IMG/VR virus record: IMGVR_UViG_3300045988_037980
Reading direction: 5' to 3' (one strand)
Length of the DNA stretch: 51,076 nucleotides
Source: a virus
The notes under the pieces were generated by a model, which made no database searches, was not told the DNA's origin, and saw nothing but the letters and a program-made list of their open reading frames with translations. Below are positions 1 to 51,076 of the stretch, one piece after another (within the stretch, counting starts at the first letter, position 1; each line of letters begins with the position of its first letter). The position numbers and the translations under genes were made by a program.

Positions 1-99
1 CATCTTGGGCTATGTCCTGCAACCCGTTGAAAGTGTAATGGTTTTGGTATTGTATGGTATTCTATGATATTAGGATTATTAGTGCCTGTCTCTCCGCAA
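1..99. repeat. 99-bp direct terminal repeat, copy A
   Basis: 1..99 is base-for-base identical to 50978..51076 (catcttgggctatgtcctgcaacccg...tctccgcaa). Confidence 0.97.
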
Positions 100-131
100 T
101 ACACATTGAGTGTCAAAGGCTTACGGAAAGC

Positions 132-226
132 GTACACGAAAATGTACACGAAACGCCCTGAATTTTCACAATTCGGGGCGTTTTTGTGTCTAAAATGCCG
201 TGTACATTCGTGTACACCCGTGTACA
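132..226 (+). promoter_or_regulatory. Cluster of GTACA(C/T) repeats, candidate integrase arm-type binding sites (attP arm)
   Basis: GTACACGAA at 132..140 and 144..152. CGTGTACA occurs three times at 10-nt phasing (199, 209, 219). Confidence 0.55.
154..185 (+). terminator. Intrinsic terminator-like hairpin plus T-tract
   Basis: CGCCCTGAATT (154..164) pairs with AATTCGGGGCG (170..180) with one G-U pair, followed by TTTTT (181..185). Confidence 0.6.
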
Positions 227-227
227 T

Positions 228-254
228 GAAAAAGCCCCGACACAAAGCCGGGGC
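228..254 (-). terminator. Intrinsic terminator downstream of the lysis operon
   Basis: The minus strand reads GCCCCG-9 nt loop-CGGGGC followed by TTTTTC. It lies about 60 nt after the stop of 317..928. Confidence 0.6.
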
Positions 255-316
255 GCATTGTTCCCCAATGCAACTTTGGGGCTTCGCAACAATGTGGTGC
301 AAAGGTAGTGAAGATT

Positions 317-928
317 TCACAGAATCTTTCTTATCCCTGCAAGAATCTTCTTTATCCAATTTATTATTGGCGTTCTTTTCAAGTAAAGCAAGACCGCAAC
401 GGCAATCAACGATATATAAAAGATGTATCGCCATCGGTACGGGTCGGGGGTTGGTTCTTGGCTTTGCTGAACATTCGTTTCGTTTCTTCCTACATTGGCG
501 GCACTTTCGGTTTCCTTGCTTTCGCTCGATTCCTTGCTTTTGCCTTTTTCTTCAACATTGGATTCAATGACCGTTTGTTTGATGGACTTAACCGCACCTT
601 TGATGCTCCCGACATTATGCAAATCCGCATTTGCCGGATATGATTGCGGTGTCGCCCTTGAAGATGTATCATCACGCTTGCCACTATCAACCGACACGAC
701 ATCATTTATATTGTCGGGCATGGGCGGATAAAAATCTATCTCCGTAATGGTTATTTTTCCTTGTTGGGTTCGGGTCGTATCAACGAACTTGTCCGTTTTG
801 GCATTCGCTTCTTTCGCTATTGCCGTGCTATCAATTCGGACTTCCTGTTTGGTCTGCTGTACTTTCCTTGCAGTACCACAAGATGCAAGCAATACAAGCC
901 CCAAGACCGGGGCAACAATCTTTTTCAT
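317..928 (-). CDS. Lysis-cassette lipoprotein with C-terminal TM helix (unimolecular-spanin-like architecture)
   Basis: Start taken at MKKIVAPVLGLVLLASC (lipobox LLASC). C-terminal hydrophobic helix YIFYISLIAVAVLLYL. Lies immediately downstream of the endolysin. Confidence 0.5.
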   Translation of the reverse strand: MKKIVAPVLGLVLLASCGTARKVQQTKQEVRIDSTAIAKEANAKTDKFVDTTRTQQGKITITEIDFYPPMPDNINDVVSVDSGKRDDTSSRATPQSYPANADLHNVGSIKGAVKSIKQTVIESNVEEKGKSKESSESKETESAANVGRNETNVQQSQEPTPDPYRWRYIFYISLIAVAVLLYLKRTPIINWIKKILAGIRKIL

Positions 929-929
929 G

Positions 930-1508
930 TCATATCGTTTTAATGTCATTTAATCGGTTAAGCCATCCTTTCAAAAACCTTTTGTTGGTGTGCTTCATCA
1001 ATTCGGATTCCGTTGCCTTTCGACCAATCTTCTTTTCATACTTCTTAATGCTCGATTCTGTTATGTCGTTGAGAAACTTAACACGGGCTTTGAAGATTGC
1101 ATCAAAGAGTTGGTCAGGGTCGGCAAAGTTCACCGCCGATAAAGTCTTGTCGCCGACAATGCCATCATCAACGACCCCAAGTAATCTTTGAGGAATGACA
1201 ATGCCGTGCTTTCCCGACCCCCATACCCAATCAACAAGGATGTTGGCGACCTTTTGCGATTGGATTTGGTCGGCTTTCCATCTATCCCAAAAATGGGGCT
1301 TCAACACCCGGTCACGGACATCATCAACCGAAAGCAATTTCAGGTCTTTAACGTCAATATCCCCGTCACCGTCCTTGTCATAACCCACATTGCGCCATGT
1401 GGCGATTGTCACACCCTTGTTTGTTGCGCCCCCGGCATCTGCCGGGTCATTTGCAAATCCGCCCTCCCATTTAAGGATAAAGGGCAATAAAACATCAATC
1501 TTTGCCAT
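930..1508 (-). CDS. Endolysin, glycoside hydrolase family 108-like N-terminus with PG_binding_3-like C-terminus
   Basis: N-terminal [21 protein letters not shown] matches the GH108 signature (EGG..NDP.D.GG.T..GI). Confidence 0.8.
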
Positions 1509-2187
1509 CTTTTACCGATAATTGAGTTGCTATTTGTAAGCCGCCCTTGCGTATTTCCTTGCCCACCAATTGCCGTTGCATCAATTTGCCGTTGCAATAG
1601 GACAAGCCCAATAACCCAATGGGCGTTTCTTTGCAGTCATAAAGGACAATCAATGCTATTTCATTGACATTGTTTGCCTTAAACTTGTAGTAAAGCCGTT
1701 CATCAACAAGCCGCACATCTTCAAGATTGCCATAAAAGAATCCGTCACGCAATGTCTTGACAATAAGTTTGTACTTCGACAAATTGAAATCCGAATACTC
1801 CTCATCTACATGAAAGATGCTGTCGCGCACTTCTTCCATCCGCATTGAACCATACAAGAAAGGCAAGCCCGTTCCAAGATTCTTGCTTCCGTTGTGCAAT
1901 TCGATAAGCCATGCGCGGTCGGCATCCGCTGTTGAACGCAATTTTGACAAGATGTTGTTGATTTCCGTGTCAGACTTCAAACGGGTTTCAATCAGATTGT
2001 TGTGTTCCTCTGTCTGTATCTTCGTAATGCGTTCAAGCAAATACTTTGGATTGAGTGCAAAGAAAACGACATATCCGCCCAATAGCACAAGGAATAACCC
2101 CTTGACTATCGAAAAGAACCCGTACTTTTTTTGCAGATTGAGCAACTTTTGAAGCCACCCAATGCCTTTATCCATCTGCTGTTCCAT
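1495..2187 (-). CDS. Single-pass membrane protein with a sensor-like (possibly GAF-like) cytoplasmic domain, in the holin position
   Basis: Start taken at MEQQMDKG (2187), abutting the upstream stop at 2189. One TM helix ([22 protein letters not shown]) followed by an alpha/beta domain of about 170 aa. Directly upstream of the endolysin. Confidence 0.55.
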
Positions 2188-2188
2188 A

Positions 2189-2605
2189 TCAAGTGAATTG
2201 AAAGCATTTGCCGACTTTGACAATAGTTGTGTCAATTGGGTATAAACGAATGGGCGGCAATCCTTTTTCCGCACGGCTTGCGTTCATTAACGGCAAATTG
2301 GTTTCGGCTTTCTGAATAGCCCCAATAAGTATGTCCGACCCGGTAAAACAAGACCGTCTTTCCCCAACGGGCGTGCCGTCGGGATTCTTCGTATAAAAGT
2401 CACCGTCCTTGTCTGCTTCCTCATTGAATGTGGCAAGGACAACTTGCATTTGCATTCTCAACCCGGATGAATTTTTGCCCGGAAACTTCGTTGGTTGAAT
2501 AATGACCTTTTCAATCAGAATCCGGCGACCGAACAAATCTTCAATGTCGATACCCTTACCAATAACAACATCCGATTCAACACCAAGTTCACAAAACTTT
2601 GCCAT
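2189..2605 (-). CDS. Hypothetical protein
   Basis: 138-aa ORF packed in the operon. No motif recognised. Confidence 0.55.
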   Translation of the reverse strand: MAKFCELGVESDVVIGKGIDIEDLFGRRILIEKVIIQPTKFPGKNSSGLRMQMQVVLATFNEEADKDGDFYTKNPDGTPVGERRSCFTGSDILIGAIQKAETNLPLMNASRAEKGLPPIRLYPIDTTIVKVGKCFQFT

Positions 2606-2618
2606 TGTCTGTAAGTGT

Positions 2619-3005
2619 TTAATTAGACAAATCTTCTATCAAGACCGCATCCAAATCTTCCGTAAACTGCAAATACTCCTTGTATTCATCAACTGCACTT
2701 TCGTTCACGGCAACGCCAAGAACGTGCTTGTTGTATGAATTAACAAGGTCAAATTCTGCCGTTTCGTCAATGACCGAACGGATAACGACCCGTTTAACAT
2801 TCTCTTTTGTGGCTTTATTGTAGCCACGCACTTCATAGCACTTCCACCCGATTTGGGTTTCTTCTTCTTGCCCCTCTGGTATGCCCATTTCGGGTTCTAT
2901 ATTCAAGCGGTAAAGCCAAGAACCGTCATTGTCATACTCCAAAACGGCGGGTTTCCCGTGCGCCATATCATAGTGCGCATTAGGTTCTATTAAATCTAAT
3001 TTCAT
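2619..3005 (-). CDS. Hypothetical acidic protein downstream of the DGR RT
   Basis: 128-aa ORF overlapping the RT 3' end by 26 nt. Acidic composition, so not Avd-like (Avd is basic and helical). Confidence 0.55.
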   Translation of the reverse strand: MKLDLIEPNAHYDMAHGKPAVLEYDNDGSWLYRLNIEPEMGIPEGQEEETQIGWKCYEVRGYNKATKENVKRVVIRSVIDETAEFDLVNSYNKHVLGVAVNESAVDEYKEYLQFTEDLDAVLIEDLSN

Positions 3006-4002
3006 ACGGAAATGTTTTTGAAAGTTTGTTCATTAAATTGAGTGAATCACAATACTTGCACCATCCCCACCAACTGCATATTTGCTGCTTGTAATCTTCT
3101 TTGCTTGGAACAATCTTGCGCTTGTTCAATTTTGCCACCCGGCGGCAAAGTTTCTGCTTGATAGACTTTCGCAACAATGTGTGCGTATGGTAAAAGACAT
3201 ATCCCAAAAAGTCAATTCCCCTTGAATCAACGGGAAAGACTTGGTAATTGCGTTTTACACGTAACTTTAACCCTTTCAGGTAAGCCCGGATTTCGTGTAA
3301 CAATTCATGCAATACTTCTTTGTTGGGTGCAAGAATGACTATATCATCGGCATATCGCCAATAATAATTCACACGTTTGGTTTCTTTCAACCAATGGTCG
3401 AAATAAGCCAAGACAAGGTTTGCAAAATACTGACTTAAATAATTGCCTATCGGCACGCCCTTTTCATCATCGACCGAATCAATGATTTCATCAAGCAATG
3501 CCAATAAGCGATTATCTTTTATTTTCCGCCTGACAATGCCTTTCAAGACATCATGGTGGATTGACGGATAAAACTTCTTTATGTCAATTTTCAGGCAATA
3601 GCGTGTTCCGTCCGGGTCTTGCTTCAATGCTTGTTTGACATCCTTTGCGCACTTGTGGATTCCACGATTCTTGATACAAGAATATGTGTTCTTGTTGAAG
3701 ATGGAAACCCATATCGGTTCAAGGACGTTCATAATGGCATGGTGCAAGATACGGTCGGGATAATACGGCAATCGGTAAATTAGCCTTTCTTTCGGTTCAT
3801 ATATGGTGAAAACATGATATTTGGATGTTTTGAATGTGCCGTTTTTCAAACTTTCGTGCAAGGCAATGATATTGGCATCCCGGTTCTTATCGTGTATCTG
3901 CACACCATAAGAACGCAACTTGCCTTTCCTTGCCTTTTCATCGGCAAGACGCAAGTTTTCAATGCTTATCACCCGGTCAAACAAATTGCCAATCCGTTTC
4001 AT
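2980..4002 (-). CDS. Diversity-generating retroelement reverse transcriptase
   Basis: RT motifs include IGNYLSQYFANL (DGR-type [ILV]GxxxSQ motif 4) and RYADDIVIL (YxDD). Size of 340 aa fits, and the adjacent TR/VR pair shows A-specific mismatches. Confidence 0.93.
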   Translation of the reverse strand: MKRIGNLFDRVISIENLRLADEKARKGKLRSYGVQIHDKNRDANIIALHESLKNGTFKTSKYHVFTIYEPKERLIYRLPYYPDRILHHAIMNVLEPIWVSIFNKNTYSCIKNRGIHKCAKDVKQALKQDPDGTRYCLKIDIKKFYPSIHHDVLKGIVRRKIKDNRLLALLDEIIDSVDDEKGVPIGNYLSQYFANLVLAYFDHWLKETKRVNYYWRYADDIVILAPNKEVLHELLHEIRAYLKGLKLRVKRNYQVFPVDSRGIDFLGYVFYHTHTLLRKSIKQKLCRRVAKLNKRKIVPSKEDYKQQICSWWGWCKYCDSLNLMNKLSKTFPYEIRFNRT

Positions 4003-4081
4003 TGTCCTTTAAGTTTGCTTGTATATTAGGATTCTTCGGGTTGCCCCTACCAAAACCGTTTTACCTAATTTGTTTTTTGCC

Positions 4082-4102
4082 GTTGGGGATTATTGCCCCA
4101 AC
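4082..4102 (-). other. Perfect 7-bp hairpin in the TR-to-RT spacer
   Basis: GTTGGGG (4082..4088) and CCCCAAC (4096..4102) with a 7-nt loop, between TR and the RT start. Confidence 0.5.
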
Positions 4103-4164
4103 TCATGCAACCCCGGTCGGGCTGCTTTTGTGGCAAGGTTTCCGATATGCAACTATATTTTTAC

Positions 4165-4280
4165 AAGCATAGCTGAGAACCGATATTCGCATTCGTATTC
4201 GTAGCCGTATTATTCGTATTCGCATACACGAACCCTGCATTCGCACCATTATTCGCATTACCGCTGAACAAAACGCCACG
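4165..4280 (-). repeat. DGR template repeat (TR)
   Basis: 116 nt aligned to VR1 at an offset of +210. The coding-strand frame reads RGVLFSGNANNGANAGFVYANTNNTATNTNANIGSQLCL*, rich in AAY Asn codons. All differences from the VRs lie at TR adenines on the coding strand. Confidence 0.92.
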
Positions 4281-4349
4281 ACATCGGACAACCTTTGTTT
4301 TATTTTTCATCCAAATTCCAAAATCATATTTGCCACTCGATTTGACGAT

Positions 4350-5816
4350 TTAAGCCGCTTCGATTTGCGGGTAAAAGCAAAGCCGAGAACCGAAATACGC
4401 ATACGTATGCGAAGCCGTATTACTCGAAAGCGCATACACGAACCCCGCATACGCACCATGATTCGCATTACCGCCGAACAAAACGCCACGTTCCGAAACT
4501 CCACTTGCCGGAATGTTGGTATAGAAGTAATCACAAAAATATGTGGTCGAACCCGCACCGACTTCAAGCGGCATGATTTCGCCATCCTCACCAAGAATCA
4601 TCTTCTTCACATACCCCTCTTTTCTTGGCAAGTTGCCACGCAATTCATAGTTGGTTGTGCCGGAACTTGTGAATGCCGCCGGGTCGTCACAAACGTAAAA
4701 TTCAGAAAGTCCGCCATCGGCTTCACTCTGAATAAGACATTTGCAACCATCCGTCCACTTCCATATATGCCCAAACGGGTTTTCTACACCACGGTAAGAC
4801 GGTACTTGCACAACCGTGCGTGTCACGGGCGTGAAATAGGTTGTGTTTGTCAATGCCGTTCCTGCCGCTGCGTTTGCTTTGCAAGTGTATAGCAAATCAC
4901 CTTGCGAAACATATTGCCCGGTGCTGTATGCGGTTGCTGCACTATATTCACCCATGTAATTGGCTTCACCGCTTGCGTCATATTCAAATGGCATGGTAAA
5001 TTCAACATACCCGGTCTTGTTGCCAAGGCTGTTTGTTGTGCCGCAAGGAACAAACGGATAATAGCCGTTGAAGTTTGACCACTTTGTGCCGTTAAGGGTT
5101 GTAACGCCTGACCCCAAGCCGCCTTGGTGATAGCCATCTTCCGTCAATTCGGCATTGAACGCTTCTTGCGAATTGAATGTGCAATACTCAACGGCAAAAA
5201 GCCACCACAATTTTTTGTGTGTTTGGTACAAGTTGCAATTCCATTCGGTCGTTCCACGCTTCCTTGCGTATGTGCGGAAATTGGTCAAAGATATAACCGT
5301 TGCGGGCATTCCAAGCTGTGAACGATATGTGCCGTCACGTTCTGCATCATTGTTGCCACCCCTGTAATCCGCATCTTTGTTCACAACCGCACACAATGTT
5401 TGTGTTGAACGCTGAACGGTCGCTTCCACCGCCGAAACATAGTCTTTGCGCCAAAGTTTGAAGCCCGGCAAAGGTTCGGTGGACTGCAAATGTCGGCTTT
5501 TGTCGCCGTCCGTTTCAAAGCGGACATACATATCGGGCAATTCATCCATGTATTGCCCATCCGCCCCGGTAAGGTTTGCCGCCGCCCCGGTGTCACGTTT
5601 CGTTGAATCATTGGCGTGAAGATAATAATTCACTTCGCCGTTGTCTTTCAAGATACAACGCCGGATAAGACTTTGCAACGGCAAGGATTGGTGAAGTTCC
5701 ATCTTGCCAATTCTTGTCGGGTGCGGATTTGACACCGTGGCATCCCATTCAATGCCGTAATAATAATCATAAGCGAATGTCGGCTTTGTGCTGCCGACCC
5801 CAATAATCAATCCCAT
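4350..5816 (-). CDS. DGR target protein 1: tail fibre / receptor-binding protein with a C-terminal C-type-lectin-fold-like variable region
   Basis: 488-aa ORF downstream of the Tal gene. The C-terminus ...GVLFGGNANHGAYAGFVYALSSNTASHTYAYFGSRLCFYPQIEAA is encoded by VR1. Confidence 0.88.
   Translation of the reverse strand: MGLIIGVGSTKPTFAYDYYYGIEWDATVSNPHPTRIGKMELHQSLPLQSLIRRCILKDNGEVNYYLHANDSTKRDTGAAANLTGADGQYMDELPDMYVRFETDGDKSRHLQSTEPLPGFKLWRKDYVSAVEATVQRSTQTLCAVVNKDADYRGGNNDAERDGTYRSQLGMPATVISLTNFRTYARKRGTTEWNCNLYQTHKKLWWLFAVEYCTFNSQEAFNAELTEDGYHQGGLGSGVTTLNGTKWSNFNGYYPFVPCGTTNSLGNKTGYVEFTMPFEYDASGEANYMGEYSAATAYSTGQYVSQGDLLYTCKANAAAGTALTNTTYFTPVTRTVVQVPSYRGVENPFGHIWKWTDGCKCLIQSEADGGLSEFYVCDDPAAFTSSGTTNYELRGNLPRKEGYVKKMILGEDGEIMPLEVGAGSTTYFCDYFYTNIPASGVSERGVLFGGNANHGAYAGFVYALSSNTASHTYAYFGSRLCFYPQIEAA
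4375..4490 (-). repeat. DGR variable repeat 1 (VR1) at the 3' end of the tail-fibre gene
   Basis: 15 substitutions relative to TR, at TR positions 4170, 4174, 4184, 4187, 4193, 4199, 4202, 4213, 4217, 4219, 4220, 4236, 4241, 4250 and 4265. Every one is at a plus-strand T, i.e. a coding-strand A. Confidence 0.92.
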
Positions 5817-5817
5817 A

Positions 5818-6099
5818 TCAATAGCCCCATTTTAAGTTAGTACCTGACAATGAAGTTTGCTTCACCGTCTTTACGATTTCAGGATTCCAACCGCAATCAA
5901 ATTGCGTTTCGACAAATTCCCCGTCATTCATTCCGGCAAGCTGCACCGATAGTTTCACGGGTTGCGTGCCGTCATTCTTGACGTTGAAGCATTGACCGTC
6001 CGGCAAGCTGAAATCAGCATTAACCAAATTGTCAATCGCTCCCATCTTTCCGATTTGTGCGGACACCGTTTCGCCGCTCCTTGTTTCACTCATAATCAA
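5818..6099 (-). CDS. Small hypothetical tail-associated protein
   Basis: 93-aa ORF between the Tal and DGR target genes, packed 1 nt from the next start. Confidence 0.55.
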   Translation of the reverse strand: MIMSETRSGETVSAQIGKMGAIDNLVNADFSLPDGQCFNVKNDGTQPVKLSVQLAGMNDGEFVETQFDCGWNPEIVKTVKQTSLSGTNLKWGY

Positions 6100-6129
6100 A
6101 AAGTTTTGTTTGCAAATTTAACTTGTTAT

Positions 6130-6146
6130 TGTTTTACTATAAAACA
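6130..6146. repeat. 17-nt palindromic element, copy 1
   Basis: TGTTTTACTATAAAACA, intergenic, 30 nt upstream of the start at 6099. Confidence 0.7.
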
Positions 6147-6170
6147 TTGTGGATAACACAAGTACAACTT

Positions 6171-9100
6171 TTACCCGGTAAAGTCTGTTGTGTTCACAAT
6201 CATAAACGAAAAAGCCGAATCATTGGCACTTGAATCATCACCCGTGTAAACGTCAAAATAACTCGCGTTTTTGGCATAAACCGCCGCATATCTGCCGACC
6301 GAACCTTGGCTTGTCGCATCACAAGTAAGGAATACCAAGTAATTGTTCACGCTTGAAAAGCCCGGATTTATCCGAATCCTGTAATGCCCTGTGCCAATCC
6401 TCGAAGTCGTGACCGTTGCCGTGTCATAGCGGTGCAACTTTATCAATCCGCCCGATTGATTGACCATCCCCATATAAGACACCTTAAATGGCAATCCACG
6501 CATATTGGTTGCCTTTGTGTAAAAACGGCGCAAGATAATCCACCCATAAAATTTGGAATCATCCCCAAGTCCTATCATTTCGACCGCTTCATAAGGCAAA
6601 ATTGTTAATGTGTTGTACGTTCTGCCATTCTCATAAAAATACTTTCCGCTTGGTGCTCTATTGCTTACGATTTGCCCAACGGGTGTTTGCCCATTGAAGT
6701 AATCATTCATAATGATTGCACGGAAACCGCTATATTCCATAGTGAACGGTATTTGGAACGCCGTATTCCAACCGCTGCTTGTTCCCGTAATGACAACATT
6801 ATTGTTGTTTTGCAATCCCAATGTGGACACTATTATGTCGCCGCCCTCTGACCCGCCAAGTCTGAAATAACCGCTCTTGAAAGCATTGGCAATGCTTCCG
6901 TTGATAACCACGTTATCCAAATCGGCGTTGTTTATTGTGCCTTTGTTAATGTATGCTTCACCTTTGACGGTCGCTTTTTCCATCACAACCGACCCATCTT
7001 GCATAACCCGATACGGGGCATAAGACCGATTTTCAAATGATGTTCCAGCCCAAAAGCGCACGGAACTTGCCGCCGTTCCTTGTCCTGTCATACCCGCAAG
7101 AATCGTTGATGTGCTTCCGGCGACTTGAATTGTGCCGGACGTTACCAAACCGCCATCAATGACCGTTTTTGTATTGTCATAAGATACCGCCTTGACCCAA
7201 TCCGTTGCAATGTAAGAACCGCTTGTTCGCTTGACTGCACACCGCTTCAAATCCGTTCCATTGACCCACAAATCACCAATATCATAAGGTGGATAAGGGG
7301 TTGAAACGAACACACGCCGTTTGCCGTCTGCCGTGTCTTGGGCTTTGCTTGCCGTATTGTAGGCATCAATGGCGGTCTTATCGACAATATCCACCCAAGT
7401 ATAAGAACTTGAATATCGCTTCAATTTCTGTGTACTTGAATTGTACCACATATCCCCAACGTGCTTTGCCCTGACTGCCACCGCCCATCCATTTGCCGGG
7501 TCGGTTGTCTGAAACCACGTTTCAATCTTGCCGTCAATCTGTGTGGTCAGGTCTGCAATATCATCCGAATATGTGCCATTGATAAAGTTGTTCAATGCCG
7601 TGTTATCGGTGTATTTGCTTGCCTTTTGCCAATCACTTGACGAATAATTGCCGGACAACCTTGTTCTAATGCAACGCATAATATCCCCGGTTGCACCTTG
7701 AACCCACAAATCGCCGACTTCATAAGGGGTGTAAGGTGTTGCCGTAAATATGCGGTTCTTTTCCTTTGCAAGCGAAAGCGCATCATTTGCAAGTGCAATC
7801 GCCTGTGCCACTTCCGCATCCGACAATTCCGACCACTTGTAAACGCCATTTTCCTTGACAAAACGGAATACCGCCCCCGTTGCGGTATTATAGAACAAGT
7901 CACCCAAATGATTGTCTTTTAATTGGGTTGTAGTCCACTCGCTTGCCGGGGCATTGTTCAATGTCGGGTCGTATGTTTCAAAGAATTGTTCAATCTGTCC
8001 GTCAAGCTGTGCTTGTATTTCGGCAAGCAACCCCGGCAAGGTGTTGTTGATGAAATTCTTGCTTTCAAGGGCTTCATTTCCCAATTCTTCAAGCGTCTTT
8101 TCCTGACCGTTTGAAGTGAACACAATGCGACCGCCGATTTCGGAATTATCCAAGTCAAAATATGTCGTGCCATCCGCCGATTCAATGCGCCCGGTCTTAA
8201 TGAAGCGACCGTTTATCATTGAAAAACCATAAGTCAAGGACAATGAACGAACTTTCAATTCCGGGTCAATGCTCGAAATTGTACCGACAAGAAAATGATA
8301 ATAATTGGCATCTTGTTCAACCTTGATTTGTGAGGTCGAAAATATGAATGTTCCGGCATCACCATTCTTGGCGCATTTTGCATATAGAAAATATGCTTGG
8401 TTGTTTGCTAATGTAACCGTGCCATCCGCCATAACCCAAGACACCGCCGTTTCTTCGTTGATGGTGTAATGGGTCAAGACACCGCCTTGCCATTTCACGA
8501 CATTGGAATTGCCGCCATAATTCGGTTGAAACACCGTGTTCGTCAATCCGAATTGCATTGATTTTGCCCCGACTGACAATGCCAGCGTATCAATAGACAA
8601 AGGCTTTATCTTGTCGCTGTAATAATCGCCGTCAGGGTCAAACACCATGTTCAACAATTCGCGGCTTGTGCGCCAATTCGCCCTTGCCCTTACCGGGTCT
8701 TTAAGGTTGTTGATGGTGATAACCTTGTCAATGTCTATAAGGTCGGAAATGACACGGTTTGTCACCGTTGTTTTCACGGTGTCCGATATTGTAAGGGTGT
8801 ATTCGTAAGGGTCAAGGATATTCCTTTCAAGTGATTGTATGCGCACGGATTTATCCACGTCAATGTCATTATCCACAATATGCAGATAATCGCCCGGTTG
8901 GAATACGTTTGTCACCGTTTCATCACTTCCAACAAGGCTTTGCAACCATGCTTTTGTGACACTCAACCCATATTGCACCTTTGGTTGGCAATTTTGGTCA
9001 TAATACTTGTTGCCCGTTTCTTCCAATTCTTCTTCCGCCGCTTGTTCAATGCTTGACGGATAGGCAATATCAAGTATCTTGTATTCGTCACCCACTCCGA

Positions 9101-10241
9101 TTTGGAAAGCCAATGATGTTTCGGACGGAAAGACATTGCCCCGGTCGTCTGTTTGCTTTACCAACGTAAATGTATGTGTCGCATGGTCATAACTGTGAAT
9201 TTCAAATTCATATCCTGCAAGATTGCCCGTGTTGAAGTGTACTTTTGCGGCAACGCCATCAATAAGATACTTTGTTGTCACCCCGTCCGCTTCCTTTTCA
9301 TTGAGGTTGAAAGGAAAGTCCGAATCAATGAATTGCAGCACGTTGCCGGACACAATGGATTCCACCGTACCCGTAAAGGATGGCTTTATATCATCAAAAT
9401 TCTTGCGCCCCTCGAAAATACCGTATTTCGCCACCATTTCGGCTTTCTCGATATAGGATTGCCCCTTGGTCTTACCCGGCAAGCAAAGGCGGTCGGCACG
9501 GTATTTTGAAGTAATGTTTTCCGTTGAACCATACACTTTCAACCTTGTGACAATGTTTGCAGACGATACATTTTCCCTTGTCAGCTCATACAAACCACGC
9601 CCCCTGCCATATTGGAATGTATATGGCAAGGTCTGACCGACTTTTTCATAAAGGTTGATTGTATAGACCCCATTTGATTGCTCAATCTCAAATTCAACAT
9701 TGAAATTGGATTCACCGCAAAGATTTTGCAACACGGACAAGCAATTGTCCGATTCTCCAAATGTCAATGTCTTGTCGCCTGCCGTTTCGGGGCATACGCC
9801 AAGCACCCATTTACCCGGAAAGACACGGTTTGCGTTTGCAACAAGGACGGTCATAAAACGGTGCAAGTCGCCCGTAAGGGTGTCGCCCTGCACATCCTGC
9901 AATTCATTTGTGGTCGTGTCAATGGTCACATCGTATGTCACCCGGAAAAGGTCATATTGTATGCCCTCAAATTCCAAGTCATATTGAAATTCGTGCATAC
10001 CTGTTTTCTTGACCTTTGGCAATCGGTTCAATTTGTAGTCACGCCCGAATATGGTTATCTTATCGCCAATGCCGTATGTTTGCGGAAATGGCGACACAAC
10101 GGTTATGGAAACGGTATCTTCCGCATTCAATGCCCAATTCTGCTTTGCGGATGAAATGTCGGTTGCCGTGCGCCTGTTGGCTATCGGCACACGGTTTCCA
10201 TTTGCTTTCGTTATAAATATGTTGGTTAAATTTTTTCCCAT
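6171..10241 (-). CDS. Tail-associated lysin/tip protein (Tal-like phage minor structural protein, prophage-tail N-terminal domain) with fibre-like repeats
   Basis: 1356 aa, located after Dit. The N-terminus resembles prophage endopeptidase tail / minor structural protein N-terminal regions. Carries an internal duplicated module of about 130 aa. Confidence 0.75.
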   Translation of the reverse strand: MGKNLTNIFITKANGNRVPIANRRTATDISSAKQNWALNAEDTVSITVVSPFPQTYGIGDKITIFGRDYKLNRLPKVKKTGMHEFQYDLEFEGIQYDLFRVTYDVTIDTTTNELQDVQGDTLTGDLHRFMTVLVANANRVFPGKWVLGVCPETAGDKTLTFGESDNCLSVLQNLCGESNFNVEFEIEQSNGVYTINLYEKVGQTLPYTFQYGRGRGLYELTRENVSSANIVTRLKVYGSTENITSKYRADRLCLPGKTKGQSYIEKAEMVAKYGIFEGRKNFDDIKPSFTGTVESIVSGNVLQFIDSDFPFNLNEKEADGVTTKYLIDGVAAKVHFNTGNLAGYEFEIHSYDHATHTFTLVKQTDDRGNVFPSETSLAFQIGVGDEYKILDIAYPSSIEQAAEEELEETGNKYYDQNCQPKVQYGLSVTKAWLQSLVGSDETVTNVFQPGDYLHIVDNDIDVDKSVRIQSLERNILDPYEYTLTISDTVKTTVTNRVISDLIDIDKVITINNLKDPVRARANWRTSRELLNMVFDPDGDYYSDKIKPLSIDTLALSVGAKSMQFGLTNTVFQPNYGGNSNVVKWQGGVLTHYTINEETAVSWVMADGTVTLANNQAYFLYAKCAKNGDAGTFIFSTSQIKVEQDANYYHFLVGTISSIDPELKVRSLSLTYGFSMINGRFIKTGRIESADGTTYFDLDNSEIGGRIVFTSNGQEKTLEELGNEALESKNFINNTLPGLLAEIQAQLDGQIEQFFETYDPTLNNAPASEWTTTQLKDNHLGDLFYNTATGAVFRFVKENGVYKWSELSDAEVAQAIALANDALSLAKEKNRIFTATPYTPYEVGDLWVQGATGDIMRCIRTRLSGNYSSSDWQKASKYTDNTALNNFINGTYSDDIADLTTQIDGKIETWFQTTDPANGWAVAVRAKHVGDMWYNSSTQKLKRYSSSYTWVDIVDKTAIDAYNTASKAQDTADGKRRVFVSTPYPPYDIGDLWVNGTDLKRCAVKRTSGSYIATDWVKAVSYDNTKTVIDGGLVTSGTIQVAGSTSTILAGMTGQGTAASSVRFWAGTSFENRSYAPYRVMQDGSVVMEKATVKGEAYINKGTINNADLDNVVINGSIANAFKSGYFRLGGSEGGDIIVSTLGLQNNNNVVITGTSSGWNTAFQIPFTMEYSGFRAIIMNDYFNGQTPVGQIVSNRAPSGKYFYENGRTYNTLTILPYEAVEMIGLGDDSKFYGWIILRRFYTKATNMRGLPFKVSYMGMVNQSGGLIKLHRYDTATVTTSRIGTGHYRIRINPGFSSVNNYLVFLTCDATSQGSVGRYAAVYAKNASYFDVYTGDDSSANDSAFSFMIVNTTDFTG

Positions 10242-11431
10242 ACGACAATGGCATTTGTTTCAAACAATGATATTTCATCAATGCAGCCGGTTATTACCGG
10301 GAAATAGTCACCATTCACGGCATAGTCATGGGTTATTTCCACTTCATCGCCGCAAATGTCATAATCGACACTTCCATCACCCCAATAGATGTTCACATAT
10401 TTGTTTGAGGTCAATTTGACGGTGCAAGTCTTTGTTGATTCACCCACCCGGATATGCTTCAATACACGCTTCACGGGTTCAGGCTCAACCAACTTCAATT
10501 TGAACGTGCCAACCATCAATTCATCATTCCATTCTTTTGTGATTTCGATTGCGTCTTTGCAATACACTTCATAAATCAATGGCTTTACCGGGTGAATGTC
10601 AATTGTAAGGCGGTTTGTTCCTGTCTTGTCAAGCTGTTGTTGGAAAGAAGATACCTTTCGGATAAAATCCATCTTTGAATCTGCCTTGACAAAGCATGAC
10701 AAGGTTATATCACGTGGTTCATAAAACTTGTGCATCAAATCAACACTTTCACCGTGATAATTATCCCAAGACAAAGAAGCCGGGGTCTTTAATTTCGGGC
10801 GGTTCAACACGCCGTCCGACCCAGACACATATACGCCATATTCTTTGAAATTTACGCCGTCAAGCAAATACCCTTGTTGCTTGCTGCTTGACATTTCATT
10901 GATAAGTTCGGCTTGTGTCAAGGCAAGGTTGTAAAACTTCACATCATCCAATAAGCCAAAGCCCCATGAACCGCCGTAATAGTCTTGATTCAAGGACACG
11001 CCAAGCAATGTGCCGGAATTGTTCACGGTCTTGACAAGTGAGGAATTGACGTAAAAATTGAACACACCCGACTTTTTTGTCAAAGCAAGCGAAAACCACG
11101 AACCGGGTTTGGCTTCAATGGATACTTCAACATAGTTTTTCAGCCCGGAAAAGTTAAGTACCCATATCAACTTTTGAGGTGAACCCAATTCGGCTTCACG
11201 GTTTTGAACCCACATCATCATCGTAAAGTCGATTGTCATGTTAGGGAACACCGCTTTTGACACCTCGCAAGTGTCTGACCCGGCAAAAGAAATTGCATTG
11301 CCGTTTTTACCTGTGACGAAATGCGCCCCATTGACCGCCCCATCCGCACGGTTTTGGCTATAATCATACGCCACCAAAGAACCGTCACTTTCATCAAATG
11401 GCATTTGAAGAATTATGTTGTTCGCATCCAT
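10226..11431 (-). CDS. Distal tail protein (Dit) with N-terminal LamG/concanavalin-like domain
   Basis: The N-terminal 180 aa show a LamG-like pattern (GAHFVTGKNGNAISFAGS...MMMWV...WFSLALT). The C-terminal half looks like siphovirus tail protein. Position is between TMP and Tal. Confidence 0.65.
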   Translation of the reverse strand: MDANNIILQMPFDESDGSLVAYDYSQNRADGAVNGAHFVTGKNGNAISFAGSDTCEVSKAVFPNMTIDFTMMMWVQNREAELGSPQKLIWVLNFSGLKNYVEVSIEAKPGSWFSLALTKKSGVFNFYVNSSLVKTVNNSGTLLGVSLNQDYYGGSWGFGLLDDVKFYNLALTQAELINEMSSSKQQGYLLDGVNFKEYGVYVSGSDGVLNRPKLKTPASLSWDNYHGESVDLMHKFYEPRDITLSCFVKADSKMDFIRKVSSFQQQLDKTGTNRLTIDIHPVKPLIYEVYCKDAIEITKEWNDELMVGTFKLKLVEPEPVKRVLKHIRVGESTKTCTVKLTSNKYVNIYWGDGSVDYDICGDEVEITHDYAVNGDYFPVITGCIDEISLFETNAIVVWEKI

Positions 11432-11432
11432 A

Positions 11433-11954
11433 TCAATAAGTTTTTTTCTGTTTATCTATGACTTTTATAGTTGCATCATCCATTGCATATTTGATTACCT
11501 GACCATTGCCGACATAATGATTTACGCACACTTTCGCCCGGTCGCTTGCGCAAACATTGACAACGGCATCATCAAATACATCAATGACCACAAAGGCATT
11601 GTCTTTTGCAATGACATTCAATTTGGCATTGTGCTTGGCGTATATCTCGCACACGTTGAACCCGGTTATTTCGATACGCCCACAAGTCGCCCCAAGACAC
11701 ACGCATTTGGGCTTATTTTCGATTTTTATATCATCGTCAAGGAAAACCCCGTATTGTTCCATTTTGCCCTTGAAATGCGTTCTAATGAAGCCGTTGTCGG
11801 GGTAATCATTGGCAAGGCAAAAATCAATGCCTTTCAAATACATTTGCGCCATCGCATTTATATTGTCACCGTTCAATGACTTCAATTCATTGTACCACGG
11901 TTTGCAAATTCCTTTTTTCTTTGCTTGCCTTGCAAGTTCTTTCGCTAAATCCAT
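11433..11954 (-). CDS. Hypothetical protein between TMP and Dit
   Basis: 173-aa ORF, Cys-rich, with no motif recognised. Confidence 0.55.
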   Translation of the reverse strand: MDLAKELARQAKKKGICKPWYNELKSLNGDNINAMAQMYLKGIDFCLANDYPDNGFIRTHFKGKMEQYGVFLDDDIKIENKPKCVCLGATCGRIEITGFNVCEIYAKHNAKLNVIAKDNAFVVIDVFDDAVVNVCASDRAKVCVNHYVGNGQVIKYAMDDATIKVIDKQKKTY

Positions 11955-11961
11955 ATCGTTT

Positions 11962-11978
11962 TGTTTTATAGTGAAACA
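11962..11978. repeat. 17-nt palindromic element, copy 2
   Basis: TGTTTTATAGTGAAACA, 7 nt upstream of the ATG at 11954. Confidence 0.7.
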
Positions 11979-11985
11979 TATTCGA

Positions 11986-14900
11986 TTATGACAAACCTTG
12001 CGACCTCAAAGAATCACCACTTGGGCGTTGCAATTCTCTGACCGCCGAAAGAATATCTTGAAGCAACCGATTGTAAGCCGTATTGTTCGCAATGGTGTTC
12101 AAGGCTTGCAGCGATTGCCGCAAGACTTGTGTTGCTTCCATTTGGTTTATTCGGATTGCGTTCATTTGCCCGGCGATAATGTCGGCGGTTTCTTCTGTTA
12201 CGCCTTTTACCGCACCTGTCAATGAATCTTCCGAATCATCGTCAATCTCCAAGTCTTTGAACAAATCCTTGTAAACATCCAATGCTTGATTGTAGTTGTT
12301 CGCCGCCGCTTGAACTTTGGCTTTGAAATCTGCAATCTCGGCATCCGTCAGACCATCAAAAATGAAGTTGTCACCCGACCAATACCCCATATCGGTGTAA
12401 AGGCTATCCAATGCGCTTTGCAATTGGTTTTCAAGAAACTTCTTTTTCAATTGGTTTACAATGGCATTTTGCAAGACTTCATTAACCGTTTGTTCAAAGG
12501 CATTCGCCGCATCTTCACCAGCTTTGAATGCTTCCGTAAGGGAATCCGCCAATGTTGATGCAAAATCCTTTGCGTTGGTCTGCAATATGTCATTGGCGAT
12601 TTCGTCATACATATCTTGAATTTGTCGGTCAAGTTCCGCTATTTGGTTTTGGTAATCTTGGATTTTCCCATTGTCGGTTTTCTTCTTTGATTGTTCATCG
12701 CTAATCATGCCACGCAAATGGGCTTGTTGTTGTTCCATGTTGTGAATCAAGCCCATTTGGTTGTTGTACACTTCCGCACCCAAAGCCTTATCAACCGCCC
12801 ATTCAAGTTGTTCATAAGACGCTTTCAGCTTGTCGATTGCTTCTTGGTGTCGCTTGATTGACTTTTCCGCCTTTCTGTCACGGCTGTTGAACAAGTCAAA
12901 TGCGGATGAAAGCAAGCCGATTGAACCTTGAATGATAGACAAAGGGTTGCCCGTTGCGATACCGCTTGCAACCTGACCCGCTCCATCCAATATGCCGCCA
13001 ATGTCACCGATAATGGCTTGCGTTTGCTCATCCATCGTGACACCCATTTTTTCAAGCCCGGACGTTACCGCATCGAATGCACCGCCGACAAGTTCAATTG
13101 CCCCGCTTGCGCTCTCAAACATATTGGTCAAGGCTTTTTTCTTGCTTTCATCATCCGCCGCCTTGCCATATTCCTTGATTGAGGAAATCAATGACTTGAA
13201 CGGGTTTCGTTCCCGTATTTCGTTCTGCATTTCCTTGATTTTGTTTTTCAAGGTTTCAAGGTCTTTCGGGTCAAACTCGATACCAAGGTAAGCCCCATCA
13301 AGATTGTTGATTTTATCAATCAATTCTTGAAGTTTCTTGGTACTTATTTCGTCAAGGTCGCCAAACATCAATTCCCAATCCGGGTGTGCTTGTAATTCGT
13401 CAAGGGCGAATTTTGAAAGTGCCTGTGCTTGCGCACGGTCTATCGCTTCGACCATTTCCGTGTTCCCGGCTTCCTGTGCCGCACGCCGCTTTTCGTCATA
13501 ATCATCAATGATTGCTTGCTTGCGTTCCTCAAACGTGCCATATTCGGCAAGCATCGCATCATAATCGACACCGCCAATGTTTCGGACATCCTTATTGTAT
13601 TGGTTTGTCCTGTTTTGAATGGCATTGTCAATTTCCGCACGTTGCGCATCCGTTGTCGCCTTTTCACGTTCACGCATCATCAAGGCGACATCATCATTGA
13701 ATTGTTGTTCAAGACGGCGTTTTTGCTCGACATAAGAAGCATATTCTTCAAGCAATGATTCCGTTTCCTGCCTTAATTGGTCTTGGGCGTTTTCTTCCGC
13801 TTCATTGAGGGCATCCGCCTTGGCATTGTCAAGTTCCGTTCCATCGCCGGACAATTCCTTGCGTTTCTGCTCAATGATGTTAAGCATATCAAGGACGGTT
13901 CGTGCATTGGTCAATTGGGCATTCAATTCTTCGTTGAATGCTTCCAATACGGTTGTCCGTGTTTCCTCTGCAATGGCATCATTGAGTTGGCGCAACTGCT
14001 TGTTTTGTGCCTTTGTGCGGTTTGCAACGTCAATTTGCAAAATTTGGTCACGTTGTTTCTTCAAGTAATCAATATATGTTGCCCCCTCTGCAAGCAATTT
14101 TGCAAATTCCTGATTGGCTGAACGGACAAGGACTTCATCGCCCGAATTTACCCACTTTTGGAAACGCTGATATTCGGCTTTATACTTGTTCAGCTTCTCA
14201 ATGAATGGGTCTTGGGTGTTGGTGCTTGTCTTGGTCGTTGTTGTCGCCTTTTTCCCGGTTATCGCATCCGCTTGCTTTTGCAGCTTCTCGATTTCCCGCA
14301 TTTTCGCCTTGTATTCATCATTATTAGTAAGATGTTTTAAGGCTTCTTGTTCCGTTTGAATCGCTTTTTCGATTGCCCCTAATGTTCCTTTTTCGTAAGT
14401 ATCAGTTCCGGCAATTCCTGCTTCTTTGAGTTTTTCCCAACCCGCACTTTCTGCGGCGGCTGCATCCTTGAACAATTTTTCTATATTGGTTCTTAAATCT
14501 ATAACCTTTTGTTCTTGTTCATCCTTTTTCTTATTATCAACTTCCACATAATACCCCGTGCCAAATGAACTTGTCTGAATCCATTGGCTTGTTTTTTCCG
14601 GCATCGCTTGAAGTTTTTGTTCTTCTTCAAGTAATGTCTTTACTTTTTCTTGGGCTTGCTGAACAAGGACAATTGCTTTTGCCTTATCTATTTGAGCCTG
14701 AACAAACGCATCCTTGCCCTTATTAAGCAAGTTTTCAGCATCTACCACATCAAGCACCGCCACACCCAATTCATCAAAAGCTGCCTTGTTTTCCTCAATG
14801 AACTTCTTTTTGGCATTCAAATCATCACCAAGCGCATTCCATTTTAAGGATAATTCTTCAATGGTTGCAATAGGCTTATAAGCATTTTCGGCAAGGGATT

Positions 14901-16356
14901 TATAAAATTCCTGTGCCGCTTTCTTGCCCTCATTCGCCTTGCTGACAAAGTGAACAATAACGCCAACCAAAGCCGACAATGCGGCTGCAATCCATCCAAA
15001 CACCGGGATTGACTTAATAGCCGCCCCGACCATACGGAAAGCCCCGGCAAGACCTATATTTGCAGCCGTACCAGCGACCGCCGCTGCGGTTTGCGCCCCG
15101 GTTGCGACCGTGTTTGCTCCTTGGGCAACCGTGTTCCCGGTTTGTGCCGCCGTATTTGCTTGTTGTGCGGCTGTATTGGCTGCTGTTGCCGCCGTGTCCG
15201 CAATGGTTGCGGTGGTATCTGCAACGGTCGCCGCTGTTGATGCAACTTGTTCACCCCTGCCGACCGCCAATAATTTGTTCCACCACTCTTTCAACCCGTT
15301 GATGGTTACAAGTTGGAATGCTTCATCTTTATCAAGGGCAAGTTGCACTTCTTTAAGTCCGATTGTGACCGCCATTAAGGACTGCACTTTAAGCATTATC
15401 TTTTGCAAATTTTCGTTTTCGCCGCTAAACAAGGCAACCGCACCTTGTGCCGCCGAAAATGCGCCTGAAACGCCCGAAAGCCCCGACAACAAACCATCCC
15501 ACATCCTTTCACCTCGCTTCAACATATTTTGTTGGGTGGTGACGGCATCCATCGCTTCCGACAATTCGCCCATTTGTGCTTGAAGTTGCTTGTATCTTTC
15601 GGAACTTGTGTCGCCCGCAAGTTCCAATTGCATCAATTCTTCACGCACTTCACGCAAGCGGGTACGGAAAGACACGTGGGATTGTGCCGCATTTTCGGCT
15701 TCCTGTGCCACCTTTTCAATCTTTTGCGCTTCATCTTCCAATGCGTTTGATTGGTTGCGCAACTCATTCAAAAGTTGCTTGCGAACCGTGACTTCGCCTT
15801 TGATTGCATTTGCACGGTCTTGCAAGGCGCGGTAATCATCATCACGCCCGGACATGAAAGCATCACTTGCGGCACGGCTTACACGGTCATATTCGGCACT
15901 CAACCGGGAAATCTCTTGTTCGTGTTCCTCACAAGCCGCACCGATTTGTCCAAGCGTTGAACGGATGTTGGTAAGCCCCATTGAAGCGTTGCTTGCGACA
16001 CCTTGAAGATTGTTCAATTCGTTCATCAAGGCGACAAGACCTTTCCTTTCGGAATCAAGTTCTTGTTTCACCGCATTGGCTTGGGTTATAAGCACGTTTT
16101 GCGCTTCACCCGGTTCAATCGCGTTTATCTTGGCGGTCAGGTCATTGTATGAATTTTCCAAGTCCTGAATCACCTTGCGTTGTATCTCGATACACTCGAC
16201 TATCTCTTGCGTGGTCTTGTCCATAACATCACCGCTTCCGGCAACGGCATTGGAAAAGCCTTGCACACGCCGCAATGTTTCGTCAATAGCCGCATTAAGC
16301 TGACCATTGTCTAAAATGGATTTGAAAGATAATGACCCACCGTCTATTTCTGCCAT
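11986..16356 (-). CDS. Tail tape measure protein
   Basis: 1456 aa, coiled-coil-rich, with a hydrophobic central segment. Located between the chaperone and distal tail genes. Confidence 0.9.
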   Translation of the reverse strand: MAEIDGGSLSFKSILDNGQLNAAIDETLRRVQGFSNAVAGSGDVMDKTTQEIVECIEIQRKVIQDLENSYNDLTAKINAIEPGEAQNVLITQANAVKQELDSERKGLVALMNELNNLQGVASNASMGLTNIRSTLGQIGAACEEHEQEISRLSAEYDRVSRAASDAFMSGRDDDYRALQDRANAIKGEVTVRKQLLNELRNQSNALEDEAQKIEKVAQEAENAAQSHVSFRTRLREVREELMQLELAGDTSSERYKQLQAQMGELSEAMDAVTTQQNMLKRGERMWDGLLSGLSGVSGAFSAAQGAVALFSGENENLQKIMLKVQSLMAVTIGLKEVQLALDKDEAFQLVTINGLKEWWNKLLAVGRGEQVASTAATVADTTATIADTAATAANTAAQQANTAAQTGNTVAQGANTVATGAQTAAAVAGTAANIGLAGAFRMVGAAIKSIPVFGWIAAALSALVGVIVHFVSKANEGKKAAQEFYKSLAENAYKPIATIEELSLKWNALGDDLNAKKKFIEENKAAFDELGVAVLDVVDAENLLNKGKDAFVQAQIDKAKAIVLVQQAQEKVKTLLEEEQKLQAMPEKTSQWIQTSSFGTGYYVEVDNKKKDEQEQKVIDLRTNIEKLFKDAAAAESAGWEKLKEAGIAGTDTYEKGTLGAIEKAIQTEQEALKHLTNNDEYKAKMREIEKLQKQADAITGKKATTTTKTSTNTQDPFIEKLNKYKAEYQRFQKWVNSGDEVLVRSANQEFAKLLAEGATYIDYLKKQRDQILQIDVANRTKAQNKQLRQLNDAIAEETRTTVLEAFNEELNAQLTNARTVLDMLNIIEQKRKELSGDGTELDNAKADALNEAEENAQDQLRQETESLLEEYASYVEQKRRLEQQFNDDVALMMREREKATTDAQRAEIDNAIQNRTNQYNKDVRNIGGVDYDAMLAEYGTFEERKQAIIDDYDEKRRAAQEAGNTEMVEAIDRAQAQALSKFALDELQAHPDWELMFGDLDEISTKKLQELIDKINNLDGAYLGIEFDPKDLETLKNKIKEMQNEIRERNPFKSLISSIKEYGKAADDESKKKALTNMFESASGAIELVGGAFDAVTSGLEKMGVTMDEQTQAIIGDIGGILDGAGQVASGIATGNPLSIIQGSIGLLSSAFDLFNSRDRKAEKSIKRHQEAIDKLKASYEQLEWAVDKALGAEVYNNQMGLIHNMEQQQAHLRGMISDEQSKKKTDNGKIQDYQNQIAELDRQIQDMYDEIANDILQTNAKDFASTLADSLTEAFKAGEDAANAFEQTVNEVLQNAIVNQLKKKFLENQLQSALDSLYTDMGYWSGDNFIFDGLTDAEIADFKAKVQAAANNYNQALDVYKDLFKDLEIDDDSEDSLTGAVKGVTEETADIIAGQMNAIRINQMEATQVLRQSLQALNTIANNTAYNRLLQDILSAVRELQRPSGDSLRSQGLS

Positions 16357-16357
16357 A

Positions 16358-16681
16358 TTACATCATACTATTAACGTAGTTCATAATTTGTTCGCTGTTG
16401 TCCTCTGTCAATTGAATTTCCGTGTCATTATTGTTATCCAAGTCATAACCCGGCGCATCAATCATCATCCTTTGAACAACCGACCACGGAATGCCGTGTA
16501 ACAAGTAGTCATAAGTCCATCCGAAATGCTCACAAATCGCACCCCGGCGACCGTGCGGACTGTTTAACCCTCGTTGTTTTCCTCTATCCGAATCGGCATC
16601 GTGGTTCTTTCTGTTGAAATCAATCGAATAGAGTTCATAAAATCCCCAAGATTCCCCATCGTATTGACAAGGACATACAAC
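16358..16681 (-). CDS. Window open in the -1 frame that extends the tail assembly chaperone (candidate G-T type programmed frameshift product)
   Basis: The -1 frame relative to 16564..17139 is open from 16681 to a stop at 16358..16360, 1 nt before the TMP ATG. It encodes ...LNSPHGRRGAICEHFGWTYDYLLHGIPWSVVQRMMIDAPGYDLDNNNDTEIQLTEDNSEQIMNYVNSMM and has no convincing start codon of its own. Confidence 0.45.
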   Translation of the reverse strand, partial: VVCPCQYDGESWGFYELYSIDFNRKNHDADSDRGKQRGLNSPHGRRGAICEHFGWTYDYLLHGIPWSVVQRMMIDAPGYDLDNNNDTEIQLTEDNSEQIMNYVNSMM

Positions 16682-17139
16682 TTATATAGGGTTGAAGATT
16701 TGATTTTACGGGCAAACAAAGACGTTAGTTCATCAAGTTTCTTCGTGTCCTCAACCCATCTTATGCCCGCCTTGCCGGGCTTGGGTATCAATCTATCTTC
16801 ACCAAGCACGGCAATAGCGACAATCTTTGCACACCGCAACGAATGATTGTGCGCAAGTGTCCTTGCCATCTTCATGCTGTCTGTACCCGCCGATTTCATC
16901 GCATTTTCATCAATAGCGATTTCCACCGATTCAGATGTTACACGGTCAAGTGTCGCAAGGGTCATTTCCTCAATTCTGAAAGTGCGTGTTACTTCTTTGG
17001 GCTTGTATCGCTTTATCAGACCGAAAAACCTTTTCTCCACCTCAAATTCGGTGTCTTTCAACTCAAATGACACACCCTTGTTGATAAGGGTATTCAGTTC
17101 GTTTCGTTCTTGTTCAAGTTGTTTCTTTTCGTCATTCAT
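16564..17139 (-). CDS. Tail assembly chaperone (gpG-like)
   Basis: Lies between the major tail and TMP genes. Start taken at MNDEKKQ (17139), because the longer ORF would run through the terminator hairpin at 17155..17189. Confidence 0.6.
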   Translation of the reverse strand: MNDEKKQLEQERNELNTLINKGVSFELKDTEFEVEKRFFGLIKRYKPKEVTRTFRIEEMTLATLDRVTSESVEIAIDENAMKSAGTDSMKMARTLAHNHSLRCAKIVAIAVLGEDRLIPKPGKAGIRWVEDTKKLDELTSLFARKIKSSTLYKLYVLVNTMGNLGDFMNSIRLISTERTTMPIRIEENNEG

Positions 17140-17154
17140 AATCTCTGAAAGAAA

Positions 17155-17189
17155 GAAGCCCCCGTAAGTTGTCACACTCCGGGGGCTTC
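17155..17189 (-). terminator. Hairpin (10-bp GC stem) downstream of the major tail gene, terminator or attenuator
   Basis: GAAGCCCCCG (17155..17164) pairs with CGGGGGCTTC (17180..17189). On the minus strand it is followed by TTTCTTTC. Confidence 0.6.
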
Positions 17190-17223
17190 GGGTTTTTGTA
17201 TTAAACAATCAATGCACCCCGAA

Positions 17224-17739
17224 TTACTCCTTGGCTTTCGGCACGCCGCGAATGGCTTTTCCGGCTGTAACCGCCATCGGGGTAACGGTGAAGTCCACAA
17301 GGAAAATTCCTGCCGCCGACATATCCGCATTTATGACCGCTTCAATGTCACCGTTGGGAATTTCAAAGTCCAAACCCTGTTCAGATTCAACGAAAATCGC
17401 CTTGTTTGCGACAACTTCATTGCCATCATAACCCCACTTGGGGTTGGACGAATCACCGACATTCGTACCACCGACATAATCAATCAAATCTTGCACGTTG
17501 GCATCCATGATTGAGAATGTCAGGGTCGGGATTTTGCGTGACTTCTTACGCACTTCCGGGGCTGCCATGCCTTCCTCGAAATGCTCCGTCACGTCCGCCG
17601 TTGCCTGTGCAATCTTACAAGTGTTCTTGTAAGTCTTGCCGATTTTGTTTAACTCGGACGGCATTGTTCCATTGGGTGCTGCCGTTCCAACCTTGATTTG
17701 GCAAAGACCAAGGGTTATCAAAGATGTTCTTTCTGCCAT
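17224..17739 (-). CDS. Major tail protein
   Basis: 171 aa, positioned upstream of the chaperone and TMP, and followed by a strong hairpin. Confidence 0.7.
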   Translation of the reverse strand: MAERTSLITLGLCQIKVGTAAPNGTMPSELNKIGKTYKNTCKIAQATADVTEHFEEGMAAPEVRKKSRKIPTLTFSIMDANVQDLIDYVGGTNVGDSSNPKWGYDGNEVVANKAIFVESEQGLDFEIPNGDIEAVINADMSAAGIFLVDFTVTPMAVTAGKAIRGVPKAKE

Positions 17740-17744
17740 AACTT

Positions 17745-18149
17745 TTAATCAATTTGAATGTTCCAATCAATGCGAATGTTAGCAAAGTGTTGTTTGGTGT
17801 TCGGCTCATACATGATTGACATTGTGCTGGGTCGCATCTTCAACCCTTTGATGTTCGCACTTCTCACAATCGCCAAGACTTCATCCGTCAAGGCTTTCAA
17901 ACGTGTGCCGTTTTCTGAAACCTGCATTTTCCCTTTTATCTTCTTGGGGGTGTCCGGCGTATAGATGTTGATGTTTGACGTGCCAATTTGCGGCAAGCTG
18001 TCTTGCCCCAAATCAACGGTGTTCACGACAATATCTTCATCAACTGAATTTTCCGGGCGTTCATCACGCACATAGCAACCACCCTTAATGGATGTTTTGC
18101 CATTGAGCAATGAAAACAAGATTCCATCCGTGTCAAATGTAGATTTCAT
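17745..18149 (-). CDS. Tail terminator / tail completion protein (by position)
   Basis: 134 aa, between the neck genes and the major tail gene. Confidence 0.4.
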   Translation of the reverse strand: MKSTFDTDGILFSLLNGKTSIKGGCYVRDERPENSVDEDIVVNTVDLGQDSLPQIGTSNINIYTPDTPKKIKGKMQVSENGTRLKALTDEVLAIVRSANIKGLKMRPSTMSIMYEPNTKQHFANIRIDWNIQID

Positions 18150-18616
18150 TATTCGGCTGCACGTTTAATGTTCGTAATCAGTTTTTCAAGCATTCGGGGC
18201 AATTCCCGCTCTGCAAGATGTTCGGCACTTGATAGGACATTGTAACCCTTTGCTTCCACGTAAGCGGCATAATTCATTCCGGCGACCACAACAAGGGCAA
18301 CACCCTTTGTTTCCTTTCCGACCTTTTCGGCGATTGTCTGACCAGACTTCATGCCCCTTGCCGCTGCTTCGCTTTCCGCACCGCTCGCCGCATCAAATTG
18401 GCTATGAATGGCGACACCATCAACAAAAACTTGATACCCGGTGGATGAAGTCAATGCCCCCGTTTGCATCATGTAGCCTTTGTTGTTCCTTGCTTCCGTC
18501 AAGCACATTTCGCCAAGCCTTTGCAGCCTTGCGATTTGCTTTTGCTCGACCATATCAAGGAAAGCATCAAACCTTTTCTTGACATCTTCTTTTGTAAAGT
18601 TTGCCTTTATAGCCAT
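18149..18616 (-). CDS. HK97 gp10-like neck/tail-component protein
   Basis: Start taken at MAIKANFTKEDV. Call rests on size, position and general resemblance to the gp10 family. Confidence 0.45.
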   Translation of the reverse strand: MAIKANFTKEDVKKRFDAFLDMVEQKQIARLQRLGEMCLTEARNNKGYMMQTGALTSSTGYQVFVDGVAIHSQFDAASGAESEAAARGMKSGQTIAEKVGKETKGVALVVVAGMNYAAYVEAKGYNVLSSAEHLAERELPRMLEKLITNIKRAAE

Positions 18617-18942
18617 AGCCTTGAATGAAGTTGTGACGGGTCGAAATTCAAGCATATTCCGGCAATCCTTATGTCCGAACAACCCTTGTCGTTTGCAATT
18701 ATCACTTTCGCACCTTTGGCAACCATTGGGCAAGTTTTGGGGCATTGGATAACAGATGTTGCCTTTTGGTATTCACCCCCGGCAACCTGAAATTCCGTGC
18801 CTTTGCCGTCCGATTCTTCACGGCACATCGAAATGAACTTGCGCGACACTTCACATTCCGTCCAATTGCCGTTTGCATCCTGTATGGATTCCCCGGCTTC
18901 TTCGATAAATAGAAAATGCGGATATTGCTTCACGAATGCCAT
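18607..18942 (-). CDS. Head closure / head-tail adaptor protein (by position)
   Basis: Start taken at MAFVKQYPHF (18942), abutting the upstream stop at 18944. Confidence 0.4.
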   Translation of the reverse strand: MAFVKQYPHFLFIEEAGESIQDANGNWTECEVSRKFISMCREESDGKGTEFQVAGGEYQKATSVIQCPKTCPMVAKGAKVIIANDKGCSDIRIAGICLNFDPSQLHSRLWL

Positions 18943-18943
18943 A

Positions 18944-19258
18944 TTACCAAATGTTTGAACGGTTGCGAATTTTGGGGCGTGACACAAGCACGTTTTCTTT
19001 GCCCAATTCATTGCACAAGGCGGCATAATAGAGTTTGACGGCATCCATATTCCAAGATATAGAATATCCGCCCTCTGACACGTTTTGGGTCATTCCTTTG
19101 AGGATAACGGACATTCGGTTATACACCGACATATCACACGCCCTTACGTCCACAACGGCATCCGCTTCAAGACCGCCTTTCAAAATGATAATGTCAATAT
19201 CATCTTCCGAAAGGTTAAGTCCGTTCAATGCTTTGGTCAAATACTCCTTGTTTGTCAT
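18944..19258 (-). CDS. Head-tail connector (gp6-like) protein (by position)
   Basis: Start taken at MTNKEYL (19258), preceded by AAGGAG. The longer ORF start at 19300 would lie inside the hairpin at 19277..19309. Confidence 0.4.
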   Translation of the reverse strand: MTNKEYLTKALNGLNLSEDDIDIIILKGGLEADAVVDVRACDMSVYNRMSVILKGMTQNVSEGGYSISWNMDAVKLYYAALCNELGKENVLVSRPKIRNRSNIW

Positions 19259-19276
19259 ACTCCTTTGTCTTGCAAA

Positions 19277-19309
19277 GCCGTTAGGGTGCTTTTGACACAC
19301 CCCAACGGC
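19277..19309 (-). terminator. 12-bp hairpin immediately downstream of the major capsid gene
   Basis: GCCGTTAGGGTG (19277..19288) pairs with CACCCCAACGGC (19298..19309), with one mismatch that becomes a G-U pair in the minus-strand RNA. Confidence 0.55.
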
Positions 19310-19317
19310 GAATGTTG

Positions 19318-20424
19318 TTAGTTCTTATTCCAAGTAGTCGCATTGGTCTGCATCAACACGCTTCGACCTGAAAGATTCCAAGCCGGGAACAAGTTGGCAA
19401 TTCCCTCCGTGACTTCCTGAACGGGCGATTCATTGGAATACTTCTTGACCAAAGTATGACCGTGCATGACCTTTTCGGCAACGCTTCCGGGCATCTTCTT
19501 TGCATCAATCGGCTTCTTCCAATAGGTGTTTCCAAGCACCTTGCTTTCAGAGAAAAGAATAACATCATCTTCAAACGGGTTTGAAGTGACACGCGAACCA
19601 TCGGCAAGTTCGATTGTGATTTCTTGGTCAATCACAATGAACTGCAAGCCGCGATAAAGTTCTTTCTTCTTGGCAAGATATGCGTTCACGGTCGCCAAAT
19701 CGGGCGAATCCTGCGTTCCCGTTGCATTCTGAATGTAGGATGAACACTTCTTCCAAACTTCTTCTTGTGAAGCGAATTTTTCAAAGGTATCAACATTCAT
19801 AAATGCGAACTTGTACGTTGCGCCAAACAACTTCTTACCAAGTTTGATTGCCTTTGGAATGTCTTTGGTAAGCGGTTTTGCGCCCGTGCCGCTCGTGTAT
19901 GCCGTTTCAACGCCAATCTTCTGTTCCGCCGGAATCAGATAATCAACATCGTATTCGGTCACGACCGCCGCATTGTTGGAATTGGTGAACTTGACCTTTC
20001 CAAGCGAAATTTGGCGCAATGCAATCCATTCCGCACGGGCTGCAACGCCATCCCAACAATACTTGGTATCTTCCGCCCAAAACTCGACAAGGGCACGCAA
20101 ATCGGGGTTGCTGCTCGACATTGCGACCATTATGTCGTATTCGGTCAATTCATCTTCGTTCTTTTCTCGTGATATGGCGATTTTTGGTATATCGCCCTGA
20201 ATGCGTGAAATCGCTTCACGGGTCTTGCGTGAAATTGTCGCACCCCTTGACACAAGGTCGGCGGCAATCTTCAAGCCGGATTGCGCTTCAAGCATCTTCC
20301 ACGTCAAAGTATTTGTTTCTTTGAGTGGGAAAAGGGTTGGATAATAGTAATCTTTGAGGTCGTAAGTGCGGATTACGGCTTCCATGTCCTTTTCATTCAA
20401 CCCAACCATCAATGATTTTTGCAT
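19318..20424 (-). CDS. Major capsid protein (lambda gpE-like family)
   Basis: 368 aa. The N-terminal region and overall pattern resemble the major capsid protein E family. Located after the scaffold and decoration genes. Confidence 0.8.
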   Translation of the reverse strand: MQKSLMVGLNEKDMEAVIRTYDLKDYYYPTLFPLKETNTLTWKMLEAQSGLKIAADLVSRGATISRKTREAISRIQGDIPKIAISREKNEDELTEYDIMVAMSSSNPDLRALVEFWAEDTKYCWDGVAARAEWIALRQISLGKVKFTNSNNAAVVTEYDVDYLIPAEQKIGVETAYTSGTGAKPLTKDIPKAIKLGKKLFGATYKFAFMNVDTFEKFASQEEVWKKCSSYIQNATGTQDSPDLATVNAYLAKKKELYRGLQFIVIDQEITIELADGSRVTSNPFEDDVILFSESKVLGNTYWKKPIDAKKMPGSVAEKVMHGHTLVKKYSNESPVQEVTEGIANLFPAWNLSGRSVLMQTNATTWNKN

Positions 20425-20443
20425 ATCGGTTTGCTTTTAGGGG

Positions 20444-21010
20444 TTACACATAAGCGATTGTCTTTAATGCCGACTTGATAGCGGCATTTACTATGGGTGC
20501 GGTTGCTTCTCGCACAACGCCGATAACCCATGCACTTACAAACAAGTTGTCGCCATCCTTGACATCTTCATTCGACCCGGCTATTGCAACCGGGGTCACT
20601 TTCAATGTCTTGTTTGCTCCACTCGATTCAAACGCACAAGTTCCAGCCTTGACGACCGCACCAAGGGTCGTTCCAACGGTGATAACATCCTTTGCCGGGT
20701 CTGACTTGTCAATTGCCGTTATCTGCTGACCATTGCAAGCATCGGTTGCGAACCTGTCACCAACTTTGAAGTGGTGTCCTTTGGCAACCTCATACGTGGT
20801 TGCGGTTGCAATCGCTTCCGTCAATATCTGTGCGGTCTTGCAGACTTCAAACAATCCATCAGAACCAACGCCAAGGGGTGTTCCCTCGAACAACCCCGTG
20901 CCACCCAAGTTTGCGACCTTGACGGTAACGCCACCGGGTATATCTGCAACACGGTGAAGAATACACTTCACAACACGGTTGTCCTTTTTACGGTCAATTC
21001 TCAATCCCAT
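20444..21010 (-). CDS. Head decoration-like / capsid accessory protein
   Basis: 188 aa, Gly/Ala/Val-rich, between the scaffold and capsid genes. Confidence 0.4.
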   Translation of the reverse strand: MGLRIDRKKDNRVVKCILHRVADIPGGVTVKVANLGGTGLFEGTPLGVGSDGLFEVCKTAQILTEAIATATTYEVAKGHHFKVGDRFATDACNGQQITAIDKSDPAKDVITVGTTLGAVVKAGTCAFESSGANKTLKVTPVAIAGSNEDVKDGDNLFVSAWVIGVVREATAPIVNAAIKSALKTIAYV

Positions 21011-21029
21011 TGTTTTGATGAATTAAGTG

Positions 21030-21722
21030 TTAAACATCTTTGCCCGTGAACACGTTGTTTTCGGGCTTTTGGCTGTTAATGAAATCGGCAACGCCTTTTG
21101 AAATACCGCTTTCTTCCTTTTGGGCGAATAGCGGGCTTCCGCCGGAATTGCTCAAATCAATATCAGCCTTGTTTTGATTTGCCGTGGCAATGTCCTTTTC
21201 CTTTTCCGCCAAGTATTCGTTGAAGTCATCGTCCGTGTCGAACTTCATGCGGGCAAAGTCTTTCAAGGTTTGGTTCTTGAAATTCTCATCCTTGCAATTC
21301 GCCAACTTTTCGTTCAATGATTGAAGCCTTGACTTTGCAATGTTGTCACGCTCATAGCCTGACAACTTTTCTTGAAACGGCTTGACGGCTTCCGCAACGG
21401 CTGCTTTCACCACTTCCGAAATATCGTTCGGGTCGGGCTTTGGGTCGCCGGGTTCAACCTTTTTGCCCTTATCCACGAAGTCATACTTCTTTTTCAAGTT
21501 CGTTTCAAAGGTTTTGTTGCTGTCGGACACTTCTTTATCCACATCGGCGCGATACTCCTTGACAAATTCGCCCACTTGCGCATCGGTGAGTTTATCCACA
21601 AGGGCTTTCGCTTCATCTTCGGTTGCGCATTGTAACGCAAGTGAACGTGCCAATGCTGTCAAACCGTCCTTTCGCACGCCTGAAAACTTTGCAATCAGTA
21701 ATGCTAAAATTCTTTCTTTCAT
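21030..21722 (-). CDS. Scaffolding protein
   Basis: 230 aa, highly charged and helical, upstream of the capsid gene. Confidence 0.55.
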   Translation of the reverse strand: MKERILALLIAKFSGVRKDGLTALARSLALQCATEDEAKALVDKLTDAQVGEFVKEYRADVDKEVSDSNKTFETNLKKKYDFVDKGKKVEPGDPKPDPNDISEVVKAAVAEAVKPFQEKLSGYERDNIAKSRLQSLNEKLANCKDENFKNQTLKDFARMKFDTDDDFNEYLAEKEKDIATANQNKADIDLSNSGGSPLFAQKEESGISKGVADFINSQKPENNVFTGKDV

Positions 21723-21768
21723 TCCGATAATCTTTTTATAAGTTCACAAATCATGCGTAAAAGTAATG

Positions 21769-21785
21769 TGTTTTACTATAATACA
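21769..21785. repeat. 17-nt palindromic element, copy 3 (degenerate)
   Basis: TGTTTTACTATAATACA, 46 nt upstream of the scaffold gene start. Confidence 0.6.
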
Positions 21786-21873
21786 CCTTAAAACATATAT
21801 TGACTTATCCTTGATTTATCCACATTTTGCATTGCAAGTGCATTTTGCGTGATTGCAAATACCTGAAAACAAT

Positions 21874-21881
21874 TACTTTTG
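21874..21881 (+). promoter_or_regulatory. Bacteroides-type -7 promoter motif
   Basis: TACTTTTG matches TAnnTTTG, about 37 nt upstream of the ATG at 21918. Confidence 0.5.
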
Positions 21882-21917
21882 CATTGTATTATTATAATTC
21901 ACTCAAAACATAAAGAC

Positions 21918-22151
21918 ATGACCGAATCAGCTATTTTAACCGCAAGGCGTTTAGGCGCGGACGTGCGCATTGCATCGCACATCGAATCAAGATTGAAAGA
22001 CCCAAAGCAACTTGAAGAAGCAATAAGGATGTTCTATGCCGGAACATTGCCGTATGAACTCGTTTATAATTCGGACAAGCCAATTGACTTGGAAGCCGTT
22101 AAAACCCACCTTGTTAAAAACCTTATGAAGCGCAACCGCCGTGTTCGTTGA
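21918..22151 (+). CDS. Hypothetical protein (moron island)
   Basis: Start taken at MTESAIL, downstream of the predicted promoter. 77 aa. Confidence 0.5.
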   Translation: MTESAILTARRLGADVRIASHIESRLKDPKQLEEAIRMFYAGTLPYELVYNSDKPIDLEAVKTHLVKNLMKRNRRVR

Positions 22152-22166
22152 TGCAATTGCATTGCA
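22152..22166. repeat. 15-nt motif TGCAATTGCATTGCA
   Basis: Exact reverse complement of 32637..32651. Intergenic. Confidence 0.7.
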
Positions 22167-22310
22167 CTATTATACATTTGCAATGCTATAAAAGAAAAGA
22201 AAAGGAAATAAAAGAATATATTAAAGAGAAAGTATAAAGAGAAAAGCGGACACCGCTTTTCACTCTCCACATGGACAAAAAACAAGGTTATTGAAAAATA
22301 AATCAACTTT

Positions 22311-22344
22311 TTTGCGAATTGTACGGGTAAAATCACTATCTTTG
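22311..22344 (+). promoter_or_regulatory. Bacteroides-type promoter for higBA (-33 TTTG and -7 TATCTTTG)
   Basis: TTTG at 22311..22314 and TATCTTTG at 22337..22344, with a 22-nt spacer. The ATG is at 22363. Confidence 0.6.
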
Positions 22345-22362
22345 TAACCAAAAGACAAAAGC

Positions 22363-22677
22363 ATGATTGTAACATTCGACAAGGATTATCTTCGTGAACT
22401 CTACGAAACGGGAAAGGGCGATAAGAAACACCGCTTCCAACCTGACATCATAAAGCGTTACAGAAAAGGCATTGACCTTATCAAAAGCGCAAACAAGGTT
22501 GAAGATTTGTTCCTGCTCCCATCCTTGCATTACGAGGTCTTGAAAGGTGACAAGGCGGGTACTTCATCCATAAGGGTGAATGACCAATACCGAATCGAAT
22601 TTACCGTGTCGGAAGAAGAAAACGAAACGATTGTTTACATCTGCAATATCTTGGAATTGTCAAACCATTATAAATAA
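22363..22677 (+). CDS. higB: HigB-like toxin (RelE/ParE superfamily, plasmid maintenance system killer)
   Basis: 104 aa: MIVTFDKDYLRELY...HRFQPDIIKRYRKGIDLI...LHYEVLKGDKAGTSSIRVNDQYRIEF. Toxin-first gene order, followed by an HTH antitoxin. Confidence 0.85.
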   Translation: MIVTFDKDYLRELYETGKGDKKHRFQPDIIKRYRKGIDLIKSANKVEDLFLLPSLHYEVLKGDKAGTSSIRVNDQYRIEFTVSEEENETIVYICNILELSNHYK

Positions 22678-22684
22678 TTGCGTT

Positions 22685-23029
22685 ATGGTTACTGTTAAAG
22701 GAATAGACCCGAAAATGATTGCCAACAACTTAGAGCCTTACGAACCCACGCATCCGGGTGAATTGCTCAAAGACGAAATAGAGTGTCGGGGCGTGTCGCA
22801 AAAACAACTTGCGGCTGATATGGGTGTGTCTTACACCGTCTTGAATGACATCGTGAATTGCAAACGCCCTGTAAACACCAAATTCGCCCTTTTGTGCGAA
22901 AAGGCAATGGGCATCCCGGCTTATATGCTGTTGCGGTTGCAAGCTGATTATGACATGATTACAACCAAACGCGACAAGTCTTTCTTGAAACGTCTTGCCA
23001 ACGTAAGGAAAATTGCGGCGGTACTTTAA
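22685..23029 (+). CDS. higA: HigA-like antitoxin, XRE-family HTH
   Basis: Start taken at MVTVKG. Contains HPGELLKDEIECRGVSQKQLAADMGVSYTVLNDIVNCKRPV, a typical HigA HTH. Confidence 0.85.
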   Translation: MVTVKGIDPKMIANNLEPYEPTHPGELLKDEIECRGVSQKQLAADMGVSYTVLNDIVNCKRPVNTKFALLCEKAMGIPAYMLLRLQADYDMITTKRDKSFLKRLANVRKIAAVL

Positions 23030-23040
23030 TTAAATCGGAT

Positions 23041-23514
23041 ATGAAGAAGTTACTTTTGCTATTCTGTTTGTGCCTTGCCTTTACACAAGGATTTGCACAA
23101 CAAAAAGGAACGATTGAATATCTTGAAGTCAAGCCGGGTATTCATCCAATAATGTTGAATGATTCCGTAACAAAGCATCTTAAAGTATTAACGCCCATTG
23201 GTGACATTAAGAATGGCGGTGGATATGCAAGGTTGGATGAAGATTATTGCGTCATAGAAACCGCCAATCTTGAAGATGTACTTACTACATTCAAAAACTA
23301 TAAGATAAACAACATCTTGTTTTATGTGTCAAGGACATTCAAACAAGAATGTTTTGAACAATTAAAAAAGATGTATGGTGAACCAACGCTAAAAAACGGC
23401 ACATATTGGTGGCAATCCAAACAATACGCCTTATCTTTTGAATTAAATCCGAAAGATGCAAAAATGCCCGGTCAGGCAATAGGCTTGTTCATGCGCAAAC
23501 AAGACCTTGAATAA
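23041..23514 (+). CDS. Secreted protein with signal peptide
   Basis: N-terminus MKKLLLLFCLCLAFTQGFAQQ. Confidence 0.65.
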   Translation: MKKLLLLFCLCLAFTQGFAQQKGTIEYLEVKPGIHPIMLNDSVTKHLKVLTPIGDIKNGGGYARLDEDYCVIETANLEDVLTTFKNYKINNILFYVSRTFKQECFEQLKKMYGEPTLKNGTYWWQSKQYALSFELNPKDAKMPGQAIGLFMRKQDLE

Positions 23515-23523
23515 TACAAAATT

Positions 23524-23541
23524 GGGCTTCAAGCCCTTTTT
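23524..23541 (+). terminator. Compact intrinsic terminator
   Basis: GGGCT-tca-AGCCC followed by TTTTT, 10 nt after the stop at 23514. Confidence 0.6.
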
Positions 23542-23568
23542 GTTTACACTCAATAAAATGTGTGATAA

Positions 23569-23913
23569 ATGGAACGTGTACAATTAAGCAAGCGGGCAAA
23601 AGCGGTTTTGAAATCATTGAGGGGCGGCGTTGTAGCTTGCCCCGAATCAATGATTCAATCCGACTTCAATTCAGGGGCAAGGGAATTGCAGCATCACGGA
23701 TTTTCGGTTTGCCACGAAGAAGAAAACGGCAATGTTGAAATCGTAAGGCTGACCGACAAAGGCAAATTGTACCTTGAAGATAATCCGCATCTTTATAATC
23801 CGATTGATTGGAAATGGGTTGTCACAACCGCCATTGCCGTTGTCGCCGCTGTTGCTGCCATTGCCGCCCTTTTCGTGTCCTGCGCTATTTATTTGCATTT
23901 AAGTGTTTTATAG
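23569..23913 (+). CDS. Tail-anchored membrane protein
   Basis: 114 aa with a C-terminal TM helix WVVTTAIAVVAAVAAIAALFVSCAIYL. Confidence 0.6.
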   Translation: MERVQLSKRAKAVLKSLRGGVVACPESMIQSDFNSGARELQHHGFSVCHEEENGNVEIVRLTDKGKLYLEDNPHLYNPIDWKWVVTTAIAVVAAVAAIAALFVSCAIYLHLSVL

Positions 23914-23920
23914 TAAAACA
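23904..23920. repeat. 17-nt palindromic element, copy 4
   Basis: TGTTTTATAGTAAAACA, overlapping the stop codon of 23569..23913. Confidence 0.65.
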
Positions 23921-23953
23921 AAATTCAGATAATCCGCTAATTTTGCGGTGAAT

Positions 23954-23987
23954 TTTGTTGCCGTTTCAATTATTCTTGCTACTTTTG
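23954..23987 (+). promoter_or_regulatory. Bacteroides-type promoter upstream of the antirepressor leader
   Basis: TTTG at 23954..23957 and TACTTTTG at 23980..23987, with a 22-nt spacer. Confidence 0.6.
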
Positions 23988-23991
23988 TAGT

Positions 23992-24184
23992 GCGTTACAT
24001 TCTACAAGGCGGTGGCAAGAACCGCAAACAATCCGTTGGCGGTATTTTTATACCCTGACGGCAAACATATCGGCATTGTACCCCCGTGGAAATCTGTAAT
24101 GGAAATCCTGCCTTGTAGGTGTAACGCAACGGGAAAGGCAATGCCGTTTTTCTATTGCCTGCAAACTTTCATAAAAGCGTTACA
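23992..24184 (+). ncRNA. Structured 5' leader of the antirepressor gene, about 190 nt, with alternative pairing
   Basis: GCGTTACATTCTACAAGGC (23992..24010) pairs with GCCTTGTAGGTGTAACGC (24110..24127). A second GCGTTACA (24177..24184) abuts the ATG and could pair with the same TGTAACGC. Internal hairpins include GCGGT/ACCGC and CCGT..GGTA/TACC..ACGG. Confidence 0.5.
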
Positions 24185-25078
24185 ATGAAAGAAGCAATTA
24201 AAATCTTTGAGAATGCCCAATTCGGGCGAATCCGCACTTCAATAAGTGCAAATGGCGAACCATTATTTTGCCTTGCCGACCTTTGCAAGGCTATTAATGT
24301 CGCAAATCATCGCAACGTGGCAAAGCGTATTGATGAAGATGGTGTCCGCCGAATGGACATCACCGATTCTTTGGGTCGAAATCAACAAGTTCTTTTCGTA
24401 ACAGAACCCGGAATGTATGAAGTATTGCTTCGTTCCGATTCAGAAAAGGCAAAGCCGTTCCGCAAGTGGGTATGTAGTGAAGTGTTGCCAAGCATACGCA
24501 AGTCGGGCGGTTACATGGTTGCCCGACAAGACGAAACGCCGGAACAAATCATGGCACGGGCATTGATGGTGGCAAAGGACACAATCGACCGCCAACAAGC
24601 GGCATTGAAGCAATCCGAAAACAAGAACTACTTGTTGCAATGCCAAAATGATGCTTTAACTTCAATGAATGAGGGTCAGCAACGGCACATCAAGGCTTTA
24701 ATGCCCGGTGCGACATTCGCCAAAGCCGTTGAAACGTCCGAACATTCCATTTTGGTTGGTGAACTTGCCCGTATCATCAAGCAAAACGGCGTGGAAATCG
24801 GGCAAAACCGCCTTTTCCAATGGCTGCGTGATAAAGGCTACCTTTGCAAAAAGGGCGAAATGTACAACCAACCAACGCAAAAAGCCCTGCAAATGGGGTT
24901 GTTTGAACTCAAAAAGACGGTGATAACAAAGCCCAACGGCGATTCCCTTGTCACCACCACAACCAAAGTGACCGGGAAAGGGCAAATCTACTTCGTGAAC
25001 AAGTTTCTTTTTGACGCTATCAACCAAGCGGAATTGGCAAAGCAAGCCGCACAAGCAAAGAAAGGGGGTGCGCAATGA
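24185..25078 (+). CDS. Antirepressor, Bro-N domain plus KilAC/ANT C-terminal domain
   Basis: Start taken at MKEAIKIFEN. Bro-N-like segment FENAQFGRIRT...EPLFCLADLCKAI...KPFRKWVCSEVLPSIRKSGGY. The C-terminal ANT-like segment is about 70% identical to the C-terminus of 37281..38063. Confidence 0.85.
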   Translation: MKEAIKIFENAQFGRIRTSISANGEPLFCLADLCKAINVANHRNVAKRIDEDGVRRMDITDSLGRNQQVLFVTEPGMYEVLLRSDSEKAKPFRKWVCSEVLPSIRKSGGYMVARQDETPEQIMARALMVAKDTIDRQQAALKQSENKNYLLQCQNDALTSMNEGQQRHIKALMPGATFAKAVETSEHSILVGELARIIKQNGVEIGQNRLFQWLRDKGYLCKKGEMYNQPTQKALQMGLFELKKTVITKPNGDSLVTTTTKVTGKGQIYFVNKFLFDAINQAELAKQAAQAKKGGAQ

Positions 25079-25305
25079 CCGTCAGCAAACAGACCGAAAA
25101 TTTCATTGACTGCATGAAAACCATGCAGGAACTTTACACGAAAGTATATAAGTCGCTCAATGAAATATACAACGTGGATGATACGGAACGCATCATTGCC
25201 GACCAATTCATCATGGAATTTGACGCACTCGAAAAGCGGATTGAAAATCTTGTCATTGCTTCAATGAAAGAAAGAATGTCTTTGGTTGATTCACAAGAAA
25301 TTTGA
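25075..25305 (+). CDS. Hypothetical protein
   Basis: 76-aa ORF overlapping the ant stop by 4 nt (ATGA). Confidence 0.55.
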   Translation: MTVSKQTENFIDCMKTMQELYTKVYKSLNEIYNVDDTERIIADQFIMEFDALEKRIENLVIASMKERMSLVDSQEI

Positions 25306-25311
25306 CGTAAT

Positions 25312-25357
25312 GCAAGGGGCTGCATAAATTATTAAAAACTTGTGCAACCCCTGCTTT
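25312..25357 (+). terminator. Long imperfect hairpin followed by TTT, terminator-like
   Basis: GCAAGGGGCTGCA (25312..25324) pairs with TGCAACCCCTGC (25343..25354), then TTT. Confidence 0.5.
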
Positions 25358-25375
25358 ATATTATCCCCAATTATA

Positions 25376-25383
25376 TATCTTTG
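25376..25383 (+). promoter_or_regulatory. Bacteroides-type -7 promoter motif
   Basis: TATCTTTG, 27 nt upstream of the ATG at 25410. Confidence 0.5.
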
Positions 25384-34268: not shown

Positions 34269-35021
34269 TCAAAACAATTTTGGCGTAATGCAAGATAAAA
34301 CTTGCTCTTTCGCCGCTTTGTAAAAGTCTTTTTTGATTTCAAATCCATATCCTTTTCTTTGTAAGTTTGCCGCTGCCAATAATGTTGTTCCACTTCCGGC
34401 GCAAGGGTCAATGACCACATCGCCGGGGTCTGTGAATATCCGAATAAGGCGTTCAAGCAAAGGAACGGGCTTTTGTGTCGGATGCACTTTGGGCGTTTCG
34501 CTATCCCTTATCCAATCAAAGCAATTAAAAATCATCCTGCCATCATTGTTGAACTTGGGCAACTTATCCCGGTACAACAATATCCCATATTCACAATTGC
34601 CAACGACTTTCATATTCGCTTTCAATACTTGTGCGGAAAAGTTCTTTCGGAAAACAAGGTTGATGTAATGGTTAAAACCATATCGTTTGCCAAGTTCTAT
34701 GTATTTGAATTGTTGTTCAAACTCGCAAAACACAATCATGCAAGGGGATTTCCCCGGTTGTTTAGGCTCTTTTATAAGCATCTGCGAACAAAAGTGCATA
34801 AATTCAGCCGGGCGAAAATCCTTGTCCGTATCGAAAAACTCCTTACCAGCCTTTTCCGATTCTCCGTTTTTGTTATCCCCATCGACATACCATGCCGGAT
34901 TACTTGCATAAGCATTGACCCCCAAATTATAAGGCGGGTCGGCAATGATTAATTGCGCTTTCGGGATTCCATAAACTTTGAAGTTTTGGAAATGGTCATT
35001 GAATAATTCTATATTCTTCAT
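34269..35021 (-). CDS. DNA methyltransferase (N6-adenine/N4-cytosine, beta class)
   Basis: IIADPPYNLG (DPPY) near the N-terminus and VVIDPCAGSGTT (SAM motif I) near the C-terminus. Confidence 0.85.
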   Translation of the reverse strand: MKNIELFNDHFQNFKVYGIPKAQLIIADPPYNLGVNAYASNPAWYVDGDNKNGESEKAGKEFFDTDKDFRPAEFMHFCSQMLIKEPKQPGKSPCMIVFCEFEQQFKYIELGKRYGFNHYINLVFRKNFSAQVLKANMKVVGNCEYGILLYRDKLPKFNNDGRMIFNCFDWIRDSETPKVHPTQKPVPLLERLIRIFTDPGDVVIDPCAGSGTTLLAAANLQRKGYGFEIKKDFYKAAKEQVLSCITPKLF

Positions 35022-35587
35022 CGTCTGTCGGTTACAATATCAAATACCGCCTTTGTCAAGTTTATGTCATATAAGGCATTGTGCAATGATTCACTTTCGA
35101 CATCAACGCCAAGCGTTTTGGCGACCGTGGATAACTTGAAATTCTCCATGTCCGGGCGGCGGGTCGCAAGGTATGCGGATGCAAGCACCATCACATCAAT
35201 TGTGTTCGACCAAAACCAAGAACCAAAGTATTGGTCGCCGTTCTGCAAGAAGAATCCACGCAAAAATTGATTGTCGAAAGCCGCATTGTTATAACCGACC
35301 AAGAAGAACTTGTCTTTCTTGTTGTACTTATCGACATACTTTTCAAGCATCGCAACAAATTCGGAATATACTTGTCGCATTGGCGGGTATGCCAACACTT
35401 GTTCACGTGTTACCCCTGCAACTTTCAAGGCTTCATCTTCGATTATCGCCCTTGGGTTTGGTTGAACGTGAAAGTCGAATTGTTCTTTGGAAACACCATC
35501 AATCACGATTTCACCCGATATTTGATAGATTCCATTCTTGCCGGGATTTACCCCGGTCGTTTCAAGGTCAAAGAATAGTAACTTCAT
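35018..35587 (-). CDS. DnaQ-like 3'-5' exonuclease (DEDD family)
   Basis: FFDLETTG (ExoI), GYNNAAFD (ExoII) and HNALYD (ExoIII). Confidence 0.85.
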   Translation of the reverse strand: MKLLFFDLETTGVNPGKNGIYQISGEIVIDGVSKEQFDFHVQPNPRAIIEDEALKVAGVTREQVLAYPPMRQVYSEFVAMLEKYVDKYNKKDKFFLVGYNNAAFDNQFLRGFFLQNGDQYFGSWFWSNTIDVMVLASAYLATRRPDMENFKLSTVAKTLGVDVESESLHNALYDINLTKAVFDIVTDRR

Positions 35588-35595
35588 TGTTTTTT

Positions 35596-35612
35596 TGTTT
35601 TATAGTGAAACA
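35596..35612. repeat. 17-nt palindromic element, copy 7
   Basis: TGTTTTATAGTGAAACA, 8 nt upstream of the ATG at 35587. Confidence 0.7.
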
Positions 35613-35619
35613 TTATTTT

Positions 35620-36663
35620 CTAAATCTTCGATAACCATTGTTCCCATATTCTGCTTGCGACTTGCGCCATCATCACGGGTGGCACGGACATTCCGCACAC
35701 ATAATGGGGTGACTGACCGCCGAAATTGTAGTCTTGCGGAAAGGATGAAATGCAACACACTTCACTTTTGGCAAGGAATTTCGGTTGCACAAAATGAATT
35801 AAGCATGATTCCTTGCTTGCAAGGGTCGGGCATATCCTGTCCGGGTACGCATAAGCCTGATTGAAATTTGACCCTTTGCCGAATAACCTTTCATTCGCAT
35901 CACCTTGGTTCGTGTCGCCATCTTTGCGGTTATCCCACAAAAGACGCATCACCTTTGAATTGATTTCACGCCCCGAATAGTCAGCGACTTCACCAAACAT
36001 TATTGGCGGCTCGTTGAAGTCAAGGTCTAATTTGGGTACTTCGTTGAAAAGGTCTTGCCTTATCAAAAATGGGGTGGCAAGGTCTTTCCGTAAACAGACA
36101 AAGAAAACCCGTTCACGCCTTTGCGGAACACCCATCTTTTGAGCGTCAAGCAACCAATGTTGGCAATAGTACCCGGCATCCTCGAATCCATCATATATCC
36201 GCCTTACATAATCCTTGGCTTCACCAAGCAACAATCCCTTGACGTTTTCGGCAACAACGACTTTGGGTTGCAGTTTCTTTGCAAGGTCTATGAAGTCGAA
36301 AAACAAGGTATCTAATACTTGCGCCGCTTGCCCCTCTCGAAAGTGTTTCATCTTTCCCCATGCTTCTTCACGGCTTCCGGCAACCGAAAACGTGGAACAA
36401 GGCGGCGACCCGTCCAGCACGTCAAGGTTGTACAATTCGGGCGGCAAATCCGTTCTATCCTTGAATGTCTGTATCGGTTCAAGGAAAGGGAACTTGGGGT
36501 TGTGGTTCTGACAATATGCGTACATCATGCGGTGGTCTATCTCATTGCACCCGATTACATCGAACCCGGCAAGTTTGTAACCCATAGAACTGCCCCCCCA
36601 CAAGCAAAACATGAAAAGACCGCCCCTTTGTCTTTGGTGAAGTGGGCATCTTTCAAAGTCCAA
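35620..36663 (-). CDS. dcm: DNA (cytosine-5)-methyltransferase
   Basis: GGSSMGYKLAGF (motif I region), GSPPCSTFSVAG (PC motif), AENVKGL (ENV) and QRRERVFFV (motif VIII). Confidence 0.9.
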   Translation of the reverse strand: MDFERCPLHQRQRGGLFMFCLWGGSSMGYKLAGFDVIGCNEIDHRMMYAYCQNHNPKFPFLEPIQTFKDRTDLPPELYNLDVLDGSPPCSTFSVAGSREEAWGKMKHFREGQAAQVLDTLFFDFIDLAKKLQPKVVVAENVKGLLLGEAKDYVRRIYDGFEDAGYYCQHWLLDAQKMGVPQRRERVFFVCLRKDLATPFLIRQDLFNEVPKLDLDFNEPPIMFGEVADYSGREINSKVMRLLWDNRKDGDTNQGDANERLFGKGSNFNQAYAYPDRICPTLASKESCLIHFVQPKFLAKSEVCCISSFPQDYNFGGQSPHYVCGMSVPPVMMAQVASRIWEQWLSKI

Positions 36664-36675
36664 CGATAATCGAAT

Positions 36676-37284
36676 TTATGCGGTTTCATTTGTTTTATTC
36701 AATATATTGTTTACCCTTGTCGCCATATCCCGGAATTGCGGATTGTACTTGAAATCATCATCATACTTCCGCAATAAATGAAGCATCGAAGAATGGTCAC
36801 GGCGAACATACTTGGCTATCTGTGTCAGCTTCATTTTTCGCTTGCGGCAATGATACACGAATATCATCCGGGCAAACACCCCGTCACGCTTGCGCGACTT
36901 GGTGATATATTGATTGAAGCGTAACCCCGTCACTTCATGGATTGCATTTTGTATGCGCAAGATTGCCTTGTATTCATCATTTAGAATGATTATGTTTGAT
37001 TCAAACAATACATCCTTACCCGTGCGGTTGGCAAAATCAAATTCTATTGAAGCCCCGGTTGAAGTAGTCCAATTATCCATCATGTAGATTGCATCACACG
37101 AATGCAGCATTTCAATATCCTTGCATAAATGCTTTATCCATTCTTCATGGGTCGCAAGACCATTCTTTAACGGGTTTATCACTTCAAAGCCAAGTTCCGT
37201 CAATAAGGCTTCCGCATCTTCAAACCTTTGTTCGGCTTCCTTGTAAGGCAAGCCGCTTATCTTTCCTGAAATGTATATCCTCAT
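36676..37284 (-). CDS. Fusion protein: DUF4406 (nucleoside deoxyribosyltransferase-like) N-domain plus DnaA C-terminal-like HTH domain
   Basis: N-terminus MRIYISGKISGLPY...AIYMMDNWTTSTGASIEFDFA. C-terminus ...RKRDGVFARMIFVYHCRKRKMKLTQIAKYVRRDHSSMLHLLRKY resembles DnaA domain IV. Confidence 0.55.
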   Translation of the reverse strand: MRIYISGKISGLPYKEAEQRFEDAEALLTELGFEVINPLKNGLATHEEWIKHLCKDIEMLHSCDAIYMMDNWTTSTGASIEFDFANRTGKDVLFESNIIILNDEYKAILRIQNAIHEVTGLRFNQYITKSRKRDGVFARMIFVYHCRKRKMKLTQIAKYVRRDHSSMLHLLRKYDDDFKYNPQFRDMATRVNNILNKTNETA

Positions 37285-38063
37285 GGCTGCAAGTTCTTTT
37301 GATGGTTATGCAAAAACTTATTCACGAAATACACTTGACCCTTGCCCGTTACCTTGGTCGTGTTGGATATAAGAGTGTCGCCGTTTGGCTTCTGAATGGT
37401 TGTTTTCTTTATCTCGAACAAGCCCATTTCCATTGCCTTTTGGGTCGGTTGATTATACCTTTCACCATATTGGCACAAATAACCGTTGTCACGCATCCAT
37501 TGGAAAAGCCGCTTTTCGCCCGTCTGAACACCGTTTTGGCATATTATCTTGGCAAGTTCACCGATAAGCACGGATTGTTTGGCGGTTTCAACCGCTTGTG
37601 AGAATAGGACACGGGGCGCATCGGCTTCAATCTGCTTTTGTTGCCGCTCGATTTGTTCCGCCTGTGCCGCTGCAAGGCGTAATGCTTCCGAAAAAGTTTG
37701 AGGGATTGCCGGATATTGCGGTTTGACTTGTTGAAATGCTCTTTCCATTTTGGAAAACATATCAATAAAAGCCATCTTGAATTGGTTTGCTTTTTCTCCA
37801 TTCCAACGCATAACCAAGGCGCAAAAGCCCTCTTTGGTCATTAGAAATATAGGTTGCTGTTTCCCTTGTGAATCATAGTAAGTTGATTCACAAAATGTTT
37901 GGCGGTTGGCTAACAAGTTAGCCGACATCATAATGTCACGGATAGACCTTATCACGTTTTTATGTTGCCGCCCGAACACCTGTGCGACTTTCAAAGAATC
38001 GGTCACGGGTGTTCCCTTTTCGGTCTTATAGACCGCATCTTGTTGAATGATAATACCGTCCAT
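37281..38063 (-). CDS. Rha-family phage regulatory protein N-domain plus ANT/KilAC C-domain
   Basis: N-terminus TDSLKVAQVFGRQHKNVIRSIRD (Rha-like). The C-terminus is paralogous to 24185..25078. Confidence 0.75.
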   Translation of the reverse strand: MDGIIIQQDAVYKTEKGTPVTDSLKVAQVFGRQHKNVIRSIRDIMMSANLLANRQTFCESTYYDSQGKQQPIFLMTKEGFCALVMRWNGEKANQFKMAFIDMFSKMERAFQQVKPQYPAIPQTFSEALRLAAAQAEQIERQQKQIEADAPRVLFSQAVETAKQSVLIGELAKIICQNGVQTGEKRLFQWMRDNGYLCQYGERYNQPTQKAMEMGLFEIKKTTIQKPNGDTLISNTTKVTGKGQVYFVNKFLHNHQKNLQP

Positions 38064-38085
38064 TGTTATATCGTTTATTAGTTAT

Positions 38086-38271
38086 TTATTCCGCATCATC
38101 ATCAAAATAATCTTGGTTTTCATCCAAGAAAGCATCCAACGCATCATTGCAATATAAACCCTCGCAAATACTATCGCATAGATGGTCGATTTCGCCTTGT
38201 TTCCACGGGCAATAATCACATAAATCATCACCCAATGTTTCTTTCAATTCTTCATTTGTCATTTGTTTCAA
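38086..38271 (-). CDS. Small acidic Cys-containing protein
   Basis: 61-aa ORF in the operon. Confidence 0.45.
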   Translation of the reverse strand: MKQMTNEELKETLGDDLCDYCPWKQGEIDHLCDSICEGLYCNDALDAFLDENQDYFDDDAE

Positions 38272-38590
38272 GTTCTATCTTTGCAATTGCTTTGAGTTCT
38301 TGAAGCCGCTTTTTCAACACTTCCACTTGTTCATCCATTACCTGAATGGCAATTTCAGGCGATATGTTGAAAATGCGCATTGATGAACATATACCATCGG
38401 GAACGCCCAATTGCATACCCTTTCCATATTTGCCGAAACTTGATTCATTTTCAGCAATGGGGCGTTGGTCTTTTTCCGCACGTTCACGCGCCTTTTTGAC
38501 TTCCTCGCACATTTCGGACTTGATTTTTCCGATTTCTTCAATCTGTTGGTGGCAATTGTAAATTTGCCTTGCTGTTTCTTTTGTTATCAT
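38252..38590 (-). CDS. Hypothetical protein
   Basis: 112-aa ORF in the operon. Confidence 0.5.
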   Translation of the reverse strand: MITKETARQIYNCHQQIEEIGKIKSEMCEEVKKARERAEKDQRPIAENESSFGKYGKGMQLGVPDGICSSMRIFNISPEIAIQVMDEQVEVLKKRLQELKAIAKIELETNDK

Positions 38591-38595
38591 AGTTG

Positions 38596-39369
38596 TTAAA
38601 TTTTACGTCTGTCTTTTCCTTTGATTTCAAAATAGTTGCACATTTCCCGAAGTCGGCTTGCCACACGGTCGCCATACCTGTTGGATAATGCTTCACCGTT
38701 GATTTTAAGATTTGAAGTGATAAGGGTTAATTCATCGGTCTTGTCACCTCTGTATTCAAGCACATTCCGCATCACATCAAGGCGATTGCCCATGTACATT
38801 GATTCTTGCGGCTCGCTGCCTAAATCCTGAACACCAAGAATGCCTTGTGTCTTGAACCGTTGGATGTTCCCATCTTCAATGAACCTGTCGCAAATTTCAT
38901 CCGCCCGAAAGGTTGCCCACCACAAAGGGCGTGTCGTGTTGTCTTTCTCCATTGACACCCGGAAACCCCATGCAGCACTATATGCAAGCATGATTTCAAG
39001 ACACCAAGATTTGCCCGAACCTGTATTTCCCGCAATGTAAATTCCACGTTTCAAATTCCCCGGAACAATCTGCCTTGTTTCCGGGTCAAGGCATCGCATT
39101 GACGTGTCGCAATGACACCATTTGATGAAGTTTTCGTAAGTGAAGCGGTTTTCATCGTCAATCACAAACTTTGCGTTTCGGCTTTTTCCGATTGCTTCAA
39201 CAATCTTCAATGCTTCTTCAACGTCATATTGCAAGTATTGGTAACGGGTAATGCCGACAAACAACCCACGTTGCTTCACGGCTTCCATAATGCGCCCGAT
39301 ACTTGGCATCTGCACTTTCACGGTCTTTTGATTGCCGTCCTTGCCTGTTATGGTATCTTTTATATCCAT
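38596..39369 (-). CDS. P-loop ATPase, DnaC/IstB-like helicase loader candidate
   Basis: Walker A IAGNTGSGKSW. Located downstream of the replication organiser gene. Confidence 0.6.
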   Translation of the reverse strand: MDIKDTITGKDGNQKTVKVQMPSIGRIMEAVKQRGLFVGITRYQYLQYDVEEALKIVEAIGKSRNAKFVIDDENRFTYENFIKWCHCDTSMRCLDPETRQIVPGNLKRGIYIAGNTGSGKSWCLEIMLAYSAAWGFRVSMEKDNTTRPLWWATFRADEICDRFIEDGNIQRFKTQGILGVQDLGSEPQESMYMGNRLDVMRNVLEYRGDKTDELTLITSNLKINGEALSNRYGDRVASRLREMCNYFEIKGKDRRKI

Positions 39370-40103
39370 TCGTCATTGCATTTTTTTGTTACACTTGCTT
39401 TTCTTGCCGGGCGTATATTGTCACGTTTCGACCATGTGACAACCGCCATCCGCCAATCTTTCATCTTGTTTTTGCCGACCATCCAACCTTTGCTTTCGTA
39501 GAACGCAATGAATGCTTCCGCATCAACTGAATATCCTTTTTCTTGAATGTAGGATTGCACTTCTTCAAAAGTAGGGGGGCGAAACCGCTTGGCGGGTTCG
39601 CTCTTTTCTTTAATACTTTCTTTTATATTATTCTTTTCTTTTATTTCCTTTTCTTTATGTCCTGCATTTGCATTGCTTGCGCATTCGACTTGCATTGCTT
39701 GTGCATTTGATTTAACTTGATTGTTAATTGCTGCTTCTTGTGCATTTGCTTGACTTTCAAGATTTTTTCGCCACCTTTCCAAAGCTGCCAACTTGCGTTT
39801 GTCCGAAATATCCTTTCTCCTGTTCAAACGGTTCAAAACAGATTCAGACCAAAATTTTTCACCATCATTCTTGAACAATCCGTAATTGTAAACAAGCAAA
39901 TCAACCACCTTGCAATCCACGTGTAAAGCAAATGCAATGCTTTTGCATGAACGCAAAGGCAATGTTCCACCTTGCTCGTATAATTGTTCTATGATGCACC
40001 AAAATACGCCGATACCCTCAACGCCAAGGTCAATCAACACGTCTTGCAATTTTGGGTCATTCCGGGCATTGTAATCATGTTGGAAATAATACACTTCTTT
40101 CAT
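39360..40103 (-). CDS. Replication initiation/organiser protein (DUF4373-like N-domain, DnaD-like C-domain)
   Basis: N-terminus YYFQHDYNARNDPKL..L....G.EG.G.FW.IIE.LY. C-terminus FEEVQSYIQEKGYSVDAEAFIAFYESKGWMVGKNKMKDWR. Confidence 0.65.
   Translation of the reverse strand: MKEVYYFQHDYNARNDPKLQDVLIDLGVEGIGVFWCIIEQLYEQGGTLPLRSCKSIAFALHVDCKVVDLLVYNYGLFKNDGEKFWSESVLNRLNRRKDISDKRKLAALERWRKNLESQANAQEAAINNQVKSNAQAMQVECASNANAGHKEKEIKEKNNIKESIKEKSEPAKRFRPPTFEEVQSYIQEKGYSVDAEAFIAFYESKGWMVGKNKMKDWRMAVVTWSKRDNIRPARKASVTKKCNDEWI
39668..39707. repeat. Iteron-like direct repeats inside the replication organiser gene
   Basis: TTGCATTGCTTGCGCATT (39668..39685) and TTGCATTGCTTGTGCATT (39690..39707), 22 nt apart. 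A third partial copy, CTTGTGCATTTGCTTG, lies near 39740. An AT/purine-rich tract is adjacent at 39600..39660. Confidence 0.5.
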
Positions 40104-40876
40104 CGCTTGACGTGTTTTTGTGATTCACCGATACCGAACAACGCAAAGTCATATTTACACGGGTCTTGGGGGTCGAAAGCCGCCAAATTCCGGGTCAGTT
40201 CCTCAACGGTCTTACGGTCGTTGCCTTGGCGTGTAATCAAGCCCAATTCACGCCCCACACGGGCGACATGAACATCAAGGGGCATCATCAATTGACTTGG
40301 CTTCAAGTTATGCCAAACGCCCAAATCAACAATTCCATCTTGACGGCATAACCAACGCAACATAAGATTCAGTCTTTTGCAAGGTGAACCGCCCTTGTGC
40401 CTGTTGGGTGTCGGGTCAGATATATGCTTTGAGTATTCACCGCCATTCGCTTGTGCGAACAATTCACGCAATCTTGAAAAACCATCCCAAACGGTTAAGT
40501 CACCTTGCCCGAAAGCGATTGCCAAAGTGTTGCTTGTCAGATACACAAATTGCAAGCCCCGACACATATACGCCAAATCACGACCAAAAAATGTGCGGTG
40601 AATGTTGCATTTCGGGTCTATGTGTTGCCAACTTCCGTGCATCACAAAATTATAAGGCTTGCCATCCATAATGTCAAACAACATCTTTCGACAACCGTTC
40701 ATTATCTGTTTTCTATTGCCCCAAGCAATTGTCGAAGCAAGGAAAGCGGCAATTTCAATATCTTGTTTGGATTTACCCAAGAAACAACGTGGAAATGCCA
40801 CCGGGTCATTCTCCATGAATGCCGTTGTGTTATACCTTGCCACAAGGGATTCCAATGTTATTTTCAAATCATTCAT
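40100..40876 (-). CDS. TIGR02757/DUF2400-like protein (HhH-GPD glycosylase-like fold family)
   Basis: ENDPVAFPR, IAAFLASTIAWGNRKQI, CKRLNLMLRWLCRQDGIVDLGVW and MPLDVHV, recalled as family hallmarks. Confidence 0.6.
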   Translation of the reverse strand: MNDLKITLESLVARYNTTAFMENDPVAFPRCFLGKSKQDIEIAAFLASTIAWGNRKQIMNGCRKMLFDIMDGKPYNFVMHGSWQHIDPKCNIHRTFFGRDLAYMCRGLQFVYLTSNTLAIAFGQGDLTVWDGFSRLRELFAQANGGEYSKHISDPTPNRHKGGSPCKRLNLMLRWLCRQDGIVDLGVWHNLKPSQLMMPLDVHVARVGRELGLITRQGNDRKTVEELTRNLAAFDPQDPCKYDFALFGIGESQKHVKR

Positions 40877-40926
40877 TGTTGCGATATTGAAGCCCCCGAC
40901 CCGACAAGCAAGCCGGGGGCATTTTG

Positions 40927-41667
40927 TTAAACTTCAATGATTGCGATTTCCGGCGCAATCTCCTTTATTTGCTCCAATTGTTCATCAATAACCTTGTCAC
41001 GCAAATCTTCAAGCGTTACTTGTGCGCCCGGCGACAACAACACAAAGGCGACTTCACGCCCGTTCACCTGTGCGAATGTTTCCACCTCTATTGTTTCGGG
41101 CTGCATACCCTTGAAGATGGGCATTTGGATGGTGAATGATTCCGGCAAGTTGGAATTGACCACTTGGGCGAAATTGTCCGTGCGGTTGCCGTTTTCCTTG
41201 ACCGCCCTTTCAATCTTGTTGTTCACATCGGCGGTGAAGTTCATCAGGCTTGAAACCAGCTTCATGTTTTCGTTGCGGTCGGCAAAGAATGCCCGGTTCA
41301 TCTTGATAAACAAGCCAAGTTCCGTGGGTGTCCAGACTTTGCCGCCGTTAATGCCAAATTCAATGAACTTGGGGTTGTAACTCAATTTGCCCGTTATTTC
41401 ACCACGCCTGTATTCATCCGCTTCATTCGTTATCAAGGTGATTTCGATTGATTCACGGTTTACAAGCACAAGGCAATCTTTTTGTTCAAATTGCCCGGTG
41501 TTAATTCTCTTTTTGAGGTATTCAACGACCGCCCCGATAACACCTTTCAAGTTAGTTTTAACGGGTGCTTTGGGTTCAAGTTCTTTCGCTGCTGCACCCT
41601 CACGAATGACAAGTTCCGCTTTGCTCATTCCGGGCGCAAGGTTGATTTGCAATTTTTCATTATCCAT
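40927..41667 (-). CDS. Hypothetical protein
   Basis: 246-aa ORF in the early operon. Confidence 0.55.
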   Translation of the reverse strand: MDNEKLQINLAPGMSKAELVIREGAAAKELEPKAPVKTNLKGVIGAVVEYLKKRINTGQFEQKDCLVLVNRESIEITLITNEADEYRRGEITGKLSYNPKFIEFGINGGKVWTPTELGLFIKMNRAFFADRNENMKLVSSLMNFTADVNNKIERAVKENGNRTDNFAQVVNSNLPESFTIQMPIFKGMQPETIEVETFAQVNGREVAFVLLSPGAQVTLEDLRDKVIDEQLEQIKEIAPEIAIIEV

Positions 41668-41685
41668 AATTCAAAAATTTAGTTG

Positions 41686-42129
41686 TTAATTGTCCGTTCC
41701 TGTTTTGGGGTTAAGATTGCGCACCACGCCAAAAATGGTGGGTTGCAGTTCGTCAGCGGTCGCCGGGCGGCTCTCAACCAATTTGCCGTCCTTGTTGTAG
41801 TACCCGGTTTCCTTTGTTTCTTGGTCGGTGAACCTGTAACATATTTCGGTTACATATTCCGCCTTTGCCTTGATATTGCGAACCATCTGTTTGCGTTGTT
41901 CCTGCAAGGGCTTCAACTTGCCCTTGAAAGTTTCCATCGCTTCTTTCTTTTTGTTTTCAAGTTCTTCAATCTCAATCGACACGTTGGCAAGGTTTTCTTT
42001 ATGCCCTTGCAATTCTTCCGGGGTGTATGGCTTCATGTAGCCCTTATTTTCGCAAGCATCGCAATTATCTTTCAAGAATGCTTCACGTTGAATCGGGTTC
42101 TTGTATTCCTGCCCAAGTTCTTTTTCCAT
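41686..42129 (-). CDS. Hypothetical protein
   Basis: 147-aa ORF, charged and helical. Confidence 0.55.
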   Translation of the reverse strand: MEKELGQEYKNPIQREAFLKDNCDACENKGYMKPYTPEELQGHKENLANVSIEIEELENKKKEAMETFKGKLKPLQEQRKQMVRNIKAKAEYVTEICYRFTDQETKETGYYNKDGKLVESRPATADELQPTIFGVVRNLNPKTGTDN

Positions 42130-42137
42130 ATCCGATT

Positions 42138-42154
42138 TGTTTTACTATGAAACA
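42138..42154. repeat. 17-nt palindromic element, copy 8
   Basis: TGTTTTACTATGAAACA, 8 nt upstream of the ATG at 42129 and 4 nt after the stop of 42159..42779. Confidence 0.7.
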
Positions 42155-42158
42155 CATT

Positions 42159-42779
42159 CTATTTGAAAAGGAACACTTCGTTGTACAAGTCGGCAAACAT
42201 TTCACCGAATTGCCGTGCCCGATTTGCGGTCTTAAAGCAAAGCCGAGAACCGAAAGCCGCATACGTACCCGTAGCCGCAGAATTCGTAGGCGCATACACG
42301 AACCCCGCAGCATCCCGGTCATATACAAACCAAGGATAATACTTGTATTGGTTTTGGTTGCTGAAATCCGGCACGAAATCATCCGCTTTGTTCCATGCTT
42401 CCGCAATGGTGAACAACTTGTTCAATGCGGCAAGGGCTTTGAGGTGTCGGGGGTTCATTTCATCAACCAAATGGGCAACGCCGTTCAAGTCCAAAGAATT
42501 GTTTGATTGCAGCTTCTTTGTAACGGCAAAGTCCGCATTGGGCTTGCCGCCAAGATACTTCCGGGCTTCCTCGTAGTTGGTCACACATTCGTTGATTTCC
42601 CTTTCCTCGATTTCGTCAAGGGTGAAATCAAACGGGGTCAAATACCCCTCATCGTCTGAATCCAATTCATCGTTGTTGTCCGTAATGTAACCATCCATCA
42701 CATCAACGGCTTCAATCTTTGAATCAAATTTTCCAATGGCTTTTTCAATGCCTTTTTGTCTTAAAAGAAACTTCTTCAT
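42159..42779 (-). CDS. DGR target protein 2: small non-structural protein carrying a remote variable repeat
   Basis: 206 aa with an acidic N-half and no signal peptide. The segment ...AAGFVYAPTNSAATGTYAAFGSRLCF is encoded by VR2. Confidence 0.8.
   Translation of the reverse strand: MKKFLLRQKGIEKAIGKFDSKIEAVDVMDGYITDNNDELDSDDEGYLTPFDFTLDEIEEREINECVTNYEEARKYLGGKPNADFAVTKKLQSNNSLDLNGVAHLVDEMNPRHLKALAALNKLFTIAEAWNKADDFVPDFSNQNQYKYYPWFVYDRDAAGFVYAPTNSAATGTYAAFGSRLCFKTANRARQFGEMFADLYNEVFLFK
42235..42310 (-). repeat. DGR variable repeat 2 (VR2), about 38 kb from the TR
   Basis: Aligns to TR 4165..4240. The 15 substitutions are at TR 4170, 4174, 4184, 4186, 4187, 4193, 4198, 4199, 4208, 4210, 4211, 4219, 4220, 4236 and 4240, all at plus-strand T (coding-strand A). 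Shares the 3' flank CCGCAAATCG with VR1. Confidence 0.85.
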
Positions 42780-42789
42780 GTTCTGAAAA

Positions 42790-43533
42790 TTAAAATGGTG
42801 ATTTGTTGAAATTTGAAATTGTCATTCCGCTTTCGGCAATGTGGGTGGTCTTGCCCGTTGCTTCTTCGATTCCTTGCTTGAACTCCTTTGCGTTTGAATT
42901 GCCATCCGAAAGATGTATCAAGACAATATGGTTCACGCCTGACAAGTCATTTGCAAGCAATGTTTCCCGGCAAGTGTCAAAGCTGCAATGGCTTTTCATT
43001 GTCCTTGCCCGTAACGCCATCGGCAATTTGCCCGCTTCAACATTGGCATCCAATATGTCTTGACGATAATTGCATTCAATCAAGATGTTATTCAATCCCT
43101 GAAAGGTGTAATGCAAGTAATATGTATCAGTTGCGAACAAGACCATGCCGCATTCCTTATGGTAAATCAAAAATCCGAAAGGCTCTTTGGCATCATGTTG
43201 GGTTGCGAATGGTTGCACCTTGAAATTGCCGATTTCGTACACTTTCAATTCTTCCATCACACGGACAAGCCGGGTTTGCGGCAAATGCAATGCGTCTTTC
43301 GTGCCTTGCGACATATAGCATGGGATTTGCGCTTCAAGGCACTTTCCGGCGTGTTTGGCGTGGTCGCCATGCTCGTGTGATATAATTACACCAGCAATGC
43401 GGGAAATGCCGAAATTGACCGCCTTTTGCACGTCTTTGAAAGGAATGCCGCATTCTATCATCAAGCAATCATTGCCGTTGTCAAGCAAGTAGCAATTGCC
43501 CTTTGAACTCGAACCCAAAATCTTCAATTCCAT
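42790..43533 (-). CDS. Metallo-beta-lactamase fold hydrolase (probable nuclease of the recombination module)
   Basis: HEHGDH motif, plus downstream His/Asp residues. Confidence 0.8.
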   Translation of the reverse strand: MELKILGSSSKGNCYLLDNGNDCLMIECGIPFKDVQKAVNFGISRIAGVIISHEHGDHAKHAGKCLEAQIPCYMSQGTKDALHLPQTRLVRVMEELKVYEIGNFKVQPFATQHDAKEPFGFLIYHKECGMVLFATDTYYLHYTFQGLNNILIECNYRQDILDANVEAGKLPMALRARTMKSHCSFDTCRETLLANDLSGVNHIVLIHLSDGNSNAKEFKQGIEEATGKTTHIAESGMTISNFNKSPF

Positions 43534-43557
43534 AGCCTTTCGGATTTTGATTGTTTG

Positions 43558-44508
43558 TTAGAAACCGGGTTGGGGTTGTGGTGTCGGTGATTGCGCCACA
43601 TCCTCTTTTGCGGGCGTGGGCTTTACATCTTCAACATTCTTGATTTCGCCCGTTTCCGGGTCAATCATTGTCGCCGTGGTCTTGTCGTTACCTTGCGCCA
43701 AATCCACACCGATTTGCACTTTGTTGGCGTTATCGTGCTTTTCGGCTTCAACTTCCGCCCCGACTTCTTGATAATCCACATCCATTATGTCTTGGTATTC
43801 CTCAACGGTACGCATCCCCATTGACAATTCAGGTGCGTAAGCACTTGTCCAAAATGAAGCCGCACGATACATAAGCATTTGTTTGGTCATGGTCTGCCAT
43901 TTTGAACCGTTCTTTGTAAACCACCCCTCTTGAATGGCAAGGCGGATAGATACGGGCGAACTTTCCAAGACTTCTTCCGAACCCTTTGCGCTTGTGTAGG
44001 CGACACATTCAATATCCATCATCTTACGCCCGTCAAATTGCTTGGTCGTGGCTTCATTCTTATAATAGCCCCGTCCATTTTGACCGTTTACCCATACTTT
44101 TGTGTACTCGACATAATCCACCATGCCAAGCATACCTTTTTCGGTAAAGCGGTACTTCAAGGGCTTGAAGCGTCCGCAAGTGTTTACGGTGGCGACAAGG
44201 AATTTTGACGACCAAGACGGCTTGCCATAAATCGGCACCATATTTTGCATAACCATCAATGGACTTGCGCCGATACGTTGGGCAATCTCAATGGCAATCA
44301 TGCAATTTGCCATCGCCTTTTCGATTGGGTTTTTGTCCGTTACTTTGTACATATCCGGCACAAGTTCCGAACTTGCGAATAATTTGCAAACACGCTGCAT
44401 GGTGTCGAATTGTACCGGGTCAAAGAAGTTGAACCCGACTTGTACGGGGGCGGCAACCGTCAATACTTGCCCCTGCTTTTCTGTTTTCTGAATTTCGTTC
44501 ATACTCAT
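43558..44508 (-). CDS. recT: RecT-family single-strand annealing recombinase
   Basis: 316 aa with RecT-like core conservation, flanked by nuclease and ATPase genes. Confidence 0.75.
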   Translation of the reverse strand: MSMNEIQKTEKQGQVLTVAAPVQVGFNFFDPVQFDTMQRVCKLFASSELVPDMYKVTDKNPIEKAMANCMIAIEIAQRIGASPLMVMQNMVPIYGKPSWSSKFLVATVNTCGRFKPLKYRFTEKGMLGMVDYVEYTKVWVNGQNGRGYYKNEATTKQFDGRKMMDIECVAYTSAKGSEEVLESSPVSIRLAIQEGWFTKNGSKWQTMTKQMLMYRAASFWTSAYAPELSMGMRTVEEYQDIMDVDYQEVGAEVEAEKHDNANKVQIGVDLAQGNDKTTATMIDPETGEIKNVEDVKPTPAKEDVAQSPTPQPQPGF

Positions 44509-44520
44509 TACTTTTATTTG

Positions 44521-44838
44521 TTAATTGTTATGCTTATTAAATCCCCCCCCCCGTACTTTTTCAATAAGGCTATTTAGGGCGGCTTCTTTCATGCCCGCCA
44601 ATAAAAGCGGCTTTGTGCTTTCCTGTGAAGCAAATCCGGCAATCGCTTCAACCACTTTGCCGCCATTTCCAAGTATGGATATGACTTGCCTTGTGCCATC
44701 CTCACTTTCCACCGATTCAGCGGCAAGGATAACAAGACCACGTTTAACACCCTCTTTCTTTTCTGTCATTACTGACATTTCATGTGCGAATGCTTCCACC
44801 TTTGAAAGAAATTCGCTTTTTTCATTTTTCTTTTCCAT
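44521..44838 (-). CDS. Hypothetical protein ending in a G10-encoded Gly run
   Basis: 105-aa ORF. A homopolymer at 44543..44552 encodes RGGG near the C-terminus. Confidence 0.55.
   Translation of the reverse strand: MEKKNEKSEFLSKVEAFAHEMSVMTEKKEGVKRGLVILAAESVESEDGTRQVISILGNGGKVVEAIAGFASQESTKPLLLAGMKEAALNSLIEKVRGGGFNKHNN
44543..44552. repeat. C10/G10 homopolymer
   Basis: Ten consecutive C on the plus strand, the longest homopolymer noticed in the window. Confidence 0.9.
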
Positions 44839-44849
44839 TGTTGCGTTAT

Positions 44850-46811
44850 TTATTTGATTGTTAAAAAATTGTCCTTGTTTACAACAAGGTTGATAATCTG
44901 ACTTTCAGTTTCGATAATGTCATTGACCGATTCACGGTTGTCAATGAATATCGGTGCGCACACGCCATAAAAGCGGCATAATGTGTTGATTATGTCAAGC
45001 CCGGCATTCATTTGTCCTGCCGTGTTCGCACTTGGGTATGGAACGCCATTGACCAAAGGAATGCACGTTTCAACGGGGTTGTTGTCAATGGTGAAGTCAA
45101 ACAAGCGGAAAGACACATATTTGAACATCCCGTTTATCCGACTTTCGCATTCATCAATCTTGGTTTTTGTGAATTGCTCAACCGTGTATTCCTGTTTTTC
45201 GACATCGGCGATTTGTTGGGCAAGGTCTTTGCCTTTCTTTTCAAGGCTTGCGATTTCATCTTCATAACGCTTGATTGCATCACGGTTGGCAAGCCTTTTA
45301 TTGAGGTCGTCACGGGTCTTGTTCAACTCCGATTTCCTTTCCTGTGCCTTGCTCGTGTCGGCGGAACTTGCCTTTTCGGTGCTTATGGTCGCTTCAATCT
45401 CTTTGATTTTTGCTTGCTTTTCGACCCATTCCGGGATTGATTCAGGCACAACGGCGGCGGCATCAACAAGCGGCAAAGCAACGAAATCGGCTTTCATCTT
45501 GCTTATTTCGCCATTGATAGACGTGACATTGGCATTGGCATTCTCAATGTCCTTTTTCACATCGTCAATGTCCTTTTCAAGTTCCTTGATTCTTTCGCCA
45601 ATTCGCTTGCCCTTTGAGGTTATATCATTGCATTTGTCGGCTTGGGCTTTCGTGAAAACATCCCTTGCTTGCTCAATCATGGCGGCGGGTAATTCCTGCT
45701 TGCAATGCGGACAAGTCGTTTCACCATGATAGACCTTGCCGTTTTCTTCAAACCATTGATTGCGCAAAGTGTCTTGTTCCGACTTCAACTTTTTGACATC
45801 TTCTTCAAGCCGTTCTTGCTCTTTTCGGCTTGCCGACAATTCACGGTTGGTCGCTGCCAATTCACGTTCCTTTGCCTTGATATTGCTTTCCAATTCACGG
45901 CGGGCGGCATTGGCTTCAAATGCAGCATTTTGCGCTTCTTCCTTTGCCCTGAAAAGTAGTTGTTGGCATTCGGATTTCAAGGCGTTCACGTCCTTTTGCT
46001 TCTTTTGCTCCGCTTCATACGCCTTGCGGATTGCGGCGGTGGCATCACTAATCGCCTTGTCTATGTCCTTGATTTCATCATCAATGACTTGGATTTGAAC
46101 TTCAATGGCGTTGAAATCCTCATTTTCGGGCATCATCTTATGGGTTTGGTCAATCCTTGGTTGGATTTGCGCCAATTCATCTTTCAAACGCTTCTTTTTT
46201 GCCGAAATTTCGGCTTTGAAGTCCGAAAGTGATTTGCCGCTTATCTTGTCAAGCAAAAGGGCAAATTCGGGCTTCTTTGAAGCGATTTCGGCATCTGTGA
46301 TTGTTCCGGCAAGCTGAAAAAGTTGTTCCCTTTGCAGCTTCCACGGCATATTGACAAAGAATGCCGGATTGGTTATCATCTTGAACACGGATGAATCAAT
46401 GATTGCTTCAATCCTCTTGGTGTATTCACCGACATTGACCGGGGTATCATTCCACCAACATTCGGTGTGATTGCCCTTGAACACTCTTTCGACTTGCCCA
46501 CGTGGTTTTACCCAATCTTCGATATAGGCACGTTTCAAGTTGATTTCCTCACCGTCCACATCAATGACACCCGACACGCTGCATTCTACATTGTGCAATT
46601 CCTTGCCATCAACACGGGTCTTGATTTCGTAGTCTTTTCGGTCTTTGGAATCTTTGCCGAAAAGCAACCAAATGAAAGCATCGAAATGCCTTGACTTGCC
46701 CAGCCCGTTGCCGCCCGAAATGGTGGTTACGTCCGGGTTGAAATTCGTTGTCCGTTCCTTTTCACCCTTGAAATTGCAAAGGGTTAGGGATTTTAATGTT
46801 ACCTGTTTCAT
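44850..46811 (-). CDS. SMC/SbcC/RecF-like AAA ATPase with long coiled coil
   Basis: N-terminal LTLCNFKGEKE...ISGGNGLGKSRHFDAFIWLLFG (Walker A), a central coiled coil with a CPHC hook-like motif, and a C-terminal Walker B/D-loop region. Confidence 0.8.
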   Translation of the reverse strand: MKQVTLKSLTLCNFKGEKERTTNFNPDVTTISGGNGLGKSRHFDAFIWLLFGKDSKDRKDYEIKTRVDGKELHNVECSVSGVIDVDGEEINLKRAYIEDWVKPRGQVERVFKGNHTECWWNDTPVNVGEYTKRIEAIIDSSVFKMITNPAFFVNMPWKLQREQLFQLAGTITDAEIASKKPEFALLLDKISGKSLSDFKAEISAKKKRLKDELAQIQPRIDQTHKMMPENEDFNAIEVQIQVIDDEIKDIDKAISDATAAIRKAYEAEQKKQKDVNALKSECQQLLFRAKEEAQNAAFEANAARRELESNIKAKERELAATNRELSASRKEQERLEEDVKKLKSEQDTLRNQWFEENGKVYHGETTCPHCKQELPAAMIEQARDVFTKAQADKCNDITSKGKRIGERIKELEKDIDDVKKDIENANANVTSINGEISKMKADFVALPLVDAAAVVPESIPEWVEKQAKIKEIEATISTEKASSADTSKAQERKSELNKTRDDLNKRLANRDAIKRYEDEIASLEKKGKDLAQQIADVEKQEYTVEQFTKTKIDECESRINGMFKYVSFRLFDFTIDNNPVETCIPLVNGVPYPSANTAGQMNAGLDIINTLCRFYGVCAPIFIDNRESVNDIIETESQIINLVVNKDNFLTIK

Positions 46812-46820
46812 TGTTGCGTA

Positions 46821-47108
46821 TTATTTATTGTTATTGTATAGTTCCAAAGCAAGGTCGGCATCGACAACTATAATGCGCCCGTTCTGCATGATTGCCCGGT
46901 CTATCCGTCCGCTTGCCTTGATTCTGTTTGCCGTTGTCATACTGCAATTGAACACTTGGGCAATCCCGGCTATGCCATAGACAAACCGTTTTTCGGGTGC
47001 GGTCGGGGCTTGTGGCGTTGTTTTCTCCGTTTGGGCGGCTTCTATCAACTCCATTAGTTCACCAACCGTCAAGTCGATAATCCTTGTATTTGGGTCAATT
47101 TTTATCAT
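46821..47108 (-). CDS. Small DNA-binding (HTH, excisionase-like) protein candidate
   Basis: 95 aa. VYGIAGIAQVFNCSMTTANRIKASG resembles HTH_17/excisionase-type helices. Confidence 0.4.
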   Translation of the reverse strand: MIKIDPNTRIIDLTVGELMELIEAAQTEKTTPQAPTAPEKRFVYGIAGIAQVFNCSMTTANRIKASGRIDRAIMQNGRIIVVDADLALELYNNNK

Positions 47109-47326
47109 ACATCATCATCCATTTCAGGCAATAGCCCTTTTGATTCCCAATACTTCGCAAGCCTGTATGCGATATACCCGAAAAGGGCGGCAATCGACTT
47201 GCTGATAAAGAAGTCCTTAAACCATGTGTCTTGGTTTATCGGTTCGGATGTTGCGCATATCAACGCAAGGACACCGAACAACCCGACAATGGCGATTCTG
47301 ACTTGTTTTTTTGTTTCTTCTTTCAT
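47105..47326 (-). CDS. Small two-TM membrane protein
   Basis: 73 aa with two hydrophobic segments. Confidence 0.5.
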   Translation of the reverse strand: MKEETKKQVRIAIVGLFGVLALICATSEPINQDTWFKDFFISKSIAALFGYIAYRLAKYWESKGLLPEMDDDV

Positions 47327-47346
47327 TGTTGCGAAATTTTTAGTTG

Positions 47347-47733
47347 TTAAAATTCGACCGTTGCAAAGTCATCTTCAAACTTTCTTCTTGACCTTATCAC
47401 CCGAACCGTCCGGCAAGTGTTCCTTGTGCGCACCCTGATTGCCACATTGTCGAAATTGAAGATTTGCGGCATCAATAAGGCGACAAGCGTTGTTGCGATA
47501 ACCTTGCGTTTCAAGGGTGACAAGTCAAAGGAAATGTGGAATTTCGTGCAAAACCACCATGCGGATAACTCATTGACTTTGGAACACCCGGTTTTCTCGT
47601 ATATGTTCCGGGCATGATTTTCCACCGTCCGTTCCGAAATGAAAAGGCGTTCCGCAATGTCTTTCTTGCTTGCGCCCCATGCGAATAACTCCGCAATTTC
47701 GGCTTCACGCTTGGTCAGGCTTTTTGCTTCCAT
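47347..47733 (-). CDS. LuxR/GerE-type HTH regulator with hydrophobic C-terminal segment
   Basis: Start taken at MEAKSLTKRE. LTKREAEIAELFAWGASKKDIAERLFISERTVENHARNIYEKTG is a canonical GerE HTH. Confidence 0.75.
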   Translation of the reverse strand: MEAKSLTKREAEIAELFAWGASKKDIAERLFISERTVENHARNIYEKTGCSKVNELSAWWFCTKFHISFDLSPLKRKVIATTLVALLMPQIFNFDNVAIRVRTRNTCRTVRVIRSRRKFEDDFATVEF

Positions 47734-47734
47734 A

Positions 47735-47953
47735 CTACATTCCCCAAACATCCTTAATCCCATATTCGGCAAACACGGCTTCGATTGCTCTTGCTTCCGA
47801 AACTTTGGGTTCGACCTCACCTTTCAATCTGTTTAAGAATGCCATTCGGGTATTGATATTCAAAGCCGCCATCAATTTTGCCCGGCATTCGGAAATGTCG
47901 CCGTTCTTGACTTGCGACCATCCTTTGTTGAATGAAAATTGTTCTTTACTCAT
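47735..47953 (-). CDS. First gene of the leftward early operon (Cro-position protein)
   Basis: 72 aa, divergent from the repressor gene. Function is inferred only from position. Confidence 0.4.
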   Translation of the reverse strand: MSKEQFSFNKGWSQVKNGDISECRAKLMAALNINTRMAFLNRLKGEVEPKVSEARAIEAVFAEYGIKDVWGM

Positions 47954-48027
47954 ATATGTTTGAAATTAAATGTGTTTCAAAACCGCAACTTTTCGGGTTT
48001 GCTTTTGGCATTCCGCGAAAAATGACG

Positions 48028-48069
48028 TAATTTTGCTATTTGCAAACGCTCCTTAATGCTTTACCTTTG
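48028..48069 (+). promoter_or_regulatory. Two tandem Bacteroides-type -7 motifs driving the repressor gene
   Basis: TAATTTTG (48028..48035) and TACCTTTG (48062..48069). Confidence 0.5.
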
Positions 48070-48090
48070 CATTGTGGAACTTTACACCTG

Positions 48091-48122
48091 CAAAGATACG
48101 GCATATTGTGTGTAAAACCAAA
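48091..48122 (-). promoter_or_regulatory. Leftward early promoter candidate, face-to-face with the repressor promoters
   Basis: Minus-strand TATCTTTG (plus-strand CAAAGATA, 48091..48098) and minus-strand TTTG (48119..48122), with a 20-nt spacer. Confidence 0.5.
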
Positions 48123-48134
48123 CTTTTTCACACA
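48107..48134. promoter_or_regulatory. Imperfect inverted repeat, operator candidate
   Basis: TGTGTGTAAAA (48107..48117) and TTTTTCACACA (48124..48134) match at 10 of 11 positions and overlap the -33 of the leftward promoter. Confidence 0.5.
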
Positions 48135-48177
48135 AAATTGCGTATTAATTTTGAAGTTATTTTGTAAGTTGTTGATT

Positions 48178-48534
48178 ATGAATGATTTGAATATAAAAGA
48201 AATTCGTGAAAAATTGGGTGTATCGCAAGAAACCCTTGCGGAAATGGTCGGCGTACACCCTCGAACCATTCAAAATTGGGAATCGGGCACGAAAATTCCA
48301 AAATCAAAACACGCAATTTTGCGTGATTTGGTGATTAAGCCACAAAAATATGCCGGGGGTGAACAACAAAACGTCAATGGTGACAACATCAATGGCAACA
48401 ATGTGACGGTTCACAAAACCGACACCGATAAATTATTGGAAATCCTTGCAAGCAAAGAACAATCTTTGGCAAAGGCGCAAGAACACATTGACAAGCTGTT
48501 GGAAATAATAGGGAACTTAACGAAAGGGCAATGA
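48178..48534 (+). CDS. XRE-family HTH repressor (CI-like)
   Basis: Start taken at MNDLNIKEIREKLGVSQETLAEMVGVHPRTIQNWESG. Divergent from the early operon. Confidence 0.8.
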   Translation: MNDLNIKEIREKLGVSQETLAEMVGVHPRTIQNWESGTKIPKSKHAILRDLVIKPQKYAGGEQQNVNGDNINGNNVTVHKTDTDKLLEILASKEQSLAKAQEHIDKLLEIIGNLTKGQ

Positions 48535-48535
48535 T

Positions 48536-48736
48536 ATGGAAACGATAAGAATCAAGGTTAATAACTATTATGGCAACCCGTCTTATTATTCGGTTATGCC
48601 GCAAGAAATCTTTGATGCGCTTGAATTGGCAAGCCTGCAAGGTGAAGAATATGCAACCGTAAGCAAAGACCAATTCGATACAATGATTGTTGAATATGGC
48701 AAAAAAATGAAACAATGGGAACAATCAAAAATGTAA
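48536..48736 (+). CDS. Hypothetical protein
   Basis: 66-aa ORF tightly coupled to the repressor gene. Confidence 0.5.
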   Translation: METIRIKVNNYYGNPSYYSVMPQEIFDALELASLQGEEYATVSKDQFDTMIVEYGKKMKQWEQSKM

Positions 48737-49320
48737 TTATATGCGTTTTGTTGTGCTTTGTCCTTTTGGGGTGTGGCAATAGGACACAAAAAAAGGCGGC
48801 ACAAACACCGCCACCCAAATATGCTTTGCGTGAAATGTTGGATTCTTGCTTGAAATCTCAACCAATGGCAAACAATAATGATGTTACAAGGTCTATTTTT
48901 GCCGACACATTAAAAAGTAAAATCCAACTTTACAAGGGTCGTGCATTGCCATATATCGAAGATGTACCAATGCAATATGAAATGTGTTTGCCTTATCCTA
49001 ATGGGCAATATGTCGTAAAATTTGGTTTTGGTGAAAATACTTCAAAATGCAAATTGTCGAATGATTATAAGACGACCTTTCAAGTGTTTGCCATCATGGA
49101 TAAAGAAAAGGTCGCAATGCTTGTGGATGGTTCTTTGTATTACATCAAGGGGATATTCCGTGATTTCGCAAACAATTCGTCTGAAACGGGATTTTCTTTG
49201 CCAAGCGGTAAATATATTGTTGATTATCCCAATATCATAAGTATAGACAACAAACCATATATTGACCTTGGAACATTGGTTGTCGATAGTCTTTCATTTA
49301 CCAAAATCAATCAAGAATGA
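48715..49320 (+). CDS. Lipoprotein expressed from the lysogeny operon
   Basis: N-terminus MGTIKNVIICVLLCFVLLGCGN (lipobox LLGC). Confidence 0.7.
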   Translation: MGTIKNVIICVLLCFVLLGCGNRTQKKAAQTPPPKYALREMLDSCLKSQPMANNNDVTRSIFADTLKSKIQLYKGRALPYIEDVPMQYEMCLPYPNGQYVVKFGFGENTSKCKLSNDYKTTFQVFAIMDKEKVAMLVDGSLYYIKGIFRDFANNSSETGFSLPSGKYIVDYPNIISIDNKPYIDLGTLVVDSLSFTKINQE

Positions 49321-49607
49321 AAAAAAGCATCAACCCACAAGCAATTGCAATACAACGCCGTTTCTTTGAAGCGTTGGACTTGGCTATCTCCTTGGGTAAG
49401 ATAACCGGGTTGAAAGGCTTTTGTGACGACCACCAATTGAACCGCACAAAGTATTCATGTATAAAAAACAGTCTTGACAAGCCTTTGGATGAAACTAATT
49501 ATAAAATGATTGATTTGGATGCGCTTTCGGCTATTTGCACGGACTTTGGCGTTTCCGCCGAATGGTTGTTGCTCGGACGTGGTAAAATGCTTAAATCGGA
49601 AAAATAA
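49317..49607 (+). CDS. Phage CI-repressor-type HTH protein directly upstream of the integrase
   Basis: C-terminus ...LSAICTDFGVSAEWLLLGRGKM matches the CI_repr HTH ending (vs.eWLL.G.G). Overlaps the int start. Confidence 0.6.
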   Translation: MKKSINPQAIAIQRRFFEALDLAISLGKITGLKGFCDDHQLNRTKYSCIKNSLDKPLDETNYKMIDLDALSAICTDFGVSAEWLLLGRGKMLKSEK

Positions 49608-50884
49608 TGTACATCCAAAAAGGAATAAAGTTTTTGCTTCACAAACGCAAGCCGGGTGAAACGCACAATCTTGCCATTCGTATGCGTGTGACATTACGTG
49701 GGCAAAGACCACTTGATTTTCCGACCGGGCATAACATTGATTTGAAAGATTGGGATGCAAACAATCAATGTGCCTTGAAATCTGCCCCCGGTGCGGCTGA
49801 CATCAACCGCACCATTGATGAATGGAAAGCAATAATGAATGAAGTGTTCGCCCGATATGAATTGCTTGAAAAGCGTGTTCCGACATTGGGCGAAATCAAA
49901 GATTTGTTCAATGATATGGTCGGGCGAAAAACCAAGACCAATGAAAGCCTTGCAGACCCAAACATGGATTTATTTCATGTGTTCGACCTGTTTACCGATA
50001 TGATGGGAAAACAAAATCAATGGACACCATCGACATTTGAAAAGTTTGCGGCAATCAAGCATCATCTTTATGACTTTGACCCGCACTTGTCATTTCCCGG
50101 AATCAATGAATCAAAGATGCAAGCCTATCTTGCATATTTGGAAAAGAAAGAATTACGAAACACCACCATCGCCAAAAATCTTGCTTTTGTCCGTTGGTTC
50201 TTGCGGTGGGCGCACAAAAAAGGGTATTACAATGGGGATGTTCAAGATACATTCAAGCCCAAATTGAAAGGCACGGATGGCAATTCAAAGGAAATAATAT
50301 ATTTGACCCAAGACGAAATAAAAACCTTGGAAAACCATGTGTTCTTGCCCACGCAAGCCGCCCTTGAAAGGGTGCGTGATATTTTCTTGTTTTGTTGCTT
50401 CACGGGTTTGCGATATTCGGATGTGGCGAAATTAAAAAGGTCAGACATCAAGGATGGATTTATTGAGGTTGTCACAAAAAAGACGGTGGACGGATTGCGC
50501 ATTGAACTGAACAAGCATTCACAAGCGATTATTGACAAATACAAGGACATGAAGTTTTCGCAAGATTTGGCGTTGCCTGTAATATCGAATGTGAAGATGA
50601 ATGCCCATTTGAAGATTCTTGGGCAAGTATGCGGCATTGATGAACCGACACGGATTGTCTATTTTCAAGGCGGCATAAGGCACGAACAAGTCTTTCCGAA
50701 ATGGGCTTTATTGACCACGCATTGCGGACGGCGTACATTTGTCGTTACCGCCTTGCAACTTGGCATTCCAAGTGAGGTCATTATGAAATGGACGGGTCAC
50801 AATGATTTTTCGGCAATGAAGCCTTATGTGAAGATAGTTGATGAATTAAAGGCAAAAGCAATGTCAAGGTTTGACAATCTATAA
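49607..50884 (+). CDS. int: Tyrosine recombinase/integrase (Bacteroidota phage-integrase type with N-terminal arm-binding and SAM-like domains)
   Basis: GLRYSDV (Arg I), HCGRRTF (HxxR) and GHNDFSAMKPYV (His ... Tyr). Confidence 0.92.
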   Translation: MYIQKGIKFLLHKRKPGETHNLAIRMRVTLRGQRPLDFPTGHNIDLKDWDANNQCALKSAPGAADINRTIDEWKAIMNEVFARYELLEKRVPTLGEIKDLFNDMVGRKTKTNESLADPNMDLFHVFDLFTDMMGKQNQWTPSTFEKFAAIKHHLYDFDPHLSFPGINESKMQAYLAYLEKKELRNTTIAKNLAFVRWFLRWAHKKGYYNGDVQDTFKPKLKGTDGNSKEIIYLTQDEIKTLENHVFLPTQAALERVRDIFLFCCFTGLRYSDVAKLKRSDIKDGFIEVVTKKTVDGLRIELNKHSQAIIDKYKDMKFSQDLALPVISNVKMNAHLKILGQVCGIDEPTRIVYFQGGIRHEQVFPKWALLTTHCGRRTFVVTALQLGIPSEVIMKWTGHNDFSAMKPYVKIVDELKAKAMSRFDNL

Positions 50885-50933
50885 TGTACACGAATTGTCC
50901 GGCTTTTACCTCGTACACGATTATGTACACGAA
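50885..50933 (+). promoter_or_regulatory. Cluster of GTACACGA repeats, candidate integrase arm-type binding sites (other attP arm)
   Basis: TGTACACGAA at 50885..50894 and 50924..50933, CGTACACGA at 50912..50920, starting 1 nt after the int stop codon. Confidence 0.55.
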
Positions 50934-50977
50934 TTTTGGGCGATTTTCCGGCATTGTGTGGTATTCTGCAATATCAT

Positions 50978-51076
50978 CATCTTGGGCTATGTCCTGCAAC
51001 CCGTTGAAAGTGTAATGGTTTTGGTATTGTATGGTATTCTATGATATTAGGATTATTAGTGCCTGTCTCTCCGCAA
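50978..51076. repeat. 99-bp direct terminal repeat, copy B
   Basis: Identical to 1..99. Confidence 0.97.

Follow-up and report, generated by a model that had tools for sequence, protein, structure and literature searches.

A very probably active, Avd-less diversity-generating retroelement with two variable repeats in a temperate Bacteroidaceae phage

Cassette and carrier phage

The IMG/VR record IMGVR_UViG_3300045988_037980, a stretch of 51,076 nt (hereafter, the window), carries a reverse transcriptase (RT) gene beside a repeat that recurs at the end of a tail-protein gene. The locus raises the question of whether these parts form a working diversity-generating retroelement (DGR), of which kind, and which proteins it would diversify. 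Our analysis indicates that the window very probably holds an active, Avd-less DGR of the 'lineage 3' type in a complete temperate Bacteroidaceae phage of 50,977 bp. The element is a well-supported example of an already known kind of DGR rather than a new type of system. All its parts lie on the minus strand of the record.

The carrier had been assigned in an earlier note on this DNA to a temperate Bacteroidota phage, in agreement with the integrase that it encodes, which supports a temperate lifestyle, and with a related copy that sits within a 124-kb contig of a Bacteroidaceae metagenome-assembled genome (MAG). Megablast of the 3.5-kb cassette against 50,697 deposited phage records yielded no match and no close relative. 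Related sequences were compared in a set of 32 loci (plus the window) from IMG/VR, metagenomes and one Bacteroidaceae MAG. Three components described below were added beyond the earlier reading: a distal second variable repeat, the absence of Avd, and a structured RNA between the template repeat and the RT gene.

Reverse transcriptase

2980..4002, minus strand: DGR reverse transcriptase gene, 340 aa (Pfam RVT_1, 5.5e-21; phrog_1423, 6e-129)

The RT ORF is intact and contains the stretches ...VPIGNYLSQYFANL... and ...YWRYADDIVIL..., as well as the motifs IGNYLSQ and YADD, the latter catalytic; the coordinates and the IGNYLSQ and YADD motifs reported previously hold. Its best PDB match is the Bordetella DGR RT 8ub7 (E = 3.5e-48), aligned over the full length (residues 2-328), followed by retron-type and group II RTs at approximately 1e-20 (best 1.4e-20). 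These profile E-values place the protein far nearer to the Bordetella bRT than to RTs of retrons or group II introns, and its designation as a DGR RT is upheld. The closest annotated RTs are those of crAss-like phages, with an identity of 50-61% (53% for LMMB), and identity is 44% to that of Bacteroides phage Versailles. Judged by its sequence, the RT very probably belongs to the DGR clade.

A different origin would have the RT come from a retron, a group II intron or a Drt system, and the variability described below arise by ordinary diversifying selection or by gene conversion between paralogous repeats. NCBIfam models of group II, Drt3a and retron RTs do show weak similarity to the protein, as expected from the common RT fold, but none of the retron, group II and Drt models reaches its cut-off (e.g. 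128 versus 300 bits), and a DGR RT is the best structural relative. The mutation pattern of the repeats, considered next, speaks against this explanation as well.

Template repeat and first variable repeat

4165..4280, minus strand: template repeat (TR), 116 nt, non-coding, 30 adenines (repeat alignment)
4375..4490, minus strand: first variable repeat (VR1), 3' end of the tail-protein gene
4350..5816, minus strand: target gene 1, 488-aa tail protein, putatively receptor-binding (phrog_5302 'tail protein', 1.3e-118)

The TR is separated by 162 nt from the RT start and by 94 nt from VR1, which lies upstream of it, and both gaps are non-coding; the previously given TR coordinates and the distance to the RT are correct to the base. 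Translated in the VR frame, the TR reads RGVLFSGNANNGANAGFVYANTNNTATNTNANIGSQLCL*, with 10 AAT codons and a stop directly after the repeat. VR1 falls within the final 46 codons of the ORF for the 488-aa tail protein. Over 116 aligned nucleotides the two repeats differ at 15 positions, every one of them a TR adenine. If mismatches were random by base, the chance of this outcome would be about (30/116)^15, or roughly 1.5e-9 by our own arithmetic. An adenine-specific TR/VR1 pair that ends a tail-module gene, as proposed in the earlier note, is confirmed by these 15 differences, by the phrog_5302 match and by synteny and 35% identity with Versailles.

Among the related loci the TR is constant and the VRs are hypervariable. 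The TR is identical in 29 of 32 loci, one T/C polymorphism aside; two of the remaining three differ in register only because of spacer indels, and the third (L034, a low-coverage contig) has a VR-like 3' end. By contrast, 29 of the 31 VR1 copies in related contigs are distinct, with 26 variable TR-adenine positions in 16 codons, which by our own arithmetic could encode approximately 2e15 peptides. Stray changes at other bases number only six among the 31 copies, and non-adenine changes amount to about 0.2%. Four of the 15 differences are constant in all 31 copies, namely at indices 15, 44 and 106 (A to G) and 110 (A to T). They represent either an asymmetry of the IMH/IMH* type or context-fixed changes, not free adenine mutagenesis. 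The TR polymorphism, T71C, is present in VR1 of five of 14 loci, exactly the five that have it in the TR; it has therefore passed from TR to VR, which gives the direction of information flow. The substitutions are limited to TR-adenine positions, synonymous sites included, a pattern that neither selection nor gene conversion generates. With the TR polymorphism transferred to the VR and the RT evidence given above, an origin of the variability in these processes, beside an RT of another class, is so improbable that it can practically be disregarded.

Second variable repeat

42235..42309, minus strand: distal second variable repeat (VR2), matching TR indices 41-115 only (the 3' 75 nt)
42159..42779, minus strand: target gene 2, 206-aa protein of the early recombination/replication module (phrog_11581, function unknown)

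Over the aligned indices 41-115, VR2 differs from the TR at 14 positions, again all TR adenines. Ten copies comprise nine distinct sequences, their flanks are 100% identical, and the variation is found at TR adenines between indices 55 and 96; the number of possible peptides is approximately 5e10 (own arithmetic). A candidate third VR at 32430-32470 was rejected: it matches at 71% over 41 nt with many non-adenine mismatches and lies in an unrelated membrane-protein ORF.

Mutation pattern and activity

In each VR1, 49% of the variable adenines are substituted on average, which matches the mutation density of about 50% reported for DGRs of Bordetella and Bacteroides (bioRxiv 10.1101/2024.11.15.621889). 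Where a TR adenine precedes G, about 96% of VRs have G in its place, also at synonymous sites; at fourfold-synonymous ones the figure is about 95%. For bRT, an A-to-G bias at adenines followed by G has been published, but with a lower mutation rate. The rule is a practical constraint for predicting the sequence space of DGRs or for designing synthetic TRs.

That the system is active or recently active, as previously claimed, is borne out by the invariant TR and by a VR1 that is hypervariable only at TR-adenine positions, in a comparison of assembled genomes, not of reads. We infer activity because of the differences between these assemblies, and the same data could come from a decayed or frozen DGR, whose repeats and adenine-biased differences are relics and which performs no homing in this genome now. 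Variation seen between genomes only would fit such decay, as would the many incomplete cassettes in related phages (crAss LMMB paper, PMC7290462) and the sharing of one VR1 sequence within each of two pairs of related contigs and of one VR2 sequence within one pair. However, the RT ORF is intact with its YADD, and the TR, the IMH-like elements and the spacer RNA are intact and conserved. Furthermore, contigs with 99-100% identical RTs carry completely different VRs, so VR turnover is faster than ordinary divergence. A frozen element is thus very improbable, and an active DGR is by far the better reading.

Elements at the repeat ends

4164..4181, minus strand: IMH*-like 3' end of the TR (GGTTCTCAGCTATGCTTG), with three differences from the sequence common to both VRs
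4361..4391, minus strand: IMH-like element and downstream motif at VR1 (GGTTCTCGGCTTTGCTTT at 4374-4391, CCGCAAATCG at 4361-4370)
42220..42251, minus strand: IMH-like element and CCGCAAATCG motif at VR2, the same 18-mer and 10-mer as at VR1

VR1 and VR2 are followed by an identical 18-mer and 10-mer, which are absent after the TR. The 10-mer is in different reading frames at the two VRs and occurs three times in the window, versus 0.31 expected. The shared elements in differing frames bear on the question of what marks a target. Differences between TR and VR at indices 106, 110 and 116 are fixed in all related VR copies, save VR2 of L021, which keeps the A at index 106. The third 10-mer, at 29500-29509, adjoins no IMH-like sequence and was treated as a chance occurrence. 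A Bordetella-type hairpin after the VRs is not significant in the window lineage (folding z-scores of -0.7 and -0.4), and GC-rich GNRA hairpins do occur after the VR in several relatives.

Spacer RNA

4013..4136, minus strand: structured non-coding RNA, expanded variant of Rfam RT-17 (RF03020) (covariation, Rfam match)

The spacer between the TR and the RT gene comprises a closing helix TTGCC/GGCAA, a two-hairpin insertion and, after it, GGUAG...CGAAG helices. Across 18 spacers, 94.8% of cells are paired and 14 of 27 pairs have compensatory changes, a result reached by none of 500 shuffles; slid controls are 30-59% paired. In the window, RF03020 matches at 4011-4094 with 22.2 bits, below the gathering threshold of 40.4 bits, while two relatives score above this cut-off (51.2 bits in L103, 46.4 bits in L116). 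The window lineage has an insertion of approximately 47 nt in the first hairpin relative to RT-17. Judging from covariation and family resemblance, the spacer is a structured RNA of the RT-17 type.

These elements suggest the following sequence of events. The TR (4165-4280) would be transcribed together with the RT-17-like RNA downstream of it (about 4136-4013), presumably as one unit. The RT (2980-4002) would copy the TR into cDNA, by a priming mechanism that we can only surmise, with misincorporation at template adenines. VR1 (4375-4490), which lies in the final 46 codons for the tail protein, would be replaced by the cDNA, whose 3' 75 nt would also replace VR2 (42235-42309) in the gene of the 206-aa early-region protein. 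Directionality probably comes from GGTTCTCGGCTTTGCTTT and, 3-4 nt on, CCGCAAATCG, which stand after both VRs and are altered in the TR.

Absence of Avd and a small ORF after the RT

2619..3005, minus strand: ORFx, 128 aa, overlapping the RT stop codon (phrog_11557, 6.5e-14)

No match to an Avd-family Pfam model was found in 13 small ORFs. DGRs of lineage 3 have the order target-VR-TR-RT without avd (Wu et al. 2018, NAR, PMC5758913) and are known in Bacteroides and crAss-like phages. The architecture of the window (target-TR-RT, no avd) is the same, and the LMMB RT was placed in lineage 3 by its authors (PMC7290462). The system may well need no accessory protein at all.

ORFx is possibly associated with the cassette, to judge from its conserved placement: homologues occupy the same position in Versailles, cr55_1 and cr50_1. 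Among 80 loci with an ORFx homologue, an RT lies within 4 kb upstream in 64 and is absent in 16. ORFx shows no similarity to BPP-1 Avd (hhalign probability 0.4%). As a general substitute for Avd in lineage 3 it was rejected, since in LMMB, vir525 and Perkons the RT is not followed by it. With regard to function without Avd, the lineage has an RT-17-type RNA, which is conserved, and a small ORF linked to the RT in many loci but not in all. The locus and its relatives provide a clean natural data set for the questions posed by Avd-less DGRs: how they function without Avd, what marks their targets, and why a small early-region protein should be diversified.

Relation to known systems

The DGR of crAssphage LMMB resembles that of the window in its order of target gene, VR (with IMH, IMH-like in the window), TR (with IMH*, IMH*-like in the window) and RT without avd, in its RT (53% identical) and in its hosts, Bacteroides and relatives. 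In addition, the tail-collar fibre protein of LMMB is homologous to the N-terminal half of target 1 (29%, E = 4e-25). By contrast, the window phage is temperate, measures 51 kb, encodes an integrase and is not crAss-like; it has an extra distal target in VR2 and carries ORFx after the RT, where LMMB has none. The two-hairpin insertion of about 47 nt in its RT-17-type spacer RNA sets it apart from LMMB and lineage 3.

Versailles (ON453897) is similar in gene order, with a large tail protein, a small ORF, a tail-protein target (35% identical), TR, RT, an ORFx homologue and lysis genes. Its 115-nt VR/TR pair is spaced 202 nt versus 210 nt in the window, and mid-repeat TR/VR differences are all at adenines. 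However, the RT is only 44% identical, the TR lacks the 'CAG' adenines, and the part of the record that was examined, its last 8.9 kb, has neither a third repeat copy nor, by tblastn, a homologue of the VR2 protein.

The second target has its parallel in Bacteroides phage BI-TP1 (PQ571265, LoVEphage-type), where a tail-protein target is likewise combined with a second VR that lies far off in a small gene of the early region. The product of that gene, gp84, is homologous to the VR2 protein (28% identity, E = 1e-13), and its gene matches the BI-TP1 TR with differences only at adenines. Prophages with a second distal VR, and distal VRs near counter-defence genes, have been described (Nature 2025, PMC12629997), and the position of gp84 among methyltransferase and DNA-metabolism genes fits that published remark. 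Nevertheless, BI-TP1 is an unrelated 71-kb phage, its VR2 corresponds to the TR in full length and not just to its 3' 75 nt, and its RT is not among the close matches. As a distal target of DGRs, the VR2-protein family is conserved between Bacteroides phages that are not related to each other, the window phage and those of the LoVEphage type.

With Bordetella phage BPP-1 the window shares an RT homologous over its full length, adenine-specific transfer from TR to VR, a VR at the C-terminus of a tail protein and a 3' asymmetry that resembles that of IMH and IMH*; the profile match to Mtd, VR to VR, is weak. Unlike BPP-1, it has no Avd, a TR directly after the target gene, a spacer RNA of another family (RT-17), no strong GC hairpin after the VR, two targets, and adenines before G that are almost always recoded to G.

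Variable domains and functions of the two targets

The earlier note had linked the variable peptide of target 1 to the C-type-lectin fold, which characterizes the DGR variable proteins of class CLec3. For both variable domains this fold is a candidate only, approached here by modelling and profile searches. AlphaFold2 modelled the 488-aa target 1 with a mean pLDDT of 38, which is unusable, and all homologues returned were at least 73% identical; the VR2 protein had a pLDDT below 50 across the VR, and Foldseek of this model, poor at the VR, against PDB gave nothing with E < 2. A lectin or FGE-type domain was not matched in Pfam even at E up to 10, and PDB searches with single sequences and shallow profiles found nothing. 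With a 36-sequence profile the only PDB matches are Mtd variants, VR aligned to VR, at marginal E-values of 0.12-0.22, and hhalign against Mtd gives a probability of 11%.

Target 1 occupies the distal end of the module of tail genes, after the tape-measure gene and a 1356-aa tail protein with a Prophage_tail domain. Its relatives include the Versailles tail protein (35%), the LMMB DGR target for the N-terminal half and, for the C-terminal 145 aa, BI-TP1 gp12 (31% identity). The DGR could be real and target 1 another distal-tail or accessory protein, with VR1 diversified for a purpose other than host range, given that its function is deduced from where the gene lies and from the family label 'tail protein'. 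We consider this rather unlikely, as the gene directly follows the 1356-aa Prophage_tail-domain protein, the homologous proteins of Versailles, crAss LMMB and BI-TP1 are targets of DGRs and bear annotations as tail or tail-collar fibre proteins, and the sole PDB profile matches, though weak, are Mtd receptor-binding proteins aligned VR to VR. Receptor binding appears to be the more plausible role of target 1.

Target 2 has genes for RecT, for an MBL-fold hydrolase and for replication as its neighbours, and it is homologous to gp84 of BI-TP1/LoVEphage, which is likewise the distal target of a DGR. Its family comprises 3789 clusters, with neither a Pfam domain nor names, and hypervariability in it is confined to residues 162-176. 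We tentatively raise the possibility that the VR2 protein is not a virion or receptor-binding protein but an early-expressed intracellular binder, altered in its specificity by the DGR again and again so that it tracks, for example, host defence or immunity proteins, an idea that we hold to be more doubtful than not. If it were true, the DGR would diversify proteins for two purposes, host entry and counter-defence.

A tRNA scan found none. The lineage is very abundant in human-gut assemblies. The family of target 1 numbers over 7,800 clusters (90% identity), that of the VR2 protein approximately 3,800.

Cassette architecture and reverse transcriptase

The element is a genuine active diversity-generating retroelement (DGR) belonging to a known lineage that lacks Avd, the accessory protein of the Bordetella phage DGR. 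It is a good specimen rather than a surprise; what is worth pursuing is the role of the protein carrying the distal second variable repeat (VR2), the target-recognition motifs and an adenine-then-G rule. The reverse transcriptase (RT), template repeat (TR) and first variable repeat (VR1) were all found where the earlier note had placed them, and on the minus strand. The features of the cassette and of the second target are as follows, with TR positions (idx) counted downwards from window position 4280.

2619..3005, minus strand: ORFx, acidic protein of 128 aa (phrog_11557), overlapping the RT stop codon
2980..4002, minus strand: RT, 340 aa, carrying VPIGNYLSQYFANL and YWRYADDIVIL
4165..4280, minus strand: TR, 162 nt upstream of the RT start
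4375..4490, minus strand: VR1, 94 nt upstream of the TR, within the final 46 codons of target 1
4350..5816, minus strand: target 1, tail protein of 488 aa
42159..42779, minus strand: target 2, early-region protein of 206 aa
42235-42309, minus strand: VR2, aligning with TR idx 41-115 only and located 24 codons ahead of the target 2 stop

The differences between TR and VR1 are strictly adenine-specific, as claimed previously: all 15 over the 116 aligned nt fall at TR adenines, which account for 30/116 nt of the TR (p ~1.5e-9 for 15/15 by our own arithmetic). The TR is indeed rich in Asn codons, with 10 AAT codons when read in the VR frame.

In Pfam, the RT matches only the generic RVT_1 domain, and the group II, Drt and retron models listed in NCBIfam are each far under their cut-offs. 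In the PDB, the Bordetella phage DGR RT (8ub7, E 3.5e-48, residues 2-328) is far ahead of all other matches, the next being retron-type and group II RTs at E ~1e-20. The nearest RTs among deposited phages are those of crAss-like phages (50-61% identity). With the RT of Bacteroides phage Versailles, identity is 44%; in that phage the genes are arranged in the same order, and a separate TR/VR pair of 115 nt differs at adenines only.

Activity across related genomes

Exact matches to a 24-mer of the spacer between VR1 and TR identified related loci on 14 contigs in IMG/VR, 17 from metagenomes and one belonging to a Bacteroidaceae MAG. The earlier note had proposed looking for variation limited to TR-adenine positions. 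Run on assembled genomes, this test showed that VR1 varies at 26 TR adenines while the TR is constant, upholding the view that the DGR is active or recently active. Distinct VR1 sequences are found in 29 of the 31 copies, which carry only 6 stray changes at non-adenine positions. The 26 variable adenines fall in 16 codons (10 AAT, 4 ACG, 1 TAT and 1 ATC), and their mean substitution is 49%; about 50% of adenines are reported to be substituted in Bordetella and Bacteroides DGRs (bioRxiv 10.1101/2024.11.15.621889). Besides the VR-like 3' end of one locus, L034, the only change in the TR is a T/C polymorphism at idx71. C is present there in the TR of five of the 14 IMG/VR loci and in VR1 of exactly the same five, showing that information moves from TR to VR. 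From these differences between assembled genomes, we conclude that the DGR is active on evolutionarily short timescales. In L034 (ERZ779699 NODE-382, coverage ~1.3), the 5' part of the TR is normal and is followed by the VR-like end (…GGCTCTCGGCTTTGCTTTATCCCCGCCGCGTAA…). This TR is probably an assembly chimera of TR and VR from a co-occurring relative, but could be a genuine recombinant.

A distal second target

A repeat search of the window uncovered a third TR-like copy at 42232-42350. Over idx 41-115, all 14 differences between VR2 and the TR are at TR adenines. Nine contigs were retrieved by a 25-mer just upstream of VR2; with the window included, the 10 copies represent 9 distinct sequences, whose variation falls at TR adenines idx 55-96 between flanks that are 100% identical. 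On the circular map VR2 lies ~12.8 kb from the TR, on the linear map 38 kb. The VR2 gene is part of an early leftward operon, in which it separates the genes for RecT and an MBL-fold hydrolase from those for replication. The family of the VR2 protein comprises 3789 clusters, among which neither Pfam domains nor names were found, and its hypervariability is limited to residues 162-176. Similarity between target 1 and the VR2 protein is limited to the 32-residue VR segment.

A homologue of the VR2 protein is gp84 of the LoVEphage-type phage BI-TP1 (28% identity, E 1e-13). Its gene neighbours a methyltransferase and DNA-metabolism genes, and gp84 also carries a distal VR of BI-TP1's own DGR. Moreover, a distal second VR close to counter-defence genes was described for four prophage species of Bacteroidota in Nature in 2025 (PMC12629997), the first report of this kind of target. 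Thus, a distal second VR is already known in kind. In a related locus, L173 (IMGVR_UViG_3300029589_000340, ~1316-1825), the RT-nearest VR resides not in a tail protein but in one with the VR2-family signature (…EYRYFPWF…VVLFGG…), which implies that a small protein of this family can serve as the cassette-proximal target.

Candidate elements marking the targets

Both VRs end identically in the 18-mer GGTTCTCGGCTTTGCTTT, and the 10-mer CCGCAAATCG starts 3-4 nt further on. The TR has 3 mismatches to this 18-mer and is missing the 10-mer. Since the reading frame of CCGCAAATCG differs between the VR1 and VR2 sites, its conservation works at the DNA level. Judged by sequence, the shared 18-mer and 10-mer are natural candidates for a recognition element of the IMH type, the 3' element directing homing. 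The window holds three copies of CCGCAAATCG, versus 0.31 expected; the third exact copy (29500-29509, minus), near the 3' end of the large-terminase gene, is probably due to chance, with no IMH-like 18-mer adjoining it. One VR2 copy (locus L021) keeps the A of the TR at idx106 but not at idx110, placing the 3' limit of transfer between these positions, at least sometimes.

Folding of the sequence after VR1 and VR2 in the window revealed no significant hairpin, whereas at this position GC-rich GNRA hairpins of the GCGTAAGC type are present in several related lineages. The hexamer AAATCG is present three times just 3' of VR1 (window 4320-4370, minus), partly past the stop codon, and is also found after the VRs of related lineages (loci L061-L096), others of which have the GNRA hairpins in its place.

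Adenines followed by G

TR adenines at idx 15, 44 and 106 (window 4265, 4236 and 4174) are replaced by G in every aligned VR1 copy (31 copies at both idx 44 and idx 106; 30 at idx 15, owing to a deletion there in locus L032). No other TR adenine has G as its following base, and the change at idx44 is synonymous, at the third codon position (GCA to GCG). We extended the comparison to 96 unique TR/VR pairs, involving 58 distinct TRs (loci L048-L208) and RTs that are 51-100% identical to that of the window. Adenines followed by G become G in 95.9% of cases, stay A in 4.1% and never become C or T (n=193), whereas adenines before A, C and T are kept in 32%, 60% and 49%, respectively. At fourfold-synonymous sites, adenines followed by G yield 56 G versus 3 A, a count that mostly represents one homologous site, yet with each VR an independent outcome. 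The Bordetella RT is reported to favour A-to-G errors at adenines with a template G immediately 3' of them, and to err less often there (bioRxiv 10.1101/2025.03.24.644984; see also PMC12875486). The bias described here has the same direction but not the same extent, being near-complete where the Bordetella rate is much lower. Possible causes are a context effect that is more pronounced in RTs of this lineage, G-T mismatch repair after integration and selection at the DNA level.

Absence of Avd, spacer RNA and ORFx

The TR is flanked solely by non-coding DNA, 94 nt on one side and 162 nt on the other, and no match to the Avd family was found among 13 small ORFs. The cassette thus fits lineage 3 as defined in the literature, whose DGRs have the order target-TR-RT without avd and occur in Bacteroides and relatives (PMC5758913; PMC7290462). 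The 162-nt TR-RT spacer scores 22 bits against Rfam RT-17, under the 40.4-bit cut-off, while those of relatives with RTs 57-59% identical exceed it (51 and 46 bits). Alignment of 18 spacers places a two-hairpin insertion of ~47 nt within the first RT-17 hairpin in the lineage of the window. In a five-helix model of the spacer, pairing is seen in 94.8% of cells and compensatory changes in 14 of the 27 pairs; the real value was not attained in any of 500 shuffles, and slid controls are 30-59% paired. The spacer RNA likely corresponds to the spacer region with which the Bordetella element positions its RT.

ORFx has weak but consistent homologues at the equivalent position in Versailles and in the crAss-like phages cr55_1 and cr50_1, and showed no similarity when compared with Avd. 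Among 80 IMG/VR loci with ORFx homologues, an RT lies no more than 4 kb upstream in 64, and in all close relatives the ORF overlaps the RT stop. ORFx may travel with the cassette. A role as general accessory protein of lineage 3 was rejected, because the genes after the RT are unrelated to ORFx in phages LMMB, vir525 and Perkons and the other 16 loci, with distant homologues, are without an RT nearby.

Fold of the variable domain

AlphaFold2 models of target 1 and the VR2 protein were both poor, because the homologues at hand were too alike. A more diverse profile of the C-terminal domain (36 sequences), searched against the whole PDB, matched only three variants of the Bordetella phage protein Mtd, with marginal E-values (0.12-0.22) but in register with the Mtd VR; hhalign of the domain against Mtd gave a probability of 11%. 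We consider the VR domain a putative C-type-lectin fold, an assignment resting on the literature.

Target 1 also has an insertion of ~49 aa at residues ~279-337 (window ~4806-4982, minus), including ...AATAYSTGQYVSQGDLLYTCKANAAAG..., which is missing in the 439-aa majority form and in Versailles. Residues 290-330 are the sole high-confidence part of the target 1 model (pLDDT 80-88). The insertion, for which the Pfam search gave no match, looks to us like a small carbohydrate-binding module.

Phage genome

The same 99 nt are repeated directly at the two window ends (1-99 and 50978-51076), pointing to a genome assembled completely, as a circle of 50,977 bp. The genome encodes an integrase, repressor-like regulators, an anti-repressor, recombination proteins of the SbcC-like and RecT types, replication genes, a methyltransferase, terminase, portal, major head protein, tape measure, tail proteins and an endolysin. 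Searching deposited phages at the DNA level found no close relative. Copies of the phage lie within contigs of 65-135 kb, one of them from a Bacteroidaceae MAG, in support of the earlier description as a temperate Bacteroidota phage. A conserved motif of ~31 nt with the minus-strand core TGTTTCACTATAAAACAA occurs four times (window 11957-11987, 29449-29479, 35591-35621 and 42133-42163). At least the copy at 11957-11987 lies immediately upstream of the start of a minus-strand gene; another comes after the VR2 gene stop. This motif may be a phage promoter or translation-initiation element.

Follow-up and report, generated by a model that had tools for sequence, protein, structure and literature searches.

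Does a DGR whose reverse transcriptase, template and tail-protein target lie together also rewrite a small protein encoded 38 kb away, and if so, what might that protein be for? The question arises in the window analysed here (the whole stretch of phage DNA, ~51 kb), in which nearly all genes are on the − strand. The phage, which has an integrase gene at 49607..50884, is temperate. As an overall explanation, in which we have good confidence for all its parts taken jointly, the window is a temperate gut Bacteroidales phage of the Prevotella type with a single DGR serving two targets. One target is a tail protein beside the template; the other is a 206-aa protein encoded among DNA-metabolism genes.

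DGR cassette and repeats

The following features define the cassette and its two targets.

2619..3005, − strand: 128-aa ORF overlapping the 3′ end of the RT gene, candidate accessory gene (phrog_11557, a PHROG without assigned function)
2980..4002, − strand: DGR reverse transcriptase (RT) gene, 340 aa (Pfam RVT_1, E 5.5e-21; PADLOC RT, E 3e-41)
4165..4280, − strand: template repeat (TR), alignable with 119 nt of VR1 and 76-77 nt of VR2, the mismatches being A-specific
4372..4490, − strand: VR1, 3′ end of the tail-protein gene; 15 A-site mismatches and one other relative to TR
4350..5816, − strand: target 1 (T1), 488-aa tail protein (phrog_5302, tail protein, E 1e-118), with large tail genes alongside
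42159..42779, − strand: target 2 (T2), 206-aa two-domain soluble protein
42235..42311, − strand: VR2, remote variable repeat, with the diversified tract running from ~42295 to 42245

The RT translation contains IGNYLSQ and YADD, the former agreeing with I/LGxxxSQ, which we take to be the motif-4 signature of DGR RTs. The RT gene starts 163 nt downstream of TR, and going upstream from it on the coding strand one meets TR and then VR1. The ORFs at 2619..3005 and 5818..6099 gave zero Pfam, NCBIfam or PDB matches, and no Avd-like or HRDC-type accessory protein was recognised when candidate ORFs were searched against these three collections.

TR was used as a blastn query against the whole window. 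The search returned TR itself, VR1 (119 nt, E 7e-36) and VR2 (75 nt, E 8e-17) only, which rules out a third VR in the window. An invariant 15-mer, GGGTTCGTGTATGCG, occurs in exactly three copies in the window, where 0.07 would be expected. The first-pass annotation of this DNA had claimed a 76-nt match to TR with 15 substitutions, all at adenines, and this was reproduced: 42235..42310 aligns ungapped to TR 4165..4240, and all 15 mismatches fall at a + strand T, that is, at a coding-strand A. A 16th mismatch, also of the A type, lies at TR 4241. The other facts stated in that annotation were likewise borne out. With 22 adenines per 76 positions, the probability that all 15 mismatches would land on adenines is 6e-11, and a chance similarity of VR2 to TR is rejected on this count.

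The codon phase relative to TR is identical for VR2 and VR1. Six AAT, four ACG, one TAT and one ATC codon of TR correspond to the 12 variable residues of T2 (162, 164-168, 170-173, 175 and 176), and rewriting these codons permits up to ~5e10 peptides (4.7e10 computed). VR1 and VR2 differ at 12 of their 76 common positions, as they should if, as also claimed earlier, they were mutagenised independently. The alignments support VR2 as a true further target of the TR that serves VR1, from which it was diversified independently.

VR2 among relatives

A repeat that once matched TR need not still be in use. VR2 could be a fossil, a recombination remnant of a tail-fibre VR or of TR that is no longer diversified, a case that the first-pass annotation had itself raised. 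This would agree with the representation of only the 3′ two thirds of TR in VR2, and with three TR adenines that are fixed as G in all copies. We compared T2 of the window with that of 16 close relatives (17 T2 genes in all, 88-96% protein identity). Among these near-identical genes, 20 of the 23 VR2 columns at TR adenines are polymorphic (mean entropy 1.16 bit), against 5 of 54 non-adenine VR2 columns (0.044 bit); outside VR2, 96 of 544 columns of the gene are polymorphic (0.107 bit). VR1, compared among 11 relatives, is polymorphic at 26 of 31 A sites versus 2 of 88 other sites, and TR is near-invariant among 11 relatives, with one silent T/C difference.

Relatives had also been named as a place to look for orthologues with or without the VR, and T2 homologues with a VR were found. 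Of the IMG/VR contigs, 12 contain the T2 locus as well as the RT/TR/VR1 locus. In all 12, VR2 aligns to the same 3′ part of the contig's own TR, with 9-16 A-site changes, so that the shortened form of VR2 is kept throughout; the non-adenine changes between VR2 and TR are few, and all are within the IMH-like end.

The same pattern was seen in proteins. A large protein collection yielded 3789 T2 homologues, and one cluster at 90% identity holds 3144 distinct sequences. In three such clusters (3144, 386 and 239 members), every VR-covering member that was read has a different VR2 peptide, and peptide entropy is ~1.9 bit at the 12 A-coded residues versus 0.05-0.2 bit elsewhere. In the T2 protein alignment, variation is concentrated in AAGFVxAxTxxTATxAxAxFGSRLCF.

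This adenine-linked hypervariability makes VR2 a working target in the lineage, not a fossil; as the contigs compared come from different samples, they show lineage turnover and repeated rewriting, not a rate within one population. Two further results count against a remnant: the boundary of TR homology is constant in lineages whose T2 is only 55-64% identical, and homology with the Quimby-type target described below continues on both sides of the VR. We consider the fossil explanation highly improbable.

VR ends and the shortened tract

Two segments mark the ends of VR2.

42219..42256, − strand: IMH-like VR2 3′ end and flank common to VR1 (VR1 equivalent 4360..4396); the VRs agree here and TR differs
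42296..42308, − strand: invariant 13-nt block GCGGGGTTCGTGT on the 5′ margin of VR2, unchanged in 16 of 17 relatives

An IMH-like 3′ flank like that of VR1 had been noted previously and was found again. The common 3′ end and flank of VR1 and VR2 consist of CTTTCGGTTCTCGGCTTTGCTT, a short gap and then CCGCAAATCG, where TR has ATATCGGTTCTCAGCTATGCTTGTAAAAATATAG; the 3′ end common to both VRs is CTCGGCTTTGCTTT followed by CCGCAAATCG, and its TR counterpart is CTCAGCTATGCTTGTAAAAATATAG. The TR 3′ end at 4165..4186 is the IMH*-like counterpart of the VR end, and on sequence grounds the VR/TR difference is the expected IMH/IMH* arrangement. Folding of the DNA of the VR1, VR2 and TR 3′ flanks gave no structure above shuffled controls, and for this reason no BPP-1-like hairpin is claimed.

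VR2 is 76-77 nt long, ~65% of the 116-119 nt tract of TR and VR1, and is trimmed at its 5′ end, in line with the shorter homing tract reported in the first-pass annotation. Homology between T2 and TR stops at 42311 (TR 4241), 3 nt upstream of GC(A/G)GGGTTCGTGT. The codon at this edge, 42311..42309, is AAT in TR and GCT in VR2; it is fixed in 16 of 17 relatives and is therefore probably outside the rewritten tract. Variation at adenines begins with the TAT codon immediately downstream of the invariant 13-nt block. Near the other end, VR2 of one relative, L016, retains the CTCAGC of TR, so the transferred tract extends at least to that point near the 3′ end.

In the BPP-1 model, the IMH is where homing is primed, and short homology resolves the junction at the 5′ end of the cDNA. 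By analogy with that mechanism, the 13-nt block GCGGGGTTCGTGT may be the homology anchor for the cDNA 5′ junction. The full series of steps that we propose draws on the DGR literature for its beginning, in which the RT with an accessory factor would copy TR RNA and misincorporate at adenines. The mutagenised TR cDNA would replace VR1 in the adjacent tail protein and also VR2 in T2, which would be recognised via the same VR-specific 3′ end as VR1. As in BPP-1, the cDNA would home, here in trans, to any site with an IMH-like end, with the upstream junction set by homology. Since the homology of T2 to TR is limited to the latter's 3′ two thirds, that junction would fall at the 13-nt block, and only 12 T2 codons would be rewritten. 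The naturally shortened tract of VR2 puts bounds on how much homology homing in trans needs; T2 leaves existing knowledge of how DGRs work unchanged.

Like the DGR of Bordetella phage BPP-1, which diversifies Mtd, the system in the window has an RT, a TR, a VR, adenine-specific mutagenesis and an IMH-type distinction between VR and TR 3′ ends. In BPP-1 there is just one target, which is structural and adjacent, and the system includes a recognisable Avd and a hairpin following the IMH; unlike this, for VR2 no structural target, no recognisable Avd and no post-IMH hairpin were found.

T2 protein and family

T2 has a pI of 4.76 (4.41 for its N-terminal half) and no hydrophobic segment (best 19-residue Kyte-Doolittle mean, 0.48), and the ORF runs 24 codons past the VR. 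In all of these respects the earlier description of a 206-aa ORF with an acidic N-half and no TM segment holds.

We modelled T2 with AlphaFold2 from a 61-sequence alignment, obtaining two domains at pLDDT 89 and pTM 0.78. The N-terminal unit (residues 1-97) is predicted as strand-strand-helix-strand, and the C-domain (98-206) as two helices, a hairpin (150-154/159-163), the variable loop and two C-terminal helices. The first-pass annotation had suggested modelling as a way to see whether a minimal CLec-like or other fold presents the variable residues. The model does place these residues in a strand and loop, 162-176, of which the loop 164-176 is at lower pLDDT; the CLec-like part of the suggestion fared less well. 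Foldseek searches of PDB with this confident model (pLDDT 87-89), both in full and cut to its C-domain, gave no match with E < 0.9. The best C-domain matches were the C-type-lectin-like domains of CD94 (E 3) and Ly49A (E 9.9), a hint at most, and because no PDB match was significant we do not adopt a CLec assignment. A PDB profile search with the T2 family alignment gave chance-level matches only, and a Foldseek search of BFVD found only uncharacterised phage proteins resembling T2.

Scans of T2 against Pfam, NCBIfam and PADLOC gave nothing past threshold; a His-tRNA-synthetase match was disregarded at 17 bits against a cut-off of 25. The PHROG match is to phrog_11581 (E 4e-18), which has no assigned function, and no structural or tail PHROG was matched. 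No annotated homologue of T2 was found, and tblastn of T2 against plasmids found no match.

An exhaustive search among 50%-identity representatives gave 1042 T2-family clusters, 208 of them at E <= 1e-10. The conserved core corresponds to residues ~105-205 and is joined to varied N termini, with the consensus ...ALNKLFTIAEAWNKxDGFVPDFSNxxQxKYFPWF...GSRLCFKTxERAxQFGxQFxDLxN. The family includes both long and short forms (with and without an insertion of ~25 residues). In some members, at least three, the loop does not have the look of a TR copy. It is a large, phage-only family, whose variable loop is carried on a conserved C-terminal domain of ~100 aa.

A remaining worry was that T2 might be a recombined piece of a tail fibre. 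The similarity of T2 to T1 is confined to the 25 VR-encoded residues, with no other common domain, and a tail-fibre fragment is rejected accordingly. T1 and T2 both carry NNxxN...IGSR, which we take to be an Mtd-like VR pattern. Judged by its sequence, T2 is nonetheless not an Mtd-like tail-fibre receptor-binding protein, being without homology to a tail-fibre body and encoded in the early region, outside the tail module.

Gene neighbourhood

The structural and packaging module runs from T1 up to the small terminase (TerS) gene at 30942..31448, and DNA-metabolism genes form one stretch at ~32-47 kb. This stretch encodes a Holliday-junction resolvase, a pyrophosphatase, two DNA methyltransferases, an exonuclease, a nucleoside 2-deoxyribosyltransferase and an anti-repressor; a DnaC-like loader, a replication initiator, DUF2400/TIGR02757, a DUF2303-like protein and orf147; and T2, an MBL-fold hydrolase, RecT and an SMC-like ATPase. 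The genes next to T2 are as follows.

40100..40876, − strand: DUF2400/TIGR02757 gene (Pfam, E 2e-68; TIGR02757, E 7e-55)
40927..41667, − strand: DUF2303-like gene (phrog_11501; Pfam DUF2303, E 1e-4, under the cut-off)
41686..42129, − strand: orf147, conserved downstream neighbour of T2 (phrog_12688, without assigned function), syntenic in most loci
42790..43533, − strand: MBL-fold hydrolase gene (Pfam Lactamase_B; phrog_392, E 7e-79)
43558..44508, − strand: RecT-like annealing protein gene (phrog_561, E 3e-54)

T2 is on the same strand as the recombination and replication genes and tightly packed with them, with 10 nt between the MBL hydrolase stop and the T2 start and 29 nt between the T2 end and orf147. 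The nearest structural or packaging gene is >10 kb away; the DNA methyltransferases of the window are at 5.5-8 kb. In ~45 of 60 related loci the MBL gene adjoins T2, and in ~45 of 60 the array is conserved as ATPase, orf105, RecT, MBL hydrolase, T2, orf147, DUF2303, (DUF2400) and replication genes. A minority of loci have another context, in which the neighbours of T2 homologues are PAPS reductase, DNA methyltransferases and small uncharacterised proteins. In none of the related loci or other phage lineages examined were tail genes seen beside T2 homologues.

Prophages related to the window phage are found in Prevotella, Bacteroides pyogenes, Parabacteroides and Muribaculaceae genomes, and IMG/VR holds ~50 near-complete genomes of the T2 family. 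A near-identity search of GenBank phages with 40000..46000 found no near-identical counterpart. Rfam and tRNA scans of the window gave no matches.

From this context, T2 would be made together with the recombination and replication genes. The first-pass annotation had gone further, calling the protein cytoplasmic, early-expressed and absent from the virion. That T2 is small, soluble and encoded in the recombination/replication module stands; its cellular location and timing are drawn from position and hydrophobicity only. Gene position together with the lack of hydrophobic segments suggests that T2 is intracellular and not in the virion, a position that is compatible with virion packaging as well.

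T2 might instead belong to the virion in spite of the position of its gene outside the structural module, e.g. as a tail-tip decoration or an accessory adhesin, and VR2 would then serve host recognition. Sharing a TR with the tail protein gives T2 a chemically similar binding loop, and published phage DGRs with two targets include cases where each is regarded as a receptor-binding protein (PMC10743442). The setting of the gene within the RecT/MBL/replication array, far from structural and packaging genes, speaks against such a role, as do its homologues elsewhere, which lie beside methyltransferases, PAPS reductase or DUF2400 and never beside tail genes. Outside the VR, moreover, T2 and T1 share no domain, and T2 matches no structural-protein PHROG. 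We think a virion role unlikely.

Published relatives

The first-pass annotation implied that a remote, non-structural DGR target was a novelty, and in this it claimed too much. Wu et al. 2018 (PMC5758913, reported 2017) found that phage-associated DGRs often have a non-adjacent target, usually at <50 kb and in the same prophage. Benler et al. 2021 (Microbiome 9:78, PMC8008677) described a second, non-structural DGR target in Quimbyvirus, for which they proposed a role in phage-host conflict, and this target is a homologue of T2. A 2025 article (PMC12629997; Nature 2025;647:698) adds four prophage species of Bacteroidota in which a second VR lies distally, near genes of counter-defence type, e.g. 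DNA methyltransferases, an arrangement that its authors read as part of an arms race between phage and host; going by the description given there, the window resembles these prophages in having its second VR distal to the RT cassette.

We linked T2 to the Quimbyvirus target as follows. The only GenBank phage matches to T2 were an unannotated 9.9-kb contig and gp84 of Bacteroides phage BI-TP1 (27.7% identity). Alignment of the T2 family with gp84 by hhalign gave 99.2% and E 2.5e-19 over T2 residues 65-206, on both sides of the VR. In BI-TP1, gp84 has a 112-nt VR with 14 differences from the BI-TP1 TR, all at adenines; that TR is ~56 kb from gp84, beside the RT and a tail protein. The gp84 gene comes after a TIGR02757/DUF2400 gene (gp83), amid methyltransferases and a tRNA ligase, and the gp83-84 region is 97.5% identical to LoVEphage MW660583. 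LoVEphage is ~95% identical to the Bacteroides dorei prophage CP011531.1 (PMC8525569), as is Quimbyvirus (~95%; PMC8008677), and we equate the two phages because both papers match their own phage to that prophage. By its homology to gp84, T2 is a new, distant member of the published kind of target.

The target shared by Quimbyvirus, LoVEphage and BI-TP1 is, like T2, soluble and small (194-206 aa). In both cases the gene is remote from the RT cassette and does not belong to the structural module, the VR is near the C terminus, and the phage's single TR also serves a tail protein. The C-terminal domains are homologous, a DUF2400/TIGR02757 gene is close by, and the carrier is a Bacteroidales gut prophage in each case. 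The differences are also plain. T2 is only ~28% identical to gp84; the window phage has ~51 kb and an RT in one ORF, whereas Quimby-type phages have ~71-75 kb and an RT split over three frames; and T2 follows RecT and the MBL hydrolase, whereas the Quimby-type target lies in a methyltransferase/tRNA-ligase island. An insertion of ~25 aa in gp84, ...LVLWGGPANHGAYCG..., carries the first third of the VR, and T2 lacks it. The VR of gp84 (112 nt) spans the full TR, but that of T2 covers 76-77 of 116-119 nt.

The phenomenon has thus been in the literature since 2017-2021, and what is new locally is a VR cut to the 3′ two thirds and the setting in a recombination module. With the window, a homologue of the Quimby-type target is now seen in a second phage lineage, itself very abundant. 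Cellular DGRs (Treponema, Legionella) and the surveyed prophage DGRs (PMC5758913) likewise have a single TR that supplies several VRs in trans; cellular DGR targets are mostly surface or secreted proteins, whereas T2 has no export signal.

Function of T2

Gene context makes it most likely that T2 is a hypervariable binding protein on a conserved scaffold and works within the cell, infected or lysogenic, and that its ligand is a variable component of the host or of a competitor. Within the overall explanation, our favoured guess for the ligand is host-directed, with T2 serving counter-defence, although we put this at somewhat below an even chance. It is favoured because the T2 family associates consistently with DNA-modification genes of the anti-restriction type and because export signals are absent. 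Given that T2 has neither a PADLOC match nor an annotated homologue, the counter-defence role is drawn from the neighbourhood and from published speculation.

A competitor-directed role has been considered in a different form, with T2 as a superinfection-exclusion or defence sensor of the prophage that would detect the proteins of competing phages and pass a signal to an effector, e.g. the MBL-fold hydrolase. The adjacency of the MBL gene and T2 is tight, at the 10-nt gap given above, and widely conserved, and the phage, with its integrase, is temperate. DGR-diversified intracellular sensors have been proposed for cellular DGRs (10.1101/2023.09.22.558884). In several contexts, however, T2 homologues occur without an MBL gene, and neither T2 nor the MBL gene matches PADLOC. 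An MBL gene beside RecT is an ordinary phage recombination pairing, and T2 is in the same array and on the same strand as lytic-cycle replication genes. A sensor of this kind seems to us quite unlikely.

Returning to the hypervariable intracellular binding protein, a more specific proposal is that T2, with its >1000 clusters, is a phage-specific, non-lectin mini-scaffold that works inside the cell in an 'antibody-like' manner, its DGR loop tracking variable host defences and a 13-nt block sufficing as the anchor for homing. We offer this tentatively, as a reading that is more likely wrong than right. Were it true, the DGRs of gut phages would drive counter-defence as well as adsorption. The literature has raised the role of non-structural DGR targets in gut phages, and T2 is a convenient model for it, both compact (206 aa) and abundant, with thousands of natural variants and a high-confidence predicted model.

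Phase-variable restriction specificity subunits and immune sensors are candidate defence components for tracking by a loop such as that of T2.

Fixed adenine sites of the template repeat

Comparison of the template repeat (TR) with the variable repeats (VRs) singled out a trio of TR adenines that lie in the coding-strand context 5'-CAG-3'.

4174, 4236 and 4265, + strand coordinates: TR adenines in CAG context

In the variable repeat of the tail-protein gene (VR1), all three read G in 11 of 11 copies, and the two that fall inside the remote repeat (VR2) read G in 16-17 of 17 copies. Since one of these A-to-G changes is synonymous (GCA to GCG, both Ala), selection at the protein level does not explain the fixed G. 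The remaining TR adenines vary freely among VR copies, outside of position 4170, where CTA to CTT is likewise fixed.

A related phage locus, L187 (IMGVR_UViG_3300000304_000103, 6150..6750), has a tandem array of three TR-like copies spaced 210 nt apart, of which the first is VR1 and the last is TR. The middle copy combines the 5' flank of the TR with mutated adenines and with an IMH-like end and 3' flank of the VR type. Either unequal recombination between VR1 and TR produced it, or it results from misassembly of a hypervariable region.

The window has no recognisable Avd-like accessory gene; the sole candidate accessory ORF shares 26 nt with the 3' end of the RT gene and matches phrog_11557, of unknown function.

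2619..3005, (-) strand: candidate accessory ORF, 128 aa

Evolution of the second target

A long VR is present in other members of the family of the second DGR target (T2), namely P0249 and the distant homologue BI-TP1 gp84. In alignment A3 of the family, the loops of P0266, P0277, P0283, P0290, P0301 and P0182 have no TR-derived look, lack GSRLCF and differ in length, which suggests that the T2 scaffold may also exist in an undiversified form. Sequence conservation points to faster evolution of T2 than of its neighbours, outside the VR too: in the distant relative L146 (ena:ERZ1645045:ctg12422, 3800..7400), orf147 is 74% and the MBL-fold hydrolase 67% conserved, versus 36% for T2.

Genes of the early region and elsewhere

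The putative DNA-modification set comprises two DNA methyltransferases, a nucleoside 2-deoxyribosyltransferase-like protein and a DUF2400/TIGR02757 protein.

34269..37284 and 40100..40876, (-) strand: putative DNA-modification genes, sharing the early region with T2
44850..46811, (-) strand: SMC-like ABC ATPase, 653 aa, heading the RecT/MBL array

In Quimbyvirus, Benler et al. (PMC8008677) compared the nuclease adjoining the homologous DGR target to MutY; we infer that this nuclease is a putative DUF2400 family member. The SMC-like ATPase resembles the defence-system ATPases LmuB (E 7e-20) and AriA (E 1e-16) in PADLOC, which may be generic ATPase similarity. The 719-aa head-morphogenesis/minor-head protein (25642..27801, (-) strand) also has a PHROG match to Bxa ADP-ribosyl transferase (E 6e-80).
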